Assembly: GCA_019120295.1 (NCBI GenBank)
Contig: DWVI01000005.1
Location: 955 to 64,954 of the forward strand
DNA length: 64,000 nt
Source of the DNA: Candidatus Onthoplasma faecipullorum
Lineage (GTDB): Bacteria; Bacillota; Clostridia; Christensenellales; UBA1242
Reading direction: 5' to 3'
The notes under the pieces are model-generated. The model was given only the letters and a program-made list of their open reading frames with translations. It had not been told where the DNA came from and searched no databases. Each line of letters starts with the position of its first letter. The first letter of the stretch is position 1. Made by a program: the position numbers and the translations under genes. This document shows positions 1 to 64,000 of the stretch, one piece after another.

Positions 1-2672
1 CTGTTAACATCACTTATTGCTATACTAACACTTTGCCCGGCTCCAACATTTACTAACTCTCCGCTATCTAATCGATATGCCCATGGAACATTTGTGTTAT
101 CCCATTGTTCGAAAATTGAAACCGATAATGTTTGAGAAATATCGCCATTAACAATTCTAAATCCTGTTAAGACATTTGAAGATGTTACAACTGGTGAAAT
201 ATTTATATTAGATTGGTTAACAGTCCATGTGAATGAATCCTGCGTTACAGTTCCACAGGATATATCATTTCCTGAACTTCCATTCACATTTAATGTTACT
301 GTAACTTCTTTTTCTATAAATACCGTACGCAAATCTACATCATGATTAAGTGTCCCATTTAATTCAGTTATACCACTTGCATAACCTAAGAATCCATCAA
401 ACTGATAATACTCGCCACCTGCTTGAGACGCATTTTCTGTGCTCATCTCGACAAATTCAACACGCACAACAGGTCTTCTACCATTATATGTAGGTAAACC
501 GTTCAAATAATAATTTGTATTTGATGAATAGATATATAAAGAATTACCATCTTGATAATATGAGATTGGTGCTTGCAAGTCGAGATATCTGTAATTATTG
601 ATTAGTGTTGTCACTCGTAATTTATACATAAATTGATATGATGTAGTTTGGTATCGGTATCCTGTTTCAGAATAAATCCAATTTGACCAGTATTCATAGG
701 TTGGATTTCCATAACTATCCACTCCTTCAGTTGTTCCCATGCTATTGATTGAATAAGGTAAATCAACGTCATAAACTTGGATTGTATAAGAATTTGATAT
801 TATATACTCAGTGGAAAGATTTGAACGTTTAGGTCGATAGTCTGTGGTAACGCCTTCTGGTGTTCCATCAGAATTCCAACGGCTAGTTGCCACAGTGCTA
901 TCATAAGGCGATATCCTTACAACAGATGTCGTAGACTCAAATCTTGGCAAACAAACAGTAACTTGTTGTGTGTTACCCAAATTAGTTATATGATCATATC
1001 TATAACTAGTGCTTCCATTGCTATCTACCCAACATAACCAGCCTAATGAACTATCAACGTTTCTAAATGTGACATTTTCACAAAATATTCTTAAAATAGG
1101 AATATTAATACCATAATAACAAGGTAAGTAATAAGTTGACCCCTTATCAGAACTATTAGAGTCTTCCGAATTTAGATATATGTCTATAATGTTGCCACTT
1201 GAATTTGGCGAAACAAACCAACCCAAATCATAATAAATAGATGGAATTAAGTTATCCCCTTCACCATATGCCGTGCCATAAGATAAAAAATCCGTAGCAT
1301 ATAATTCACTTAAATTAATAATTTCACTATTTCCATTATCAAATAAATATCTACGCATGTTGCATTGATTATTTATATAATTAGTACCATTCGGATTACT
1401 ACTTGAAACATTTCTGTCATCAGTATAAGTTTCAGGATAATATACTGTGAATTCACCAATAACATAATTGTTTGCGTAACTAAAACTTGCTGATGTGTTT
1501 AGACCAGACGGATTTGGATAATTTTTATCATTTGCACTATAAAATCTGTCAAAAGGAGTATTAAATAAATTGGTACTATTTATTGCTTTTGTTCTACCGG
1601 CGAATGTTGGATGCGCATAAAGATTCTCAGCATAAATTGAACCTAAATACGAAAAATTATTATTCAAAGTTAAACTATTCAATCCATAAACTTGGCATGC
1701 ATCAACTCCTAATAAACCACCATAAGTAGCAATAGGGGTAACATCATCATATCTATCATCTAGATCTAAATCCGCCGCATAAAAATATGATCGTTGAATT
1801 GATATTGAAATACGACAATTTGCGTCAATACTTGCCCCCACAATTCCGCCAAATATAGCATATGTATCAGACGTAACTATTGAACCATTATCAACTGTTA
1901 CCATGCATTGGTTAATAGATAATGAAGAACTACTAGGTCTATTTGATGAACCAGAAGTACTTGATACCACACCTACCATACCACCAACAATTTGGACATT
2001 TTGACCTTCATAAACTTGCAAATCCAAATCATAAACCATACAATTAGATATATTAACTCTTCCTTCTGCGTATCCTACTAATGCTCCTACACATTCAGTA
2101 TAAAAACTATCATTATATCCTGGTAAATAAATTTGAGTGCCTACTAGGGCTAAATTCCTTATAGTTGCACCATTTACTCGTCCAAATAATCCTAGTGCAA
2201 CATCTTGACCTATCGCAGTTGCCGAACTTTTTTCTCCGTATGGAACAATATTAGTTGTTGTATTTCTACCTAGTCTTAAATTAGAAATTGTATAACCATT
2301 TCCATCAAATGTTCCCCTGAAAACATCTCCGCCATAGCCAATAGGTTCCCATGCGGAAGTGCCAAGTGAAAGATCGACCATTAGAGTTATGGTTTGACCT
2401 GAATAACTTGTTGCACTGTAACCATTATTGCCATTAACTCTATCTCTGAATGATTGCAAATCGGCCACATCGTAAATATATGTTCCGCCATTAGATACCG
2501 AATTGGAGTTTGAAGATGTTGGGGTTGTTGTGCCGTCTTCAAAAGGATTGGTGATTAGGTTGTTTGCGGCGTTGGTGCGAGCAAAAATAGATGCTGAAAA
2601 TATTGTGCAAGCAAGTGTTGCGAATACTATAATTAAAGTAATAATCGTCCTTTTTATTTTTAAAGAATTCAT
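1..2672 (-). CDS. Secreted surface protein with GLUG-type (GGxVG) repeats; the C-terminus runs off the window start
   Basis: The minus-strand frame is open from ATG at 2672-2670 to position 1. It is absent from the ORF track because its stop lies outside the window. The N-terminus MNSLKIKRTIITLIIVFATLACTIFSASIFA looks like a signal peptide. GGMVG/GGIVG/GGLLG/GALVG motifs recur, as in GLUG-motif adhesin domains. Confidence 0.6.
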   Translation of the reverse strand, partial: MNSLKIKRTIITLIIVFATLACTIFSASIFARTNAANNLITNPFEDGTTTPTSSNSNSVSNGGTYIYDVADLQSFRDRVNGNNGYSATSYSGQTITLMVDLSLGTSAWEPIGYGGDVFRGTFDGNGYTISNLRLGRNTTTNIVPYGEKSSATAIGQDVALGLFGRVNGATIRNLALVGTQIYLPGYNDSFYTECVGALVGYAEGRVNISNCMVYDLDLQVYEGQNVQIVGGMVGVVSSTSGSSNRPSSSSLSINQCMVTVDNGSIVTSDTYAIFGGIVGASIDANCRISISIQRSYFYAADLDLDDRYDDVTPIATYGGLLGVDACQVYGLNSLTLNNNFSYLGSIYAENLYAHPTFAGRTKAINSTNLFNTPFDRFYSANDKNYPNPSGLNTSASFSYANNYVIGEFTVYYPETYTDDRNVSSSNPNGTNYINNQCNMRRYLFDNGNSEIINLSELYATDFLSYGTAYGEGDNLIPSIYYDLGWFVSPNSSGNIIDIYLNSEDSNSSDKGSTYYLPCYYGINIPILRIFCENVTFRNVDSSLGWLCWVDSNGSTSYRYDHITNLGNTQQVTVCLPRFESTTSVVRISPYDSTVATSRWNSDGTPEGVTTDYRPKRSNLSTEYIISNSYTIQVYDVDLPYSINSMGTTEGVDSYGNPTYEYWSNWIYSETGYRYQTTSYQFMYKLRVTTLINNYRYLDLQAPISYYQDGNSLYIYSSNTNYYLNGLPTYNGRRPVVRVEFVEMSTENASQAGGEYYQFDGFLGYASGITELNGTLNHDVDLRTVFIEKEVTVTLNVNGSSGNDISCGTVTQDSFTWTVNQSNINISPVVTSSNVLTGFRIVNGDISQTLSVSIFEQWDNTNVPWAYRLDSGELVNVGAGQSVSIAISDVN

Positions 2673-2953
2673 ACAACCCCTTATTTTACAAATAACGTAA
2701 ATCAAATATGATGAAATATAACTAATTTATTTTTGCTGAATTGATATTTCCAAATATTATAAAAAAATTTTATACTAATAACATTAGTATAACACTTTTT
2801 ACATATTTCTACAAATAATTTAACTCAATTTAAAAATATTTTTACATATTAATTTTCAATTTTATATTTTAATATAGTGAAAAAAATAACGTTAATTTAG
2901 ACTAATAAAATAATTTTAATTTATAGTTTTTATTGAAACAATATGAAATAAAT

Positions 2954-2981
2954 AAAAAAATGGAAATTGTTTCCATTTTTT
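2954..2981 (-). terminator. Rho-independent (bidirectional) terminator downstream of sigF
   Basis: Hairpin TGGAAA-TTG-TTTCCA (2961-2975), flanked by an A-run on one side and a T-run on the other. Confidence 0.6.
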
Positions 2982-2983
2982 AG

Positions 2984-3703
2984 TTAGATATTAATATTTT
3001 CCTTCATTTCTTTTAGGACTTTATTCTCTATTCTACTCACCTGCACTTGACTTACCCCTAATGCTTTTGCTATTTCGCTTTGCGTTTTATCCATGTAATA
3101 GCGCATAATTATTACTTGTTTTTCACGTGCGCTTAAATTTTCAATCAATTCACGAATTGCCAATTTGTCAATATACTTTTCAGGTGAAAAGTCGTCACTA
3201 ATTTTATCCATAAGAGTGCATGAGTTGTCGTCTTCAAATTTGTCGTTTAATGATAGTGGATTTGTGTTCGCTTCCATTGCAAAAACGATATCTGATTTAT
3301 CCATGTTAAATTTTTGAGAGATTTGGTCCAATGTTGGATTTGTGCCATGGCGCTGGTTATATTCAACAATAAAATTTTTTATTTGGATAGATTGATGTTT
3401 TATGCTTCTTGAAACTTTAACCGTTCCGTCATCTCGCAAAAACCTTTTTATTTCGCCTGCAATCATTGGAACAGCATATGTTGTGAATTTAACGTTAAAA
3501 GAACTATCATAATTTTTTATTGCCTTAACAAAGCCAAGTGCACCTAATTGAAATAAATCGTCGTACTCTATACCCTTATTGAGATATCTTTTTATAACGC
3601 TTTTAATAAGTGGTGAGTTTACCGTTATCAATTTTTCTTTTGCTAAATCGTCGCCATTTTTTGCCTGTGTTACTAAATCGTTAGTTTCTTCATTAGATAG
3701 CAT
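2984..3703 (-). CDS. sigF: Sporulation sigma factor SigF (SpoIIAC)
   Basis: 239-aa sigma-70 family protein with region 2 (DLFQLGALGFVKAIKNYD) and a region 4 HTH (TQSEIAKALGVSQVQVSRIE). It is the third gene after spoIIAA and spoIIAB. Confidence 0.9.
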   Translation of the reverse strand: MLSNEETNDLVTQAKNGDDLAKEKLITVNSPLIKSVIKRYLNKGIEYDDLFQLGALGFVKAIKNYDSSFNVKFTTYAVPMIAGEIKRFLRDDGTVKVSRSIKHQSIQIKNFIVEYNQRHGTNPTLDQISQKFNMDKSDIVFAMEANTNPLSLNDKFEDDNSCTLMDKISDDFSPEKYIDKLAIRELIENLSAREKQVIIMRYYMDKTQSEIAKALGVSQVQVSRIENKVLKEMKENINI

Positions 3704-4135
3704 CTAACCCACCGATAAGTTTTTTTCTAAATCTTTCTCCATTGTAACGGTTACGCCCAACTTTTCACTCTTAACATCTAACTTGTCCATAAAACTTTCC
3801 ATAACAGTAAAGCCCATACCGCTGCGCTCGTCGTCTGGTTTTGTGGTGTAAAAAGGTGTAAGCGCACGAGTTAAATCTTTTATGCCAATTCCATCGTCAC
3901 TTATTGTGATTTTCACATTGCAATTATCTGTTGTTATTTTCATATGCACAGAACCTACCTTTTCAGGATAAGCATGCACAACAACATTTGTAACCGCTTC
4001 ATTTACCGCTGTTTTGATATCACTTAATTGGTCTAAACTTGGATTTAATGGCAAAATAAAACTTGCCACAACGTTTCTAGCAAAGGCAACGTTTTCTGGT
4101 ATTGCTTTAAATTTAATTTCCATACTATTTCTCAT
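3704..4135 (-). CDS. spoIIAB: Anti-sigma F factor SpoIIAB (serine protein kinase)
   Basis: 143 aa with a GHKL-type ATPase N-box (AVNEAVTNVVVHAY) and G-boxes (DDGIGI, GMGF). It abuts sigF. Confidence 0.9.
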   Translation of the reverse strand: MRNSMEIKFKAIPENVAFARNVVASFILPLNPSLDQLSDIKTAVNEAVTNVVVHAYPEKVGSVHMKITTDNCNVKITISDDGIGIKDLTRALTPFYTTKPDDERSGMGFTVMESFMDKLDVKSEKLGVTVTMEKDLEKNLSVG

Positions 4136-4147
4136 ACTTTTACCCCT

Positions 4148-4459
4148 TTACACAATTTTAGGCATAATTTCATATAGCCCACTCATTTTAAATATTCGCT
4201 CTGCGTTCCTACTTGGATTTGTTATAAAAATCGGTTTGTTACATTCTCTCATCTTTTTGTATCTACCTATTAACACTCCAACACCTGTGCTATCCATAAA
4301 CGTTAGTTCAGATAGGTCCATAACAATTTGAACATACCCTTTTTGAGTGTCCAAAATGCTATCTAGGTTTTTTCGCGTTGCCTGCGCGGTGTACTCGTCA
4401 AGTTCGCCAGACAACAAAATGTACAAAGTTTTATTAACAATTCTTGATTTAACTTGCAT
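4148..4459 (-). CDS. spoIIAA: Anti-sigma F factor antagonist SpoIIAA (STAS domain)
   Basis: 103-aa STAS protein with the phosphorylatable Ser motif (FMDSTGVGVLIG). It is the first gene of the spoIIA operon. Confidence 0.9.
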   Translation of the reverse strand: MQVKSRIVNKTLYILLSGELDEYTAQATRKNLDSILDTQKGYVQIVMDLSELTFMDSTGVGVLIGRYKKMRECNKPIFITNPSRNAERIFKMSGLYEIMPKIV

Positions 4460-4711
4460 ATTTCACCCCTTCAAAAGCATTCTAGCAGATAGAAATTTAA
4501 AAAAAATAATAAGAATTGTTTAATAAATTCTTATTTTGGCGAACATTGTTGAATACAAAATTTTGATAATATTTGTTGCTTTATCTTGTATTATAGATTT
4601 ATAAATAAAAGAAGGAATTATTTGATAATTCCCTTAAAAAAGTATTTTTTTAATTTTATTTTTTTCAAAAAAATAAGTAATAATATTTAAGTTTAAACAA
4701 CTGTTTATTAT

Positions 4712-5746
4712 TTATATTAAATACATAATAAGCAGTGCGATGCCGACTATTCCGAGAGCCACAAAGAATGCGGTTAGGAACACGCGCAATTTATCTTTTG
4801 GCAACGTTCCAATTTTTCCTGTTTGACCATTTATCACAACTTTATGGTGCTTATTCTTTTTGTCTGTTTTGTTAATGATGTAAACTGGAAGAAGACAATA
4901 ATTATAACGCTTTTCTAAATAAGTTGTGTTTAAATCTAATCTTTCAATTCTATCACAATTATACCTATTTAAAATTTCTTTTTCAATTTGCTTTCTTGCA
5001 ATAATTTCAGCCTGTTTAAAACAATCGTTCAACTTTCTATCTTGGTATTCTAAAATGTAACCATTCATAAAATCATCTTTAAAATTTACAGCACCAGAAT
5101 AATCAAAAGGCATTATTGAATACAATTCTTTTTGCTCAATATTGCTATTAGCTTCAACTGAAATATTGTTAAATTGCTTATCTATAAGCCCGCTAACATC
5201 TCTATAGAAAGTTTTTATTCTGCTATTACCTTCTCTATCTCTTACTGTTCTTGTGTAACTCAATGTTCCGTAATATTGGCTAGACGCCAAAAAATCAAAC
5301 ACAAAAGTGTTAACATACACACCAGAAATATCTTCATCTGTTAAATTTTTAAAGGCTTTTTTATTTGCATAAAACTTTTTTCTAAGAGTTGTTTTAAAAT
5401 GATTTATTGCTTCATTTTTTGAGTAGGAAAAAGGAACGATTGAATCGATATACAACAATTTCTTTTTTCTACCTTTTATCATGGTTGTGTTACCGCAATA
5501 TGGGCAAATTGATTGCATTTTAAATTTATTAAACATCAAATTTGCTCCACATGAAGAGCATTTAACGTTTTGGAGTGCGTCTGCAAATTCGTCCTTTTCA
5601 ACGACTACATTTTCTTCAAAAGGTTTTTTATTGAATTTATAATCATATTCAATTGGAAAAACGGACGAACAATTTTCGCAAACATTACCCTTATTTTTAG
5701 GGCTAAAATATAATTTTCCCCCACAATTTGTACAATTTTTTATCAT
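4712..5746 (-). CDS. Zinc-ribbon protein with a C-terminal transmembrane anchor, function unknown
   Basis: Two CxxC...CxxC pairs (CTNCGG..CENC; CSSCGA..CPYCG) and a hydrophobic C-terminus (VFLTAFFVALGIVGIALLIMYLI). Confidence 0.5.
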   Translation of the reverse strand: MIKNCTNCGGKLYFSPKNKGNVCENCSSVFPIEYDYKFNKKPFEENVVVEKDEFADALQNVKCSSCGANLMFNKFKMQSICPYCGNTTMIKGRKKKLLYIDSIVPFSYSKNEAINHFKTTLRKKFYANKKAFKNLTDEDISGVYVNTFVFDFLASSQYYGTLSYTRTVRDREGNSRIKTFYRDVSGLIDKQFNNISVEANSNIEQKELYSIMPFDYSGAVNFKDDFMNGYILEYQDRKLNDCFKQAEIIARKQIEKEILNRYNCDRIERLDLNTTYLEKRYNYCLLPVYIINKTDKKNKHHKVVINGQTGKIGTLPKDKLRVFLTAFFVALGIVGIALLIMYLI

Positions 5747-5861
5747 AATTTTATTCTAACAAATTTTTTCATTTAAAACAATCTTTTTTTATTAAAAAAT
5801 TAAAGATATTTAAAATTTTAATATCTTTAACCTATTTATTAAATCTATTTACTAAATATTC

Positions 5862-6872
5862 CTAATCATCACCACGTTTTTGACTTGTGATAATATTTAT
5901 TTTTTTCTTTTCTTTATTCAACTGAGAAATATAGCCTTTAACTCGTGAATGAAGTTTATAGATATAGTGAGTTTGCACATTTGCTCTATCACTATTTTCA
6001 CGAGTTATTGCCATTGCATTTAACCCATTATCTAAACGAATTACTGCAGCAACTGGTAGAATTTTTATAACTTCACCTTCCACCATATCTCCAAGTGATA
6101 ATGAATTAAATATTTTATCCCTAGGGTTTTCTTTTGTTTGTTTTAACCCTAAACTAATTCTTGAAAAATCGGTGTTGCAATCTAGAACAACAAAATCATA
6201 CTCTTCGTTTAATGACACGGCATCACTAATTTTATCAATATGCTCGTAACTTGCATCTTGAATTGAAAGTTTTGCCTTTGCGCCGGTTGTAAGCATTACA
6301 AGGGCATATTTATCTTCAATTTTAATAACCGTGCCGTGCACAATATCGCCAACTGAAACTGGTGTTATTTCACTATTTTGCTTTAACTTTGTGCTACAAA
6401 CTATTGATTTTTTTAAACTGTTAAGTTCAATAACAATCGCATCAATTTCGCGGTTAATTAAACTTTCACGGTTCGCAAATTCATTTTGGGTGCATTGTGA
6501 ATATGGAAGGAACACTCTATACCCCATAAAATCGCCAAGTAGGCCTGCAGTTTGAATTTCACTCACTTTAAATGTTAATTCACTTCCAACTTTTAAGGTT
6601 TTTAATTTTTCTTTGTCCGCCAACGCTTTGTTGACCCCCGCGTGAGTTACAACCAAACAGCCCTTATCATCTATCTCGCCTGTTACCATAACCAAAATTG
6701 CATCGCCAATTCTAAATGCTTTGTCTTCCAATTCATTTATATTAAAAACGCCTTCTTTAAGTCCGCCAAGGGAAACAACAACTTCATTTTTTCCTATCAT
6801 TACGATTGTACCAGTTATAATATCTCCGCGGTTATATTGCGTCATACTTATATCAAAATCTTTCATTTTCAT
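5862..6872 (-). CDS. S1 RNA-binding domain protein (ribosomal protein S1-like, about 4 S1 repeats)
   Basis: Repeated G.I..G.V..I......V.L motifs typical of S1/OB folds. It lies next to plsC, as in many Firmicutes. Confidence 0.75.
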   Translation of the reverse strand: MKMKDFDISMTQYNRGDIITGTIVMIGKNEVVVSLGGLKEGVFNINELEDKAFRIGDAILVMVTGEIDDKGCLVVTHAGVNKALADKEKLKTLKVGSELTFKVSEIQTAGLLGDFMGYRVFLPYSQCTQNEFANRESLINREIDAIVIELNSLKKSIVCSTKLKQNSEITPVSVGDIVHGTVIKIEDKYALVMLTTGAKAKLSIQDASYEHIDKISDAVSLNEEYDFVVLDCNTDFSRISLGLKQTKENPRDKIFNSLSLGDMVEGEVIKILPVAAVIRLDNGLNAMAITRENSDRANVQTHYIYKLHSRVKGYISQLNKEKKKINIITSQKRGDD

Positions 6873-6994
6873 AGTCTTTTCCTTAATCTGTAAATTTTTA
6901 TTATTTTGAAAATTTCATAAAAAATTTAAAATTTCTTAAAAATTTTTCGTTTTTTCTTATTTTTTTATAAATTTTAAAAAATTTTTACTAATTT

Positions 6995-7642
6995 TTACGC
7001 TTTTGCTTTTTTCTTACTTAATTTCTTTGCTCGTTTTTCTTCAATTCTTTTTTGCTCATTTATAACAAGTTCATTCATTTTTTCTACTATTAGGTTTGAA
7101 TATTCGTCCATATATGCTTTATCTTTTTTGCGCTCAACATCTGGATAAATTGGGTCACCAATTAAAAGTTTTGTTCTATGGAACGCTCTAATTTTTCTAT
7201 CAAACATCATAGGTACAACTGGTGTGTTTGTTCTAATCGAAAATAGTGCCACACCTTCTTTTGCACTTCCTTCTTCAACTGTTACAGTTTTTGCACGTGT
7301 GCCTTGTGGGAAAATGCAAATATGTTTATTCTTTTTAATTAGCGAGAATATTTCTTTTATTGCTCCTGGGTCTGCATTACCCCTATCCACAGGGACTGCG
7401 CCAAGCGAACGCATAAATTTCGTCATAAACTTATTTGAAAACAACTCTTTTTTAGCCAAAATTCTATGTTTTCTAGCAAACCTAATATCAATCATAATAG
7501 GGTCTAGATTAGACATGTGGTTACATGAAATAATGTAATTTTTGCCCTTCAATGGCTTTAATTTTTTCTTTCCTACCTTTTTAATTGGAAATAAAATTAA
7601 AAATGGAATACAAATTATAATGTACGCTATCCAAAAAAACAT
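6995..7642 (-). CDS. plsC: 1-acyl-sn-glycerol-3-phosphate acyltransferase
   Basis: N-terminal TM segment, acyltransferase motif NHMSNLDP (HxxxxD), and FPQGTR motif III. Confidence 0.8.
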   Translation of the reverse strand: MFFWIAYIIICIPFLILFPIKKVGKKKLKPLKGKNYIISCNHMSNLDPIMIDIRFARKHRILAKKELFSNKFMTKFMRSLGAVPVDRGNADPGAIKEIFSLIKKNKHICIFPQGTRAKTVTVEEGSAKEGVALFSIRTNTPVVPMMFDRKIRAFHRTKLLIGDPIYPDVERKKDKAYMDEYSNLIVEKMNELVINEQKRIEEKRAKKLSKKKAKA

Positions 7643-7643
7643 A

Positions 7644-8867
7644 TTACCTACCTTTTATGCTATTTCCAGCAAGGAAACCTGTTGACCACGCAATTTGAAG
7701 ATTATATCCACCTGTCAATGCGTCCACATCAAGCACTTCGCCAACAAAATACAAACCGCTAACTAACTTACTTTCACAAGTTTTAGAATTTATTTCGCGA
7801 GTGTCAACTCCGCCGGAAGTGATAATTCCTACTTCTACATTATCTAACGATTTTATAGAAAAGTCAAATTTTTTTATTAAATTTACTAAATTGCTTCTAT
7901 CCGTGCGCGTGATATCTGCAATTTTTTTGTTTATTATATAATACTTTTCGAAAATATAATCAACAAACCGCCTAGGTAAAACCGAATAAAGGTAAGTTTT
8001 TAATTCTTTTTTCGAATTTTCTTTAAATTCGCGAATGAATTTGTTATTTAACTCATTTACGTCTAACGCTGGTTTAAAATCGATTGAAATGGTTTGATTT
8101 TTAATATCTAACTTATTTATTTTGCTAGAAATTGTGAGAGCAATAGGTCCGGTTAGTGAATTGTAAGTAAACATCATTTCACCGAATTCAGAATATTCTG
8201 TTTTACCAATTTTAACAAATAATCTAACGTTTTTTAAACTTAGACCATTTAAATTAGATACATCTTCATTCACTCTAATAGGTATTAACGCACCTTTTGG
8301 TTCAACCACTGTGTGAGAAAACTTTTTTGCTACGTTGTAGCCAAAACCGGTTGACCCAGTGCCTGGATAACTTACCCCACCCGTTGCAATAACTACATTA
8401 TATGTTGTGTATTTTATATTATTATCACACTTTATATAGAATATGTCATTGTTTTTTGTTAAGTCTAAAACGTCTGTGTTTAATTTTATTTCAACATTGT
8501 ATTCGTTCAAATATTTTGCTAGCGCTTTTATAACGTCGCTTGATTTATCACTAACTGGAAACACCCTATTCCCACGTTCAGTTTTTAGTTTAACATACTT
8601 TTGGAAAAATTCAATTGTGTCCTTAGGAGTAAATGCATTGAGCGCTGAATACATAAATTTGTTGTTTGTAACAATATTATTTAAATGATTTTCAACACTG
8701 CTATCATTTGTTAGGTTGCATCTACCCTTGCCTGTTATATATAACTTTTTACCTAACTTTTCATTGTGCTCCAAAATCAAAACTTTAAGTCCACGTTTTG
8801 CTGATTGTATGGCGCACATCATTCCAGATGCTCCGCCACCAATAACTATAACATCATAATCTACCAT
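7644..8867 (-). CDS. NAD(P)/FAD-dependent oxidoreductase, HI0933/YhiN/BaiN-like flavoprotein
   Basis: N-terminal DVIVIGGGASGMMCA dinucleotide-binding motif; the C-terminal GLYFVGEVLDVDALTGGYNLQIAWSTG is typical of the family. Confidence 0.75.
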   Translation of the reverse strand: MVDYDVIVIGGGASGMMCAIQSAKRGLKVLILEHNEKLGKKLYITGKGRCNLTNDSSVENHLNNIVTNNKFMYSALNAFTPKDTIEFFQKYVKLKTERGNRVFPVSDKSSDVIKALAKYLNEYNVEIKLNTDVLDLTKNNDIFYIKCDNNIKYTTYNVVIATGGVSYPGTGSTGFGYNVAKKFSHTVVEPKGALIPIRVNEDVSNLNGLSLKNVRLFVKIGKTEYSEFGEMMFTYNSLTGPIALTISSKINKLDIKNQTISIDFKPALDVNELNNKFIREFKENSKKELKTYLYSVLPRRFVDYIFEKYYIINKKIADITRTDRSNLVNLIKKFDFSIKSLDNVEVGIITSGGVDTREINSKTCESKLVSGLYFVGEVLDVDALTGGYNLQIAWSTGFLAGNSIKGR

Positions 8868-9065
8868 GTAAATATAATAACAAAAAATTTATAAAACACA
8901 AAATAATTTTAAAAACAATTTGTTTTGGTGTTTAATTTTAATTATTATTTTTTATTTTGACATAATTTATTTTTGCTTTTATTTTCAATCTTGTATTTAT
9001 TGCACTGTTTAGTGTTAAACTAAAAGTGAGATACTTACATTTATATCAAAACAAAAAAGAGATTG

Positions 9066-9776
9066 TTATCTCTTAATTGAATTTATATATTTTAGTTCTT
9101 TGCCGTTTAGTGGTTGGTATTCGCCACGAGATAGTCCACCCAACCTTATTTCACCTATTTGAACGCGTTTTAAAAAGGTTACGTTTTTACCGATTGCTTC
9201 AAACATGCGCCTAATTTGGCGATTTTTCCCTTCTGTGATTGTAACCTTTAACTTTGCCATATTTTCGTTTTCTTCCATTATTTCAACGCTACATGGTTTT
9301 GTTACATAATCACCTATGTTAACACCAGAAGATAAGGTTTTAACTTCATTTTTATCAATAGTGTTTTCAATGGTTACAACATAACTTTTTGCTATGTTAC
9401 TGTTAGGTTTTGTTAAAATATTTGCTAGTTCACCATCATTTGTGAGTAAAAGCAAACCTTCTGTGTCATAATCTAGCCTACCAACAGGAAAAACGCGTTG
9501 ATGCACTCCACGCATTAAGTCCATAACCGTTTTTCTATCTTTTTCGTCGCTTGCGGTTGTAACATAACCCTTTGGTTTGTTAAGTTTATAGTAAACAAAA
9601 CTTTCTGCTGGTTTCACTATTTTATTATCAAGTTTAACAACGTCGGTTGACTTGATATCAGTTGCCAAATCTTTGATAACCTTTCCATTTACCTTAACTC
9701 TACCGTCTATTATAAACTCTTCTACCCTTCTTCTGCTTGCAACGCCTGCACTTGCTAAATACTTATTTATTCGCAT
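9066..9776 (-). CDS. rluB: rRNA pseudouridine synthase, RsuA/RluB family
   Basis: N-terminal S4 domain (MRINKYLASAGVASRR) and catalytic motif GRLDYDTEGLLLLTNDG. Confidence 0.8.
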   Translation of the reverse strand: MRINKYLASAGVASRRRVEEFIIDGRVKVNGKVIKDLATDIKSTDVVKLDNKIVKPAESFVYYKLNKPKGYVTTASDEKDRKTVMDLMRGVHQRVFPVGRLDYDTEGLLLLTNDGELANILTKPNSNIAKSYVVTIENTIDKNEVKTLSSGVNIGDYVTKPCSVEIMEENENMAKLKVTITEGKNRQIRRMFEAIGKNVTFLKRVQIGEIRLGGLSRGEYQPLNGKELKYINSIKR

Positions 9777-9808
9777 ACACTACCTTTTCATTAGAACAAC
9801 AAACTAAT

Positions 9809-10939
9809 TTAAAATTCATTTAACTGCAATGTGTTATTTTCAATTAGTTTATCTATTTTATTCATTGTATATAATTTTAGAGTTTTAATCAACTGATTAT
9901 CGTAAAAAATTTCAATATTGCCAACAACTTCACCGTCTTCTGCGGTTGATTTTTCAATATTATATTTTACTTCGACCTTATCTTTTTCATTTTCCTTTAG
10001 CGGATAGTAAAAATCATTTTCTGGATAAATGTATAATCTTTCACCTTCTGTATTTTCAATAACCTTATTGGGAATTTCTTTATTTTTATCTACTAGTAAA
10101 GTGTGATTGTATTCATTAAAACTAGCATTTAACAAACTTTCACTTTCTTCAAACATTGGTCCGCAATTTAGTACTACGCAAACGGTTGTCATATTATCTC
10201 TTTCACATGCACTAACCAAACAACGTCCTGCTTTTGACGTAAAGCCGGTTTTAACACCAACACAACCATCAAGCCTTGAAAGTAGTTTATTTTTGTTTGT
10301 TAAATAGCGTATGTCTGACATATTTGTTTCAGGGATAACATGGTTTTTTGTTGAAACAACTTCTTTGAAAATTGTGTTATTTAACGCATAAGCAGTAATT
10401 AGCGCAAGGTCGTATGCGGTTGTGTAATGCTCTGGGTCGTCTAGACCATGCGGATTATTAAAGTGCGAATTTTTAGCACCAATTTTTGTTGCAAGTTCAT
10501 TCATAAGTTTACAAAAACCTTTAACCGAACCACCAACGTGGCAAGCAAGCGCCGTTGCTGCGTCGTTTCCGCTTCGAAGCATCAAACCATATAACAAATC
10601 ACGCACTTTTATTGTTTCGTTTTTTCTTAGATATATGCTTGTTCCTTCAACTCCAACTGCTAGGTCGTCCACTTGAATATATTGGTCTAAATCGTCGCAA
10701 TTTTGAAGCACAGTAATTAGCGTCATAATTTTAGTGGTGGACGCCATGGGTAGTTTTTCGTTCATATTTTTAGAATAAAGCACCCTACCGGTATCCTTTT
10801 CTATTACGCACATTCCTTTTGCCGAACTTGACGCATATGCCGGCATACTTTGGGAAACAATCGGCACAAACACCCCCACACAAAGGACGATTAAACTAAT
10901 CAAAACAAGCGTAAATTTAAATTTCTTTACATTGCTCAT
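9809..10939 (-). CDS. D-alanyl-D-alanine carboxypeptidase (S11, PBP5-type)
   Basis: Signal peptide plus the SxxK (ASTTK), SGN and KTG (VKTGFT) motifs. Confidence 0.85.
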   Translation of the reverse strand: MSNVKKFKFTLVLISLIVLCVGVFVPIVSQSMPAYASSSAKGMCVIEKDTGRVLYSKNMNEKLPMASTTKIMTLITVLQNCDDLDQYIQVDDLAVGVEGTSIYLRKNETIKVRDLLYGLMLRSGNDAATALACHVGGSVKGFCKLMNELATKIGAKNSHFNNPHGLDDPEHYTTAYDLALITAYALNNTIFKEVVSTKNHVIPETNMSDIRYLTNKNKLLSRLDGCVGVKTGFTSKAGRCLVSACERDNMTTVCVVLNCGPMFEESESLLNASFNEYNHTLLVDKNKEIPNKVIENTEGERLYIYPENDFYYPLKENEKDKVEVKYNIEKSTAEDGEVVGNIEIFYDNQLIKTLKLYTMNKIDKLIENNTLQLNEF

Positions 10940-11349
10940 TTTTGCTTCTCCACAAACTTTTTAATCGCTTCTGTTGCGTTTTTGATAAGTTCCATATAGG
11001 CGGACGACTTATCTGCGTGAATGATTTTAAATTTGTCCTTATTCACAACGAAAAAGCCAATCGGTTGAACAGTAAAACCGCCACCAGTTCCGCCCGCAAG
11101 CGGAAAATCTGCTGAGTTGCGTTTTGCGTTTAGGTCGGAGTACTCGCCACCGCCCACAACAAAACCAATGCTAACTTTTGAAATTGGTACTATTGTGCTA
11201 CCGTCTTGCAACGTTATTGCATTTCCGACCACACAATTTACGTCAATCATTGAACGAATTTTACCTAAAGACGCGTCAATTAACGACTGCAATTTATTAT
11301 CCTGTTTTAAGTCTACTCTTTCCACTTTTTTCATACTCTCTCCATACAT
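10936..11349 (-). CDS. ytfJ: Sporulation protein YtfJ/GerW
   Basis: 137 aa. VPISKVSIGFVVGGGEY and GGTGGGFTVQPIGFFVV match the YtfJ family pattern. Confidence 0.75.
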   Translation of the reverse strand: MYGESMKKVERVDLKQDNKLQSLIDASLGKIRSMIDVNCVVGNAITLQDGSTIVPISKVSIGFVVGGGEYSDLNAKRNSADFPLAGGTGGGFTVQPIGFFVVNKDKFKIIHADKSSAYMELIKNATEAIKKFVEKQK

Positions 11350-11917
11350 AAAATTTTGCTAAGATAAATGCGTACAATATGTCAAAAATTGAAATTCTAA
11401 CACTGTTTTGCACGCGTATATTTAAAATATCTTCGTTGTATTTTGGCTTAACGTCGATTAAAATATGTGCGGTTTTTTTATTATTTTTGATTTTTCCTAT
11501 CATTGATTTTGTTATTACGTCTATAAAGCCAGTTATCACTGCTGTAATCATTGCATCATACATATAACCAAAGTTTGAATGTATTTCCAAATTTAAAAAT
11601 TGTTCGCGAAAATATAATTGTTTTATTAGATTTAATATGAAAGCCACGTTTATATTTTTTTCTGTGATTTTTTCTTTACGTTCTTTGTTTTTATGGTTAA
11701 TATACACGTAGCCATGTTTAATACGTATTTTAAAATCTATAACATATTTATTAAGTATTTTAATCGTTAAACTGCCTTTTAATCTAAGTATGTTAAACCG
11801 AATTTCAAACTTAATTAAAAAAGGATAAATTATTATAAATAACAACAAAAATATTGTAAACAATAAAAAAAGATACCACATAAAAGTAGTATCTAAAATA
11901 AAAAAATTTTTATTCAT
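11297..11917 (-). CDS. Membrane protein, YtfI/DUF2953-like
   Basis: N-terminal TM helix and a position immediately upstream of ytfJ, as with ytfI in Bacillus. The domain call is by context only. Confidence 0.45.
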   Translation of the reverse strand: MNKNFFILDTTFMWYLFLLFTIFLLLFIIIYPFLIKFEIRFNILRLKGSLTIKILNKYVIDFKIRIKHGYVYINHKNKERKEKITEKNINVAFILNLIKQLYFREQFLNLEIHSNFGYMYDAMITAVITGFIDVITKSMIGKIKNNKKTAHILIDVKPKYNEDILNIRVQNSVRISIFDILYAFILAKFYVWREYEKSGKSRLKTG

Positions 11918-12839
11918 TATTAAAGTCGATTGTTAAGTTAACTTTAACATTTTTTTGCTCTTCTAAATATAAAGTTATATTTACCTTTTCTTTTATTGTT
12001 GACGTTATCTCTAAAATTGGTGAACAATTATTTATAACACTCACGTTTGGGTTATCTATAACAACTTTTAGGTTTTGATTAACAACCGTTTCGTCATTAT
12101 TTAAAACTTTATATTGAATGGTGCAAATCATATCTTTTACTACAACGCTATCTATACGAATATTGTAAAAATCAGCAGGTAAAATATTGATTAAATAAAC
12201 CTTATTTAATTTCACAAAATTTTCTGTAAAACTAATTTCTATTTCTGTCTCTCCATTTGATATTGGCGTTAAAGTGTCGTTTGTAAGATTAATCATTTCT
12301 TTATCAACGCTAATATCAACATCTGCGTTCGTGTTTAAATTAAACACATCTTGAATTGCAAATTCTTCTTCAACTTTTAAAGTGTCTATATTAAGTATCG
12401 GTGAACTTTCTTCTACTACATTCACAACTATTGTTTCAGACAAACTCTTCGTTTCAGAACTAGCAACGCTATATTTTAAATTGTAAATACCAATTTCATT
12501 TGCATAAAATACATTATCATTTAATATTAGCCCGTCTGACGCACTGCCTGTTTTTGCCACTATTTCACATGACATTGAACTCTTTGCTTCCACTGGACTA
12601 ACATTTATAAAACCATTCTCAAACTCGAAACTCGTTCCAACAGGAATGTTTATTGACCTTGAACAATTTAGTGTTAAACCAGCTGCATAAATTTCGCTTT
12701 GTTGTGAGTTGGTTGATGTGTTATTGTGAAAAACTAAAAATAGCGATAACGCTACTAATATGCTGACGCAATAAATAGAGTATAATATTTTCTTTTTTCT
12801 CACATTTTTAATAATAAAAAAATTACCAAATTTTGGCAA
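11910..12839 (-). CDS. Hypothetical N-terminally anchored extracellular protein
   Basis: Signal-anchor ILYSIYCVSILVALSLFLVF; the rest looks beta-rich with no recognised motif. Confidence 0.5.
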   Translation of the reverse strand: MPKFGNFFIIKNVRKKKILYSIYCVSILVALSLFLVFHNNTSTNSQQSEIYAAGLTLNCSRSINIPVGTSFEFENGFINVSPVEAKSSMSCEIVAKTGSASDGLILNDNVFYANEIGIYNLKYSVASSETKSLSETIVVNVVEESSPILNIDTLKVEEEFAIQDVFNLNTNADVDISVDKEMINLTNDTLTPISNGETEIEISFTENFVKLNKVYLINILPADFYNIRIDSVVVKDMICTIQYKVLNNDETVVNQNLKVVIDNPNVSVINNCSPILEITSTIKEKVNITLYLEEQKNVKVNLTIDFNNE

Positions 12840-12964
12840 TTGATTTGTCGAATTTTGTCAAAATTTAGTAAAATTTTCATTTAATTTAACTATTTTATAG
12901 TATTTTTACGAATTTTTTATTTATTTTATTTATTATTTATTATTTTTTATTAATCAATTAAATT

Positions 12965-13639
12965 TTAATTATCAATATATTTTTTTATTTCAGGATAATC
13001 TTTAATTATTTGGTAGTATCTATGCTTTTTAACAAGTCCGTCAATCATTAAATATAAACCTATTCCAAAAATAATTACTCCTACGCAAATGCCAATTAAA
13101 CCATTATAGAATGCCGCATTTTCTGTTGCTGTAAATGATAAAAGTGCGATTTGTGCTAACACCAAGTTGTTGAACGCCGTTGCAAAATTAGTTAGTTTGT
13201 ACTCTTTAATGAGCATAGTTTTACCCCTAGTTTTGCAAACTCCTACAATCGACATCGCAATGCTATACGTTGCAAATGCAGCGATTGCTATTGCGATTAT
13301 CATATTGTACTCAAAATTTGAAGGATAATAAATTGAAAACACTGAGTACACTATATAAAACACACTTGAAATTGCAAGCACCACACCACCGCGAATGTAG
13401 GCATGAATATCTTTAATATTTTCTTTATTTTTTCTTAAACCGCTACTACAATTATTTTTAACATAACCTATGAACAAACTGTAAATAGCGATAGCAATAA
13501 GGAACCATGACCTAAAATACACACCAACTAAAATTTTGAATAGAAAATAAAACAAGTTTTTAAAAAATGCCAACTTGCCATATACGATTATTTTCTTCTC
13601 TTCTGGAATGCTTCTAAATTTCTTAATTAAGTTCCACAT
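12965..13639 (-). CDS. Multi-pass membrane protein, unknown function
   Basis: About 5-6 hydrophobic segments; no catalytic motif recognised. Confidence 0.5.
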   Translation of the reverse strand: MWNLIKKFRSIPEEKKIIVYGKLAFFKNLFYFLFKILVGVYFRSWFLIAIAIYSLFIGYVKNNCSSGLRKNKENIKDIHAYIRGGVVLAISSVFYIVYSVFSIYYPSNFEYNMIIAIAIAAFATYSIAMSIVGVCKTRGKTMLIKEYKLTNFATAFNNLVLAQIALLSFTATENAAFYNGLIGICVGVIIFGIGLYLMIDGLVKKHRYYQIIKDYPEIKKYIDN

Positions 13640-13934
13640 AATATTATTGCTTTTTATATTATTTCGACTATACTAGCGATTACATTATAACACAAAAAAT
13701 AAATTTTTCAATAGAAATTGGTTAAAAATGTTCAAAATAGTAAAAATTTGTTCATTTTTATCGTTTTTAATTATATAAAACGAAAATTTTGAGTTAAAAC
13801 ATAACTGTTTTTACATTACATTATATTAAAAAAGCGAACAGTTTACAATCAGTTCGCCAAAAATAGACAATATGCTGTTGAAAATTTTTCGAGCATAATA
13901 TATTGAAAACAATCGAAAATAATTTATAGAAAAA

Positions 13935-15377
13935 TTAATATTGTTTGCCAAAATACACTCTATATTTGCTAGGTTTATTGCAGTAAACACAACGTTTTGT
14001 ATTGTCATATGAGTGAATTACACGAGTTTTAATAGTGGTTTTTTGTTTGATTTCAGTTTCACACGCGCTATCACCACAATGATAAGAAAGCGCCACTTTA
14101 CCATTGTTGACTTCTTTAACTAACGTGTCAAAATCGTCAGTTTCAACGATAGCATTATTTAAGTTATCTTGCGCCTGCTTTAACATATTTGCTTGAATAT
14201 CTTTAAGTAAAGACTTAACTTCTTTTTGAATGTTGTTTAAGTTGAGTTGCACTTTTTCGTGAGTGTCGCGCCTAACTGCTGTTGCCACACCATTTTCAAT
14301 ATCTCTTGGGCCGATTTCTAAACGCAATGGAACGCCTTTCATTTCATATTCATTAAATTTCCAACCAGGAGTGTTATCTGAATTGTCAATTTTAACGCGC
14401 ACTTTGTTGGAATTTAATTTTTTATAAACTTCTAGGCATTTTTCAACTACGCCCTCAACCTTACTTGCCACTGGAATAATCACAACTTGAATAGGTGCAA
14501 TATTAGGTGGTAAGCGAAGCCCCCGTTCGTCGCCATGGACCATAACAAGCGCGCCAATAAGCCTTGTGCTAACACCCCAACTTGTTGAATAACCATATTC
14601 AAGTTCGCCATTTTTATTTAGGAAACGAATGTTGCTAGCCTTTGCAAAATTTTGACCAAGGTTGTGTGACGTGCCTGCCTGCAAACATTTTCCGTCCTTC
14701 ATAATTGCTTCCATACCATATGTTGCAACCGCACCTGCAAACTTTTCATTTTCAGTTTTTCTTCCTTGCAAAGTTGGAATAGCCATAAGGTTTTTAAGGC
14801 AATCTACGTATACTTTTAACATTTCTTGCACGTCTTTTTCAGCATCTTTCATACTCGCTTGCACGGTGTGGCCTTCTTGCCATAAAAATTCGCTTGTTCT
14901 AAGGAATGGACGAGTTGTTTTTTCCCATCTCATAACGTTACACCATTGGTTCATTTTAACTGGTAAATCACGATAAGACTTTATCCATTTTGCGTACATT
15001 TCACAAATTATTGTTTCACTAGTTGGGCGGATAATTAGTTTTTCATTTAATTCTTCACCGCCTGCGTAGGTTACAACAGCCACTTCTGGCGCAAAACCTT
15101 CAACGTGTTCGGCTTCCCTTTTTAAATAACTTTCAGGAATTAAAAGTGGAAAATATGCGTTTTGAACGCCACGTTTTTTTAACTCTTTATCCAAATAATT
15201 TTGAATACCTTCCCAAATTGCATAACCATATGGTTTAATGACCATTGTGCCTTTAACCGGGCCATAATCGACCATATCAGTTTTCAAAATAACATCAGTG
15301 TACCACTGCGCAAAATCAGTTTTTATGTCCGCTAATTCATTAACAAATTGTTTATTCTTGCTCATTATCTTCACCAC
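13935..15377 (-). CDS. proS: Proline--tRNA ligase (archaeal/eukaryote-like short form)
   Basis: 480-aa class II aaRS (FRPEV-like motif, RPTSET, GTSHNLGQNF) with a C-terminal zinc-binding tail ending in ...GKQY. Confidence 0.9.
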   Translation of the reverse strand: MVKIMSKNKQFVNELADIKTDFAQWYTDVILKTDMVDYGPVKGTMVIKPYGYAIWEGIQNYLDKELKKRGVQNAYFPLLIPESYLKREAEHVEGFAPEVAVVTYAGGEELNEKLIIRPTSETIICEMYAKWIKSYRDLPVKMNQWCNVMRWEKTTRPFLRTSEFLWQEGHTVQASMKDAEKDVQEMLKVYVDCLKNLMAIPTLQGRKTENEKFAGAVATYGMEAIMKDGKCLQAGTSHNLGQNFAKASNIRFLNKNGELEYGYSTSWGVSTRLIGALVMVHGDERGLRLPPNIAPIQVVIIPVASKVEGVVEKCLEVYKKLNSNKVRVKIDNSDNTPGWKFNEYEMKGVPLRLEIGPRDIENGVATAVRRDTHEKVQLNLNNIQKEVKSLLKDIQANMLKQAQDNLNNAIVETDDFDTLVKEVNNGKVALSYHCGDSACETEIKQKTTIKTRVIHSYDNTKRCVYCNKPSKYRVYFGKQY

Positions 15378-15567
15378 CTGTTGTATCTTTCTTTTGCATA
15401 TTATTTTTTATCATGATAATTTTTCCTTTGGCTTTTTCTAACTCTTTTATGCAATTCTTTGCTAATTTGCAACCTTCTTCATATAGTTTTAAACCTTCGT
15501 CCAAACTAACGCCTTTATCTAAAAGCGCGCTTATTTCTTCTAGCCTTTTCAAATCTTTTTCAATCAT
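15352..15567 (-). CDS. xseB: Exodeoxyribonuclease VII small subunit
   Basis: 71-aa helical protein (LEEISALLDKGVSLDEGLKLYEEGCKL) directly after xseA. Confidence 0.8.
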   Translation of the reverse strand: MIEKDLKRLEEISALLDKGVSLDEGLKLYEEGCKLAKNCIKELEKAKGKIIMIKNNMQKKDTTGGEDNEQE

Positions 15568-16739
15568 TTTTTCTCCTTATTTACAACTAACGCCTGCAAT
15601 TTAACATCTGCTGTTGTAACGCTAATTTTGTCATTTATATTGATATTTTTATAGTTTACAGTTTCACCATTTTCATTTTCAACATACGAATAACCAGATT
15701 TTAATAATCTCGCAGGGTTTAATTTATCTAGTGTATTTAAAACAATATCTACCCTATATCTTGTTTTATCAACTTTATTTGAAATTGATGTGTCCATTCT
15801 GTTTAATATGTCGTTTACATGCAATAATTCGTCGTTTATCATTGAATTGATGTTTCTATCAATATCATTTATATAATAGTCAATGTTTGACGCAATGTCA
15901 CCAACAATGTTAATAAATTTTGTTTCAATATTATATTGCATATGCTCAATTTGGCGTGATAATTCTAGGCTATCATATGTTACAAGTTCTGCCGCTGCAC
16001 TCGGTGTGGGGGCGCGAAGGTCTGCAACAAAATCTAATATTGAAAAATCGGTTTCATGCCCTACTGCGCTAATTAGTGGCTTATTGCAAATGAATGCTAC
16101 TCGCGCCAACTCTTCATTGTTAAACGGCATTAAATCTTCCAAACTTCCGCCACCGCGCGCCACAATTATAACGTCAACATCAGATAAATTATCAAAATAT
16201 GTTATACCTTCAATCACGTCGGAAACGGCAAACTTACCTTGCACACTCGCATCGTAAACATAAATATCTAAATTTGGGTTTCGCCTTCTTGTTACATTTT
16301 TAATATCTTGCAACACCGCGCCTGTTGCGCTTGTTACCACTCCAATGGACGAGATAAAACGCGGAATTGGAATTTTATTTTTTTCGTCAAACAAACCTTC
16401 CTTTTGCAATTTTTCTTTTAGTTCAATAAATTGTTTATATAATTCACCTTGACCAGACAACTCAATCTTGTACGCATTGAATGTTAGTCTTCCGCCCTTT
16501 GGATAATATTTTACGTTTCCGCTTATTTGCACCATGTCACCAACTGAAAATTCAGTTTTAGCGCCGAACATAACGCAGTTTAATAGATTATCACTATCCT
16601 TTAAGGTGAAATATGCGATGTTGCGAGTTATTGAAAAACTAGACAATTCACCAGAAACAGTTATATCTTCCAGCACAATTTCATTGTCTATCAAATCTTT
16701 TATGATTTTGTTTAATTCTCTAACTGTAAAGATTTTCAC
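15564..16739 (-). CDS. xseA: Exodeoxyribonuclease VII large subunit
   Basis: N-terminal OB fold (VSGELS), then IGVVTSATGAVLQD, ARGGGSLEDL and GHETD motifs. Confidence 0.9.
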   Translation of the reverse strand: MKIFTVRELNKIIKDLIDNEIVLEDITVSGELSSFSITRNIAYFTLKDSDNLLNCVMFGAKTEFSVGDMVQISGNVKYYPKGGRLTFNAYKIELSGQGELYKQFIELKEKLQKEGLFDEKNKIPIPRFISSIGVVTSATGAVLQDIKNVTRRRNPNLDIYVYDASVQGKFAVSDVIEGITYFDNLSDVDVIIVARGGGSLEDLMPFNNEELARVAFICNKPLISAVGHETDFSILDFVADLRAPTPSAAAELVTYDSLELSRQIEHMQYNIETKFINIVGDIASNIDYYINDIDRNINSMINDELLHVNDILNRMDTSISNKVDKTRYRVDIVLNTLDKLNPARLLKSGYSYVENENGETVNYKNININDKISVTTADVKLQALVVNKEKK

Positions 16740-16740
16740 T

Positions 16741-17124
16741 CTATTTTTCGCCTTTTATAACGTCTGCCAACACACCATTTATAAATTTAGGGCTTTTTTC
16801 AGTTGAATATTTTTTTGCCAAATTTACTGCTTCGTTTACAATCACTTCTTTTGGGTTTTCTTTGATATATTTAAGTTCAATTATAGCAACCACTAAAATA
16901 GCCAAATCAACCTTATTTAATCTATCGATTGTGTAACCTTTTAGTGTTGAATTTATAATGTCATTTATATCTGTGTAATGGCTAGCAAAATTGGTTAAAA
17001 TATTTTTTGTAAACTCTAAACCTTTTTGGTCTGCGTTGTTAAATAATTCGTCGTCTTCTTCATGGTTGAAGAATTTTGAATATATAGTTTTAAATGCGAG
17101 TTCCCTTGCATCTGCTCTCTTCAT
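16741..17124 (-). CDS. nusB: Transcription antitermination factor NusB
   Basis: 127 aa; MKRADARELAFKTIY and the C-terminal VNEAVNLAKKY...KFINGVL are typical. Confidence 0.85.
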   Translation of the reverse strand: MKRADARELAFKTIYSKFFNHEEDDELFNNADQKGLEFTKNILTNFASHYTDINDIINSTLKGYTIDRLNKVDLAILVVAIIELKYIKENPKEVIVNEAVNLAKKYSTEKSPKFINGVLADVIKGEK

Positions 17125-17206
17125 ACCTTCTCCTTAATGTTAAACAGTTTAATCGTTTATTTTAAATTGAGTTTGTTTTCAATATATTTTTAAGATTTCT
17201 ATGATA

Positions 17207-17236
17207 ACAAAAACTCTCTCAGTTAGAGAGAAGTTT
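17207..17236 (-). terminator. Rho-independent terminator downstream of asp23
   Basis: CTCTC-AGTTA-GAGAG core hairpin with extended arms. On the minus strand it is followed by a T-run. Confidence 0.55.
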
Positions 17237-17240
17237 TTTA

Positions 17241-17594
17241 CTAAGATTTCTTTACGGCGTCCATAATATGAACATTGATTGCTTTAATTTTTATTGGTAG
17301 CAATGTGGTTAAACTATTTTTTATGTTTTGCTGAATTCTATAAACAATGTCGTTAACTTCCACATCTGTTTCAACCACAACATAGATATCAATTAAAACA
17401 CCAAGGTTTGTGTATTTTATCTTAACTCCCTTACCTACATTCCTATTAAATAAACGTTTAATTGATAGGCGTGTGGGTTGATAAACGTCAACAACACCTT
17501 GAATTTCTTTCGTCGCTAAGCTAACAATAGAAACAACCATATTTTTATTGATGTAAGTTTCGTTTGTGCCGTTAATCTTTTTGATTTGTGCCAT
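17241..17594 (-). CDS. Asp23/Gls24 family alkaline-shock protein
   Basis: 117 aa with VVSIVSLATKEIQGV and a typical Asp23 layout; lies between spoIIIAH and nusB as in many Clostridia. Confidence 0.8.
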   Translation of the reverse strand: MAQIKKINGTNETYINKNMVVSIVSLATKEIQGVVDVYQPTRLSIKRLFNRNVGKGVKIKYTNLGVLIDIYVVVETDVEVNDIVYRIQQNIKNSLTTLLPIKIKAINVHIMDAVKKS

Positions 17595-17678
17595 AATAAT
17601 CCTTTTATAATGATTATATTATTAGTTCGACATGGTTATTATAACACAATTTAAAACTTTAATCAAATAATATTTGGT

Positions 17679-18164
17679 CTATTCTGATGGTATAATTATA
17701 ATTTTATCAATTTCAACATTCATTTGTGTGGTTACAACTGATGTAATTTGTGCGACTTCGGTTTCTGTGAGTTCGCTGGCTTTGATAAATACATTTATAT
17801 TTGAACTAGATGTTGTGATAACCACATCTTCAAAACCCTTGCCTCGAATGATACCTTCTGTTACTAATTCCTTTTCCATTTGTGTGATAAGTGCCAATTT
17901 CTTTTCTTCTGCGTCTGCTTTTGACTCGTCACTTGCTGTTGCGCTTGCAATTATTTCGTTGTAATGTTGAATTTCTTGAAGTCTTGTGTTTTCGCGGTCG
18001 GTTCTATAATTGCTATAAAAATTAGCACTAGTTGAACTTGTAGGCGTTGATAAATCTGTTGAAAGTGTGCTGTTTAGTGCAACGTTCACAAAACCTGTAA
18101 CCAATAATAATGCTACCATAACCGATAAAATTATAATCTTTTTCTTTTTTGTTAATGTTTTCAT
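17679..18164 (-). CDS. spoIIIAH: Stage III sporulation protein AH
   Basis: Last gene of the 8-gene spoIIIA cluster. Single N-terminal TM plus an extracellular domain. Assigned mainly by position and size. Confidence 0.7.
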   Translation of the reverse strand: MKTLTKKKKIIILSVMVALLLVTGFVNVALNSTLSTDLSTPTSSTSANFYSNYRTDRENTRLQEIQHYNEIIASATASDESKADAEEKKLALITQMEKELVTEGIIRGKGFEDVVITTSSSNINVFIKASELTETEVAQITSVVTTQMNVEIDKIIIIPSE

Positions 18165-18172
18165 ATTCCCTC

Positions 18173-18619
18173 CTATTCACTTGATAAAATTTCAATATTT
18201 CCGTTTGTTATATCAATCACTGCTTCAACTGCGTGTAAAACTTTTAATTTGGTTGCCGTGTCACCAACACCTTTTGCCGTAATCAACACACCTTTAATGG
18301 CTGGAAACTTGTCCAACACTATGTTTGAGTCGTTAACTGTGGCTGTATCCATATCTAGTGTAATTAAAACTTTCACATCACTTACACCTCCAATATTAGA
18401 TAATATCTCTTGCAACCGATTTTCTAAGTCGTCAATGTAGGCGGTAACAGTCATTTCCGACGAGTTGTTTGTGCTTGTACCACTCGACTTATTGAAATTG
18501 CCGAGATAGATAAGCAATAACACTACAATAAATATTATGGCGATGTAGACTTCAATATGCTTAATTTTTTTAAGTTTTTCTAAAAACTTGAAGCCTGATT
18601 TCTTTTCATTGTCACTCAT
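18173..18619 (-). CDS. spoIIIAG: Stage III sporulation protein AG
   Basis: N-terminal TM, a C-terminal VKVLITL...VLITAKG beta-rich domain, and its position in the operon. Confidence 0.7.
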   Translation of the reverse strand: MSDNEKKSGFKFLEKLKKIKHIEVYIAIIFIVVLLLIYLGNFNKSSGTSTNNSSEMTVTAYIDDLENRLQEILSNIGGVSDVKVLITLDMDTATVNDSNIVLDKFPAIKGVLITAKGVGDTATKLKVLHAVEAVIDITNGNIEILSSE

Positions 18620-19085
18620 AGAATATTATCACCTCGTCGGATAGATTTGTAATTTCGTTAATCGTTTTAGCAATGAATTCATACCTATTATTATGCAAGG
18701 CGTCACCTGAAATTGCTAGTTCACGCAAATTTACTTCGCAAGAATTTAAGGACAATTCATTAGAATTTATCGAATAGTTTATTTTAATGTCGACTTTCGA
18801 ATACCCTGCATTATTAAGGGCTGTTTCAATCTCATTTTCATACGCCCTAACGCGTGAAGAAAATATGTAATTCATTAAATTTTCTTCTATCTCGTAATCG
18901 TTATAATCTATAGTGATGTTATCTTTATTTGATATAAGTTTCACAACAGGCATAATTATCACAGCCACAACAAAGATAGCAAATATACTTTTAATATATT
19001 TGTTTATTTTGCCTGTTGGAACGATTATATCAATCAGTATTCCAGCAAGCACTATTCCAAGTATTGTTAAAATGTAACCAGACAT
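18612..19085 (-). CDS. spoIIIAF: Stage III sporulation protein AF
   Basis: Two N-terminal TM helices with a ...P.GK..KYIK motif, and its position in the operon. Confidence 0.7.
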   Translation of the reverse strand: MSGYILTILGIVLAGILIDIIVPTGKINKYIKSIFAIFVVAVIIMPVVKLISNKDNITIDYNDYEIEENLMNYIFSSRVRAYENEIETALNNAGYSKVDIKINYSINSNELSLNSCEVNLRELAISGDALHNNRYEFIAKTINEITNLSDEVIIFYE

Positions 19086-19086
19086 A

Positions 19087-20367
19087 TCACATCACCACAT
19101 TTGAAGTTGTCATAATTAAACCAACTGAAATTAAAAACATAAAACCAACCGCAATTACACATGTTGAAAGCATTGTAATTGATTTTGAAGTGTCGTTTAG
19201 AAAATTTGAAGTTTTTGTGTTTCCCATAGGTTGTAACACTGCGGACAGTAATTTAAGAAGCAAACTAAATATCATAATTTCAAGAATTGGTGAAAGTATT
19301 GCCCCAATTATTAGAAGTGCACCAACCAAACCTACTGAGTTTTTAATTAAAATTGTGCTAGACATGATTAAGTCCATTCCGTCGGACAAATACCCGCCCA
19401 TAACAGGCAGGTAACTACGAATTGTGTATTTGGTTGTGCGTATGCTTAAACTATCAAACGAACCAGCCGAAATCCCTTGAATAGTGAAAATTGCAAAGAA
19501 TATTGTGAAAACTAGCCCAACACACCACTTAAAAGTGCTTGAAATGAATGAGTTGAAGCGGTCAAGTTTAACATTGTCTGATAAATTACTTATTATTCCA
19601 AACACGAAACTAAACAAAAACAATGGTAAAACGAAAAATTTGAAAAAGTCGGCAACATAGGTTGAGATTATTGCAACGATAGGCTGAAACGCACCAGCGC
19701 TTGCGTTTGCTCCAATTCCTATCATAAGGGTTATAAGTATTGGAAATAATTTATTCATTAGTCCAACCATGTTGTTGATTGAACTCTCTGTTTTGTTAGA
19801 TAGATTGCTAACCATTGAAATCATAAGAATTACAACCGCCATAAAACACACTAAATGTATTAAATTGGCGGTTGATTTTTCATTGAACTTACTTTTCATT
19901 CCGTTTAGTAAATTACCAATAACCCCTATTGCAATTATTACAGATAAAAGCGGTAAATATTTTAATATTAAATCAATTAAACTTGAAAATACGCTCGCTA
20001 AAAATGTTGAATAATTTACTGCATCTTCTCCACTGATAATTGAATACACTTTTGTTTTAATGTTGTCTATTGAAAAAATATTGGCGTCATTATTTTCAAA
20101 TTCTTCAATAATGGAGTTAAAAGAAGAAAAATCAATTTCGTTAAGTTCTTCGATTATAGACGCGTTTAGGTCTTTACTTATTTCAACCACATCGCTTGTG
20201 TTATCCAAACAAAACGTTTGCATAGGCGTCAAAATGGAAATAAGAGAAATAAATACAACCATTAAAATTGTTAGCGCCTTATTATTTTGACCATACTTAA
20301 AACATTTAGATTTCGATTTTTTATATAAGCGCGGAAAGATATTAAAAAAACGTTTTACCTTCGTCAT
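19087..20367 (-). CDS. spoIIIAE: Stage III sporulation protein AE (polytopic membrane protein)
   Basis: 426 aa, a signal-like N-terminus followed by about 7 TM segments; size and position are typical of SpoIIIAE. Confidence 0.85.
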   Translation of the reverse strand: MTKVKRFFNIFPRLYKKSKSKCFKYGQNNKALTILMVVFISLISILTPMQTFCLDNTSDVVEISKDLNASIIEELNEIDFSSFNSIIEEFENNDANIFSIDNIKTKVYSIISGEDAVNYSTFLASVFSSLIDLILKYLPLLSVIIAIGVIGNLLNGMKSKFNEKSTANLIHLVCFMAVVILMISMVSNLSNKTESSINNMVGLMNKLFPILITLMIGIGANASAGAFQPIVAIISTYVADFFKFFVLPLFLFSFVFGIISNLSDNVKLDRFNSFISSTFKWCVGLVFTIFFAIFTIQGISAGSFDSLSIRTTKYTIRSYLPVMGGYLSDGMDLIMSSTILIKNSVGLVGALLIIGAILSPILEIMIFSLLLKLLSAVLQPMGNTKTSNFLNDTSKSITMLSTCVIAVGFMFLISVGLIMTTSNVVM

Positions 20368-20750
20368 AATAGCGCCACCACCATATCAACAACAGTTGTA
20401 ATTATTGGTAGAGAAATTAGCAGTATTACCAATTTTGCAACAAATAAAATTTTATCTGCAATACTGCTTGCCCCTGCGTCCGCACAAATGTTTGCGCCAA
20501 ACTCGGCGATGTAACCGATTGCTATGATTTTAAGTAGGGGTGTTAAAAGTGTTGTGTCTACCCCTGTTTTTTCAAAAATTGAATAGAATGAAGATATAAC
20601 TGAATTTAAAGTGTCTACCGCCATTATGATAATTAAAACACTGCCTGCAATCGAAATTAAAATGGCAATTTCAGGCTTGGTTTGTTTTATTATCATGTTG
20701 GCAAACACAGTGATTAATGCCACTGTTAGAATTTTTAATAATTCAGTCAT
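20364..20750 (-). CDS. spoIIIAD: Stage III sporulation protein AD
   Basis: 128-aa, four-TM small membrane protein that overlaps the spoIIIAE start. Confidence 0.8.
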   Translation of the reverse strand: MTELLKILTVALITVFANMIIKQTKPEIAILISIAGSVLIIIMAVDTLNSVISSFYSIFEKTGVDTTLLTPLLKIIAIGYIAEFGANICADAGASSIADKILFVAKLVILLISLPIITTVVDMVVALL

Positions 20751-20936
20751 ATTTCTCCAAAATTGGTAAAAATTTTAAAAAAAGTTAAAAATTTGCACAG
20801 TTTTTCGCATTTTTTCTCATTTTTTTGCAACTTTTTCGTGTTTTCTTGCAAATTTTTGCAAAGTTGAAAATTTGTAAATTAGCCATAAAAGGTAAATTGT
20901 TTTTATATAATTAGTATTTTTATATGTAAATTTTTG

Positions 20937-21125
20937 CTAGAAAACAAACAGCGATTGCACAGTAGAAAACAAATCGCGAACTAGGTCAACCACCATAAGC
21001 AAACTGATAATTAGCCCAGCAAGTGTTGTGATTGACGCTATCTCTTCTTTTCCGCAATACTTCAATATTTGATTTACAATAGAAGTGATTAAACCAATTC
21101 CTGCAAGTTTAAAAATTATCTCCAT
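20937..21125 (-). CDS. spoIIIAC: Stage III sporulation protein AC
   Basis: The start is trimmed to the internal ATG at 21125, which is preceded by a GGAGAGAG RBS. This gives a 62-aa two-TM protein (MEIIFKLAGIGLITSIVNQILK...) typical of SpoIIIAC. Confidence 0.75.
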   Translation of the reverse strand: MEIIFKLAGIGLITSIVNQILKYCGKEEIASITTLAGLIISLLMVVDLVRDLFSTVQSLFVF

Positions 21126-21148
21126 ACTCTCTCCTTTTACATTTAAAT

Positions 21149-21622
21149 TTAAATAAGCAAAATTGCAACACCTATCGCAAATAGCAAAGATAGTTTGATA
21201 ATCATTGGGCAAAGTTTATTTTTATCTGCTTCGGCTTTTGTTAACCTATCTGATACTGTAACCAAAAATGAATCTATTTGTGAAATTTCATTCTTGCTAT
21301 CATGCTTTCCTATATTTTTAACAATATCTTCAAGTATTGGTATATCTTCACTATCCAAAGCTTTAATCTTTGATAAATTCAATTCGCCTTTACTTAAATA
21401 ATTCATATATTCGTCTGTAAAAATTTTAAATTGCTTTTTCGAATTGACCTGCTTTAAAAACTCGCTTATTTTTTCACGCTTAAATGAAAGATTTATTTTA
21501 AACTGATTTAAAAAGTTTTTTAAGTTTGAATAAAAGTCAAATTTTTCCTTGTACTGCTCGCTTAAACTATACGCTATTATCATAATCACGCCAATAAGCA
21601 ACGTTATCAATATCCATTTCAT
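21149..21622 (-). CDS. spoIIIAB: Stage III sporulation protein AB
   Basis: The start is trimmed to ATG 21622 (MKWILITLL...), 3 nt after the spoIIIAA stop and preceded by GGGAGAG. TM helices at both the N- and C-termini. Confidence 0.7.
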   Translation of the reverse strand: MKWILITLLIGVIMIIAYSLSEQYKEKFDFYSNLKNFLNQFKINLSFKREKISEFLKQVNSKKQFKIFTDEYMNYLSKGELNLSKIKALDSEDIPILEDIVKNIGKHDSKNEISQIDSFLVTVSDRLTKAEADKNKLCPMIIKLSLLFAIGVAILLI

Positions 21623-21624
21623 TG

Positions 21625-22557
21625 CTACTCTCCCAGCATCAAGCAATTAAAATTTTCGTCATACACACCAACAAGGGTTCCTGGTCCAAATTCATTAGAT
21701 AGCAAAATAAAACGCGAAAAAATCTTTTCGTCCAAAACTTTATCAAAACCTTTTTTCCTTTTTAATTCTTTAAAGTCGCGCGCGTGGATTGTTGCTATTA
21801 TGCTAACTCCACAATTTACCGCTTCAATTAGGTCATTTAGGTCTTTATCAAGGTCAATTTCGTCTGTTACTATCACATCTGGGCACATGCTTCTAATACC
21901 GTTTTTAAAAGCAAAACTTTTGCTACAATTTGTGTATATATCGCAAAAACCACCCAATATAACAGATGGTTCACCATTTATTGAATTTGCAATTTCGTTT
22001 CGTTCATCTGCAATTAACACATTTTTAGTGTTGTTGTGTTCGCTCATTTGAAAAACTAAATCACGCAAAAACGTGGTTTTACCCGCACCCGGTGGAGATA
22101 TTATTAGTGTGTTTTTTACTTGTTCCCCAACGATATAATCATACGCTTTTAAACTACAATTTCTAACGATGTGCGGAATGCGAATATTTGCAGATTGAAA
22201 ATCTTTAATAGTTACGATGTTGCCCTGTTCTTGGACAACTGTTCCTGTTAAGCCTACCCTAATTCCTTTTGGTAAAGTTATAAAGCCATTTATAATGTTA
22301 TCATTATAAGCATAAATGGAATTTTCGCTTGCGCGCGTGATAAAATTATTAAGCATATTTTTATTAACGATAATAAATTCACCGTCGTCATTTTTTAAAT
22401 AATACTTTTTGTTTTTAACGCAAATAATAAGTCGCTCATTAACGCGCATGCGAATTTCGGTTATTTCATTAAAACTGAATGTTTTGACAATTAAATTATA
22501 AATGTCACGTGGTAAATAATCTTTTAACATAACTAAAAATATTAAAAAATCACACAT
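21625..22557 (-). CDS. spoIIIAA: Stage III sporulation protein AA (AAA+/secretion-type ATPase)
   Basis: Walker A SPPGAGKTT, Walker B VIVTDEI, first gene of the operon. The true start may be the internal Met at 22530. Confidence 0.85.
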   Translation of the reverse strand: MCDFLIFLVMLKDYLPRDIYNLIVKTFSFNEITEIRMRVNERLIICVKNKKYYLKNDDGEFIIVNKNMLNNFITRASENSIYAYNDNIINGFITLPKGIRVGLTGTVVQEQGNIVTIKDFQSANIRIPHIVRNCSLKAYDYIVGEQVKNTLIISPPGAGKTTFLRDLVFQMSEHNNTKNVLIADERNEIANSINGEPSVILGGFCDIYTNCSKSFAFKNGIRSMCPDVIVTDEIDLDKDLNDLIEAVNCGVSIIATIHARDFKELKRKKGFDKVLDEKIFSRFILLSNEFGPGTLVGVYDENFNCLMLGE

Positions 22558-22728
22558 AAAATGAGTTAAAATTTTATTTACGGCAACACTTCCATTATTT
22601 CGACTAATTCTCTTATATTCTTAAAAAATTTTGAAAAAATTTAAATTTATATATAAAAAATTGCATTATTATTAAAAAATTTATATAAAAATGTAAAAAC
22701 GACAAAAAAATGAGTAAAATTATGTTAC

Positions 22729-23889
22729 TCATTCTTTATTTGCTTTTTCCGTTTTTCTTTTTGGTTTTCTTTGTTTTTTCTCGCTTTTATTTGGTTTGTT
22801 ATTTATTAAATCATTACTTGTTTCTTTATTGTTATTTGTTGCATTTATAACATTGTTTTCAGTATTTAAAATTTCATAAGTTGAAGCATCTAAAATTTGT
22901 GATGTTTTATTGTTTTCAGTATTGGTGCTTGTGGTTTGCTTTGCTATGCCAATATTCTCGACTGTATTTTGCTCTATTATATTATCAACATTATTTTCAT
23001 TAGAAATAATTTCATTATGATTTTTATCTATTACAATTTTATCATTGTTTTTATCTATTATGATTTCATTATTGTTTTTGTCTAACGAACTTTCACTATT
23101 AGTTGTTTCTATCACAACTTCATTAGTGTTTTGATTTGTTGCGGTAGCGTTAACTTTTTTTCTTTTAAAAATTTTACTTATAAGTATGTCAATTTTATCT
23201 TTAAATTTAACACTCAAATAGAATAGAACCAACATAACAACAATTAAAACGCCCCACACCACAAGCCCCCAACCATGATAAGGTATGATTGCCCCTGAAC
23301 CTAAGTATACAGTACATAGCGTACCTAAACCACGTGCTAAAATATTTGTCCAGAAGAAAAATGGAAAACTCATATTTGTTATACCTGCAACAACGCACAA
23401 TATGTCGTCTGGAAACATTGGGAACAACATCATTAAGAAGAATAAGTATTTTCCGTTAGACAATCTTTTAATCCACATCTCGCCCGCTTCTTTTCCAACC
23501 AACCAATATAAGAATGGGCGTCCTGCTTTCCTACCTATCCAAAACATTATAATGCTACCAATCATTATGGCTATGTAACTCATTAAAAATGCTTGCCAAC
23601 GCCCAAATATCACCGCACCTGCGATTGTTACGAACATAGCAGGAATTTGTAAAACAGTTGTTTGCAAAATTTGAAACACAATGAAAATTATAAAACTAAA
23701 TGCTCCACCGCGCGCCACAATATCGCGAATTTTATCTATTGAATTAACTTTTTCCCAAAGACCAGTCCATCTCAAAATAAAATAACATAGCACAAATATA
23801 ACAGTTAAAATTATAAGAAAAAGAAGCGTACGCATTATTTTGCCACGCGTGGTTTTTGTATCAAAAAAGTTTTTTATTTTTTCCTTCAT
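22729..23889 (-). CDS. TVP38/TMEM64 (DedA-related) membrane protein with an Asn/Lys-rich C-terminal extension
   Basis: Polytopic N-terminal 240 aa with the F/LFPMFPDD motif. The C-terminal 145 aa or so is low-complexity (NNNEIIIDKNNDKIVIDKNHNEII...). Confidence 0.7.
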   Translation of the reverse strand: MKEKIKNFFDTKTTRGKIMRTLLFLIILTVIFVLCYFILRWTGLWEKVNSIDKIRDIVARGGAFSFIIFIVFQILQTTVLQIPAMFVTIAGAVIFGRWQAFLMSYIAIMIGSIIMFWIGRKAGRPFLYWLVGKEAGEMWIKRLSNGKYLFFLMMLFPMFPDDILCVVAGITNMSFPFFFWTNILARGLGTLCTVYLGSGAIIPYHGWGLVVWGVLIVVMLVLFYLSVKFKDKIDILISKIFKRKKVNATATNQNTNEVVIETTNSESSLDKNNNEIIIDKNNDKIVIDKNHNEIISNENNVDNIIEQNTVENIGIAKQTTSTNTENNKTSQILDASTYEILNTENNVINATNNNKETSNDLINNKPNKSEKKQRKPKRKTEKANKE

Positions 23890-24148
23890 ACTATTTTTAA
23901 AATTATTTTATGTTAGATTTAATTTTATTATACTAAAATAATTCGCTAGACGTCAAGATTTATATATCTAAAATTATTTTTTAAATTAAAAGTTTATATG
24001 ATTTTTTAATATAAAAAATAAAAAAAATAATAAAAAGTTAGAAAATTCCTAATTTTTTATTATTTTTAGTTAAATTTTTATAAAATTTTGTGTTTTTTGT
24101 AATTTTTTATTATTCTATTTAATTTTATGAAAATTTTATAAACTAAAT

Positions 24149-25558
24149 TTATTTAATAGTGTCTATTTTAATTAAATTCGTGCAACCATTTTGTTTTGGT
24201 GTGCCACAAGTTATAACTATTCTATCACCTTTTTTTGCAACTTTTAAATCTTTCACAATTTTGTTTGCAATTTCAAACATTTCGTCTGTTGTGTTGTAAA
24301 TCGGTGTTAAAACTGGTCTAACTCCCCAACGAAGTTCAAGTTGACGGTATGTTTTTTCATTAGGTGTGGCACCTAAAATTTCAACAGCCGGTCTTAGCCT
24401 ACTTATCATTTGTGCGCTCATTCCTTCACTTGTGAACACAACTATTGCTTGCGTTTTTTGTTGGAAACTTGCGTCCACTGCGCTATGGCTAATCACATCG
24501 GTTGTGTTAGTTAAAGTGAAATGCTCTGAATCAAATCTACCAGCATAGTTGATATTTTTTTCTGTTTCAAGGGCAATTTTATGCATAGTTCTGACCGCTT
24601 CAACAGGGAATTTTCCTGATGCCGTTTCCCCAGATAACATTATAGCGCTTGTTCCGTCATAGACCGCATTTGCAACATCGCTAACTTCTGCACGAGTTGG
24701 ACGATTGTTTGTTATCATGCTTTCCAACATTTCAGTTGCAATAATTACAGATTTGCCAATTTGGCGGGTTTTTTTAATCATGCACTTTTGAATTTCTGGC
24801 AATTTTTCAACTGGAAGTTCAACCCCTAAATCGCCACGTGCAACCATAAGAGCATCAGCGGTTTTTACTATTTCGTCTAAATTATCTACGCCGCGTTGGC
24901 TCTCAATTTTGGCAATAATTTTCATATTTCCGCCATTGTTTTCAATAAATTTTCGCAAAACCATGACGTCTTCTTTCGAATTTACAAAACTTGCAGCGAT
25001 TAGGTCAATATCATTTTTTATGCCCCATAAAACGTCTTGTTTGTCCGCATCGTTTAAATATGGAGTGTTAAATTTAATATTTGGAACGCTTAAACTTTTT
25101 CTATTTGATAAAACGCCTGAATTTTGCGCTTTCGTGATTAAATCGCCTTCGATTTTATCTAACACTTTAAATGTAAGCAGACCATTGACTGCTAAAATTT
25201 TATCGCCAACTTTTATTGCTTCAACCAATTTAGGTAGATTTAAACTAACTTGATTTTCGTCGCCTATAATATCTCGCGCCGTAAATATAAAGGTTTGACC
25301 CTTTTTGATTTCAACTGAACCTTCTTTAAATGTTTTAACTCGAAGTTCAGGTCCGCGCGTGTCAAGCATAATTGGAAGTGGAACTTTTAATTCTTTCCTT
25401 ATTCTCTTAACATTTTTTAAAATGGTTTCCATATCCTTTATTTTTGCGTGTGATAAATTTATGCGTGCAATATTCATACCCGCTTGAACCAAATTTTTCA
25501 TTACACTATACTCCATGCAAGCCGGTCCAATTGTGCCAATTATCTTTGTTTTTCTCAT
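24149..25558 (-). CDS. pyk: Pyruvate kinase
   Basis: MRKTKIIGTIGPA, MVARGDLGVE and the domain order are typical; 469 aa. Confidence 0.95.
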   Translation of the reverse strand: MRKTKIIGTIGPACMEYSVMKNLVQAGMNIARINLSHAKIKDMETILKNVKRIRKELKVPLPIMLDTRGPELRVKTFKEGSVEIKKGQTFIFTARDIIGDENQVSLNLPKLVEAIKVGDKILAVNGLLTFKVLDKIEGDLITKAQNSGVLSNRKSLSVPNIKFNTPYLNDADKQDVLWGIKNDIDLIAASFVNSKEDVMVLRKFIENNGGNMKIIAKIESQRGVDNLDEIVKTADALMVARGDLGVELPVEKLPEIQKCMIKKTRQIGKSVIIATEMLESMITNNRPTRAEVSDVANAVYDGTSAIMLSGETASGKFPVEAVRTMHKIALETEKNINYAGRFDSEHFTLTNTTDVISHSAVDASFQQKTQAIVVFTSEGMSAQMISRLRPAVEILGATPNEKTYRQLELRWGVRPVLTPIYNTTDEMFEIANKIVKDLKVAKKGDRIVITCGTPKQNGCTNLIKIDTIK

Positions 25559-25800
25559 ACTACCCTTAATCCTTTTTAATTTAAAAATTTTGTTTTATAA
25601 AAATTTATTATTATTTTTATTATACCACAATTATAAAAATTTCCAAACAATTTGATTTATCTTTATGTACTTAAATAAAAATTGATTATTATATTAACAA
25701 AGTATAATTTTTAATGCACAATTAAATTGAAATAAAAAGTAAACAAAAATTCAATCAAATAATGATTGAATTTTTAATATAAATCTAACAAATGTTAATT

Positions 25801-28800
25801 TTACTTACCTTTTAACTGATTAAACGAATCTGTGAAGCCCTTTCTACGAAGAATTTTTAATCTAATACGCAAAACTATTCTTATAATTAACAATATAAAC
25901 AAACCAACAGCAACGATTATTATAAATATATCAGTGGTAGATATTTGAATTGTAACAACTCCGCCAATAAATTCAACATCATAATTTTCGTTACTAAAAG
26001 TTGCAGTTAATTCAAATTCACTACCAATGTTGGAATACCAATTAGCAGATGAAGAAATAACTATATTTAAATTATCTCCATTTACTATGCTACCTTCAAC
26101 AACTTCATAATCATTTTGATTTATTTCATATTCAAAAAATCTTTTTACATTTTGGTCTAATAAATCTATTGTAATTTTACGTTTTTCAATTGAATAAACA
26201 CCATTAACAAAATTTGCATCATAATTTATATTATTGCAAACACCACTTATAGTATAATCGCCAATATTGCTAGTTTGAGTTGCGTTTACAGACAATGTAA
26301 CATTTAAATTTTCCTTACTTGCTAAATCGTCTCCATTGATTTCGTATAGATTATGGTCTAACATTATTGTATCACCATAAATTCCAGATTGATTTTCTAT
26401 TATTATTTCAATCTGTTTTGGCTGAATAATATATCTACCATTTATTGCTTCCACATCATAATTACCGTTGTTACATAAATAATTTATAGGATAATTTCCA
26501 ACACCGCTATTTTGCGTTAAGTCTATACTTAAAGAAATATTTAAGTCGTCACCTTCAACAATAGCATATCCAGGAAGAATTCTCCACCCCACATCTAACA
26601 GATTATGTTCATCATGATATGTTGCAGTTTTATTATCTATCTCAATCAATATATATCTTGGTAAAATAGTGTATACACCTGGAACATAATCGATATTATA
26701 ATTTGAATTATTGTAACCAGACATTACAATATCATATCCAGTTTCTAGCACATCACTTGTGCTTGTTGCATTCGTTGTTAAATTTATATTTAAATCAGCG
26801 CTTGTGTCATTATACGCTAAGGTTGAATTTTCATTTAGTGAGAAAGTTAATGCAGATAATTGGTCACCATAATTACTTGAAACATCATTTATTTCTATCA
26901 ATATAGATTTTGGTTGAATTAAGTATGTGGCAACATTTGAAGTTATAGTGTAGTTTTCATTTGAATACTCATTTAAATAAATATCATATTCTCCAACATT
27001 TCTATTTGTTTCAGCCCCGGTTGAAAGAACAATATTTAATTCATCTAAATCGTCGCAACTAGCAAGTGTGTAGCCATCAGAAAGTGAGAATGTTAAATTT
27101 TGCATATTATCACCATAAGTTGCTATAATATTGTTTATATCTATTTCAATTTGCCTTGGGATTATAACATAACTAGCATTTTCACATAAAATTAAATAAT
27201 TTTTGTTGTAATCATCATTTAAACTAATTTCATAATCACCAACACTATAATTTAACTGTGCGTTGACCGTTAAATTTACGCCTAAGTCAGTCAACTCGTC
27301 ACCGCTTGCTAATGTGTAACCTTCTTTAATTTTGAATGATAATTGACTTATTTCTTCTCCATAAATACTACTTGCATTGTTTATTTCAATTTCAATTGTT
27401 CTAGGTGTTATTGTCAATTTACCTGTGTTGAAAGTTATTAAATAATTTTGATTGCTATAATTATTTAAATTTATTTCATAATCTCCAACCGGCGAATTTG
27501 CTTGTGCGTCTGTTGAAAAATTTAAACCTAAATCGTCGTTATTAACAACATTGTTGTAAGTTACATCATATTCATTGTTATTTAAATTTAGAACATCGCC
27601 ATATTCAAATGTTTGATTTGTCGTTAACGTAATTTGCCTTTTTGTTATAACAAAAGAACTATTAGAAGATAGTGTTATATTATAGTTTTGATTGTAACTT
27701 TGAAGTGTTAAATCATAACTTCCAACTCGACTTGAACTATTAGCAGATGTTGTAAACACGAGATTTAAATCATCATTATTTACAATATTTCCAACTAAAA
27801 CTTCATATTGTTCAACATTAAAAGTTGGTGTGTTACCATACTCACCAGTTTGATTAGACGAGATAGTTAATGGTCTACTATTAACAACATAACTACTATT
27901 TGACAATGTAATATCATAATTTTTATTGCAACTTGCTAGTGAAATATTATAACTACCAACAATGCTTTCATTTGTCGCATTAGTAGTAAATACTAGTTCT
28001 AAGTTGTCATTATTTACAATTTCACCAGTTAGCAATGAATATGAATTATCCAAAATAGGTTCATCACCATATGTACCATTCTGATTAGTTGATATTGTTA
28101 TTTCACGGGCTACAATATTAAGATTACCTGTGTTAAATGTTATATCATAATTTTGATTGGTGAAACTTACTAAATCAATAGAATAGTTACCTACTGAACT
28201 ATAGATTTTTGCATCTGTATAATAGTTTAACCCTAAATCATCACCTGAAACAACTTCACCTTGTAAGACATTATAAGTGCTATTTAATAAAATATCATTA
28301 CCATAGGTCAATGTTTGATTTGTAGTGATAATAATTGGACGTTTTTCTATCGTATAACTGCTATCTTCTGAAATTGTAACATTATAATTGTTATTACAAC
28401 CAGTTATTATAACATTATATTTTCCGATTGAACTTTCAGTTGTTGCATTTGTTTCTAAAGTCAATTCTAAATCATCATTGTTTTTTATCTCACCTTCCGA
28501 AATGGAATAATTATCATTATCAAGTGTATGTTGATAGCCATATACACCAGATTGTGTGGTAGCAATTTCTATATCCCTTTTTTGTATTGTAAGAGTTGCC
28601 GGTGCAAAATTTAAAGAATAATTTTCATTATTTGAAATTGCGGTAATATTATAAATTCCAACGTTGCTTTTATTTGTTGCATCTGTTAACAACTCAATAC
28701 TATAAATTGATAAGTTTACATCTTCACCGTCAATTCTAACATAATCGTTTAGAATAATATCGTCACCATAAGTAAATTCCTGGTTGTAAATTGTAAGGTA

Positions 28801-31800
28801 AATTATTTGACCAACAATTTTTAGCACACCTTCACTCAAACTCACATCATAGTTACTATTGTTGAATGTCATTATAATAGGATAATCTCCAATAGGACTA
28901 TTTTGCGTTGCAGAAGTGTTAAAGACTATATTTAGATTTCTATCTTCCCCTGCATAAGAGCCCGATTGAATATCAAAGTCGTTATTATCTAAAACGATAG
29001 GACTTCCAAATTCAATTTCTTGATATGTTGAAATTGTTAGTTTGCGTTTTTGTATAAAGCAAGTCCCAGATGTTATGCTAACATTATAATTTTGATTATT
29101 ACTCTCTGCTGTTATTTCATATTCGCCAACATCGTAAAACCCAAACTGATTTATTTGTGGTAAATTTATACTATAATCAAGGTTTAAATTATCATTTTGA
29201 ATAACCGTTCCATTTGTTAGCCTATAACTAATCTCACCATCTAAAACCGGTTGACCATATTCGATTTCTATATTGTTTATTGTTATTTGCACCGACCTAG
29301 GAGTGATATTGTATGAGCCATTGTTTATTGTTATATTATAATTTTTACTTGTGCTAGTGGTCGCAGTTATATCATACATACCAACACCTGTTGTTGAAGT
29401 AACCGCACAAGTTGGATACACTTCAACAAAATTAATCAAGTCGGGCAAGTTAACTATTTCACCTTCTGAGTACAATGTGTAAGTCAACTCGACCACCGAA
29501 TTTCCATAGGTACTTGTTTTATCGTCCATGTCTATTGTTACATTGCGCGGATTTATAATAATTGTGCTGCTAGTTAGAGTTATATTGTAATAATCATCAT
29601 TTTCAGTGAGAGTTATGCAATCGTCATACGTCCCAACATCTGAATTTGAATTTATATTTGTTGAAAAGGTGACAGATATTTCGTCGCCATATAACACGGA
29701 TAAACTATCTTCTGCTAGTGAAAAGTTTGTGTTATCTAATATAATGTCGTCTCCATAAACAAAAGTTTGCGTTGTTATAATTGAAATAGGTCTTTCTAAA
29801 ATAGTAAAAATACCCAATGTAGATGTTACATTGTAATTAGTATTAGCGCTTGAAAAAGTTATATAATATCTTCCTGGAATATCGTTTTCATCTGCATTAA
29901 CAATCAAATCAATGTTTAAATTATCATTATTTACAACGCTTCCATTTCCAATAGTATAGGCTAAATTGTCATCAGTGATAACTTCGCCATACACCCCTTC
30001 TCTATCATTGATTATAATGTGTATATTGCGCTTTGTTATTGAGTAGGTGCTTGTGGAATCAACAGATATGTCATAATCAGAATTTGAACACGTTACATTT
30101 AAAACAAAATTTGTATAGTTGCCAACATGAGTGGCTGAATTTATAATGTTTGAATTTAATGTTACATCTATTGATACATTATCTCCTGTAAGAATATCAT
30201 ATTCACCTGTTACAACATAATCGCTTGATGTTACGCTAGTGGACGGAACATCTCCGTATACGCTAGACTTCTCTATTCTAATAATAATTGGACGTTTTAT
30301 AACTATGTAATCACCTGGAACAATAGTTGCCGAATAATTATTGTTTCTTATTGTCGCAGAAATTGCATTTGAATATGTCCCAACATGTGTCAATGATGAT
30401 ACAGTTTCGTCTATTTGATAAGATATGTTTAAACTTGATATTGTGTCATTATTCACTAGACCAGTTACGCTAGATGTACAATTATTTATGTTTGGCTCAA
30501 CTCCGTATACTTCCTGAACATCTGATATGGTTATTGTGATTGATTTTGCAGTTATTGTGTAAGTCCCATTTGAAAAAGATAGATTGTAGTTTTTGTTGGT
30601 CCAGGTGGCGGTTATAGGATATGAACCAACGTTGCTTGTTCTGGTTGCTGTGGTTGTAAGAGATAAGCCAAGAGACGATGAACTTTCACCTGATGCATAT
30701 GAACCAGAAATTCTTGACCATGTTAAACTTTTAATATTTTCGCCATACACACTGGACTGATTGCTAATTGAAATGCCAATATTTATAGGGTTTATAGTTA
30801 ACTTTGCCGAACCATAAGTTGTAGAATAATTGTTGTCGCTAGGTGTTATTCTAAAATATACAGTCATATTATTAACAGCGTTTTTAAAAGCATCATTAAA
30901 AACCGACGAAGTGATATCTGTGTAATAATTAGAAACACCATCTATTCTATAAGAAATTTCACAAGAAATTGCTGTGTTTATTGTAACGCTTATGTTATGA
31001 TAACTTCCATCATATGTTACAGTTGTGTTACTAGCCGAATAGTTTATATCACCCAATGCGCTACTTAAACAAAGCATACCCCAACCAAATGATGTATCTT
31101 TACCCACTGCGCCAATATCTTCGGTTAAATCGTATAGGCGATTTTCTATAATTGTGGTTGAATAAGTTGAATTGTCATACTGTGGGTCTAGACAAAGCAA
31201 TGCAATAACCGCCGCAACATGTGGAGCCGCCATAGACGTACCAGACATACTAACAGTTCCACCGTTTAAACGAGCAGATATAATTGATGTGCCAGGAGCA
31301 GTTATATCAACTGTACTACCGTAATTTGATGTTGTGTTTAAAATTTTATCTTGTGTCATATTAGAAACAACAACAGCAGAATCTGTGCAACATGCCGGAA
31401 AATAATTTGCTGTATTGTCCGATTCGTTGCCTGCTGCAACCACGGATAGTGCATTATGAACTGTTTTTATTGAATTAAAGGCATTATCAAATTCAACTTT
31501 CGCATTAGCGTAATTATCTCCACTTATACTCATATTAACTGCCACTATGTCATATTCTGTTAAATTTGATATATATTCAAGCGCATCAATCATATAGGTG
31601 GAATAACCCCTACCTTCTGAATTTAACACTTTTATTGGCAAAATTTTTACATTATCTGGCGTTAAATCACATATAATACCTGAAACGTGAGTGCCATGTC
31701 CATCATCATCTTCAAATGAAGTGCTAGAATCATTTAAAAACCTTGCTCCAACAATTTGATTGTTAGAATTTCTTAATAATCTATTGGTAAACATTTCGTG

Positions 31801-32499
31801 GTCCGAGTCTATTCCTGAGTCCAACACTGCAACTACCACTGTTTTGTTTTGATTAGTTTCTATATAGTTGTAATATGAATCAATATTGATATAATTAGAC
31901 CCCGCACCCCAAGATAGATATGTGTTTGCACTTTCAATAGTGGCGGTGGAATAAATTACTGTATCTGCGCTTACATTTAAATTTTTTTGCTCAGATAATT
32001 TATTGTAACCATATTCAGTTTGCTCAATAGTTTCATATTCGAGAATTGTGTAATCTTTATAACCTGTAACCACATTAGAAGCATTGTAATTTTCTTCAAC
32101 TTCCCCACCTGTTACCACTAAACGTTTTAACCCAAAATGTTTGTCAAAATGATAATGTTCACCATCAAAATGTACACTGTATCCCAACGCATCACAAATC
32201 TCTTTTATTTCTTCATATTCAAGAGCACTTTCATCGTTTGAAGCATATGTAACCGCACCAAAGTTTAATGCTTTGCTAAGGTCTGAAAAAGATAAATCAT
32301 CTTCAAGCACTATTGACTCATAATTGTCATCAGCATATAAGTTTTTTAATTGGTCACTAAATTCTTCATATGAAATTTTATCATTATCAATTTTGTTATA
32401 ACAGAATGTAGAAGATAAACCAGAAAAAGAAAAAATTATAGTGATTAAAATAATCCCAATTAATAAAAATCTTAAATTAGAATTTAAACTAGAACGCAT
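25801..32499 (-). CDS. Giant cell-anchored subtilisin-like (S8) serine protease with about 20 tandem MBG-type repeats
   Basis: Signal peptide and the S8 triad motifs VAVLDSGID, DGHGTHVSG and SGTSMAAPHVAA. These are followed by roughly 75-80-aa repeats (...YG....L.......VG.Y.I......NYN(I/V)....G...I..R) and a C-terminal TM anchor (IFIIIVAVGLFILLIIRIVL). Confidence 0.85.
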   Translation of the reverse strand: MRSSLNSNLRFLLIGIILITIIFSFSGLSSTFCYNKIDNDKISYEEFSDQLKNLYADDNYESIVLEDDLSFSDLSKALNFGAVTYASNDESALEYEEIKEICDALGYSVHFDGEHYHFDKHFGLKRLVVTGGEVEENYNASNVVTGYKDYTILEYETIEQTEYGYNKLSEQKNLNVSADTVIYSTATIESANTYLSWGAGSNYINIDSYYNYIETNQNKTVVVAVLDSGIDSDHEMFTNRLLRNSNNQIVGARFLNDSSTSFEDDDGHGTHVSGIICDLTPDNVKILPIKVLNSEGRGYSTYMIDALEYISNLTEYDIVAVNMSISGDNYANAKVEFDNAFNSIKTVHNALSVVAAGNESDNTANYFPACCTDSAVVVSNMTQDKILNTTSNYGSTVDITAPGTSIISARLNGGTVSMSGTSMAAPHVAAVIALLCLDPQYDNSTYSTTIIENRLYDLTEDIGAVGKDTSFGWGMLCLSSALGDINYSASNTTVTYDGSYHNISVTINTAISCEISYRIDGVSNYYTDITSSVFNDAFKNAVNNMTVYFRITPSDNNYSTTYGSAKLTINPINIGISISNQSSVYGENIKSLTWSRISGSYASGESSSSLGLSLTTTATRTSNVGSYPITATWTNKNYNLSFSNGTYTITAKSITITISDVQEVYGVEPNINNCTSSVTGLVNNDTISSLNISYQIDETVSSLTHVGTYSNAISATIRNNNYSATIVPGDYIVIKRPIIIRIEKSSVYGDVPSTSVTSSDYVVTGEYDILTGDNVSIDVTLNSNIINSATHVGNYTNFVLNVTCSNSDYDISVDSTSTYSITKRNIHIIINDREGVYGEVITDDNLAYTIGNGSVVNNDNLNIDLIVNADENDIPGRYYITFSSANTNYNVTSTLGIFTILERPISIITTQTFVYGDDIILDNTNFSLAEDSLSVLYGDEISVTFSTNINSNSDVGTYDDCITLTENDDYYNITLTSSTIIINPRNVTIDMDDKTSTYGNSVVELTYTLYSEGEIVNLPDLINFVEVYPTCAVTSTTGVGMYDITATTSTSKNYNITINNGSYNITPRSVQITINNIEIEYGQPVLDGEISYRLTNGTVIQNDNLNLDYSINLPQINQFGFYDVGEYEITAESNNQNYNVSITSGTCFIQKRKLTISTYQEIEFGSPIVLDNNDFDIQSGSYAGEDRNLNIVFNTSATQNSPIGDYPIIMTFNNSNYDVSLSEGVLKIVGQIIYLTIYNQEFTYGDDIILNDYVRIDGEDVNLSIYSIELLTDATNKSNVGIYNITAISNNENYSLNFAPATLTIQKRDIEIATTQSGVYGYQHTLDNDNYSISEGEIKNNDDLELTLETNATTESSIGKYNVIITGCNNNYNVTISEDSSYTIEKRPIIITTNQTLTYGNDILLNSTYNVLQGEVVSGDDLGLNYYTDAKIYSSVGNYSIDLVSFTNQNYDITFNTGNLNIVAREITISTNQNGTYGDEPILDNSYSLLTGEIVNNDNLELVFTTNATNESIVGSYNISLASCNKNYDITLSNSSYVVNSRPLTISSNQTGEYGNTPTFNVEQYEVLVGNIVNNDDLNLVFTTSANSSSRVGSYDLTLQSYNQNYNITLSSNSSFVITKRQITLTTNQTFEYGDVLNLNNNEYDVTYNNVVNNDDLGLNFSTDAQANSPVGDYEINLNNYSNQNYLITFNTGKLTITPRTIEIEINNASSIYGEEISQLSFKIKEGYTLASGDELTDLGVNLTVNAQLNYSVGDYEISLNDDYNKNYLILCENASYVIIPRQIEIDINNIIATYGDNMQNLTFSLSDGYTLASCDDLDELNIVLSTGAETNRNVGEYDIYLNEYSNENYTITSNVATYLIQPKSILIEINDVSSNYGDQLSALTFSLNENSTLAYNDTSADLNINLTTNATSTSDVLETGYDIVMSGYNNSNYNIDYVPGVYTILPRYILIEIDNKTATYHDEHNLLDVGWRILPGYAIVEGDDLNISLSIDLTQNSGVGNYPINYLCNNGNYDVEAINGRYIIQPKQIEIIIENQSGIYGDTIMLDHNLYEINGDDLASKENLNVTLSVNATQTSNIGDYTISGVCNNINYDANFVNGVYSIEKRKITIDLLDQNVKRFFEYEINQNDYEVVEGSIVNGDNLNIVISSSANWYSNIGSEFELTATFSNENYDVEFIGGVVTIQISTTDIFIIIVAVGLFILLIIRIVLRIRLKILRRKGFTDSFNQLKGK

Positions 32500-32694
32500 A
32501 GAACATTATAATTTTAAATTTTTACAATTATTTTGTCAAATAATATCAAATAAATGCAATTTTCAAAGTTTAAAGAAATAAAACAAAAAAAATTATAAAA
32601 TTTTAAGAAAAACGCACAAAAAACTTAAATTTTTTGCATTTTTAACATATTTTTCTTATTTTTTAAAAATTTTTTATAAAATTTATATAATGCT

Positions 32695-33732
32695 TTAAAA
32701 ATTGAAATTTAAATATAAATAATTAGACATATCAAACGCAAAATTTTTATCTATCATTTTCTTTGCTATTTTACATTGATTTGATATTCTTTTCCCCTGA
32801 AATAGTGGATCGATATATCGAACTTTTGCCTTGATACGAACTGTATAGACATCTTTTGGTTTTTCTTTTGAAATATTTACGCGTTTTGCATTTTGCCACA
32901 TAGAAAAAACTTCTTTATATTTTGAATTTTTGATTAAGTCAATAATTTCACTTTCTTTCATCTGATATAAATCATCGATTGTAACAAGGTTTTCATTATT
33001 CAATTTTTTCATAATGTCTGCAAGAAACTGCATGCTAAACCTTGTGTTATCATCTCTATATATTATAGATAACTTATTCGTTACACTAACAAATTTTCTA
33101 GCAATGTTTTTAGTTTTAAAACCTAATTCTTCCTCTCCGTTCTCATTTCTTTGAATTTCAATATCTTCATATATTTGCTTAACGTCTTCTAGTTTTGCGA
33201 TGTTATACAAAAATAATGAATTTGATAGCGAATATTCTAACCTATCAGCAGAAAGTTTAGGCGTTTCATTATCTGCAATAGGATAAATGTGATAGTCAGC
33301 AACTTCACCTATTTTAATATTATCTCTTTTTAACAAAGCCATTATTTCTTTTGAATTATGAATAATAGTTTTGGTTAAACTCTCTGTTGATTCTTGCTTT
33401 AAATAATCACCATTCATAAAATCTACGCAATGTTTAAAAACCGGAGTTGATATATCGTGAAAAAGCCCTGCAAGTGTTTGCTTTTTATCTTTAGTAAAAT
33501 GCCACACTATTAAAGCCACCGCAATAGAATGGTCTAATGTGTTATAATTTGTTTTTATATTAAACATTTTTGAATAAATTTTACCACATGACACACTAAC
33601 ATATTGCAGATACAACATTTCTTTCGTGTTGATATATTCATTAAGCCAAATTGGAAAATTGTTTTCTAGTATTTCAAAATACTCTCTTTTGCTTATATCT
33701 ACACCCTTTATATAATCCATAAACAACTCCAT
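32695..33732 (-). CDS. HD-domain metal-dependent phosphohydrolase
   Basis: H...HD signature (DHSIAVALIVWH ... GLFHDISTP) and DRLEYS downstream. Confidence 0.65.
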   Translation of the reverse strand: MELFMDYIKGVDISKREYFEILENNFPIWLNEYINTKEMLYLQYVSVSCGKIYSKMFNIKTNYNTLDHSIAVALIVWHFTKDKKQTLAGLFHDISTPVFKHCVDFMNGDYLKQESTESLTKTIIHNSKEIMALLKRDNIKIGEVADYHIYPIADNETPKLSADRLEYSLSNSLFLYNIAKLEDVKQIYEDIEIQRNENGEEELGFKTKNIARKFVSVTNKLSIIYRDDNTRFSMQFLADIMKKLNNENLVTIDDLYQMKESEIIDLIKNSKYKEVFSMWQNAKRVNISKEKPKDVYTVRIKAKVRYIDPLFQGKRISNQCKIAKKMIDKNFAFDMSNYLYLNFNF

Positions 33733-34078
33733 TATTATTAATTTGCTTTTATTTTACCAGCATTTGTTATTTGAAGTCAATGTATTTTTACATTTCTTTA
33801 AAAAAAGAACCAATCTAAAATATAATTTGTGCCTAAATAAAAAAATACGCAAGCAAAACGATAAAAAACAGTACAAAACTATTAAGGCTCCCACGAGTGC
33901 CAAAGGTACGAAGTGGGATAAAAAAACGACCGCCCATAAATCTTACTAATGCATTTTATTCTTAAAACGCGGTTAGAAAAGGGCGTGTCATCATCGGGGT
34001 CCCCATAAGAGTTGAACAACTCGCAATGGGGATAAGGCGCAATCGCCTATAAATGAAGTTTTACGCATGTAAAACGAT

Positions 34079-34098
34079 AAAAAAAGGCGCATTGCGCC
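34079..34098 (-). terminator. Rho-independent terminator of ssrA
   Basis: On the minus strand, GGCGCAATGCGCC followed by TTTTTTT, immediately after the tmRNA CCA end. Confidence 0.75.
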
Positions 34099-34099
34099 G

Positions 34100-34451
34100 T
34101 GGTGGAGATGATGAGACTCGCACTCATGTCCTAATCAAAACAAATTCCATACACTACACGTTTAGTCAATGACTGCATTCGCCTTAATCAACTAACATTG
34201 ACACTTGATTAAAACTACCCTATTTAAACCTTTACATGCGCTAGGGAACGCATATAAATGTTCGCTGATAAACGACGTCAAGTTTAGCGTATCAGCACCG
34301 CTAAGTTGACGGCTCACGGCACTAAGCAGCGTAAGCTAATTTATTGTTGTTTGCGTTTATTTGTTTCGTGCAAAACGAAAATGTATTTAACGTGCCACCA
34401 CACGACGTGCGTATAAAATTTCCTTTGACCAGTCGAAACTAATTCATCCCC
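34100..34451 (-). ncRNA. ssrA: tmRNA (SsrA), 352 nt
   Basis: The minus strand begins GGGGATGAATTAGTTTCGAC and ends GAGTCTCATCATCTCCACCA. The acceptor stem has a G3:U70 wobble (alanine identity). An internal tag ORF GCA AAC AAC AAT AAA TTA GCT TAC GCT GCT TAG (34354-34322) encodes ANNNKLAYAA. smpB and rnr lie upstream. Confidence 0.95.
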
Positions 34452-34459
34452 ATGTATTT

Positions 34460-34488
34460 ATTATATCATAAAATATAAAACTTTTCAA
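34460..34488 (-). promoter_or_regulatory. Sigma-A-type promoter of ssrA
   Basis: Minus strand TTGAAA (34488-34483), a 17-nt spacer, then TATAAT (34465-34460), 8 nt upstream of the GGGG 5' end. Confidence 0.7.
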
Positions 34489-34492
34489 TACC

Positions 34493-34517
34493 TTTTTGTT
34501 TTTTACCAAAAAAGAAC
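34493..34517. repeat. Left copy of the 25-bp direct repeat (putative att site)
   Basis: TTTTTGTTTTTTACCAAAAAAGAAC, identical to 47216-47240. It contains an internal dyad (GTTTTTT-ACC-AAAAAAGAAC). Confidence 0.85.
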
Positions 34518-34642
34518 TGTTATTTTATAATCTGAGTGTCAGTTAATGAATAAAACTGCACTCGCTTATCTTTGGTTATACTATATTGTTCGTGTAGTTT
34601 TGTCTTAACTGCGCGAATTTTTTAATAAAAGGGGGTGTGATT

Positions 34643-34870
34643 TTGGCGTTTAAAACAAGTAATGGCATTGTCTTACGTAATCCTGCCGAAAAAGCAAAAC
34701 GTTTTGCTAGGCAAATGAAAAGCGGTTGTGTACGTGAAACTGGCGAACAATTAAATTATGCTGGACTAAGTTATCGTGCTGGTTACCTTCAAGCAAGACA
34801 AGACAGTGCAAATGCGTATAATTCAAATTTACGCAAAAAAAAGACTCGCAAGCGCAAGTCTAGAAAATAA
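34643..34870 (+). CDS. Small, highly basic protein (possible DNA-binding protein)
   Basis: A TTG start 7 nt after an AAAGGGGG RBS (the track starts at GTG 34637). The C-terminus is NLRKKKTRKRKSRK. No family recognised. Confidence 0.55.
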   Translation: MAFKTSNGIVLRNPAEKAKRFARQMKSGCVRETGEQLNYAGLSYRAGYLQARQDSANAYNSNLRKKKTRKRKSRK

Positions 34871-34883
34871 AAGGAGTTGATTA

Positions 34884-35288
34884 TTGAAAAAACGTAGATT
34901 TATTCCTTGGGGGAGGACTTTAACTACTAATGATAAATATCTTAGTAGAAAGAAAACCAATTCAAATAAAGTAAGACCGGTAGTAGTTGTTGATAATTAT
35001 AAAGATAATTTAGGAGTTGTACCCCTTTCTTCGAGAAAAGGAAATAATAGAACTGATTTGCCTAAACGAAAAAATAAAAAAACCGGACAGAGAACTTATT
35101 ATAAGCATTATTTTGAAATTGAAGATAATGAAGGTCAACCTATAAGAGTAAATGAGAAATTTAAAGAAAATCATAAAAATATGGACTTATCTAGGGAAGA
35201 AGTTTTAGATATTCGTCAAAATATATTTACGAAAGCAAAAACAAAACAGAGAAATAAAAAATTATATGATAGGTTACATAGAAAGTGA
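34884..35288 (+). CDS. Basic protein with a PemK/MazF-like core segment
   Basis: A TTG start 7 nt after AAGGAG. KVRPVVVVDNYKDNLGVVPLSS resembles the K-x-RP-hhhh....hhh-P-h-[ST]-[ST] strand pair of the PemK/MazF fold. It has long Lys/Arg-rich insertions. Confidence 0.4.
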   Translation: MKKRRFIPWGRTLTTNDKYLSRKKTNSNKVRPVVVVDNYKDNLGVVPLSSRKGNNRTDLPKRKNKKTGQRTYYKHYFEIEDNEGQPIRVNEKFKENHKNMDLSREEVLDIRQNIFTKAKTKQRNKKLYDRLHRK

Positions 35289-35491
35289 TATAAAAAATGA
35301 CCGTGCTATGTGACGGTCGTGCTTATAAACAAGAGTTATAAGCCTTACACATAAAGTGTAGTTCATTAAAGAACAACATTATTATAGTGTAAAAAAATTA
35401 ATATGTCAACCCTTTTAAAGAAAATTATTCTAAAAATTTGAATGGTTTGGTTTAGTGGTTGCTCGACTGCGTTTGAAAATTTTTAGGATGA

Positions 35492-35507
35492 GTTGCGACG
35501 TCGCAAC
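35492..35507. repeat. Perfect 16-bp palindrome GTTGCGACGTCGCAAC in the 397-bp non-coding region of the element
   Basis: Read directly. GC-rich in an AT-rich context, with additional hairpins at 35299-35318, 35321-35343 and 35346-35360. Confidence 0.8.
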
Positions 35508-35685
35508 AAAATTACTTTGCTTGTTATTTTGCTATATTCAACTATCTTAATAAAACTATAAGACCTATCAAAGTGCATAGGCGCACAATCAATAGTTTAA
35601 GTTGATTAAAGGTTATTCTTCCTTAAAAAGAATCAGATTATTAAAATATTAAAATTAAATTTTTATTAAATAAGGAGATTAAATT

Positions 35686-36030
35686 ATGGCATTTGTTAAA
35701 CCTATTAGAGAAATTGGATTAGTTATTAGTAAAAAAATCAATGAAGCAAGAGAAGCAGGAACGAGTTTAGACGGAACTAGGAAATGGGACGCACGTCCAC
35801 AAGAATTTATTGTTGAAGTTGTTAGTTGTGATGAAGATGATTTTGATTTAGATAAAGGTATTTTAAATGGTACTCGCGCCGAATATAAAGTCGATGAAGC
35901 AACCTATAAAAAGGTTAAATTCGGCGATTGGGCAAGTGTTAAGTACACAGCAAGTCAGTTTGGAGATAAATTGACAATTAAGCCTGAGTCTTTTGTCCTT
36001 CGAGAAAATAAAGCAAAGGAGAGTAAATAG
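35686..36030 (+). CDS. Hypothetical 114-aa protein; its position fits an ssDNA-binding (gene V-like) protein
   Basis: Strong RBS (AAGGAGA), acidic/beta-rich, immediately upstream of the small hydrophobic ORFs. The functional call is positional only. Confidence 0.3.
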   Translation: MAFVKPIREIGLVISKKINEAREAGTSLDGTRKWDARPQEFIVEVVSCDEDDFDLDKGILNGTRAEYKVDEATYKKVKFGDWASVKYTASQFGDKLTIKPESFVLRENKAKESK

Positions 36031-36032
36031 TT

Positions 36033-36212
36033 TTGAAAATATTTTTAGGCATTGTTATAGGAATTTTAATTGCTGTTGCTATTACTCTATTGACAGTTGC
36101 CATTGGTTGCGCTGTTAATGGTATTGGTTTTAGCGAACAAATTGTTGACTGGTTTGGAAATTCCACTGAAACGGTAGAACAAGCACGAATTTTAATGTCA
36201 ATGAGAATTTAG
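36033..36212 (+). CDS. Small hydrophobic protein, 59 aa (candidate inovirus coat protein); not in the ORF track
   Basis: A TTG start 9 nt after GGAGAG. The translation is MKIFLGIVIGILIAVAITLLTVAIGCAVNGIGFSEQIVDWFGNSTETVEQARILMSMRI, with one TM helix. Confidence 0.6.
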   Translation: MKIFLGIVIGILIAVAITLLTVAIGCAVNGIGFSEQIVDWFGNSTETVEQARILMSMRI

Positions 36213-36228
36213 CACAAGGTGATGTTCT

Positions 36229-36390
36229 ATGAAAAAATTACTAATTATATTAGCAATCATTGTGTTAGTAGTGTTATTTGGAACGTGGCCGTTGTCCGTT
36301 TTATCAAAAATAGTTGAATGGTTGGCAACTGGTATTCGCTGGTTGGCAAAAGCACTAGATTGGTTTGATTGGAACGGACTATTAATTTAA
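36229..36390 (+). CDS. Small hydrophobic protein, 53 aa (candidate inovirus coat protein); not in the ORF track
   Basis: ATG start with an upstream AAGGTGA. The translation is MKKLLIILAIIVLVVLFGTWPLSVLSKIVEWLATGIRWLAKALDWFDWNGLLI, an N-terminal TM/signal followed by an amphipathic Trp-rich helix. Confidence 0.6.
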   Translation: MKKLLIILAIIVLVVLFGTWPLSVLSKIVEWLATGIRWLAKALDWFDWNGLLI

Positions 36391-36454
36391 GACAAAGAGC
36401 ACTATTGATTTGGGGTTTACTTCAATTAGATAGTGCTTTTTTAAAAGGAGAATT

Positions 36455-37720
36455 ATGGGCAAATTTTTATCAGTTATATGGCGAATAATTGGTATTTTAT
36501 CAGTGTTAGTTATTACTTGTTTTATATGGTTATATTTCTTTGTGCCGAAACCTGAAACTATATCAACGAGTTATGTAAATTCGTTAACTGCATTTGACGG
36601 CGAAGATACGGCGCTAGAAGATTCTACTATTGTTTTAGATATACAACTTATGAAAAATGCAGATAATAGTGGCGAAAAATTATTTGAAGTTGCGTTTACA
36701 ACATATCAAGGCGAAAATACTGACGAGATATTTACAAAAGGTGTTCAAGTTGTAGGTGATTTTAATACTAGTGTATATCGAAGTCATAGAACAACAAAAT
36801 GGAAATTTTGGATTTTAGAAACTTATAATATTTGGTACGACATATCAATAGATAATTTATATTCTTATGATATTTCTTATGATAAAGGTGCCGGTATTGC
36901 TTATGCATCGCCTACTTCATTAAACAATTCAAGTTCTTTTATTGTTTCGGTTGGTAATGGCGAAAATATGAGATTAGCAAAACTTGAATTTAAAAATGAA
37001 GTTGTTGACGACAAATATTATGTAGGTAAAGGTTATGAATCTTCTTCAATTATTCCATACGATTCAATTTATTCTTTGTGCGGTTTAAATTATATGCTTT
37101 CAGCAATATATAATTCTGTTAATTCTTTGAATGCTGGAACGTCTTATATAACATTTGATTTATCAGAGTTTTTCAACGTTTATATTCAAGACGATGACGG
37201 ACAGTACAATATTTTAACGCAAGATACTCAATTTACATACGTTACTGCGCGAGTGAATGTTGAAGATAATGGAATTACAACTCGAACTCAATCAATGTTT
37301 GGTATGGTTGCTGAAAATGACGGCTCTATTTCATTTGAGATTGATGACAGCGAAAAATTATTTTGGAAAGCATATGAAAATGTATATATAACTGATTGTT
37401 TTGATACACGAGAATCTAGTTATTATAATGGCACACTGTTATCTATAAACAATGAAACCATAACTAAGTACAAAGATTATGAGAACTTACGTATACATTT
37501 AACGATTGATTTATCTAAGTATGAGAATGTTATAGGAATAGACGCATTTGGTTTGGATGGACTGAATTATTATGACATAACAATTATTGGTGGCTCACAA
37601 GACTTTTACTTTATGTCAAATAGTTTGACAAATACAAAAGTCAATAATATCTATCACTCAGACAACATTAATGTTGTTATCTATGATGACGTGGATGTCA
37701 ATGTAAAGGCGGTGGCATAA
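36455..37720 (+). CDS. N-terminally anchored 421-aa protein (candidate minor virion or adsorption component)
   Basis: TM anchor VIWRIIGILSVLVITCFIWLYFFV; the remainder is predicted extracytoplasmic. No family recognised. Confidence 0.5.
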   Translation: MGKFLSVIWRIIGILSVLVITCFIWLYFFVPKPETISTSYVNSLTAFDGEDTALEDSTIVLDIQLMKNADNSGEKLFEVAFTTYQGENTDEIFTKGVQVVGDFNTSVYRSHRTTKWKFWILETYNIWYDISIDNLYSYDISYDKGAGIAYASPTSLNNSSSFIVSVGNGENMRLAKLEFKNEVVDDKYYVGKGYESSSIIPYDSIYSLCGLNYMLSAIYNSVNSLNAGTSYITFDLSEFFNVYIQDDDGQYNILTQDTQFTYVTARVNVEDNGITTRTQSMFGMVAENDGSISFEIDDSEKLFWKAYENVYITDCFDTRESSYYNGTLLSINNETITKYKDYENLRIHLTIDLSKYENVIGIDAFGLDGLNYYDITIIGGSQDFYFMSNSLTNTKVNNIYHSDNINVVIYDDVDVNVKAVA

Positions 37721-38244
37721 TGGAAAATATGAAAACAAGTGAATTTATTGTTTGGTTATTGTGTCTTGTTGGCGCTGTATTGAGTGGTTTTTGGATATTT
37801 CGAACTTATACTGCTGATAGTGAAATTATAGGAAATATTCAACAAACATCTAGTAATTTGGTTTTTATCATTCAATCAGAAACAGTTGTAATGCAACAAG
37901 ACCAAGAATATACCAATAAATATTATACAAGTAAAAAGTTTTCGTCAGTGTATCAAGTTGATTCAACTTTTGACGCAGAGAAATATGATTATGAATTTAT
38001 TTTGAATGACCGTTGTTTTGCTAGTACAAAATTTGAAAATGGTCTTTTGGAATGTAATTTAGAAACAACTTTTGTTAACACTAATGGTCAAGATTTATTT
38101 ACTGATACATTGTATATTACTATCAATTTTTATAGTGGTAGCACAGTGTTAGATATGTATACACTAGGTGGTGCTACTGCAAACGCATATTGGCTAAGTT
38201 ATTTTAATTCTTATGGTTTCGATATGCGAGTTTATAAATTATAA
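37720..38244 (+). CDS. N-terminally anchored 174-aa protein, unknown function
   Basis: TM FIVWLLCLVGAVLSGFWIF; the start overlaps the stop of the preceding gene (ATAATG). Confidence 0.5.
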   Translation: MENMKTSEFIVWLLCLVGAVLSGFWIFRTYTADSEIIGNIQQTSSNLVFIIQSETVVMQQDQEYTNKYYTSKKFSSVYQVDSTFDAEKYDYEFILNDRCFASTKFENGLLECNLETTFVNTNGQDLFTDTLYITINFYSGSTVLDMYTLGGATANAYWLSYFNSYGFDMRVYKL

Positions 38245-38256
38245 GGAGATTATTTT

Positions 38257-41154
38257 ATGACAAAAAAAATAATTGCAATAGTTGTCAGCATACTTGCAAT
38301 AACTGCCATAGGTTGTTTTGTCGGTTTAAATTGGAAATCGATTAAAGCAATGTTGAGTGGTGCACAAATATACACTGCTGAACAAATGGAAGAAAGTTAT
38401 AATCAAGGTTATGCTGACGCAAATACAAATGAAGATACATATTTACAACAAATAGATTATTATAAAAATTTAGTTGAAGATAATGAATTAGAAATTGAAA
38501 ATTTAAATAATGAAATTACTAATTTAACAAATACAAATGATTCTTATCAATCTCAAATTACAAATTTAAATGGAATTATTGAAGAAAACGAAAATACTAT
38601 TGAAAGTTTACAATCAACAATTAGTGATAATAATACAACAATATCTGGTTTAAATACTCAAATTAGTGGTTTAAATAACGAAATTGATAGTTTAGAAAGT
38701 GATATCGAAGATTTACAAAATGAATTGAGTCAAGCAGGAAAAGATTATCAAATATTACAAGCAGAGTTAACAACAAAAACAAATCAAGTTATTTCATTAC
38801 AAAATCAAGTAAATAATTTGCAAAAATTAGTTAATCAATTAAACGCAACAAATGAGTTAAATTTAACTACTATTTCAACATTAAATTCACAAATCGAAAC
38901 TTTAAATAGTCAAATTAGTGATTTAACATATCAAATAAATAATAATGATTCTACTGTTGCAAGTTTAAATAACCAAATAGCACAATTACAAGAATCTATA
39001 TCATATTATGAGAACTATATTTCAAATTTAGAAAGTGAAACACAAGTTGTTGTTACATTCGAATTTGACGGAAGTGTATACAATATTCAAATAGTTAATA
39101 AAGGCGCAACTGTATCGGTAGTTAACCCTACTTCAACTGATTATGTTCAATTTAATTATTGGACAATCAACGAAGAACAAATTGATTTATCTAGTTATAC
39201 ATTTAACACCAACACAAAAGTTGTTGCTGACGTAACTTATAGTTATGACGTTAAATTCTACGTTGATAATGCTGTTCATAATTCACAAATTATTCAATCT
39301 GGAAATAAAGCAACTACTCCAACCGTTCCAACAAAAACTGGTTATACATTCTTAGGTTGGTCGTTAAATGGTAGTGATATTGTTGATTTAAGCACTGTTA
39401 CAATTACAGAAAATACAAATTTTTATGCTTTATTTGTTCAACAATTTACAGTACAATTTGTTTATGAAGATGACGTTGTTTCAACTCAAACAATAAACAA
39501 TGGTGCCTATGCAACAAGTCCATCCGTTGAAAGCACAACATATAAAGTGTTTAATGGTTGGAAAGTTAATGGAACTAGTGTTGACGTTGAAACTTATAAG
39601 ATTGTAGGCGCAACAACATTTGTTGCTGATATTACTTATAAATATGACGTAACATTTATGGTTGACGACGAAGAATACGACACGCAAATAGTTACAAGCG
39701 GACAATACGCAACTGTTCCAACCGCTCCAACAAAAGACGGTTACATATTTAAAGGTTGGTCATTAAATGGCAGTGATATTATTGATTTAAGTGGAAATTC
39801 TATAACTTCAACAACAACTTACTATGCTGTATTTGAAGTTTTGTATGCAAGCGTAGAATATGATAATAGCACATCATATTACAATAATTTTAATGATGCT
39901 TGGAATTATGCTTGTACATTGAGCACTACTAGTTCAAAATATCCAACATTAACATTGTATAAAGATATTGACGCAGAAAGTATGTATAATGATAATGTTT
40001 ATGATTATTTATATGTTCCAAGTGGTAAGTATATCGAATTAGATTTAAATGGTCATATTGTTACGGCACAATCAGCAAGTACTTATTCTATTTTAATGAA
40101 TGGAAAATTAACTATAAATGACTCTATTGGTACTGGTAGTATTGTTGGTAAATACATAAAAGCAAATACAAATAGTCTTTTAGTAATTGACGGTGGAACA
40201 ATTAATTCGTATATAGATATGATTGGTTATTCTAGTTTATATATGAATGGCGGTAAAATTATTACAGCAAGTTCTAATGGTGCAGTATATTTACATTCTC
40301 CATCTTCTTCCATTTCGTTTTATATGACCGGCGGAGTTATCACAAATACTGCTGGTATTGGTGTGCGCTTAGTTGGTTCAACTTCGGCAAAAGTTAATTT
40401 CACTATGTCTGGCGGAACAATTAGTGATTGTGCGGGTCGTGGTATTAATGCTGGTGGTTATACAACAGTTAAAATATCAAATGGAATAATTGAAAATAAT
40501 AGTGGCGGTGGTATTTTAGTATCTGGTTCATCAACTTCTAAGTTAACAACATTAACAATAACTGGTGTTACAATACAAAATAATACAGCAAGTTATGGCG
40601 GTGGTATTTATTTAGGAAGTTGCACTGAGTCTAGTATATCTAATGCCAATATTCTTAATAATACGGCAACAACTTCTGGCGGTGGTATTTATTTAAATTC
40701 TAGTTCTTCTTCAAGATTTTACACAACTATAGAATCTTCTATTATTCAAAATAATTCTGCTGCAACTGGTGGTGGAATTTACAACGGCGCTTATTCTTCA
40801 ATAACTTCTTTGCAAGATGTTCAAATTATAAATAATAATGCTACTAATAATGGTGGTGGTTTATATTCGGCATATAATTCTCACACATCATTAACGGGAG
40901 CAACTAAAATTATTAATAATACCAAAGGAGAAACAGATAATAATGTGTACATACCAGCAGATGATTGCACAATATCAATACAGTATGATTTTACTGGAGA
41001 ATTAGGTTTTACACATAAAGATGGTGCTGGAAAAGTTGCGAGTTTGACATCTTCAGTATCAGGTGCGGTTTGTACAACTGGTACTTATTATAGCGATATT
41101 ACTAGTTATACTATTAGTGTTGATACCACTAATAGACGCGTGGATTTGAGTTAG
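38257..41154 (+). CDS. 965-aa anchored multidomain adhesin-like protein (candidate receptor-binding, pIII-analogous protein)
   Basis: N-terminal TM, then about 200 aa of Asn/Gln/Leu heptad coiled coil (LN.QI..LN..I..L). Next come four Listeria-Bacteroides-type repeats (GYTFLGWSLNGSDIVDLS, GYIFKGWSLNGSDIIDLS, FNGWKVNG, FNYWTINEE). The C-terminal part is a beta-helix with PMP-like GGGIY/GGGLY repeats. Confidence 0.6.
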   Translation: MTKKIIAIVVSILAITAIGCFVGLNWKSIKAMLSGAQIYTAEQMEESYNQGYADANTNEDTYLQQIDYYKNLVEDNELEIENLNNEITNLTNTNDSYQSQITNLNGIIEENENTIESLQSTISDNNTTISGLNTQISGLNNEIDSLESDIEDLQNELSQAGKDYQILQAELTTKTNQVISLQNQVNNLQKLVNQLNATNELNLTTISTLNSQIETLNSQISDLTYQINNNDSTVASLNNQIAQLQESISYYENYISNLESETQVVVTFEFDGSVYNIQIVNKGATVSVVNPTSTDYVQFNYWTINEEQIDLSSYTFNTNTKVVADVTYSYDVKFYVDNAVHNSQIIQSGNKATTPTVPTKTGYTFLGWSLNGSDIVDLSTVTITENTNFYALFVQQFTVQFVYEDDVVSTQTINNGAYATSPSVESTTYKVFNGWKVNGTSVDVETYKIVGATTFVADITYKYDVTFMVDDEEYDTQIVTSGQYATVPTAPTKDGYIFKGWSLNGSDIIDLSGNSITSTTTYYAVFEVLYASVEYDNSTSYYNNFNDAWNYACTLSTTSSKYPTLTLYKDIDAESMYNDNVYDYLYVPSGKYIELDLNGHIVTAQSASTYSILMNGKLTINDSIGTGSIVGKYIKANTNSLLVIDGGTINSYIDMIGYSSLYMNGGKIITASSNGAVYLHSPSSSISFYMTGGVITNTAGIGVRLVGSTSAKVNFTMSGGTISDCAGRGINAGGYTTVKISNGIIENNSGGGILVSGSSTSKLTTLTITGVTIQNNTASYGGGIYLGSCTESSISNANILNNTATTSGGGIYLNSSSSSRFYTTIESSIIQNNSAATGGGIYNGAYSSITSLQDVQIINNNATNNGGGLYSAYNSHTSLTGATKIINNTKGETDNNVYIPADDCTISIQYDFTGELGFTHKDGAGKVASLTSSVSGAVCTTGTYYSDITSYTISVDTTNRRVDLS

Positions 41155-41972
41155 TGATTACAATAATCTTTGCTCCACCACGTACAGGAAAGACTTGTTT
41201 AATGACACACTTATTAAATATGATTGCGTTTGATAGAAACCGAACACGTGCTATGCAACAAGAAATATTATCTAAAAAACAAAATGGTTTTAAAAATATT
41301 AAGACTATACCTATTCATTGCGTTAGTGCTAATTATGACATTACATTGCGCAAGTTTGGGTATAGTCCACGGCATAGCCGTAGAATCAACCCTTTTAGGT
41401 TGGGTTTTGCAAACAAGTATGTTAAGACGCATTTTAATATACCATTTGAAGCAATAGGAATTACGGAAGGTCAAAAATATTTAAACAGCCGTATGTCAAT
41501 GTATTTTCCTGATTGGCAAAGCCGTTGGTATGAACAGCACGGACACGACGATATAGATATATTTATTGATACTCAACGACCTATGCTTATTGACGTGAAT
41601 ATTCGTGAACTTGCTTGTTTTATAGAAGTTATTTCATTAAAGGTTGAAAATGACGATTATGGAAGAGTTTGCAAACTTACTTGGAAAGTGCGAAAAATAG
41701 AAAATTCTTCACTATTTGATAAGTATATGGCAAGTGGGAAAAAAGACGATAGTTGTTATACAGAAGAAGAGATTGTTGCAGATTATAACGTATTTGCGTG
41801 TTATGATAGTCAATCTTGTAAACCTAAATTTTATCAAGGTCATATGGATGACGATTTTGATTTAGATTATTCAAGTGAAATTGAAGAAACATTGTTGGGT
41901 TATATTAAATTTTTGGAAGAATTTGACGATGAATTACCAGAAAATTTTTATCAAAAAAGAAAAGCGAGTTAA
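41154..41972 (+). CDS. Zot/pI-like P-loop NTPase (inovirus morphogenesis ATPase-like)
   Basis: N-terminal beta-strand plus Walker A (ITIIFAPPRTGKTC), Walker B-like AIGITEGQ, and a HGHDDIDIFIDTQRPMLIDVNIREL block resembling the Zot-family RH.G.D....TQ motif. The start overlaps the stop of the upstream gene. Confidence 0.6.
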   Translation: MITIIFAPPRTGKTCLMTHLLNMIAFDRNRTRAMQQEILSKKQNGFKNIKTIPIHCVSANYDITLRKFGYSPRHSRRINPFRLGFANKYVKTHFNIPFEAIGITEGQKYLNSRMSMYFPDWQSRWYEQHGHDDIDIFIDTQRPMLIDVNIRELACFIEVISLKVENDDYGRVCKLTWKVRKIENSSLFDKYMASGKKDDSCYTEEEIVADYNVFACYDSQSCKPKFYQGHMDDDFDLDYSSEIEETLLGYIKFLEEFDDELPENFYQKRKAS

Positions 41973-41974
41973 TT

Positions 41975-42325
41975 ATGAATTTTAATAAAAATAAGTTAAT
42001 AAATGCAGTTTTACGTAATTATTACAATACGTTTTCTTTTACATTAGATACAAGTGATTTTGTTCCGCAAAAGTTTAATAAAAAAATACATAATTATATT
42101 TATAAAAATATGAAGAAAAAATTTAAAGAGATTGATAAAGAAGATAAAAAATTTCAAAAAGAACTTAAACTTATAAATAAAGTTAAAAAAGAAAAAACGT
42201 TTAGTGTTAAATTATGTTTTATTATGTTAAAGCAAAAACTTAGATATTTATATTTAAAGAAAAAACATAGACTTTTAGATTATAAAGAAAATGAAAATTT
42301 AGAAATTAAAAATGAAGAAGAATAA
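41975..42325 (+). CDS. Lys-rich 116-aa protein, unknown function
   Basis: An ORF immediately after the ATPase; low-complexity basic composition. Confidence 0.4.
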   Translation: MNFNKNKLINAVLRNYYNTFSFTLDTSDFVPQKFNKKIHNYIYKNMKKKFKEIDKEDKKFQKELKLINKVKKEKTFSVKLCFIMLKQKLRYLYLKKKHRLLDYKENENLEIKNEEE

Positions 42326-42363
42326 AATTAATTTAAAAAAAGTTTTTTAATAGTGTTGTGCGT

Positions 42364-42444
42364 TGTGGATTAGTGGGTTAATCGAAGATTTATCCACTTA
42401 TCCATCGATTGTGGTATTGTGGTTAACTTAATAAGTTATCCATC
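42364..42444. promoter_or_regulatory. Cluster of DnaA-box-like 9-mers upstream of Rep
   Basis: Against TTATCCACA: 42390-42398 TTATCCACt (8/9); 42364-42372 reverse TaATCCACA (8/9); 42418-42426 reverse TTAaCCACA (8/9); 42398-42406 and 42436-42444 TTATCCAtc (7/9). Confidence 0.45.
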
Positions 42445-42482
42445 AATTCCACAGTCGACTTGCAACGCGAAGTAAAATCGGA

Positions 42483-42614
42483 CAATTTTCGTCTGCTCGA
42501 AAATTGAGTTTTGGGTTGGGTCCCAAAACGGTCCACCTATTGTGTAAACTATGCTTACAAGTCAAGTTTATAAAGAGTTGCAGTGGCGCGGGCGCGGTTT
42601 ACCCGCCCCGCCAC
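42483..42614 (+). other. Three stable hairpins (candidate replication origin or packaging signal)
   Basis: CAATTTTCG-6nt-CGAAAATTG (42483-42506); GTTTTGGG-6nt-CCCAAAAC (42508-42529); and the GC-rich GTGGCG(C)GGGCG-loop-CGCCCCGCCAC (42583-42614). Confidence 0.5.
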
Positions 42615-42678
42615 TACTCGACAATAGCAACACTTAACGGAATAAAAATTTAAAAAATTATAAGTATTGGAGAAGAAA

Positions 42679-43674
42679 ATGTTAGAAGAAAAATCTACAA
42701 CTTATAATTTATTTACTACTGAAAGGAAATATCGGCAAGATACATTGGTTAGTTATTACTTTCAGAAGAATAAAAAAGTTATAAAAAATTGTTCTCCAAT
42801 AGATATAGACGGAGAACGTTATAGATTAAATCACGAAAGTGGCGAAATTACTACGTATTCTAAAAAAGATATATTGCATTCATATGGTGTTAGTTTACGT
42901 AGAACAAAAATTATGATGGATATGTTGCTAACAATGAATGACTTTGATTGGTTTTGGACTTTAACTTTTGATAAGGAAAAAGTTGACCGAACAAATGATA
43001 AAGTTGTTTTCGATTGTTATAAAAAATACATTAACAACATTAAAAAGCAATATCCATCGTTTAAATATATGTGCTTTCCCGAAAGGCACGAAGATGGCTG
43101 TTTTCATTTTCACTTGTTAACTGCTGGACTCACACCTAAACAAATGGGTTTGGTAGACTCTGGAAAGGTTTGTTGTTCGTGGGCAGAAAAACGTTATAAC
43201 GGAATACGTTCACGTGAATATTATAATCGAACTAAACATTTGCACGAACACGAAATGAAAGAAACTGACGGCGAAACAATATATAACGCAAGCAATTTTA
43301 TTTATGGCTACACCACTGTTAGTAGAATAGTAAGTCGTGAACGTTGTAATAGTTATGTTAAAAAATATGTTGAGAAAGCATTAGGAAGTACTGAAATATT
43401 TAAGAAGAGATTTTATTATTCTTCAAATTTAAATGTTCCAAGTATTGTTAAACGTTTGATTGGTGCAGATTTTGAACACCCCTATGATATAGATAAAGTT
43501 AAAAATATTATTGATAATCCGATTGTTATAAACGCAAAATCTACACCGCATATAAATTACAATGTACTACAAGTGAAAATAGATAACGACATTAAACAAA
43601 ATATAGATAATGGTTTAATTCTATTGTCTGAGAAAGAAATTGAAGAATTAGGAGAGATATATGGGCTTTTTTAA
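42679..43674 (+). CDS. HUH-superfamily rolling-circle replication initiator (Rep)
   Basis: Motif I FWTLTF (42952-42969), motif II HFH within GCFHFHLL (43105-43113), motif III Y-VKK-Y within SYVKKYVEK (43354-43368). The start is placed at ATG 42679 after GGAGAAG (the track starts at TTG 42667). Confidence 0.75.
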   Translation: MLEEKSTTYNLFTTERKYRQDTLVSYYFQKNKKVIKNCSPIDIDGERYRLNHESGEITTYSKKDILHSYGVSLRRTKIMMDMLLTMNDFDWFWTLTFDKEKVDRTNDKVVFDCYKKYINNIKKQYPSFKYMCFPERHEDGCFHFHLLTAGLTPKQMGLVDSGKVCCSWAEKRYNGIRSREYYNRTKHLHEHEMKETDGETIYNASNFIYGYTTVSRIVSRERCNSYVKKYVEKALGSTEIFKKRFYYSSNLNVPSIVKRLIGADFEHPYDIDKVKNIIDNPIVINAKSTPHINYNVLQVKIDNDIKQNIDNGLILLSEKEIEELGEIYGLF

Positions 43675-43900
43675 TAGAAAACAAAAAAAGATTGCTTTAA
43701 AACATTCAAATTTTGTGTTGGAAAAATTATATCATATAAGTGAACAAAAATTGCACTATGCTTCATTATCTGGAAATGAAAAACAACTTAAAAAAGCAAT
43801 GAAACAACACGGCAATTATGAATATGCATTATTGTATAAAAACACACCTGAATATAAGAAGTTGGTTAGAAAAAATTTAAGGAGAAATAATGGAAAATAA
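43661..43900 (+). CDS. Small basic hypothetical protein (79 aa)
   Basis: An ORF overlapping the Rep stop; no motif recognised. Confidence 0.4.
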   Translation: MGFFNRKQKKIALKHSNFVLEKLYHISEQKLHYASLSGNEKQLKKAMKQHGNYEYALLYKNTPEYKKLVRKNLRRNNGK

Positions 43901-44264
43901 TTATTATATTAAACTTATGTTTTCTCTACCAAATAAAATTAAACATATTGATAATTTAATTACAATTCTATCTCGCAACAGTTATCTTTCAGTTGATACT
44001 GAAGCCTGCGTTGATTCTATTAGTAAATATATGTTAGAAAAGCAAAAACTAATAGATAAATTTCATAAATTAACTAATTTTTATTTAAATTTAGATAAAA
44101 AACTTGTTGATTGTGTAAATATGCGCTTTTGTTATCACTACTCAATTGAAGAGATAGTAGAAGAATTGAAAATATCTGAGCGAACTATTATGAGAAGAAT
44201 TTGTACAGTTAACAAAAAATTAAGAGAACTTTTAAATAAGGGGGAAACATATGGAAAACTTTAA
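43890..44264 (+). CDS. Sigma-70 region-4-like HTH regulator (ArpU/DUF1492-like phage transcriptional regulator)
   Basis: The C-terminal VNMRFCYHYSIEEIVEELKISERTIMRRICTVNKKLRELL fits the sigma region 4.2 HTH pattern. Confidence 0.5.
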   Translation: MENNYYIKLMFSLPNKIKHIDNLITILSRNSYLSVDTEACVDSISKYMLEKQKLIDKFHKLTNFYLNLDKKLVDCVNMRFCYHYSIEEIVEELKISERTIMRRICTVNKKLRELLNKGETYGKL

Positions 44265-44922
44265 TATACAAAATGAATTTGATTTTAAAGATAAAACTTT
44301 AAATAATTTGATTTGTGATTTACAAACTTGTTATTTTAATCAGCAAAATAATTTTTGTAAAATTTGTTTTACTATTTTTAAAATAAGTCAATATTTTGAT
44401 AACAATTACATAAATGTAGAACAAAAAACAAATGAATATTATGACAAATACAAATTACTTGCCAAGTTTGGTTTTGATAAAACAGCGATATCTCGAATGA
44501 CTAATTGTTATTTAAAATTTATGACTGGTGGTTATGACGGAAGCGCTGTAAGTTTAAAGTCTTGGTATGAAGGCTTTTCTCCGTCAAAATTGTTTGAGTT
44601 ATTAAAATTATCTAATTTAACTTGTGAAGATTGTATTGATAAAAAATTAATTGTACCATCTATGACTGTTAAAGAGATAAGAAACTATATTAAACAATTA
44701 AATGACGGAAAAGATAAAGCGGAAAAAGTTGTTGAAGAACTTAACAATGACAATGACACGGAAGAGATTCCAATGGCATATAACCCTAAACAACATTATG
44801 ACATCGAGTATTTTGACGGTTTATCTAAAAAGCAGTTAGTTAATTGTATTTGGGAATTGCAAAAGTATTGTGAAAAACTTGCTGGAAAAATAAAAATAAC
44901 TAAGTCTAAGGTGGTGGCATAA
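44251..44922 (+). CDS. Hypothetical 223-aa protein, possible DNA-binding protein
   Basis: FGFDKTAISRM and SPSKLFELLKL segments resemble HTH/ParB-like helices; weak. Confidence 0.35.
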   Translation: MENFNIQNEFDFKDKTLNNLICDLQTCYFNQQNNFCKICFTIFKISQYFDNNYINVEQKTNEYYDKYKLLAKFGFDKTAISRMTNCYLKFMTGGYDGSAVSLKSWYEGFSPSKLFELLKLSNLTCEDCIDKKLIVPSMTVKEIRNYIKQLNDGKDKAEKVVEELNNDNDTEEIPMAYNPKQHYDIEYFDGLSKKQLVNCIWELQKYCEKLAGKIKITKSKVVA

Positions 44923-45170
44923 TGGGAATGTTTGATAATGGTATTTACAAAACAACTGATTATTATTGCACTCGAAACGACTATTTAGACATTTTTAAAC
45001 TTAGTGATATTGATTCTAAATTTATGAAAAAACATCATATATCTGGCACAGTCAAAGAATTTAAAAATAAAGTTAGAAAAAGTAAACCATTTGCAAGAGT
45101 TAAGACTGGAAATTATAGATATAGTTATAGAATGACACCAATTTATGATATAAAAAATTTTAAAAAATAG
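44922..45170 (+). CDS. Hypothetical 82-aa protein
   Basis: An ORF translationally coupled to the previous gene (TAATG). Confidence 0.4.
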   Translation: MGMFDNGIYKTTDYYCTRNDYLDIFKLSDIDSKFMKKHHISGTVKEFKNKVRKSKPFARVKTGNYRYSYRMTPIYDIKNFKK

Positions 45171-45181
45171 GAGAAATTATT

Positions 45182-45346
45182 ATGGAAAACAAATTAAATC
45201 AAATTGAATATATAAACAAATTAGAACTAGAAAATAAACAATATAAACAACAAATAAGTGAATTGTATAAGGAATTATTTAAGATACAAGTACAAGTAGA
45301 TTTTTTAAGTATTAGATTAATGAAATTGAAAAATGAAAGTTGTTAG
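45182..45346 (+). CDS. Small coiled-coil protein, 54 aa; not in the ORF track
   Basis: ATG preceded by TAGGAGA. The translation is MENKLNQIEYINKLELENKQYKQQISELYKELFKIQVQVDFLSIRLMKLKNESC. It is followed by a strong terminator. Confidence 0.45.
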   Translation: MENKLNQIEYINKLELENKQYKQQISELYKELFKIQVQVDFLSIRLMKLKNESC

Positions 45347-45350
45347 ATTT

Positions 45351-45384
45351 AAAAAACTAGGTTTTAATTTGACCTAGTTTTTTT
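45351..45384. terminator. Bidirectional rho-independent terminator
   Basis: Perfect 12-bp arms AAAAAACTAGGT / ACCTAGTTTTTT with a 9-nt loop, between convergent genes. Confidence 0.75.
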
Positions 45385-45907
45385 CTATTTCATAAGCACT
45401 TAAAATTATTTGAAAGTGTTCATTGCTATTGTCAGATAGTTGCATATCAACTAGTGACGCATATGCAAATGCTGGTGTGTCTATATTTTTAATGCGTATC
45501 GAAGAATCAATTTTATAAATTTTTATTTTATTTTCTTTTGTTAAATTGACATATTCTCCATTATAATAAATTGTTAAATTAACTTGTATTGTATACTCTT
45601 CATTATAGATAGGAATTTCGTTAGTAAAGTTCGAGAAGTAACCATTTTTTGATTCTTCTAAGTTTGTTTTATATATTGTGCTAACGATCGAACCATATTC
45701 ACAAATATTATAGGTTTTGTTTTTATAGTCGATTATATCTATTTTTAATTGTCGCATTTCATATGTATTGTTATTATTTGCATTTGTTGACGAAACATAT
45801 ATTTTGGAAACTTGAATATAATCTAAATTTGAATTTTTACATCCAACAATTAAAAAGCAATTTATTAAGATAAAAGCAATTATTAAACTCTTAAATGTTT
45901 TTTTCAT
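45374..45907 (-). CDS. Lipoprotein, unknown function (only minus-strand gene in the element)
   Basis: Signal peptide with lipobox LIVGC (MKKTFKSLIIAFILINCFLIVGCKNS). Confidence 0.6.
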   Translation of the reverse strand: MKKTFKSLIIAFILINCFLIVGCKNSNLDYIQVSKIYVSSTNANNNNTYEMRQLKIDIIDYKNKTYNICEYGSIVSTIYKTNLEESKNGYFSNFTNEIPIYNEEYTIQVNLTIYYNGEYVNLTKENKIKIYKIDSSIRIKNIDTPAFAYASLVDMQLSDNSNEHFQIILSAYEIEKN

Positions 45908-46030
45908 AGATTTAATTCCTTTTTACTAATTATACTGAATATTTTTAACAAATTATTAAATTGACAAAATTAGACAAAATTCGACATTGAAATTATTAAA
46001 AACATATTTTATTATTTATTAGGAGAGATT

Positions 46031-47023
46031 ATGAAACGAAAGATAAAAAGATATTACAAAGTAGCATATTTAGCAGAAGAAAAATATAAAGTATTAAAAC
46101 TATTAAAGCATTCTACAATCGAATTTGTGGCGCATAGGTATCATTGCAGTATACGTTCGATTTATCGTTGGAAAAGACAGTTTAACGGAACTATTGAAAG
46201 TTTAGAGAATAAATTTTCACGGAAAAATATGTTACATCCAAATCGACATACTGACGAAGAAATAAAGCATATAAAAGATTTAATTAGGCGCAACCCTAAC
46301 ATAGGACTAAATGAATTATATGGTAAATTGCGTTTAAATTATTCTTATGCTCGCCATCCTATGAGTTTGTATAATTTTTTGCGTAAACACGGTTGGTACG
46401 GAAACGTTAAGAAGAAAAATAGATATAAGCCACAACCATATGACACACCTATTCATATAGGCGAAAAGTGGCAGTTAGACGTTAAGTTTGTACCACGTAG
46501 TTGTTATGTCGGACAATATAAGGAAGAAAAACGTTTTTATCAATACACAGTTATTGACGAAGCAACAAGGGAACGTTTTATATACCCTTATGAAGAACAG
46601 TGTCCGCAATCTACTATTGATTTTATACAACGTGCTATTGTTTATTTTGGTTATCAACCAAATATTATTCAAACAGATAACGGCGCAGAATTTACATATA
46701 CTAGGCAAACAAAACACGACCAAGAGCATTTATTTGATAAATATTGTAGATTGCATAAAATTGAACATAAACTTATTCGTCCGCGCACTCCGCGTCATAA
46801 TGGCAAAGTGGAACGTTCGCATAGAAGTGATAACGAAAGATTTTATCGTTATCTAAAATTTTATTCATATGATGACTTGTTAATACAAATGAAAGCATAT
46901 TTGCGCAAGTCAAACAATATACCTATCTCAGTTTTGAAATCGAGAGACGGAAAAATTGATTGGTTAACACCAAAACAAAAACGTAAGGAGTTATTATTGT
47001 TAGATTGGGGTGTTCTTGAATAG
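46031..47023 (+). CDS. DDE transposase/integrase, IS481-like (IS3 superfamily, rve core)
   Basis: N-terminal HTH (CSIRSIYRWKRQF) and a DDE core: WQLDVKF, IQTDNGAEF, RPRTPRHNGKVERSHRS. A single ORF of 330 aa, as in IS481-family elements. Confidence 0.8.
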   Translation: MKRKIKRYYKVAYLAEEKYKVLKLLKHSTIEFVAHRYHCSIRSIYRWKRQFNGTIESLENKFSRKNMLHPNRHTDEEIKHIKDLIRRNPNIGLNELYGKLRLNYSYARHPMSLYNFLRKHGWYGNVKKKNRYKPQPYDTPIHIGEKWQLDVKFVPRSCYVGQYKEEKRFYQYTVIDEATRERFIYPYEEQCPQSTIDFIQRAIVYFGYQPNIIQTDNGAEFTYTRQTKHDQEHLFDKYCRLHKIEHKLIRPRTPRHNGKVERSHRSDNERFYRYLKFYSYDDLLIQMKAYLRKSNNIPISVLKSRDGKIDWLTPKQKRKELLLLDWGVLE

Positions 47024-47215
47024 GAACTTTATATTTAATAATTTTTTAAAGACAATCAATTTGTCTTAGTTTTTCATATTGTTTGGGCGAACTTCCCCTA
47101 GGGGAAGTATTAGATAGAATAAAAAAATAAGCAGTAAACAACTAAATTTACTACTTTTTTAAAATTTTTTTAATTTTTTTTAAAAAACTTGTGTCAAACA
47201 GTTGACATATTTGCA

Positions 47216-47240
47216 TTTTTGTTTTTTACCAAAAAAGAAC
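47216..47240. repeat. Right copy of the 25-bp direct repeat (putative att site)
   Basis: TTTTTGTTTTTTACCAAAAAAGAAC, identical to 34493-34517. Confidence 0.85.
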
Positions 47241-47291
47241 AAAAATTGCGATTTATTATGTGAAATAACAAAATTGTATAATTTTACACGT

Positions 47292-47762
47292 TTAATATTG
47301 TTCAGCAAATTTTTGTTTGTTTGCGCGTTCAATATCACGCTGTTTGATTGTTTCACGTTTATCATATAATTTTTTACCTTTGGCAAGGTGAATTTCAACT
47401 TTTAAGTTACCCTTAACAAAATATGCTTTTGTTGGAACAAGTGTTAAATTCTCAGTTTCAATTTTCTTTTTTATTTTTCTAATTTCGTCTTTATGAAGCA
47501 ACAATTTTCTATCTCTTTTTTCGTCATGATTTTTGTTTGTGATGTATGCGTTATCATATGTTTTTATATAACTATTACGTAGAAAACATTCGTCATTTTT
47601 GATATAAGCATAGCAATCAGCAATAGAAAAATGACCCGCGCGGACAGATTTAATTTCTTCACCTGTTAGTACAATTCCTGCTTCAAAAGCATCTAGTAAA
47701 GTGTACTCAAATTTTGCGCGGTTATTTAAAAATAATTTTTGCTTTTCTTCATTTTTTTTCAT
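47292..47762 (-). CDS. smpB: SsrA-binding protein SmpB
   Basis: 156 aa with GIVLTGEEIKSVR, RDRKLLLHKDEI, LVPTKAYF and AKGKKLYDKRE motifs. Confidence 0.95.
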   Translation of the reverse strand: MKKNEEKQKLFLNNRAKFEYTLLDAFEAGIVLTGEEIKSVRAGHFSIADCYAYIKNDECFLRNSYIKTYDNAYITNKNHDEKRDRKLLLHKDEIRKIKKKIETENLTLVPTKAYFVKGNLKVEIHLAKGKKLYDKRETIKQRDIERANKQKFAEQY

Positions 47763-47843
47763 ACAATATTATAAAACTATAAAAATCGTTAGCAACAACA
47801 TCTCAATATTAATTTTTACTAGCAATTTTATTATTTAAATTAA

Positions 47844-47918
47844 TGGAGCTACTGGCGGGAATCGGACCCGCGACCCCCACCTTACCAAGGTGGTGCTCTA
47901 CCCCTGAGCCACAGTAGC
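47844..47918 (-). tRNA. tRNA-Thr (anticodon GGT), CCA encoded
   Basis: Cloverleaf GCTACTG/CAGTAGC acceptor, CCACC-TTGGTAA-GGTGG anticodon arm. The T-loop reads TCCGATT (C at position 55). Confidence 0.85.
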
Positions 47919-48229
47919 AAAGTAAATTAAATAAATAACAAATTCTAATTATAATAGAGTTCAATCTAACCACTATTTTTTAATAATATTTGCACTTACC
48001 TGTTTATGATAACAATAAAAAATCTTTTTGTCAATATTTTTGTTACATTAATTAAAAAATAATCTACACAAACAAATTAAAACACATAAAAAATAGAGAA
48101 TATATTCTCTATTATAATTTATGTTAAATTTTTTATCTTTGTATATAATAAAATCAAACTATAACGAATTATAGAATTATTATATTATTGTTATTTTATA
48201 AATTTTTTTTAAAATTTTATAATTTTTAA

Positions 48230-50437
48230 TTATTTTCGCCTTTTATTTGACTTTTTTCTATTATTTTTTGAATTCATTGAAAATTTTTTATTATTTTTCG
48301 TTTCTTTCTTTTTCTTTGTTACTACAAAACTTCCTAAACTTCTCTCAACTCCTGCAAGTTCAAAATCTACTTGACGAAGATGTGTGTTTGCGCCAGCAAC
48401 AATTACTTTTACTTCGTTTCCAATTGAAAATTTGTGTGATGAACCTGTAAGTGACAAGTTGTCTTCATTATAGGTATATTCGTCATAAGGCAAACTTTCT
48501 AATTTAACCAAACCTTCCACTCCATTTTCAAGTTCCACAAAAATTCCGTATTCTTGAACGCCTGAAATTGTACCAGTAAATTCTTCTCCTAAAAATTTAG
48601 TCATATACAACGCTTTTTTGTAGTCGTCTACTTCGCGCTCTGCTTCATCGGCATTTTTCTCAGTTTCACTAGACCTATCACTTGCATACGCCACAATCTC
48701 ATTAAAATGCAATTTCAAGTCGCTAACAGGTACGCCATTTAAATACGATTTTATTATTCTATGAATTAGCAAGTCTGGATAACGCCTTATAGGGCTTGTG
48801 AAATGGCAATAAAACTCGCTTGCAAGCCCAAAGTGACCAAGGCAAGTTGGTGCATACCTTGCTTTCATCATGGTGCGGAGAATTAGTTTTGTGATTGTCT
48901 TTTCATATGGAAGACCTACTATTTTATCTATAATTTTTTGATAACTCATAGGTTGGTCGCCGTCCACTTTTAAATCATTTGCAACACCTAGATTTTTTAA
49001 CAATTCAGATAAATGTGCAACCTTTTGCTCGTCTGGTTTTTCATGCACACGATAAACAAAAGGAATTTTTAATTCACAAAATTTTTTAGCAACACATTCA
49101 TTTGCTAAAATCATTAAACTTTCTATGATTTCGTGTGCTTCGTCCTGCTCGCGGTTTTCAATGGAAACAATCTCACCTGCTTCATTTTCCAAAATAAAAG
49201 GTTCAGGTAAATTCATTCTAATTTCACCGCGACGAAGTCTATCCTGCTTTAATTTAGCACTTATTGCGCGGTAAGTTAAAATGTCTTGATAAACGTCAGA
49301 ATATTTATCAATCATAAATTCGTCCGCTTCAAGGAGTTTCATAACTTCGGTGTAAGTCATTCTATGGTGACTTTTTATTATGCCTTCTTGAATTTTGCTA
49401 GAAAGCACTTCGTAATTTTTGTTTAGTTCAATTTCAACAGTTAAAACAAGCCTATAATTTCCTTCACTTAGTGAACAAACACCATTAGATAATTCTTTTG
49501 GAAGCATTGGAATAACTTGGTTTGGAAAATATACACTTGTTCCGCGGTTATACGCTTCTTTATCTAGCGCTGAATTTTCGATTACATAGTTACTAACGTC
49601 TGCGATGTGGACGTATAACATATATCCGCCATTTTTGGTTGGTTCAATTGAAAGTGCATCGTCAAAGTCACGCGCATCTTCACCGTCAATAGTTATAACG
49701 CGCATTTTTGTGTAGTCTGCGCGTTTTGGAAAGTTTTTTATATCTACATTTTGATTGATTGACTTTGCATTGTTTAAAACATTCTCAGGAAAGCGCTCGT
49801 CCAAACCAAACGAACGAATTATAGATAATTGTTCTGCTTTTGGTGTGTTCGCCTTGCCTAAAACTTCAATTATTCTACCCTTTAAAGAATTTTCATCGAT
49901 GGAATTAGTGTCAATTTCCACCCATACTTTATCATTATTTTTTGCGCCCACTGCATTATCTGGTTTATATATCCTAACTTGTGGCAACTTGTCGTCATCT
50001 GGAAAAACCACATTTTTACTTTTGCCTTCAATGTATGTTCCAACCACATGCGTTGTGTTCCTATTCAAAATACAAACGACGCGCGCTTCAATGTTATCAT
50101 CTGAAACACGTTTTGTTATTTCAACAAGCACATCATCACCTGAAAATGCACCATTTATTTGATATGCAGGAATGAAAAAGTCGGGCATACCATTTACTTG
50201 AGCAAAACCATATCCTTTTCTATTAACTGTTATTTTTGCTTTGATATAACCCCTATCAGCAGAAATAGTTATTTTTTTGTTTTCGTCTAAAAACAAATCA
50301 CCTGAGTGAATAAGTGAATTGATTTCTTGCTTTAATTCTTCATCTGTTTCTTTAACAAATTTTTTTAATTCTTTAACTAATTTATCCATTGTTAGGTAAA
50401 TTAGATTATTTTCCCTTATAATTTCAACAATACTCAT
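48230..50437 (-). CDS. rnr: Ribonuclease R
   Basis: 735 aa; an RNB domain (DARDFDDA, HIADVS), a C-terminal S1 domain (GTISGVQEYGIFVEL) and a Lys-rich tail. Located upstream of smpB. Confidence 0.95.
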   Translation of the reverse strand: MSIVEIIRENNLIYLTMDKLVKELKKFVKETDEELKQEINSLIHSGDLFLDENKKITISADRGYIKAKITVNRKGYGFAQVNGMPDFFIPAYQINGAFSGDDVLVEITKRVSDDNIEARVVCILNRNTTHVVGTYIEGKSKNVVFPDDDKLPQVRIYKPDNAVGAKNNDKVWVEIDTNSIDENSLKGRIIEVLGKANTPKAEQLSIIRSFGLDERFPENVLNNAKSINQNVDIKNFPKRADYTKMRVITIDGEDARDFDDALSIEPTKNGGYMLYVHIADVSNYVIENSALDKEAYNRGTSVYFPNQVIPMLPKELSNGVCSLSEGNYRLVLTVEIELNKNYEVLSSKIQEGIIKSHHRMTYTEVMKLLEADEFMIDKYSDVYQDILTYRAISAKLKQDRLRRGEIRMNLPEPFILENEAGEIVSIENREQDEAHEIIESLMILANECVAKKFCELKIPFVYRVHEKPDEQKVAHLSELLKNLGVANDLKVDGDQPMSYQKIIDKIVGLPYEKTITKLILRTMMKARYAPTCLGHFGLASEFYCHFTSPIRRYPDLLIHRIIKSYLNGVPVSDLKLHFNEIVAYASDRSSETEKNADEAEREVDDYKKALYMTKFLGEEFTGTISGVQEYGIFVELENGVEGLVKLESLPYDEYTYNEDNLSLTGSSHKFSIGNEVKVIVAGANTHLRQVDFELAGVERSLGSFVVTKKKKETKNNKKFSMNSKNNRKKSNKRRK

Positions 50438-50595
50438 AATATTATTTTATCAAATAAACAAAAAATATCAAAACAATTTTATATTTATTAATAAAAACAC
50501 ATTAAACAAAATTTAATAATATCTATATAACAAGTTCCTAAAATTTGGTTAAAAAATACCACATCAAATAGTGGTATTTTAATTATCTTCAGTTA

Positions 50596-50680
50596 TGGTG
50601 GGAAGAGGTGGATTCGAACCACCGAAGACGAAGTCGACGGATTTACAGTCCGTTGCATTTGGCCGCTCTGCAATCTTCCC
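50596..50680 (-). tRNA. tRNA-Tyr (GTA), long variable arm, CCA encoded
   Basis: GGGAAGA/TCTTCCC acceptor and ACGGA-CTGTAAA-TCCGT anticodon arm; 85 nt. Confidence 0.9.
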
Positions 50681-50687
50681 AAAAAAA

Positions 50688-50762
50688 TGGAGCTAGTGAA
50701 GGGAATCGAACCCCCAACCTGCTGATTACAAGTCAGCTGCTCTACCGTTGAGCCACACTAGC
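50688..50762 (-). tRNA. tRNA-Thr (TGT), CCA encoded
   Basis: GCTAGTG/CACTAGC acceptor and GCTGA-CTTGTAA-TCAGC anticodon arm. Confidence 0.9.
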
Positions 50763-50786
50763 ATACTTTACACTACACACAAGGTG

Positions 50787-50862
50787 TGGTGCCTCGAACC
50801 GGAATCGAACCAGTGACACAAGGATTTTCAGTCCTTTGCTCTACCGACTGAGCTATCGAGGC
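50787..50862 (-). tRNA. tRNA-Phe (GAA), CCA encoded
   Basis: GCCTCGA/TCGAGGC acceptor and AAGGA-CTGAAAA-TCCTT anticodon arm. Confidence 0.9.
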
Positions 50863-50996
50863 AAATTTATTTGACGTTAATTCCTGTTGACAATAATCGC
50901 TAAACAAAATCACCTTTAATATATTAACCAAGTCAGTAAGAAAATGTCAACCATTTAAGTTATTATTACAAAATTTAGATAAAATAATGTAATAAT

Positions 50997-51073
50997 TGGC
51001 GACCCGAATGGGGCTCGAACCCACGACCTCCAGCGTGACAGGCTGGCGCTCTAACCAACTGAGCTATCGGGCC
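50997..51073 (-). tRNA. tRNA-Asp (GTC), CCA encoded
   Basis: CCAGC-CTGTCAC-GCTGG anticodon arm and a canonical GGTTCGAGCCC T-arm. Confidence 0.9.
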
Positions 51074-51176
51074 ATAAAACTTGTACAACCAAATTTATGT
51101 TAAATTTTACTTAAAACTTAATTATTTAAATATTATTTTTTTAAGTAAATATTAAAATTACAAAGAGCCTTTCGGC

Positions 51177-51253
51177 TGGTGGGCCTTCACGGACTTGAAC
51201 CGCGGACCGACCGGTTATGAGCCGGTTGCTCTAACCAACTGAGCTAAAGGCCC
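51177..51253 (-). tRNA. tRNA with a CAT anticodon (elongator Met or lysidine-modified Ile2; the body resembles tRNA-Ile)
   Basis: GGGCCTT/AAGGCCC acceptor and ACCGG-CTCATAA-CCGGT anticodon arm. It lacks initiator features (the 1-72 pair is present, and there is no GGG/CCC anticodon stem). Confidence 0.8.
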
Positions 51254-51258
51254 TTGTA

Positions 51259-51336
51259 TGGTCGAGGTGAAGGGACTCGAACCCCCGGCCCCATGGTCCC
51301 AAACCACGTGCGCTACCAACTGCGCTACACCTCGAC
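51259..51336 (-). tRNA. tRNA-Pro (TGG), CCA encoded
   Basis: GTCGAGG/CCTCGAC acceptor and CGTGG-TTTGGGA-CCATG anticodon arm. Confidence 0.9.
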
Positions 51337-51349
51337 GCGTTACTTTCCT

Positions 51350-51378
51350 AGTTTAAACTAAAATAGAATAAATGTCAA
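51350..51378 (-). promoter_or_regulatory. Candidate promoter of the six-tRNA operon
   Basis: Minus strand TTGACA (51378-51373), 17 nt, TAAACT (51355-51350), 13 nt upstream of the tRNA-Pro 5' end. Confidence 0.4.
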
Positions 51379-51577
51379 TAAATTTTTAGTAACTTTTTTA
51401 AAAAAAGATTAAAATAATTTAATTTATTACATTATATGCAAAATAAACTACGATTGCATTATATTATAATTAGAATTTTTGTTAACAAATTTTAGATGTT
51501 ATAAATAATCATTTTAATTTTTAATGTTAAGTATAAGTCATCTATATTTCTTAATACAAATAGTAATAAGATAAATA

Positions 51578-52438
51578 TTACAACCAAGTTGGAGAGATTT
51601 CGAAGTTTAGTTTATTTAAATAGGCTAGTTTTGACTTTTTATTAAAATTAAACGCTAAGTAGTAAGCCGTAAGGTGCATTGTTTTTTCGCCGTCTTGACC
51701 ATATTTGTTGTCACCTACTATTGGGTAACCATAGTATGCAATATGTGCGCGAATTTGGTGAGTTTTGCCTGTTATAAGTTTTGCTTCAAGTAATGTTGTG
51801 TCTTTAAAAAATTGAATAACACTAAATTCGGTTATTATAGGTTCATAACCGCTGGTTTTAACTTCACTTATCCAAACTTTGGAAAGATTATCGACCTTTT
51901 TTAAATATACTGTTCTTTTAATTTTTGCAATATCAACTCTACCATGAACAAGCAAAGCATAGCGCTTATCAATTGACTTTCTTTCTTTAAAAGCGCGAAT
52001 TAATTCACTTTCTGCCATTTTATTTTTTGCAAAAATTGTTAAACCTTCTGTGTTTCTATCAAGCCTGTGCACTGCATAAACTTCGCCAAACTCAATCTTT
52101 AAAATAGACAACAAATCTCTTTCCTTTTCGCTTACAACTTCAATACCGGCATGCTTATTAACTATAATTATGTTATCGTTGGAATAGACCATGCTGTACC
52201 ACTCTTTTTGCTCCTTCTCAACGTAATAAACTACCACTTTATCGCCGACAAAAACATCAACGTCTTCTTTTTTTCGCTGATTATTAACTTTTACGTCTTT
52301 ATTTTCTAATATTTTTTTTATGTCATGCAATGAAAAAACAGGCAATTTATCTATAATTGCCTTTGAGAGTTTCATTTCTTTTTCTACAACAAATTCTAAC
52401 TTTTGCATATGTAAATTTTTTAGTTTTGTATTAGACAA
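51578..52438 (-). CDS. RluA-family pseudouridine synthase
   Basis: N-terminal S4-like domain, catalytic HRLDRNTEGL and GKTHQIRAH motifs. Confidence 0.85.
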   Translation of the reverse strand: MSNTKLKNLHMQKLEFVVEKEMKLSKAIIDKLPVFSLHDIKKILENKDVKVNNQRKKEDVDVFVGDKVVVYYVEKEQKEWYSMVYSNDNIIIVNKHAGIEVVSEKERDLLSILKIEFGEVYAVHRLDRNTEGLTIFAKNKMAESELIRAFKERKSIDKRYALLVHGRVDIAKIKRTVYLKKVDNLSKVWISEVKTSGYEPIITEFSVIQFFKDTTLLEAKLITGKTHQIRAHIAYYGYPIVGDNKYGQDGEKTMHLTAYYLAFNFNKKSKLAYLNKLNFEISPTWL

Positions 52439-52548
52439 TATGCTGAAAAGATAACAAAATAAATTTAATTTAAAACTATTAAATATCTAAAAGTTATAAT
52501 ATCTAAATATCAATATAATAATTATTATATGATGTTTTTTACGTTAAA

Positions 52549-53391
52549 TTATTTTAGTTCTTTATATTTTTCTAGCATATATTGTGCGCTGATTTCTTGT
52601 GTGTCTTGCGCTTCGCTAATAACCCAAGGGTCAATTTGCATTTCTTTTAGCACAGTTACAAAATCGTCCAAATTTGGTTTGCCGACTTCACCGTTAGGCA
52701 TATTTTCACCATGCATAAGGTGTTTTATTTCGCCCTTATCTCCATAATTGATTGTGTACGCGTGAAAATGAATGTGTTTAAATTTTTCTGGAATTTCGCG
52801 TTTAATTTTAGATAGTTTATCAATCAAATCTTGTTTAGTTTGAATGCTACCATGTTCTCTTGCATGCAAATGCGCAATGTCAATACAAGGATAGCAATAT
52901 TCACAACGAGAACAAATTTCAATTATTTCGTCAAGTGAGCCAAGGCTTGCAGTTTTGCCACCAATTTCAGGATACAATCTAACATCACCCATATCAATTT
53001 CGTGAGTAAACTCATTTATTGCATCAACGAGTTGGTCAATTGCTTTTTTTCTGCCTTCTTGAGTATTTTTATGTCCACCACCCGGGTGAAAAATTATGCG
53101 CGTTACACCTATGGATTTTGCAAGATCTATGCCTTCTTTCATGTTAGATTTACTTCTTCCAACTACCTGTTCATTTAAACTACCAAGGTTGATATAGTAA
53201 GGCGCATGTATACTAAAATGAAAACCATTTTTTTGATTTTCTAAAATGACTTTTCTATTTTCTTCGCTTATTTTAAAGCCGTAAACGCATTGAATTTCGT
53301 ATCCGTTAAGACCGCGCTCTGCTAGCCACGGAAATAAATTTTTAAACTTGCCTTTATAATTTGTTGGCACACCAGCCACGCCAAAAACCAT
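52549..53391 (-). CDS. Xylose-isomerase-like TIM-barrel protein (AP endonuclease family 2 / endonuclease IV-like)
   Basis: Metal-ligand pattern IHAPYYINL, IFHPGG, DIAHLHA, HFHAY, ISEA, as in endonuclease IV/sugar-phosphate isomerase barrels. Confidence 0.55.
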   Translation of the reverse strand: MVFGVAGVPTNYKGKFKNLFPWLAERGLNGYEIQCVYGFKISEENRKVILENQKNGFHFSIHAPYYINLGSLNEQVVGRSKSNMKEGIDLAKSIGVTRIIFHPGGGHKNTQEGRKKAIDQLVDAINEFTHEIDMGDVRLYPEIGGKTASLGSLDEIIEICSRCEYCYPCIDIAHLHAREHGSIQTKQDLIDKLSKIKREIPEKFKHIHFHAYTINYGDKGEIKHLMHGENMPNGEVGKPNLDDFVTVLKEMQIDPWVISEAQDTQEISAQYMLEKYKELK

Positions 53392-53457
53392 ATTATTCTC
53401 CTATATATTGTACTAATAAAATATATAATACTCTACATTTAGTAAACTGTATGTTAA

Positions 53458-54795
53458 CTAAACTACACTTTTGAAAAATTTTTCTCTTAACAACATATAC
53501 TTTGCATTGTTAATTCTATAACTATTATCAACACACATGTTGAATTTGTTATTAAAATATTCAACCGCATGTTTATCTTCTATTATCACAACGTTTTGCA
53601 ATGCAGTGTTAATGTGTTCCTTATCTAAAATATAAGAACCTGTCAACACATGATTATCGTCAATCGTAATTGCATTAAACCTTATGTAGCCGTCATACAA
53701 GTACACGTTTGCGCCAAATAAAGCCAACTCCTTAGCATATGCACGCGAAGCAAAATATTTTGTGAACCTATTTGATTTCATTGGTATCATTAAACGAACT
53801 TCAATGTTAGAATTTATGGCATATTGTAGTAACGACATTATACTCTTGGTTGGCACAAATTCTTCAAGTTGAAGTTGTATTGATTTTTTTGCTAAACATA
53901 TTGCGTTTATAATAAGAAGTTCTATATCCGTGTTAATTTGATTTGAAGAAAATTGCATTCTAATATTTTCATATTTAGCCTGCTCTACTTCTGGGTATTC
54001 AATGTATTTGCCACCTGCAAAGACAACGTCTTGATACAAACTAACATTCATACTCTGAACAATGTCACCATTAAATTTCATATATGCATAAGATTTTTCA
54101 AATTTAGATTTTTTCTGTTTGCATGTGAAATCAAGTGACCCCATATACATTATTTTTCCGTCGATAGAAATCATGTTTCTCAAATTTGAATACAATCTGC
54201 CTAATGTGTTATGTTTACTAAATCTATAAGTTTTAACACCTGCTTGTTTTAAGGTTTTGCGTGTTTTGCGCGCAATATGCGAATCGCAAACAAACTTAAC
54301 AAGCACATTTTCCTTTGCTTTTGAAATAAGCGCGTTTTTTAGTTCTATATAATCGTACAAATTTACTTTAGATAATTCAACCAACACACTCACTTTTGCG
54401 TTTGATATATCGGCTACTAAATTTTTTATGTAATCATTCAAACTGTCAAACATCTCGAATTTGCTATTGGTGTTAACGCAGGTATTAAAGGCTTGATTGT
54501 TGAATTTATATATGCCGTCGTCCACTTTTACAGGGTTTAATTCAAGTTTATTTGAAATTAAATTTGAATATATCTCGTCTTCCTTAATCTTTTTGTTTAA
54601 CGCCTTTTTCTTTTTATAGAACGCTTCGCGCGAACAAAAATATATGATATAACCTATAAATTGTGAGATAAGAAAAACTGACGACCATATAATGATATTT
54701 CTCGGCTTGTCATGCTCAAAGATTACCATTATTGCGGTCATAACAATGTATATTAACACCAATAAAATGGCTAAAACTATCCATAATGCTAGCAT
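53458..54795 (-). CDS. Cardiolipin synthase-like PLD-superfamily protein with both HKD motifs degenerate
   Basis: Cls-type N-terminal double-TM domain. The two PLD repeats read NLRNMISIDGK...GSLDF and IRFNAITIDDN...GSYIL, where HxK would be expected. Confidence 0.65.
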   Translation of the reverse strand: MLALWIVLAILLVLIYIVMTAIMVIFEHDKPRNIIIWSSVFLISQFIGYIIYFCSREAFYKKKKALNKKIKEDEIYSNLISNKLELNPVKVDDGIYKFNNQAFNTCVNTNSKFEMFDSLNDYIKNLVADISNAKVSVLVELSKVNLYDYIELKNALISKAKENVLVKFVCDSHIARKTRKTLKQAGVKTYRFSKHNTLGRLYSNLRNMISIDGKIMYMGSLDFTCKQKKSKFEKSYAYMKFNGDIVQSMNVSLYQDVVFAGGKYIEYPEVEQAKYENIRMQFSSNQINTDIELLIINAICLAKKSIQLQLEEFVPTKSIMSLLQYAINSNIEVRLMIPMKSNRFTKYFASRAYAKELALFGANVYLYDGYIRFNAITIDDNHVLTGSYILDKEHINTALQNVVIIEDKHAVEYFNNKFNMCVDNSYRINNAKYMLLREKFFKSVV

Positions 54796-54992
54796 TTTAA
54801 TTATAATAACAAATTACACAAAACAAATCAACTAAATTTAAAAAATTGACTATTATTTGTGTTATAATTAACTGTTATAATTAATTTTGATATGTAAACT
54901 CGTTATTCTACAAATAATTATGTCTAAAAGTTTTTAACTCAAATTTAATAATTTTAAATAGGTTAAAAAATTATTTTTCATAGTTTTAGGCA

Positions 54993-55019
54993 CAAAAAAA
55001 GGAACGCATAGCGCGTTCC
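54993..55019 (-). terminator. Rho-independent terminator downstream of rnpB
   Basis: Minus strand GGAACGCGCTATGCGTTCC followed by TTTTTTT. A second hairpin (CCCCACTT...AAGTGGGG, 55033-55056) precedes it. Confidence 0.75.
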
Positions 55020-55065
55020 ATTCATTTAGGGCCCCCACTTTTAATATAAGTGGGGTTTATTTAGG

Positions 55066-55416
55066 TGGCAGTTTGGTCTATAAGCCGAGTTCTGTATTTG
55101 ACGGTCATCTATCTAAACTTACTATTGCTAGCAAGTTTTAGCGGTGTTTTTAACGTTCGAGCGAGCAACTCATAGAACGTTTTAACCTTGCTTCGGGTGG
55201 GGTTTACATGGACCAAGATTGTCGCCAATCTCGCGGTGAGCTCTTGCCTCGCCTTTTCATCCTTACTTACCACTCAGGGGTATAGCGGTAATTTTCTGTT
55301 GCACTTTCCTTCTAGTTGCCTAGACTTGCCGTTAGCAAGCACCCTGCTCTGTGAAGCTCGGACTTTCCTCAAATTGGACATAACACCCAACTTGCGACCA
55401 TCTGACCAAGCTGACA
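55066..55416 (-). ncRNA. rnpB: RNase P RNA
   Basis: The minus strand contains the universal GAGGAAAGTCCGAGC (CR-I) and ACAGAACTCGGCTTA (CR-V) blocks. P1 pairs CAGCTTGGTC with GACCAAACTG. Ends are approximate. Confidence 0.9.
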
Positions 55417-55421
55417 CAAGC

Positions 55422-55449
55422 ATTATAACACTAAAAAAATAATTGTCAA
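55422..55449 (-). promoter_or_regulatory. Sigma-A-type promoter of rnpB
   Basis: Minus strand TTGACA (55449-55444), 16 nt, TATAAT (55427-55422). Confidence 0.65.
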
Positions 55450-55753
55450 TACCTAATTTTAAAATTTTTTGAAAAATAATTGTGCTTTTTAGATATTAAG
55501 ATTGATTATCAAATCGATTATTTTGTGTGTCCGTTAACATTTTATAAAAAAATAAGGTTAAAACCTTTGTTTAACCTTATTTTTCGCTATTTATATGTTC
55601 TTTTATCTTTAATAAGTTAATTTTTCAAATTGCCTTATGTACTCATAGTATTAAAGTTTTTTTATATTATTTAATCTCTTGGGTGATATAATAAGTCAAT
55701 TTTTCAAATTGCCTTGTTATGACTTAAAAGTAAGAAAAATAAGGCTTTTAACC

Positions 55754-55942
55754 TTATTTCTCATTCTTTTCTAAATTAACAATCTGTTCTCCGTCATAAT
55801 AACCACAATTTTTGCAAACTTGGTGAGCCACTTTCTTTTCGTGGCAATGTGGACATTCAACAAGTGTTGGAACAGCTGCTTTCCAGTTAGCACGGCGTTT
55901 ATCGCGTCTTGCCTTGGATACTTTTCCCTTAGGAACTGCCAT
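55754..55942 (-). CDS. rpmF: 50S ribosomal protein L32 (zinc-ribbon form)
   Basis: MAVPKGKVSKARRDKRRA N-terminus and CPHC...CKNC. Confidence 0.95.
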   Translation of the reverse strand: MAVPKGKVSKARRDKRRANWKAAVPTLVECPHCHEKKVAHQVCKNCGYYDGEQIVNLEKNEK

Positions 55943-56286
55943 ATAAAACCTCCAAAATAATTAGATGCGACCATTTCCTTCCCTTAAAAAAGCATTTAAC
56001 AAAAATGTTATTTAAAGAAATATTGTTTTTAAACTTAAAAAATTAAAATAAAATGTGTTAAAATATTAAATTTGCTAATCTTACAGTCGCACTCTCGACA
56101 AAATTTATGACTTGATTATATCAAACCGAAATAACTTTGTCAATTAGTTTAGTAAAAATTTTGAAAATTTTAAAATTTATCCTATTTCACTATATTTTTA
56201 AAATGTAAACGAAATATAAAAAATTTTATATAATATGTTTCGCTGTAAATTGTGCTGATTGTTTATACCATTTGTTTGTAACGTTG

Positions 56287-57474
56287 TTATTTTGCAAGGT
56301 CGGCAGTGTCTAGCGCTATCATATATTCTTCGTTAGTTGGAATGCGGTATACTTTAACCTTGCTTGTTGGTTTTGTGAGTTCAACGATGTTATCAAAAGG
56401 TTTGTGGAGTTTAATATTCTTTTCGCTATCAAACTCTAAACCTAAATATTCCATATCTTTGCAAACTGCTTCACGCACTAACTCGTCCTTTTCGCCAATA
56501 CCTGCTGTGAAAACAATTGCATCCACCCCATTCATAGCGGCTGCGTATGCACCAATATACTTTTTAATTGAGTACACCATAACATCAAACGCAAGTTTTA
56601 CAACCTTTTTATCAATGTTAGACTCAATATCACGCATATCACTGTAACCAGTTAGACCAATTAAACCGCTCTTTTTATTTAAAATATTAATTGCTTCGTC
56701 AACCGAACAATTTTTAATATCCATAATTTCTTTAACAATAGCAGGGTCAATATCGCCAGAACGTGTGCCCATGACAACACCTGCAAGTGGTGTGTAACCC
56801 ATTGATGTGTCAACAGACTTTCCGTCCTTAATCGCACAAATACTGCTACCACTACCGATGTGGCAAGATATTATCTTTTTGCCCTTTAGAGTTCCAAAAA
56901 TCTTTTCGCATTGCATTGCAATATAACGATGGCTTGTTCCGTGAGCCCCATAACGGCGGATTTTATTGTTTTCATAGAATTCATATGGTATTGCATAAAT
57001 GTATGCTTTTTCTTCCATGGTTGAGTGGAATGCAGTGTCAAACACGGCAACGTTTTTAACCTTTGGCATAAGTTCTATGCACGCTTGTAAACCTAAAATT
57101 GCAGCAGGGTTGTGAAGTGGTGCAAATTTAATATTTTTCTTTAAATCTTCTAGTATTTTTGGTGTTACAACCACTGATTTATTATACTTTTCACCGAAAT
57201 TTACAAGTCTATGGCCGATTGCACCAATTTCGTCAAGCGAACCAATTACTCCAATCTTTTTATCAGTCATTGCAGACAAAAATTCCTTAAATGCTTCCTT
57301 GTGGGTTGGCATACTCACTTCAATCACGTGCTTTTCGTTTGTTTTATACGTCATAAAAGAATTTGCTTGACCAATTCTTTCACAATATGCAGAACAAAAA
57401 ACGTCTCCACTAACTGTGTCCATTAACTGTGCTTTTAGGCTACTAGAACCTGAATTTATAACTAAAACTTTCAT
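56287..57474 (-). CDS. ackA: Acetate kinase
   Basis: MKVLVINSGSSSLK, HRLVNFG, HNPAA, AHGTSH and HIGSGSS motifs. Confidence 0.95.
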   Translation of the reverse strand: MKVLVINSGSSSLKAQLMDTVSGDVFCSAYCERIGQANSFMTYKTNEKHVIEVSMPTHKEAFKEFLSAMTDKKIGVIGSLDEIGAIGHRLVNFGEKYNKSVVVTPKILEDLKKNIKFAPLHNPAAILGLQACIELMPKVKNVAVFDTAFHSTMEEKAYIYAIPYEFYENNKIRRYGAHGTSHRYIAMQCEKIFGTLKGKKIISCHIGSGSSICAIKDGKSVDTSMGYTPLAGVVMGTRSGDIDPAIVKEIMDIKNCSVDEAINILNKKSGLIGLTGYSDMRDIESNIDKKVVKLAFDVMVYSIKKYIGAYAAAMNGVDAIVFTAGIGEKDELVREAVCKDMEYLGLEFDSEKNIKLHKPFDNIVELTKPTSKVKVYRIPTNEEYMIALDTADLAK

Positions 57475-57722
57475 CTTTTCTCCTTAAAAAATACAAAACT
57501 AATTATACCACGAAAACAAAATTATTCAAAATAAAATGCATTAAAAAATGCTAATTTTAACAAATATTGGGTATGTTTATTAGATAAACCATAATTTTAC
57601 CTTGAAAATAAACGAAAATTATTATATACGAACCTTAATAATTTAAAATTTTAAACAAAAAACGTAACCAAATAGATTACGCTTTTTATTTTGTATTTGA
57701 TTTATCGATAATAAACTAACAA

Positions 57723-58682
57723 TTAAACTAAAAGTTTAGTTATGCAAATTGTGTCGATTATCTCGTCTGTGGTGCAACCGCGAGATAGGTCGTTTACTGG
57801 TTTATTAAAGTTTAGCATTATTGGACCGATTGCTTTATATCCGCCTAAACGGGCAACCAATTTATATGCAATGTTTCCAACATTTAAGTCTGGGAAAATA
57901 AGGACGTTTGCTCTTCCGCCGACTTCTTCGCTCACGCCTTTTCGTTTTGCTGTGTCTAAGTCTAGTGCACTATCGGCTTGCATTTCGCCGTCAATATAAT
58001 AATTCGATTTTGATTTTGCCATATTTGTGGCATTAACCACCTTATCAACCATTTCGCTTTTTGCACTGCCCTTTGTTGAGTATGATAGCATTGCAACGCG
58101 TGGAGTTAAACCTACCACCTTGTCCATAAACTCGGCGCTAGAAATAGCGATTTCTGAAAGTTGCTCGCTTGTTGGGTTTTCATTTAGTGAAATATCTGCA
58201 AAAACGAGTGGTTCAACTCCGTCTTTAACCATAAGCATTGCACCAACAACCAATTTTTTATCTGGTTTGGTTTTTATTATTTGAAGTGCTGGGCGAAGCG
58301 TGTTTGCAGTTGACCAAACAGCGCCCGCCACCACGCCGTCTGCCATATTGTTTTTAACTAGCATCATAGAAAAATAATCGGCTTGTTTGATTAATTTGTT
58401 GGCTTCTTCAATAGTCATGCCTTTATGTTTTCTAAGTTCATAAAGTTGAGTAGCAAACTCATTTATTTTATCAAATTTTTCAATATCAATAATTTTGCAA
58501 TGTTTAGTTTTAAAAGTGTCACCAAACTCATTATCTTTTCCAAAAACAATTATATCGGACAAATTGTTTTTTAAAACATATTCACACGCGTCGTACACTC
58601 TTTTATCAATATTGGCTTCTGGTAAAATAATGGTTGAAATTTTACTTTTTGCTTTTTTTCTTATCTCTTGTATTAACGACAT
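57723..58682 (-). CDS. pta: Phosphate acetyltransferase (short form)
   Basis: 319-aa PTA_PTB family protein (ILPEANIDKRV, ADGVVAGA, GPIMLNFNKPVNDLSRG) adjacent to ackA. Confidence 0.85.
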   Translation of the reverse strand: MSLIQEIRKKAKSKISTIILPEANIDKRVYDACEYVLKNNLSDIIVFGKDNEFGDTFKTKHCKIIDIEKFDKINEFATQLYELRKHKGMTIEEANKLIKQADYFSMMLVKNNMADGVVAGAVWSTANTLRPALQIIKTKPDKKLVVGAMLMVKDGVEPLVFADISLNENPTSEQLSEIAISSAEFMDKVVGLTPRVAMLSYSTKGSAKSEMVDKVVNATNMAKSKSNYYIDGEMQADSALDLDTAKRKGVSEEVGGRANVLIFPDLNVGNIAYKLVARLGGYKAIGPIMLNFNKPVNDLSRGCTTDEIIDTICITKLLV

Positions 58683-59478
58683 CTTTAACTCCTAATAACT
58701 CCTTTATCTCTTTAATGTGTTTTCTTGTTTCAGTCATACCTTTATTAATAGATTTTTTTGCATTTTCGCTTCTAAAATCCATTTGGCTAATATGTGGTTG
58801 ACTAATTTCTATTCTAATATCTGCATCTTGCTTACGATTTTTAATTACATTGGTTGTCATTAATGTGCAGGCGTTAATAATCGTTTCTAGCGATTTTATA
58901 CGCATTTTTTCAATTTGTTTTGCGTACTCACCAATAACGTCCACCGACACAATCACCGCATCAGGCATAAGTTTTCTAGCCACATCTTCGGCTAGATTGT
59001 TTACAAGCCCACCATCGCAATAATAATTATCGTCAAATTTAACGCGTGGAAAAACCCCCGGCATTGAAATGCTTGCAGTTACCGCTTGCACCACATCGCC
59101 TTTGTCAATATCCACTTCTCTACCAGTGTTCAATTCTGTTGCAACAGCCACAAACTTTATAGGAAGTTCTTCGATTTTTTTACCGCCCATTAATTTGGTT
59201 AATATCTTTGTAATTTTGCTTGTTCCTATAACATAATCTTTAAAAAGTGCGGTGTACAAATTTACATAACCAATGCTGTTAAATTTAAGCGCCATTTTTT
59301 CAAGGTCTGAGATATCGTTTCCGCACGCATAACCTGCGCCTATTAATGCGCCCATGCTTGTGCCAACGATTAAGTCTGGTTTCAAACCATTCTTTTCTAA
59401 CACTTTAAGTACACCAATATGCGCAAAGCCTTTAGCCGCTCCGCCACCTAAAACTAACGCAAACTTTTTCATATTCAC
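58642..59478 (-). CDS. Patatin-like phospholipase
   Basis: GGGAAKG oxyanion motif, GTSMG (GxSxG) nucleophile, and DGG near residue 155. Confidence 0.85.
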   Translation of the reverse strand: MNMKKFALVLGGGAAKGFAHIGVLKVLEKNGLKPDLIVGTSMGALIGAGYACGNDISDLEKMALKFNSIGYVNLYTALFKDYVIGTSKITKILTKLMGGKKIEELPIKFVAVATELNTGREVDIDKGDVVQAVTASISMPGVFPRVKFDDNYYCDGGLVNNLAEDVARKLMPDAVIVSVDVIGEYAKQIEKMRIKSLETIINACTLMTTNVIKNRKQDADIRIEISQPHISQMDFRSENAKKSINKGMTETRKHIKEIKELLGVKDVVNTRDKKKSKK

Positions 59479-59502
59479 CCCACGAGATTAATAATATTAT
59501 AT

Positions 59503-60579
59503 ATGATAAAAAGTAAAAAATCAAAGAAAAAAATATTATATCCTAATTTTTTTAAAAACTTTAAAAATAATTTAATAACCATGTTAGTATTGGTTGTTTG
59601 TTTTATTTTTATCACAAATCCCAGTTTATACGCAAAATCTTGCTTAAATGCAATCTCGGTTTGGGGTTTAAACGTTTTACCAATGTTACTACCCTTTTTT
59701 ATTTTTACTAGAATTATTGTTTCGCTTTGTCCGCCTAAAAAAAATGTATTGGACAGACCTTTTAAAAAAGCCTACCACACACCAGACGGAAGTTTTTTAA
59801 TTTTCTTTTTGAGCGTGATTTCAGGCTATCCTATGGGCGCCAAACTAATTTCAAATGTTTATGAAAATAAATACATTGATAACGACGACGCCTTAGCAAT
59901 GCTTTCATTTTGCTCAATTAGTGGACCAATGTTTATGATTGGAACGGTTGGTGTTAGTATATTTGGTTCGTATAAAGCAGGTTTAATTATACTAATTGCA
60001 AATGTGCTTGCTTGTTTAATTAACGGACTTATTTTTAGAAAAAAGAATAAAGAAGCATCAAGTAAAGACAACAAAATAGATAAAAACATAATTATTGAAG
60101 ATAAATTTAAGGGAGATAATAGTGTAACAAATAAAGGTGTTGAAGTTAATAATAGTAGCAATATTTTAGCAGATAGTGTGTATGACTCACTCAATTCAAT
60201 TTTATTAGTTGGTACGTACATTGTGCTAAGTTTCCTACTTATTGATTTACTTAAAAATATAGGTTTTATTTCGAATGTATCGAGCGGAATTTGTAGTGTG
60301 TTACACATAAAAGATAAACAAAATGTTGTGGAAAGTGCGTTGTCCGGGCTGATTGAAATAACACGTGGTAATATTGATTTAGCAACAACTAGTTTGAGTT
60401 TAGGTGCAAAAACAGTTATTTCAAGCGGACTTATTGGGTTTGGTGGGATAAGTGTGATAATGCAATCTACTGCTTTTATTAAAAATTTAAACTTACCTTT
60501 TAAAACTGTTGTAAAACAAAAAATAATGCAAGGAATTTTGGCAACAGTTTGCGCTTTACCATTTATGTTTATATTGTAG
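59503..60579 (+). CDS. ylbJ: Sporulation integral membrane protein YlbJ (nucleoside-recognition-domain family)
   Basis: Polytopic; the N-terminal AISVWGLNVLPMLLPFFIFTRIIV pattern is typical of YlbJ. Confidence 0.65.
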   Translation: MIKSKKSKKKILYPNFFKNFKNNLITMLVLVVCFIFITNPSLYAKSCLNAISVWGLNVLPMLLPFFIFTRIIVSLCPPKKNVLDRPFKKAYHTPDGSFLIFFLSVISGYPMGAKLISNVYENKYIDNDDALAMLSFCSISGPMFMIGTVGVSIFGSYKAGLIILIANVLACLINGLIFRKKNKEASSKDNKIDKNIIIEDKFKGDNSVTNKGVEVNNSSNILADSVYDSLNSILLVGTYIVLSFLLIDLLKNIGFISNVSSGICSVLHIKDKQNVVESALSGLIEITRGNIDLATTSLSLGAKTVISSGLIGFGGISVIMQSTAFIKNLNLPFKTVVKQKIMQGILATVCALPFMFIL

Positions 60580-60695
60580 ATATTGACATAAAAAATATTT
60601 GCGTTTTTATTTGACAAAGAACCATAATAATTTTATAATTATAATAAATAATTTTGTTTTAAAATGCTTTAAAATTTTACAATAGGAGAATTGTT

Positions 60696-61241
60696 ATGGT
60701 TAGTATGTATGAATTCACACATAAAGACAAACCATTTTTGAAAAAAGATATTGTGGCGCGCGTGCTTTTTGGTGTTGCGTTTTTGGTTGTGTTTATATGG
60801 CAATTTATTTTGCTCGTTGTTAATTACACTGCTGGCACCCTAACTGGCTTAATGATGGGCGTTGCAATATTTACTATGCTTACTTCACTTTTAATTGGAA
60901 TTGTTACTGCGTTATATGCTTATAGAAGTATTGTAACTGTCGGCGAGATAAACAAAAAAGGAACAGTGGTAAGAAGAGTTAATTTGCTTGGTCAAAACGC
61001 TAAAAAAGGTAGTTTTATAAAAATGTATAATGTGCTATCACAAATTTTGGCTGTTGTAATGCTTATGGTGTTTGCAAGTGGTTTAACTTATGCAATTTTA
61101 GAACTTGTTTACTACTCTACTCACTCATTCTATTTACCTGTTTTGCTACTTGTTACAATTAGCGGTTTTAATGGCGTTTATCACCTTCAAACTGAAATTC
61201 ACACAATAAGAGAAGTTGCTCACTACAATCGCGCATTTTAA
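60696..61241 (+). CDS. Four-TM membrane protein, unknown function
   Basis: Hydrophobicity pattern only. Confidence 0.45.
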   Translation: MVSMYEFTHKDKPFLKKDIVARVLFGVAFLVVFIWQFILLVVNYTAGTLTGLMMGVAIFTMLTSLLIGIVTALYAYRSIVTVGEINKKGTVVRRVNLLGQNAKKGSFIKMYNVLSQILAVVMLMVFASGLTYAILELVYYSTHSFYLPVLLLVTISGFNGVYHLQTEIHTIREVAHYNRAF

Positions 61242-61394
61242 AATAAAAATAAAAAATGGACTTACCTAGTCCGTTTTTTTAGCAATATAAAAATTAAAAT
61301 AAATTGTTTTTTAATTCTAACCTTTTGTTTTTCCCTAATTTAGATTAACTTTTAAATAAATAGCAACTCAAAACCTATAACACAATAAACACTT

Positions 61395-61940
61395 TTAATT
61401 TTCAATAATTTTGCTATATACATATTCGTACACGTTGGCGGCAAGTTCGCGCCATTTTTTACATGCTACTGTCGCATTATGCCTTGTGTCCGTTTTAAGG
61501 GATAATGAAAAGATTGAGTCCGTAGTTAAAGGTTCTAGAATTTTAAGGTCAACTGTGTAACTTCCGTCTTCATTTTTGTATGACTTTGCGATGTATTCTT
61601 GATTGCGTTTGAATTGGAGTTTGTTTTCTTGTGCAAATTGCGCTATTTTATCACGCAAACTTGCTGGAATACGGGTGTAAAACTGAGAAAGGCATTCCCT
61701 TCCTGCAACAGTTATATTATAACGGCTTTCGTCGCTATCCGTGCTTGGTTTGTAAACAAATTTTGACGCAATTAGTTGCGACAATAAATCTTTACAGTCC
61801 ATCCAATTCACCCAATTATTTTGGCTGGAACAAATCTCCAAAATGGAGTTTTCGGTTAGCGGAATTTCCATTTTATCTAAAACATATAGAAGAATAAGTT
61901 TATTTACCGTATTATCTGGCACAAAATCCATAATATTCAC
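61395..61940 (-). CDS. DUF4364-like protein (winged-helix-like N-terminus)
   Basis: 181 aa. The N-terminal KLILLYVLDKMEIPLTENSILEI pattern resembles the DUF4364 family common in Clostridia. Called from memory of the family. Confidence 0.45.
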   Translation of the reverse strand: MNIMDFVPDNTVNKLILLYVLDKMEIPLTENSILEICSSQNNWVNWMDCKDLLSQLIASKFVYKPSTDSDESRYNITVAGRECLSQFYTRIPASLRDKIAQFAQENKLQFKRNQEYIAKSYKNEDGSYTVDLKILEPLTTDSIFSLSLKTDTRHNATVACKKWRELAANVYEYVYSKIIEN

Positions 61941-62089
61941 CCTTTATCTTAAAATGTAAAATCAGGTATATTATACATCAATTAACAAAATAACACAACA
62001 AATTAAAGCACTAATATAACACATTTTGTTTGCAAATAATTTTGTTCGTGTGGTATAATATAGGCAATGAAACATAACAAAGGAGAAAT

Positions 62090-62791
62090 ATGAATAATCA
62101 AGTTGTGCATGATTTAATAAATTTCAACACCGCGTGCGACGAATTTGTAAACGGCAAGTATATTTTGGCAGACGTTAAGATTTCTTCACTTTTAAATATC
62201 ATTGCGGAAGACGAAAAACTAAGAAATATTGTTGCTTCCACCCTTGAAGATTATGATTTCAAAGAAAAGTTGATAAATGCCACAAAAAGTGAAGGTAATG
62301 GTTACGTTTTAATTCTTCCAACGGACGAAAAAGAGATTATAGCGTTTGTTTATAGTTTGTTTTACAGATTTAACAATAAAACTATTGATTTTTACGACTT
62401 TATTTCGCAATACTATAAATCAGACGACGAAAACCCAGGCAAAGAATTTTATAACTTTGCAAACGCCATTATTACCCCATTTAAAAATGCAATAAATAGC
62501 ATTTATTCAAAACGTCATGTTATCGTTGAAGCAGATGATTATCAAAAGAATTATTATAATAAATTAATTACGACTGTTAAACTTATTGTTAAAAATATTG
62601 ATAACTACAAATTAAAAATGAATGAAAAAGAAGAGTTCACTATGCTTTTAAATTCGTTATATCTCGCTAGTCAAAAGAATGATAAAAAATTGGTGTTTTC
62701 ACTTATGGTTGCTCTTGATTATTTCTCTAGATGTAATAAAAAAACACGAAACGCATATTTAATGCTTGAAGAATGTTTTACAACTAATTAG
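62090..62791 (+). CDS. Hypothetical cytoplasmic protein (233 aa)
   Basis: An ORF with an AAAGGAGA RBS; no motif recognised. Confidence 0.5.
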   Translation: MNNQVVHDLINFNTACDEFVNGKYILADVKISSLLNIIAEDEKLRNIVASTLEDYDFKEKLINATKSEGNGYVLILPTDEKEIIAFVYSLFYRFNNKTIDFYDFISQYYKSDDENPGKEFYNFANAIITPFKNAINSIYSKRHVIVEADDYQKNYYNKLITTVKLIVKNIDNYKLKMNEKEEFTMLLNSLYLASQKNDKKLVFSLMVALDYFSRCNKKTRNAYLMLEECFTTN

Positions 62792-62983
62792 AAATCGCCT
62801 TGAATGGCGTTTTTTAATTTTGAATAGTGCAAACTAAATAACGTTAAATTTTACTCGCATAGAATTCATGTTGATTTTATAAAGCAAACAATAATTTGTG
62901 AATTAGTTTTTATAAATCAGTAAAAAAAGAGTGATTTTAAAATAGACCACAAAAGTTTATTTCATTTACACTCTTTTTAATTT

Positions 62984-63475
62984 TTATTTTGCCTTCTTTG
63001 AAAATAGTAATGAAACTAATGTTAGCACAACAGCAAAACCTAGCAATAAATATGCTCCAACTGCTGGAGTTGTTGAAACTTCAACTCCTAATGCACCTGC
63101 TGAACCACACATTTGAACTAAGCCAACAAATGCAACTATCGCACAAACAAGGAACAAAATAAGTAAAATATTATTGATTAAGTTCATGCTGAATTTGAAT
63201 TTTAAAACTTTTAAGTTTCTTAAAATCATAACAACAGCAGAGATAATAAGCAAGCATGCTAGAACGATTGCAATAATAGTGAACACTTTATATAACGTGT
63301 AACCATCTTGCTCAATAACTGGTTCGGTTTTAATAATATCCCATGCATTAGAACTTGAGCCTTCTGAAGAATAATCGCCTGCTGAAAGTTTTGTTACCAT
63401 TTGGTTTAAACTTAAGAAAACAAAAGTTAAAATTCCCATTAATGCTGAACTTACTGCACCAATATATTTTCTCAT
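62984..63475 (-). CDS. Four-TM membrane protein, unknown function
   Basis: Hydrophobicity pattern only. Confidence 0.45.
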   Translation of the reverse strand: MRKYIGAVSSALMGILTFVFLSLNQMVTKLSAGDYSSEGSSSNAWDIIKTEPVIEQDGYTLYKVFTIIAIVLACLLIISAVVMILRNLKVLKFKFSMNLINNILLILFLVCAIVAFVGLVQMCGSAGALGVEVSTTPAVGAYLLLGFAVVLTLVSLLFSKKAK

Positions 63476-63648
63476 ACACCCTCCCTTTTTTAGTGTTATT
63501 AAATCTTAACATTTAAAAATTTTCAAGTCAAACAAAAATTAAAAAAAATCAAAATTTATTGATTTTTTTTATTAATTTATTACAATTTTTGATAATTTTC
63601 ACCTGTTTTTTTAATTTTGTAAGATTTTTATTCTAAATATATAAAATT

Positions 63649-64000
63649 TTATTTTTCACTTTTCATGAGAACTTTTGTAACTCCTAGTCCGTCACCTATA
63701 TTTAAAATTTTAGTTTCAAGATTTGGGTTTGTGGTGATTTCTTGAATATAATTTTTTAAGCCTTTTATCATTGACCTGCAACCTTTTGTTACCGGTATTT
63801 CACCTGTTACCATGCCATGGAAAAACAAATTGTCCGCCACCAGTGTGCCATTTTTATTTAACATGTTGAGTAAATACGGAAGATAATTTATATATTGACC
63901 TTTTGGTCCGTCTAAATAAATGAAATCATATTTATTTTCATTGTTTTGTAAAAATTCTTTTGCGTCCATATGATATAGTTTTATTTTTTTATCTAGTCCA
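63649..64000 (-). CDS. Class I SAM-dependent O-methyltransferase (family 3, YrrM-like); the N-terminus is outside the window
   Basis: The frame stays open upstream of the listed Met, up to position 64000 (...GLDKKIKLYHMDAKEFL). The FIYLDGPKGQY and LVADNLFFHG motifs are typical. Confidence 0.65.
   Translation of the reverse strand, partial: GLDKKIKLYHMDAKEFLQNNENKYDFIYLDGPKGQYINYLPYLLNMLNKNGTLVADNLFFHGMVTGEIPVTKGCRSMIKGLKNYIQEITTNPNLETKILNIGDGLGVTKVLMKSEK

Follow-up and report, generated by a model that had tools for sequence, protein, structure and literature searches.

The window is a stretch of 64,000 nt of DNA from Candidatus Onthoplasma faecipullorum, a Christensenellales bacterium (GCA_019120295.1, contig DWVI01000005.1, positions 955-64,954 of the forward strand). 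It includes the host genes rnr, smpB and ssrA, with a 12,698-bp block between smpB and ssrA (Table 1). A sequence-only reading of this DNA had noted a perfect 25-bp direct repeat at both junctions of the block. The 25-mer (TTTTTGTTTTTTACCAAAAAAGAAC) occurs exactly twice in the window, where no further match was found with up to three mismatches (shuffled sequences expect 0). It is not a dispersed repeat, being confined to this locus within 1.39 Mb of fetched related loci. When the insert and one repeat copy are deleted, a smpB-ssrA spacer of 66 + 51 = 117 bp remains and the ssrA promoter is untouched, as had been proposed. The strand contrast pointed out earlier is also found: ORFs of at least 140 aa between 2984 and 59478 are all on the minus strand outside the insert, and all on the plus strand inside it, with 45374-45907 as the sole exception. 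The GC skew changes sign across the insert.

Table 1. Features of the insertion and of the adjoining host genes (coordinates refer to the window)
Feature	Coordinates	Strand	Evidence or remark
ssrA (tmRNA), host gene adjoining the insertion	34100..34451	-	ARAGORN; Rfam RF00023, 152 bits
ssrA promoter, TTGAAA-17-TATAAT with TG extension, reads away from the element	34460..34488	-	promoter scan, 11/12
25-bp target-site duplication, left copy; host DNA, about -40 to -64 of the ssrA promoter	34493..34517		single copy in empty alleles
Mobile element, probable 12,698-bp transposable inovirus-like prophage	34518..47215	+	absent from empty alleles; ends from junctions at other loci
IRL, left terminal inverted repeat TGTTATTTTATAATCTGAGTGTCAGT	34518..34543	+	identical tip next to eight distinct host flanks
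Two small, very basic proteins, 77 and 134 aa	34637..35288	+	ORFs
114-aa protein	35686..36030	+	kept in related prophages; tblastn 37-67% to L026, L027, L030
Candidate coat proteins, a pair of short hydrophobic ORF products (59 and 53 aa)	36033..36390	+	transmembrane/signal-like segment in translations
Three membrane/surface proteins, 421, 174 and 965 aa	36455..41154	+	may be minor coat and adsorption proteins
Zot/pI-like P-loop morphogenesis ATPase, Walker A APPRTGKT	41154..41972	+	tblastn, PHROG
Intergenic region upstream of rep, hairpins	42326..42666	+	stem-loops 42483-42535
Rep, rolling-circle replication initiator	42667..43674	+	motifs FWTLTF, HFH, YVKKY
Small sigma-70 region 4-like protein	43890..44264	+	Pfam Sigma70_ECF, 23.1 bits; NCBIfam
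Lipoprotein, signal peptide and LIVGC lipobox, moron-like	45374..45907	-	translation; sole minus-strand gene
DDE transposase, 330 aa, HTH + rve, IS481-like	46031..47023	+	Pfam rve 1.4e-15; NCBIfam IS481, 168 bits
Perfect palindrome CTTCCCCTAGGGGAAG between transposase gene and IRR	47092..47107		conserved in relatives via compensatory change
IRR, right terminal inverted repeat TGTGTCAAACAGTTGACATATTTGCA	47190..47215	+	same tip before six different flanks
25-bp target-site duplication, right copy	47216..47240		repeat search, empty alleles
smpB, host gene at the other side of the insertion	47292..47762	-	Pfam SmpB 3.9e-51
rnr, host gene	48230..50437	-	

An identical SmpB is encoded at 10 places. 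In nine of them (metagenome contigs L001-L003 and L005-L010), smpB and ssrA are contiguous and carry one copy of the 25-mer; one of these (L009) matches the in-silico empty site exactly. Because such alleles exist, the insertion is mobile. The empty alleles prove that a mobile insertion, recently acquired, separates smpB from ssrA and leaves the ssrA promoter intact. This part of the sequence-only reading stands. It had also likened the dyad within the 25-mer (TTTTTT-ACC-AAAAAA) to those of recombinase core sites. Neither a role of the 25-mer as a recombinase core nor one of smpB-ssrA as a special attachment site is supported.

A near-identical element occurs at at least 11 other sites, with a different flank at each (left junctions in L018, L019, L020/L024, L022, L106, L107 and L109/L110; right junctions in L012, L013, L014, L115/L116 and L118). 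At these loci, the element start TGTTATTTT is preceded by unrelated sequences, and elements with a 100% identical transposase end in ...TATTTGCA, followed by unrelated sequence. Since the element ends abut unrelated sequence at other loci, the 25-mer is host DNA, a target-site duplication. Two insertions could be paired (L022 with L012, and L020 with L014). They have 26-bp duplications that are unrelated to each other and to the 25-mer, and a common dyad is absent. In two related prophages, L026 and L027, whose transposase is 82% identical, elements of 10.9 and 10.4 kb are flanked by 25-bp duplications. Duplications of 24-26 bp, measured after the ends had been set to TG...CA, also flank 15 stand-alone IS relatives (1.11-1.28 kb, 50-59% identical). 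The tally is 25 bp in twelve cases, 26 bp in four and 24 bp in one. These data show that the IS481-like DDE transposase, through target cuts staggered by about 25 bp (24-26), generated the 25-mer as a target-site duplication.

Phages and islands with a tyrosine integrase at the 3' end of ssrA, and CTXphi-type phages integrated by XerCD at dif, rely on conservative site-specific recombination at one sequence that element and host have in common. The former resemble the element in being mobile DNA adjoining ssrA, the latter in being filamentous prophages. The element differs from both by DDE transposition, duplication of host DNA and its many sites, and it lies upstream of the ssrA promoter, not at the 3' end of the gene. 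Site-specific recombination of an island or phage, with the 25-mer as a shared att core and its dyad as the recombinase-binding core, would account for perfect direct repeats and for the precise restoration of the site upon removal of one copy. We regard it as hardly credible: a tyrosine or serine recombinase domain is present in no ORF of the insert, the 25-mer is not carried by the element and is absent from the remainder of the 1.39 Mb, and other insertions have different 25-26-bp repeats.

The element termini are TG...CA inverted repeats. In the IS relatives, the left inverted repeat (TGTAGnGTTACAATTGATGTGACAC) can be aligned with IRL and the right one with IRR. The transposase has the catalytic residues D150, D216 and E261, and this DDE triad is invariant across 25 homologues. 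Its gene has a promoter of its own (45987-46015, consensus scan). The palindrome downstream is identical in L026 and reads CTTCCACTAGTGGAAG in L027. Alternatively, the prophage could have been integrated by another mechanism, for example via host XerCD or by homologous recombination, and the transposase could be that of an ordinary IS nested at its right end; the transposase would then have nothing to do with the 25-bp repeat. A 26-nt imperfect inverted repeat (45936-45961 / 47033-47058) does bracket the transposase gene with an IS-like spacing of 1123 bp, and according to Roux et al. 2019 (PMC6813254), sequence alone does not distinguish selfish from domesticated transposases in inoviruses. 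This inner repeat, however, lacks the conserved IR motifs and a flanking duplication and is not kept in L026 and L027, whereas the outer ends of the 12.7-kb unit resemble IS inverted repeats. The outer duplication has exactly the length that the stand-alone transposase lineage makes, and it is the whole unit, not a 1.1-kb part of it, that occurs at new sites. A nested IS is thus very unlikely.

The coat-like ORFs, Rep and the Zot-like ATPase give the element its phage identity as judged from gene content, and its closest relatives are annotated circular inovirus genomes. Rep matches Pfam PF23343 (2.2e-10) and phrog_3419 (2.4e-13), and the Rep proteins of 26 faecal inoviruses were matched by tblastn. 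The Zot-like ATPase matches a protein annotated as Zot in bajarodino virus 12 (tblastn E=9e-19, coverage 83%, 30% identity) as well as phrog_197 (Zot-like, 3.8e-5); a match to Pfam Zot was not obtained at E <= 0.01. The 965-aa protein combines a coiled coil, Flg_new repeats and a beta-helix (Pfam PF09479 2.4e-23, PF13229 3.7e-9). The 59- and 53-aa hydrophobic ORFs are called as genes in related contigs, too. No family match was found for the 77-aa and 134-aa basic proteins, the 114-aa protein or the lipoprotein. The left-end module with the two basic proteins is common to a second element type, and the 134-aa protein has identical copies in 61 collection blocks. From its position, the 114-aa protein may occupy the slot of the ssDNA-binding protein of filamentous phages. 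The hairpin region upstream of rep is a candidate replication origin or packaging signal. The sigma-70 region 4-like protein is likely a transcription regulator; its absence from L026 and L027 shows that targeting does not require it. The ORFs are open under code 11. A length of 12.7 kb places the element near the upper limit for genomes of filamentous phages.

It is unlikely that the element is a cryptic transposon with decayed filamentous-phage genes that forms no virions and spreads within genomes or by hitch-hiking. Such a reading is consistent with a size beyond that of most inoviruses, with the fact that one copy (L018) is truncated and that a variant (L015 type) is mosaic, and with searches that turned up neither a circular genome nor a virome contig of the element. 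Against it, the phage-like ORFs are all intact, and Zot, p116 and Rep share 63-74% aa identity with their counterparts in related elements of other species. Near-identical copies are found across many samples and sites. Together with this conservation, they suggest that the element spreads horizontally and that its phage module is under purifying selection. We consider it probable that 34518-47215 is the integrated genome of a filamentous-phage-like entity (Tubulavirales, inovirus-like) which is mobilised as a whole by its own IS481-like transposase, with targeting to sites upstream of promoters.

The targeting is evident from the flanks. In 10 of 10 phage insertions, the IRL tip is followed by 25-26 nt, 4 nt, a -35 box, 17-18 nt and a -10 box. 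The distance from tip to -35 is 29-31 nt in all ten, always on the IRL side. The -35 box scores 5-6 out of 6 in nine of them, and the -10 box often has a TG extension. In the window, the order from the element tip is 25 nt, GGTA and the -35 box of the ssrA promoter. Compared to random positions, the phage insertions give P ~1e-13 to 1e-17, in a control that includes coding DNA. Enrichment for intergenic DNA would also be expected from purifying selection. The same geometry is seen on one side in 9 of 15 IS relatives (P ~1e-8). Promoters were called by consensus only; the targeted ones include those of ssrA and rpmH-rnpA, and the gene context fits real promoters. The data show that IRL is placed 25-26 + 4 nt upstream of the TTGACA-like -35 box of a sigma-70-type promoter reading away from the element, and that this promoter keeps its -35, its -10 and 29 bp of native upstream DNA. 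ssrA is merely one among many promoters adjoined by the element.

Transposition could also be real and yet involve no promoter recognition, if AT-rich or bent DNA or a short TTGACA-like word were preferred and the association with promoters reflected selection against insertions within genes. The duplicated segments have 80-92% A+T, about 40% of the IS relatives have no promoter at the expected position, and the evidence comes from surviving insertions, not from de novo events. Purifying selection cannot, however, explain the fixed spacing of 29-31 nt, as a register within 1 nt cannot come from selection alone. Coding DNA often contains a plain TTGACA (motif frequency 0.005 per position). The insertions have a -10 box at the proper distance past the -35. 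We therefore doubt this explanation and favour targeting of promoters.

In transposition, the two cuts made in the target by this transposase lineage lie about 25 bp apart, and their repair leaves the 25-bp direct repeat of host DNA. The transposase itself may recognise TA-TTGACA-AA, which resembles the TTGACA within its own IRR. Movement would be of the copy-out-paste-in type through a double-stranded circle. This circle could double as the replicative form from which Rep makes ssDNA by rolling-circle synthesis, and extrusion of virions would depend on Zot/pI. A circular junction, which the sequence-only reading had raised as a possible sign of excision, did not turn up, nor did a head-to-tail phage junction, among IMG/VR entries, JGI metagenomes and the fetched contigs.

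It is tempting to speculate, with lower confidence, that joining of IRR to IRL with 0-2 bp between them creates a strong promoter into the phage genes (TTGACA, 16 nt plus the spacer, TATAAT), which would be split upon integration. IRR has an outward-reading -35-like TTGACA at nt 9-14 from its tip (47202-47207), and IRL has a -10-like TATAAT at nt 9-14 (34526-34531). In the window and the 17 delimited relatives, the IRR hexamer is TTGACA, TTTACA or TTGACT, and that of IRL is TATAAT or TACAAT. In the integrated state, the -10 box in IRL has no good -35 partner. The sole IRR-IRL tandem among the IS relatives (L098) has a 25-bp spacer, a length at which no junction promoter would form.

Among known systems, Vespertiliovirus (Plectroviridae; Spiroplasma SpV1-R8A2B, SpV1-C74 and SkV1) shares with the element a DDE transposase, many chromosomal sites and, probably, the filamentous ssDNA type. 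According to ICTV, the encapsidated Vespertiliovirus genome is a circular transposition intermediate (PMC8295915; PMC8140453). The transposase cores are weakly similar (28-32% identity, E ~1e-7). In Vespertiliovirus the transposase replaces Rep, whereas the element has both, and the Vespertiliovirus hosts are wall-less Spiroplasma with UGA = Trp, as opposed to a Christensenellales host with code 11. We found no description of a 25-bp duplication or of promoter targeting for Vespertiliovirus in the literature cited (PMC8295915, PMC8140453). In the phage collection, the nearest relatives of Rep (26-32% identity, E down to 4e-17) as well as that of Zot are among the faecal 'bajarodino virus' and 'Dulem virus' genomes (Tubulavirales; rodent and lemur faeces). 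These are circular (4.7-9.8 kb) and have a similar Zot...Rep layout, but they are episomal and much smaller, and no match to the element transposase was found in them.

IS481 is the best model for the transposase, yet its score is below the NCBI family cut-off of 224. All annotated plasmid homologues belong to the IS481 family, and the stand-alone relatives resemble it in having HTH + rve, TGT/TG...CA ends and a length of about 1.1 kb. IS481 members in ISfinder have duplications of 2-15 bp, mostly 6 bp (PMC10045372), compared to 24-26 bp in the lineage of the element. Within the IS1202 family, unusually long duplications of the same length class (24-29 bp) are found in the IS1202 subgroup, and the ISAjo2/ISAba32 subgroup targets dif/pdif sites (bioRxiv 10.1101/2022.12.17.520857; PMC10132070); no target was identified by Harmer et al. 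for the group with long duplications. IS1202-family transposases are, however, longer (394-507 aa, in elements of 1.3-2 kb), and the family model NF033594 gives 28.8 bits for the element transposase versus 490 bits for that of ISAjo2. BLASTP between these two yields E=0.007 over 37 residues. Long duplications (IS481/IS1202 superfamily) and transposase-bearing filamentous phages are thus already known; their combination and the base-precise targeting upstream of promoters appear to be undescribed. Insertions of the ISAjo2 group all have one orientation and lie at a constant 5 bp from a site bound by protein (bioRxiv 10.1101/2022.12.17.520857; PMC10132070), which follows the same logic as the fixed distance of the element from the -35 box.

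The 25-mer TTTTTGTTTTTTACCAAAAAAGAAC occurs in exactly two copies in the window, one at each end of the insert that separates smpB from ssrA. No further match was found in the window when up to three mismatches were allowed, and none is expected by chance. The sequence-only reading had described an insertion with perfect 25-bp repeats at its junctions that splits the smpB/ssrA pair, and this description is accurate with respect to the two exact copies, the gene coordinates and the ssrA promoter. The strand contrast that it pointed out is borne out as well: all large ORFs from 2984 to 59478 outside the insert are encoded on the minus strand, those within the insert are on the plus strand except one, and the GC skew changes sign across the insert. 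Exactly the same SmpB is encoded on contigs from ten places. In nine of these, smpB is directly followed by ssrA and the same downstream genes, and each of these empty alleles has the 25-mer only once in the alignment. One of them (L009) is identical to the empty site constructed in silico; on the occupied contig (L004), divergence starts right after the 25-mer. The 25-mer is not a common repeat, being restricted to the smpB-ssrA locus in 1.39 Mb of fetched loci. Because there are empty alleles with one 25-mer, the 12.7 kb were inserted recently and are polymorphic, and the proposal of a mobile insertion was right. The host is Candidatus Onthoplasma faecipullorum (Christensenellales) from the chicken gut, as named in NCBI records of identical proteins.

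Features of the insert and its surroundings (coordinates refer to the window) and terminal repeats of related insertion sequences
Feature	Coordinates	Strand	Sequence or remark
Subtilase gene	25801-32499	-	
Gene between subtilase gene and ssrA	32695-33732	-	
tmRNA (ssrA)	34100-34451	-	
ssrA promoter	34488-34460		TTGAAA-17-TATAAT with TG extension
25-mer, left copy	34493-34517		
Hybrid promoter-like match	34503-34531	+	
Part shared with L018	34515-35418		
Element	34518-47215	+	
IRL (left terminal inverted repeat)	34518-34543		
Part shared with second element type	34523-36047		
Sigma region-4-like gene	43890-44264	+	
Transposase gene	46031-47023	+	
Palindrome	47092-47107		
IRR (right terminal inverted repeat)	47190-47215		
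25-mer, right copy	47216-47240		
smpB	47292-47762	-	
rnr	48230-50437	-	
IS relatives, IRL			TGTAGnGTTACAATTGATGTGACAC
IS relatives, IRR, reverse complement			TGTATAATTGTAAATGATGTGAGAC

Some observations concern the neighborhood of the insert. Just downstream of ssrA is the gene for a 2232-aa subtilase (Peptidase_S8) with 14 MBG (YGX-type) repeats, which is kept in all strains examined. The gene between ssrA and the subtilase gene, the product of which has a faint HD-domain match, occurs as 345-aa and 341-aa alleles (compared with L001-L007, contigs with the identical SmpB). Upstream of rnr, two of these contigs (L001:1-7023 and L010:1-7023) carry a block with phi29_gp9_C-like, collagen-repeat, Gp49/HTH and SecB-like genes, which stands in place of the ackA-rpmF-PLD-AP endonuclease-RluD genes of the other strains and the window. 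This block is a second polymorphic region, probably a prophage, near the tRNA cluster.

The gene content of the insert is like that of a filamentous phage. It codes for a rolling-circle Rep (HUH, G2P/ORF2 type; PF23343 at 2.2e-10, phrog_3419 at 2.4e-13), with the motifs FWTLTF, HFH and YVKKY (HUH and YxxxY) and with 26 inovirus Rep matches. A 272-aa P-loop protein is similar to the protein annotated as Zot in bajarodino virus 12 (tblastn, E=9e-19, 83% of the length) and matches phrog_197 at 3.8e-5; it does not reach the threshold of the Pfam Zot model. Thus, a pI/Zot-type morphogenesis ATPase and a rolling-circle Rep, as expected for the Tubulavirales, are both found. Within the phage collection, Rep and Zot are closest to those of circular inoviruses from the faeces of rodents and lemurs ("bajarodino" and "Dulem"). 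Two small hydrophobic ORFs (59 and 53 aa), which have a transmembrane segment and are in the expected position, are candidate coat proteins without homology support. Three membrane or surface proteins (the one of 965 aa combining a coiled coil, Flg_new repeats and a beta-helix), a small protein resembling sigma region 4 and a lipoprotein are also encoded. The right end is occupied by the gene for a 330-aa transposase (HTH and rve domains, DDE). A perfect 16-bp palindrome (CTTCCCCTAGGGGAAG) is located between the transposase stop codon and the IRR. It is identical in one related prophage (L026) and reads CTTCCACTAGTGGAAG in another (L027), a compensatory double change that keeps the symmetry. 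A function as a hairpin or binding site is probable, e.g., as a terminator, an origin or a packaging signal.

The 25-mer had been read as a recombinase core site, an assignment that proved wrong. None of the ORFs of the insert has a tyrosine or serine recombinase domain, and the flanks vary among insertions, so that neither a recombinase gene nor a core identical in element and target, as expected for a site-specific integrative element, was found. An identical transposase is encoded at other loci, where the element always ends with ...GTTGACATATTTGCA, followed by differing sequence, and the left end (TGTTATTTTATAATCTGAGTGTCAG...) has eight different host sequences before its tip. Because the flanks differ at other loci, the 25-mer is host DNA that was duplicated, and the element proper comprises 12,698 bp with TG...CA ends. 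Two pairs of junctions, each made from separate contigs, have 26-bp duplications that are unrelated to the 25-mer (CAAAATAAAATCTAATAAAATGTTGT, L022 and L012; TTTCATTACATATTTCATAAAATATT, L020 and L014). The element has many recent insertion sites. Since it is found beside other promoters, a reading of the insertion as specific for ssrA is wrong. Neither IMG/VR nor the GTDB representative genomes contain the left-end 42-mer; therefore, the species representatives lack this exact element. In JGI metagenomes, the IRR 21-mer retrieved one chance match (L113) and one related element, on a contig stopping at the tip (L114). The 13,055-bp contig L115 was considered as a circular genome; this was rejected, as its right end continues into a host-like flank, so that it represents another insertion site.

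Two further arrangements involve the left end only. A second element type (L015, L017, L021, L023; e.g., L015:2642-4145) has the left 1.5 kb in common with the phage (90-92% identity, with a 134-aa protein being 100% identical), beyond which it codes for a 119-aa protein, a 684-aa protein and, on the opposite strand, UDG. L018:2634-3535 has no more of the element than its left 0.9 kb, followed by ABC-transporter genes; left junction and promoter geometry are normal, and this is a truncated remnant or a rearrangement.

A scan of the GTDB representative genomes with the transposase alignment resulted in 80 loci. L026 and L027 are related prophages of 10.9 and 10.4 kb from Clostridia and Christensenella MAGs, which have a transposase with 82% identity and share Zot, Rep and other genes with the element. 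Fifteen loci are stand-alone insertion sequences of 1.11-1.28 kb (1114-1281 bp; transposase 50-59% identical) from Bacilli, "Tenericutes", Peptoniphilus, Ihubacter and other hosts. Perfect direct repeats flank all 17, with a length, counted after setting the ends to TG...CA, of 25 bp in 12 cases, 26 bp in four and 24 bp in one; the duplication in the window has 25 bp. These comparisons show a stagger of 25 +/- 1 bp to be a property of the transposase lineage. Three parts of the inverted repeats of the insertion sequences (the tip, nt 9-14 and about nt 19-25) can be aligned with the phage ends, and therefore it is the outermost ends of the complete phage that the transposase acts on. As an alternative, an inner inverted repeat around the transposase gene was evaluated as an IS boundary; it was rejected, being neither conserved nor associated with the inverted repeat motifs or a duplication. 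The element is a transposable inovirus-like prophage with a long-duplication transposase of the IS481 superfamily. Two human faecal entries named "Bacteriophage sp." (MT838633.1, L121; MT836237.1, L120) were considered as related filamentous phages and rejected, as they hold IS relatives (transposases 38-43% identical to that of the window) and lack a circular junction. In L121, the duplication is imperfect and about 25 bp long (GTTCTGAGG[G/T]TCCAAATTGAG[G/A]C); L120 has clear inverted repeats, and a duplication is not detectable.

The best model for the transposase is the IS481 NCBIfam (168 bits, E=2.4e-49), below the curated cut-off of 224, with one IS relative (L058) reaching 182 bits. All annotated plasmid homologs of the transposase belong to the IS481 family (at most 30% identity). 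The ends are of IS481 type (TGT/TG...CA in the IS relatives, TGT...GCA in the phage), and so is the size of the IS relatives. ISfinder members of IS481, however, have duplications of 2-15 bp (PMC10045372), as opposed to 24-26 bp in the 17 relatives, the window and the two paired junctions. Within the IS1202 family, the IS1202 subgroup is known for duplications of 24-29 bp (bioRxiv 10.1101/2022.12.17.520857; PMC10132070; PMC10045372), a range into which the 24-26 bp fall. Membership in that family was nevertheless rejected by profile score and pairwise comparison: the IS1202 model NF033594 gives 28.8 bits (cut-off 250), while the ISAjo2 transposase scores 490 bits. Moreover, IS1202 family transposases have 394-507 aa and their elements 1.3-2 kb, compared to 330 aa and 1.1 kb here. 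The duplication class of about 25 bp, previously tied to the larger IS1202-type transposases and rare IS481EU copies, is thus extended to a compact 1.1-kb IS481-like lineage. According to Kojima, duplication lengths in the superfamily occur in steps of about 10 bp (about 5, 15, 25), and the present lineage fits as a new 25-bp branch in this series. It offers a small single-protein system for analyzing how the cuts of a transposase come to be two and a half helical turns apart.

Transposase-bearing filamentous phages are already known (Vespertiliovirus; Roux et al. 2019). In the Vespertiliovirus type, however, a transposase takes the place of Rep, and the Mollicute host uses UGA as Trp; the element has Rep, its ORFs are open under table 11, and the host belongs to the Christensenellales. 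The core similarity between SpV1-type transposases and that of the element is weak. Roux et al. could not distinguish transposases used by the phage from parasitic ones. Because inverted repeats and duplication bracket the whole phage, this question is answered for one lineage in favor of integration machinery.

The element appears to select its target by distance from a promoter. The register was read outward from the left tip in ten independent phage-type insertions, and in all ten, the 25-26 nt of duplicated DNA are followed by 4 nt (usually NNTA), a -35 box, 17-18 nt and a -10 box. The -35 hexamers are TTGACA (six), TTGAAA (two), TTTACA and TTGTAT (one each); the -10 hexamers match the consensus at 4-6 of 6 positions, often with TGn just before, and the promoters point away from the element. 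The known contexts are consistent with real promoters, e.g., those of ssrA (window) and of the rpmH-rnpA-yidC operon (L106). With promoters called by consensus, a match of at least 9/12 is found at this register in 2.8% of random host-DNA positions versus nine of the ten insertions (P ~1e-13); eight of the ten have at least 10/12 (P ~1e-17). The same geometry applies to 9 of the 15 IS relatives (P ~1e-8), in six of them at the IRL and in three at the IRR. These junctions show oriented, promoter-proximal insertion by the element. That the element inserts upstream of -35 boxes with constant distance and orientation is well supported by the counts, the evidence being comparative throughout, and is apparently a new property: in the literature searched, we found no description of base-precise, oriented promoter-upstream insertion by a bacterial DDE element, nor of promoter-upstream targeting by transposase-bearing filamentous phages.

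The sigma region-4-like protein was considered as the targeting factor. It was rejected, as the geometry is kept in L026, L027 and the 1.1-kb insertion sequences, which lack the gene. Since these prophages have no sigma-like gene and the insertion sequences lack accessory genes altogether, either the transposase or a host factor must provide the specificity. After insertion, the promoter retains its -35 and -10 boxes and 29 bp of native upstream DNA. Insertion upstream of a promoter thus amounts to a safe harbour, a bacterial counterpart to the strategies of Ty1/Ty3 or Tn7, and the association with ssrA is incidental. In the IS1202 group with long duplications, Harmer et al. did not find a target; the long-duplication class now gains its first one, a fixed position upstream of the -35 box. 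The ISAjo2 group differs in having short duplications; its insertions all have one orientation and are located 5 bp from XerC sites, so that the superfamily already has a precedent for targeting with a fixed distance and orientation. In the annotation of Bacillota genomes, direct repeats of 25 bp next to promoters are to be read as footprints of this IS/phage lineage rather than as att sites.

With respect to the mechanism, the transposase would bind the element ends via the conserved inner block (about nt 15-25) and dock on the TA-TTGACA-AA target (TATTGACAA), which is similar to the TTGACA in its own IRR. Movement may be copy-out-paste-in via a double-stranded circle, as described for IS3-type enzymes. 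The circle might double as the replicative form for Rep and for the Zot-dependent extrusion machinery. An analogous circle logic is given by the ICTV for Vespertiliovirus (PMC8295915). All 18 delimited elements have an outward -35-like hexamer in IRR nt 9-14 and an inward -10-like hexamer in IRL nt 9-14. Once the ends abut, a -35 box, 16 nt plus the spacer and a -10 box would follow each other. Junction promoters of this kind are known from IS911, IS30 and IS21. That one is formed here by abutting IRR and IRL is quite possible, if somewhat short of probable. A phage circle junction (IRR, 0-30 nt, IRL; ...GTTGACATATTTGCA to TGTTATTTTATAATC...) was not found in IMG/VR, JGI metagenomes or the fetched loci, and no circular contig of the element was found.

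In the integrated state, the IRL -10 box is without a partner. A hybrid promoter composed of a -35 box from the duplication and the IRL -10 box was rejected as a general feature, because the other nine sites match at 2-3 of 6 positions only. At the window site alone, host TTACCA is positioned as a -35 box 17 nt upstream of the IRL TATAAT (10/12 match). Because the host duplication supplies a fair -35 box there, the left-end phage genes of this lysogen might be expressed from the hybrid promoter.

It is tempting to speculate, with doubt prevailing, that small IS481-like transposases are a ruler that reads the -35 box directly, with contacts as for the TTGACA of their own IRR. Such an enzyme would insert in one orientation and cut about 4 and about 29 bp upstream of the -35 box, and promoter and UP-element region would be preserved because of the 25-bp duplication. 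In gut Clostridia, a filamentous phage would have taken over the enzyme as its integrase, having an early promoter that is split (-35 in IRR, -10 in IRL) and whole only in the circle. DNA topology would then determine whether the phage is a silent prophage or an active replicative form.

Only one IRR-IRL tandem was seen among the IS relatives. In Bacillales bacterium UBA7476 (L098:1697-1775), two different IS relatives are arranged head to tail, with exactly 25 bp (AAAAATTTCAATTTTTTTTCACAAA) from the IRR tip to the next IRL tip, and this spacer is not repeated on the outer flanks. The arrangement could be due to end-adjacent targeting or could be a junction product, and its 25-bp spacer is relevant to the length of the spacer that a circle junction would have.

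Follow-up and report, generated by a model that had tools for sequence, protein, structure and literature searches.

Positions 34518–47215 of the window (the whole 64,000-nucleotide stretch analysed, from the uncultured Christensenellales MAG Candidatus Onthoplasma faecipullorum, Clostridia) form a 12,698-bp insert in the host chromosome, which is probably an intact prophage of an inovirus-like (Tubulavirales) filamentous phage, for which we infer virions and single-stranded DNA (ssDNA). This reading is based on a Zot/pI-family ATPase, an HUH Rep, a block of membrane proteins, a structured origin region, and the lack of any capsid, portal, or terminase family in Pfam and PHROGs scans of the element proteins. 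The initial annotation had proposed the same gene content and order, also without capsid, portal, or terminase genes, and the analysis supports it; the ORFs that it listed are all present at their positions (Table 1). All element genes are on the + strand, except for one (45374–45907).

Table 1. Features of the insert and of its borders
Feature	Position	Strand	Evidence
ssrA promoter TTGAAA-17-TGnTATAAT, host feature, undisturbed by insertion	34460–34488	-	
Left target-site duplication copy (host sequence)	34493–34517	.	Perfect repeat; single copy in 7 empty-site contigs
Element left terminus, TGTTATTTTATAATCTGAGTGTC	34518–34540	+	Also conserved in relatives that occupy other sites
77-aa very basic protein, pI 11.1	34637–34870	+	No family match; homologues in 14 related loci
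134-aa basic protein, pI 10.4	34884–35288	+	Sub-threshold family matches only
Second intergenic region	35289–35685	.	Fold z-score only -2.2
114-aa protein, OB-fold-like topology modelled; candidate ssDNA-binding protein, gene V position	35686–36030	+	AlphaFold
59-aa protein, one membrane segment; candidate coat protein	36033–36212	+	Hydropathy
53-aa protein, one membrane segment; candidate coat protein	36229–36390	+	Hydropathy
421-aa acidic protein with N-terminal anchor; candidate minor virion/assembly protein	36455–37720	+	Syntenic homologues
174-aa N-terminally anchored protein	37720–38244	+	ORF listing, hydropathy, synteny
965-aa N-terminally anchored protein; candidate adsorption protein (pIII analogue)	38257–41154	+	Pfam
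272-aa P-loop NTPase, Zot/pI family, putative morphogenesis ATPase, no membrane segment	41154–41972	+	Profiles, Foldseek, hydropathy
116-aa basic protein	41975–42325	+	After ATPase in 161/166 related loci
Main intergenic region, folding as ssDNA into several hairpins; candidate region for origin and packaging	42326–42666	+	Folding
GC-rich hairpin directly 5' of origin motif	42581–42615	+	20/20 distinct relatives, stem sequences differ
Conserved origin-like motif CTACTCGACAATAGCAACAC	42614–42633	+	28 related loci and window
HUH rolling-circle Rep	42667–43674 (ATG at 42679)	+	Pfam PF23343 2.2e-10, phrog_3419 2.4e-13
Five small ORFs (79, 124, 223, 82, 54 aa), presumed regulators	43661–45346	+	
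177-aa lipoprotein-like ORF, sole opposite-strand gene; variable cargo slot	45374–45907	-	
IS481-like DDE transposase (HTH + rve), element's integrase	46031–47023	+	Pfam rve 1.4e-15
Element right terminus, ...CAAACAGTTGACATATTTGCA	47193–47215	+	Compared across relatives and flanks
Right target-site duplication copy	47216–47240	.	Perfect repeat; empty-site contigs

The Zot/pI-Family ATPase

Judging from profile comparisons, the 272-aa protein is a divergent NTPase of the Zot/pI family. A profile of close relatives matches PDB 2R2A (the Zot N-terminal domain) with E = 4.2e-5, and one of 85 diverse relatives with E = 1.7e-15. Pfam Zot is reached individually (E ≤ 0.01) by 73 of 85 family members, but not by the window protein itself; with a family profile, the similarity claimed by the initial annotation is significant. 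Foldseek places 2R2A on top and, of the named viral matches, Zot proteins of Inoviridae. The window protein also matches the Zot of bajarodino virus 12 (PQ006185), a circular genome labelled as Inoviridae (30% identity over 83% of the query, E = 9e-19), and this Zot passes Pfam Zot. The lack of a membrane segment, stated by the initial annotation, is confirmed by hydropathy. In Walker B, a threonine occupies the position of the expected aspartate (ITE instead of DE). This ITE motif is invariant throughout the closest ATPase subfamily and is hence a conserved feature, not decay.

Rep and Origin Region

The description of the Rep as phiX-type agrees with its matches to initiator families (Table 1) and with the motifs FxTLTF, HFH, and YVKKY, conserved over 28 distinct Reps including that of the window. 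As in gpA of phiX174 (Microviridae), there are two catalytic tyrosines (a YxxxY pair). The main intergenic region has a minimum free energy of -74.7 kcal/mol versus -34.3 ± 4.2 in shuffles (z = -9.6), and it contains the most structured 200-nt stretch in the window element and in all five relatives scanned. Twenty relatives share a two-hairpin architecture with unrelated stem sequences (z from -4.3 to -7.7).

Among the 28 related loci and the window, the origin motif is always on the + strand, and between the ATPase and rep genes where the locus includes both. The family consensus CTACTTG/ACAATAGTAACACT and the phiX174 sequence CAACTTG/ATATTAATAACACT (NC_001422) are identical at 17 of 21 positions, with the annotated phiX174 nick site falling at the aligned G/A; between the window motif and phiX174, 6 of 20 positions differ. 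By analogy with phiX174, the putative Rep nick lies between G42620 and A42621. In contrast to phiX174, the element has no detected microvirus capsid or scaffold genes, and the family motif is within a 12-nt hairpin loop in most relatives.

Membrane Proteins and Other Genes

Five consecutive proteins downstream of the 114-aa ORF have one N-terminal membrane segment each, as the initial annotation had it for the two small ORFs (59 and 53 aa) and the three anchored proteins (421, 174, and 965 aa); hydropathy agrees in every case. In 37 relatives of the 59-aa protein, the membrane segment and an NGIxFGxQIVxWFG motif are conserved and the acidic tail is variable. The 53-aa protein is the better conserved of the two, strongly so in 46 distinct relatives. 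Neither has a homologue among known coat proteins or the usual coat-protein layout (acidic N-terminus, basic C-terminus). The 421-aa protein has syntenic homologues (22–59% identity) and no family match. The 965-aa protein has a coiled coil over its N-terminal ~260 residues, three Flg_new repeats (Pfam, 2.4e-23), and a β-helix (Beta_helix, 3.7e-9), and its C-terminal domain is exchanged for LRR_5 in relatives. Weak matches to its N-terminal part are the sole structural-category hits in PHROGs and Pfam.

The 114-aa protein, previously placed in the position of an ssDNA-binding protein, remains a candidate for this role: sequence searches gave no match, the AlphaFold model (pLDDT 80) has a β1–3/helix/β4–5 layout, and Foldseek returns mostly RPA, SSB, and PriB OB folds, at weak E-values (0.01–0.2). 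The second intergenic region contains a perfect σ70 consensus on the minus strand (35409–35381) and a terminator-like hairpin (35318–35299). The 124-aa ORF has an HTH resembling region 4 of σ70, and one related contig (L175) has a different 102-aa ORF in place of the 177-aa one. Family scans of the element proteins detected no secretin.

Relatives and Circular Forms

Two related contigs with terminal overlaps of 127 bp (L136) and 43 bp (L119) contain element genes only, all in one orientation and with Rep, Zot, and a DDE transposase among them, and are likely circular. The integrases of relatives are DDE IS481-like, DDE IS30-like, or tyrosine recombinases, and the syntenic order of the small-membrane-protein block recurs wherever it is detectable, regardless of integrase type. 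As the block and Zot are kept across integrase types, they behave as a core and not as cargo.

This weighs on a different reading, in which the mobile element is not viral: a large DDE transposon, or a rolling-circle plasmid after integration, would carry a Zot-like ATPase together with surface proteins as its cargo and form no virion. The behaviour actually shown is transposon-like (see following), but the ATPase is retained together with its 116-aa partner throughout the related loci, whatever the integrase, and inoviruses have the Zot-family ATPase as their signature gene (PMC6813254, PMC10061712). Rolling-circle plasmids, too, have HUH Reps and single-strand origins rich in hairpins, yet family scans of the element detected neither a relaxase nor a coupling protein nor a plasmid Rep family. 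The plasmid- or ICE-like alternative considered at the outset likewise finds nothing pointing to it, with a phiX-type Rep, a structured origin-like region, and, for two relatives, element-only contigs with overlapping ends found instead. The coat candidates lack known homologues, and the family is nearly absent from IMG/VR (a single relative contig, ATPase 57% identical), but Rep and Zot homologues are present in circular faecal genomes deposited as Inoviridae. A non-viral element is on balance unlikely.

Insertion and Mobility

The insert is exactly bracketed by a perfect 25-bp direct repeat, TTTTTGTTTTTTACCAAAAAAGAAC, with copies at 34493–34517 and 47216–47240. The tmRNA gene ssrA (34100–34451, minus strand) is on one side and smpB (47292–47762, minus strand; Pfam SmpB, 3.9e-51) on the other. 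Seven conspecific contigs from the metagenomes of other samples have the empty site, i.e., the left flank, one repeat copy, and the right flank, and all seven encode an SmpB identical to that of the window. The insertion is real, and within the species the site is found both filled and empty.

Perfect repeats of 26–27 bp also flank four relatives with this type of transposase; these repeats are unrelated in sequence, and the element ends (TG...CA) are conserved. Contig L175 begins precisely at a homologous, near-identical left terminus, a contig with 81x coverage has its two ends exactly at the element termini, and in other samples four different flanks adjoin an identical transposase and right end. 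The same element is thereby shown to occupy several other sites. The unrelated repeats and the four flanks lead us to reject the repeat as an att core and the smpB/ssrA spacer as a specific target, both suggested by the initial annotation. The repeat is a target-site duplication from transposition, 25–27 bp long in the family, and therefore there is neither an att site nor a preference for ssrA/smpB. The element went into AT-rich intergenic DNA in a DDE-type transposition that duplicated 25 bp of target. The DDE recombinase was rightly taken as the integrase: it is IS481-like (NCBIfam IS481, 2.4e-49, 168 bits, under the equivalog cut-off of 224). The host had been called endospore-forming; spoIIIAA- and spoIIIAE-like genes are indeed in the window, with scores slightly below the NCBIfam cut-offs.

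Identical copies at at least four sites and the high-coverage contig indicate recent activity, and every ORF is intact and syntenic with relatives. The prophage is intact and recently mobile. These observations, together with the polymorphic site and the invariant ITE, make it quite improbable that the insert is a defective or satellite prophage, derived from an inovirus and no longer self-sufficient for particles. Such a state would fit the Walker B substitution and the result that no circle junction of the window element was found in the related loci collected or in IMG/VR, and filamentous satellites do exist, e.g., RS1 of CTXphi. Chance juxtaposition of an ordinary IS481-like insertion sequence and an unrelated genomic island is hardly credible and already refuted by the empty site, which has none of the insert: the transposase is at its extreme end, and Roux et al. 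(PMC6813254) note that sequence alone cannot separate such transposases from selfish insertions, but the duplication brackets the full 12.7 kb, complete elements in other genomes share both termini, one contig runs exactly from terminus to terminus, and relatives, the likely circular ones included, also have the transposase, in syntenic position.

A Possible Life Cycle

For an inovirus-like prophage, the IS481-like transposase would make or act on a double-stranded circle with abutting termini, similar to an IS circle, and the same circle would double as replicative form. Rep would nick the origin motif CTACTYG/ACAAT and start rolling-circle synthesis of the + strand, and the ssDNA would be coated by the 114-aa OB-fold protein. 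The Zot-like ATPase has neither its own anchor nor a secretin partner; in cooperation with the membrane-anchored proteins, it would load the small coat proteins and extrude the filament. Adsorption would fall to the 965-aa protein, whose C-terminal domain is exchangeable. To re-integrate, the element would transpose almost at random into AT-rich target DNA, with a stagger of 25–27 bp.

Comparison with Known Systems

The element is one of a large group from gut Clostridia that lacks annotation, and therefore represents a new lineage within a known kind of virus. To this extent the undescribed lineage of the initial annotation is retained, but transposase-bearing inoviruses have been described before (PMC6813254, PMC10061712; plectrovirus ORF3), as have those of the Gram-positive gut bacteria, which it held to be rare and poorly characterised (PMC6813254, PMC10061712). 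Prophages of 6.5–16 kb containing pI and flanked by direct repeats are known from gut Clostridia (Roux et al. 2019, PMC6813254; Burckhardt et al. 2023, PMC10061712), and their integration genes are modular, transposases included (PMC6813254, PMC10061712). For Enterocloster inoviruses, secretion was demonstrated (Burckhardt et al. 2023, PMC10061712). By description, our element resembles them in size range, host group, direct repeats, and transposases. However, their flanking repeats were taken as att sites, not as target-site duplications, and the role of the transposases was left open (PMC6813254, PMC10061712).

The nearest classified relatives are plectroviruses (Plectroviridae, Vespertiliovirus; SpV1-C74, SkV1CR23x). 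They share a short Zot-like ATPase (SpV1-C74 ORF2, 338 aa, 4.7e-11 to the family HMM), a phage-borne DDE transposase (SpV1-C74 ORF3, 1.8e-13, 28–32% identity), and a small circular genome in which the genes all run in one direction and no secretin gene is annotated. In contrast, their hosts are wall-less Mollicutes using genetic code 4, the genome is 7.8 kb instead of 12.7 kb, and the Rep family HMM built in this analysis finds no homologue in them, nor do other element proteins match. The bajarodino and Dulem viruses, Inoviridae-labelled circular genomes of 5–10 kb from faecal viromes, include 26 with a Rep 25–32% identical to that of the element. Unlike in the element, the IS481-like transposase is found in none of them, and PQ006185 has an annotated integrase gene and a repressor; identities are low, and no publication on these genomes was found in the literature searched.

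In Ff phages (M13, fd, f1), the order is replication protein, ssDNA-binding protein, small coat proteins, adsorption protein, and pI ATPase, with a structured intergenic region before rep. The element mirrors this order of modules, and its ATPase is of the same family. However, Ff pI has a membrane segment and partners the pIV secretin, Ff phages do not integrate, and their coat proteins are not homologous to the candidates of the element.

IS481 is the closest model for the HTH + rve transposase, the TG...CA termini are a shared feature, and both IS481 and Mu (by functional analogy) use many insertion sites with target duplication. The duplication is usually 4–15 bp in IS481 and 5 bp in Mu, whereas here it is 25–27 bp and the moved unit consists of 11–14 kb of phage genes.

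A Discrete Unit Inserted by Transposition

The insert separating ssrA from smpB is enclosed exactly by a perfect 25-bp direct repeat, which confirms the limits proposed in the initial annotation, and every ORF listed there was found. Of its 18 ORFs, 17 are on the + strand, opposite to ssrA and smpB, and the GC skew is reversed across the insert relative to its surroundings. In seven contigs from other samples encoding an identical SmpB, ssrA directly adjoins smpB, and the junction corresponds, base for base, to the left flank, one 25-bp copy, and the right flank. Further contigs, L170 from ERZ27234801 among them, contain the insert. Hence, the element is polymorphic within the species, and the single copy at empty sites identifies the repeat as host sequence duplicated on entry.

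Features of the insert and its surroundings (window coordinates)
Feature	Position	Strand	Remarks
spoIIIAE-like gene	19087-20367	minus	8.2e-64, slightly below NCBIfam cut-off
spoIIIAA-like gene	21625-22557	minus	3.3e-71, slightly below NCBIfam cut-off
2,232-aa protein	25801-32499	minus	Beside insertion site
tmRNA gene (ssrA)	34100-34451	minus	Left-hand neighbor of insert
Direct repeat, left copy	34493-34517		TTTTTGTTTTTTACCAAAAAAGAAC, 25 bp, perfect
Element	34518-47215		12,698 bp
Left terminus	Just inside repeat		TGTT(A/T)TTTTATAATCTG; conserved among relatives with same transposase type
Second intergenic region	35289-35685		Not strongly structured (z = -2.2)
Terminator-like hairpin	35299-35318	minus	About 60 nt downstream of sigma-70 consensus
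Sigma-70 consensus	35381-35409	minus	TTGACA-17-TATAAT, 12/12
ATPase, 272 aa	41154-41972	+	
Basic protein, 116 aa	41975-42325	+	Conserved; directly after ATPase
Rep	42667/42679-43674	+	Alternative starts
Lipoprotein-like ORF	45374-45907	minus	Sole opposite-strand gene, just upstream of transposase
IS481-like DDE transposase	46031-47023	+	
Right terminus	Just inside repeat		...CAGTTGACATATTTGCA; conserved among relatives with same transposase type
Direct repeat, right copy	47216-47240		TTTTTGTTTTTTACCAAAAAAGAAC, 25 bp, perfect
smpB	47292-47762	minus	Pfam SmpB 3.9e-51; right-hand neighbor of insert

The repeat had been taken for an att site and the smpB/ssrA spacer for the integration target, and both proposals have to be abandoned. 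Four relatives with the same transposase type (L007, L020, L045, and L082) are each flanked by a perfect 26-27-bp repeat, of a different sequence every time; the five independent insertions have units of 11-13.7 kb and duplications of 25-27 bp. The 25-bp repeat of the window (allowing up to four mismatches) is absent from the 86 related loci searched for a common att site, the tmRNA flank was found in none of the 16 relatives checked, and no relative is at ssrA or smpB. Different samples place the exact transposase of the window, with an identical right end, against four chromosomal flanks (smpB, an RNase H gene, a bPH_2 gene, and HTH genes). Because the repeats are unrelated and the same element occurs at four sites, neither an att site nor a preference for the ssrA/smpB spacer is present, and an att-integrating temperate phage, which would need a shared junction core or a fixed target, is ruled out. 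The targets are AT-rich intergenic DNA, and in the window the insertion lies just upstream of the ssrA promoter (TTGAAA-17-TGnTATAAT), which is intact. One related contig of 12,827 bp (L175 from ERZ24773284, 81x coverage) starts exactly at the left terminus and ends exactly at the right one, which is how an assembler behaves when an element has several contexts. The insertion is recent and occurred by transposition with a long target duplication, which is direct evidence that lysogeny of this element proceeds by transposition.

The transposase contains HTH and rve domains. IS481 is its top-scoring insertion sequence family (2.4e-49, 168.4 bits), below the NCBIfam equivalog cut-off of 224. IS481-type elements are units of about 1 kb with target duplications usually of 4-15 bp, so that the duplications found here are much longer. 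An ordinary IS481-family insertion sequence was thus rejected on the score of the transposase and on the sizes of unit and duplication.

A Zot/pI-Family ATPase and Its Partner

The 272-aa product had been described as a Zot-like ATPase devoid of membrane segments, and the hydropathy scan indeed found none. Alone, this protein reaches no Pfam family, Zot included, and its PHROG match is restricted to a 31-residue stretch of a Zot family. Its alignment to the protein annotated as Zot in bajarodino virus 12 (PQ006185), a circular 9.8-kb Inoviridae record, spans 83% of the 272 aa (9e-19), and that Zot passes Pfam Zot. No paper naming the bajarodino viruses was found in the literature searched. A profile of close relatives matches Neisseria Zot (N-terminal domain, PDB 2R2A) at 4.2e-5. 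With a profile of 85 diverse relatives, drawn from a search of 1.8 billion proteins, the same entry is matched at 1.7e-15 and nothing else in PDB falls under 1e-3; individually, 73 of the 85 match Pfam Zot (PF05707) at E <= 0.01. In Foldseek, 2R2A ranks first among the PDB matches of the structural model, which is of moderate confidence (pLDDT 67); among its best viral matches, no named proteins occur more often than Inoviridae Zot proteins. By sequence, the ATPase belongs to the Zot/pI family; the earlier assignment therefore stands at the level of the family profile, although not for the window protein alone against Pfam Zot.

The length range of the whole family is 240-313 aa. Where Zot proteins have DEAQ at Walker B, the closest subfamily has ITE(A/G)Q (residues 103-107). 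The Thr in place of the Asp is invariant in 20 of 20 sequences of this subfamily, and none of the 85 relatives departs from the Glu. The 116-aa protein adjoins the ATPase on its 3' side in 161 of 166 related loci, the codons often overlapping or abutting, and is a conserved partner of the ATPase. Its N-terminal domain, of 60 residues, is conserved, its tail is rich in lysine, and membrane segments are absent.

Rep and a phiX-Like Candidate Origin

The rolling-circle Rep of the initial annotation matches PF23343 (2.2e-10) and a PHROG of rolling-circle initiators (2.4e-13), and retains the HUH and tyrosine motifs. Conservation over 28 distinct Reps (the window and 27 relatives) is 90% or higher for the motifs FxTLTF, HFH, and YVKKY, the last with a tyrosine pair three residues apart. 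The 341-nt intergenic region 5' of rep, folded as single-stranded DNA, reaches -74.7 kcal/mol, compared with -34.3 +/- 4.2 in shuffles (z = -9.6). A scan for the most structured 200-nt stretch of the element or locus leads to one place, between the ATPase/116-aa pair and rep, in the window element and in each of the five relatives covered.

An origin-like motif, CTACT(T/C)GACAATAGTAACAC, is found in the window and in 28 related loci, always on the coding strand and, wherever a locus contains both genes, between the ATPase and rep. A GC-rich hairpin lies 5' of the motif; its stem sequences differ among relatives, and it always folds (z from -4.3 to -7.7, each sequence being folded individually against shuffles). 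In most relatives the motif lies within the 12-nt loop of a second hairpin, GAGTGTTACT/AGTAACACTC. When the origin region is aligned with MAFFT, RNAalifold recovers just a 4-bp stem, because indels put the GC-rich hairpin out of register. The family consensus origin is identical to the phiX174 origin core at 17 of 21 positions, and the annotated phiX174 nick (G4305/A4306) aligns to G42620/A42621. By analogy with phiX174, Rep would nick the predicted origin sequence CTACTYGACAATAG after the G. The likeness to Microviridae is limited to the Rep type and the origin motif; the major capsid protein F and the morphogenesis genes associated with it have no match in the element.

The perfect sigma-70 consensus in the second intergenic region is on the non-coding strand; together with the hairpin downstream, it could correspond to a short antisense RNA or to a minus-strand priming site. 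The Rfam scan gave tmRNA and tRNA only.

Membrane Proteins and Candidate Virion Components

Five consecutive proteins (59, 53, 421, 174, and 965 aa) have one N-terminal membrane segment each by hydropathy scan, among them the two small ORFs previously noted as single-TM proteins. The 59- and 53-aa ORFs are conserved and are placed where inovirus coat genes (products of 30-90 aa) are expected, but their charge layout is atypical and they are not homologous to known coat proteins. Conservation is strong in the 53-aa ORF; in the 59-aa ORF it covers the membrane segment and a motif, and the acidic tail that follows is variable. For the 114-aa protein, the suggestion of an ssDNA-binding role is compatible with the structural model, which has an OB-fold-like topology (pLDDT 80) and mostly ssDNA-binding OB folds as neighbors, at weak E-values, but there is no sequence match in PDB, phage records, Pfam, PHROGs, or NCBIfam.

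The 965-aa protein is composed of a coiled coil, Flg_new repeats, and a beta-helix, and in relatives its distal domain is exchanged for BspA-type leucine-rich repeats. Such domain swapping is as expected for an adsorption protein, a putative identity here. Its PHROG matches (tape-measure, SbcC, etc.) are mainly in the N-terminal coiled-coil region and were regarded as coiled-coil artefacts. The similarity of the 134-aa protein to PemK/MazF is not significant (E 0.02-0.05). In agreement with the initial annotation, no capsid, portal, terminase, or tail family of Pfam or PHROGs is matched in the insert.

A Widespread Family with Variable Integration Modules

The ATPase family comprises about 319 clusters at 50% identity, with hundreds of metagenome members, and occurs in at least 149 species-representative genomes, mostly MAGs of Christensenellales and other Clostridia from animal guts. 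Its members are hypothetical proteins in public records, and in IMG/VR a single contig has one. Among relatives the structural/ATPase/Rep core is constant and the integration module varies: an IS481-like DDE transposase in the window, an IS30-like one in L136 and L119, a tyrosine integrase with an S24 repressor in L002, and a tyrosine-integrase-like gene with an S24 repressor in L061. The last is Pumilibacter muris CLA-AA-M08, a cultured mouse-gut isolate that carries a relative of the element at about 165-186 kb of NZ_CALPCN010000004.1; the integrase-like gene has N-terminal SAM-like and central integrase domains and the repressor is LexA-like, and there are also a Flg_new adhesin, the ATPase (71% identity), and a PF23343 Rep. 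The slot of the lipoprotein-like ORF looks like a variable cargo (moron) slot, occupied by an unrelated 102-aa ORF in L175 and by a 33%-identical ORF in L020.

Two contigs of relatives contain element genes exclusively, all on one strand, and are likely circular from their terminal overlaps: L136 (12,724 bp, 127-bp overlap) and L119 (11,821 bp, 43-bp overlap). The circle of L136 closes between the transposase and the homolog of a 77-aa basic protein, which is the site of the ends of integrated elements. In circle-junction reads, the right end ...GACATATTTGCA would abut the left end TGTT(A/T)TT; the corresponding pattern (right end, 0-30 nt, left end) has no match in the related loci searched or in IMG/VR. 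Three different members of the ATPase family (L110, L135, and L166) are on one contig of 342,676 bp (ERZ1643251 NODE-16), and hence several related elements are possible per genome.

A Probable Inovirus-Like Prophage and Its Alternatives

The element is a discrete mobile unit with a Zot-family ATPase, an HUH Rep, and a conserved structured origin region, and it is best read as an intact inovirus-like prophage using a DDE transposase for lysogeny. With the Tubulavirales and inovirus-like phages it shares the Zot/pI-family ATPase, a small genome (about 5-15 kb in the class), genes nearly all on one strand, the lack of a capsid set, and a rolling-circle initiator with a structured origin/packaging region. 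In the cycle that we infer, the element ends would abut in a circular double-stranded form, the origin motif would be nicked, the predicted OB-fold protein would coat the ssDNA, and the ATPase and anchored proteins would carry out extrusion, with the small membrane proteins as candidate coat. For circular ssDNA that is packaged in a filament and leaves the cell without lysis, the two likely circular contigs L136 and L119 are indirect evidence.

The main rival, a non-virion transposon or an integrated rolling-circle plasmid, is disfavored because the ATPase and the membrane-protein block are a conserved core across different integrases and because the element has no transfer or plasmid genes. 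A defective prophage is less likely: identical copies occupy several sites, and the genes are intact and conserved. The chance insertion of an IS beside an island is refuted by the empty site.

A further possibility, put forward tentatively and rather doubtful, is a "transposable inovirus" whose double-stranded replicative form is also the IS-circle intermediate, serving both the production of ssDNA by Rep rolling-circle replication and an IS481-like copy-out/paste-in transposition. Production of ssDNA would start with Rep at the phiX-like origin, and an unusual transpososome geometry would give the stagger of about 26 bp. Such an element would spread between cells as a virion and within genomes as a transposon, and this could account for the three family members on one 343-kb contig.

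Transposases are already known in plectroviruses. In Spiroplasma plectrovirus SpV1-C74, ORF2 matches the ATPase family HMM (4.7e-11) and ORF3 the transposase (1.8e-13), whereas its proteins (translation table 4) match neither the Rep family HMM nor the other proteins of the element. The hosts also differ, being wall-less Mollicutes for Vespertiliovirus and Clostridia of the Christensenellales here. Christensenellales are widespread in animal and human gut communities, and to our knowledge almost nothing is known of their phages. The literature searched appears to hold no description of an inovirus from this order, as the papers that combine Christensenellales, inoviruses, and prophages name the first two at most a few times. 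Gram-positive gut Clostridia are already known to harbor inoviruses, and modular inovirus integration genes, transposases included, are known as well (PMC6813254; PMC10061712), the role of such transposases having been left open by Roux et al. (PMC6813254). Hence, the undescribed lineage suggested initially is new and divergent, and no paper on it was found in the literature searched, but it is a lineage of a known kind. Four details are new: base-pair evidence that transposition moves a phage genome in its entirety, the length of the duplication (25-27 bp), conservation of a phiX-like origin hairpin, and the extent of the unannotated family in size and across taxa.

The data fix the boundaries exactly, document an empty site, and predict where a candidate origin would be nicked, and the cultured P. 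muris is a practical system for induction experiments. With such a carrier, the exit of a filamentous phage from a walled single-membrane cell, without pI anchor or secretin, becomes testable.

The Host and Neighboring Regions

The proteins flanking the insert are identical to those of Candidatus Onthoplasma faecipullorum (Clostridia, Christensenellales), a MAG available as an NCBI TPA record. Besides a D-Ala-D-Ala carboxypeptidase gene, the host has the spoIIIAE- and spoIIIAA-like genes, which indicate that its lineage retains part of the sporulation machinery. The endospore-forming host of the initial annotation is thus plausible, though both genes score below cut-off. The 2,232-aa protein has a subtilisin (S8) domain, many MBG_2-type repeats, and a single C-terminal hydrophobic segment, and is kept in all conspecific contigs. 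In one of these (L167, positions 1-7023, upstream of the RNase R gene), phage-like genes replace the housekeeping genes of other strains, with a phi29_gp9_C tail domain, a collagen-repeat protein, a Gp49/HTH pair, and SecB; they form a second polymorphic island, close to the same tRNA/rnr region.
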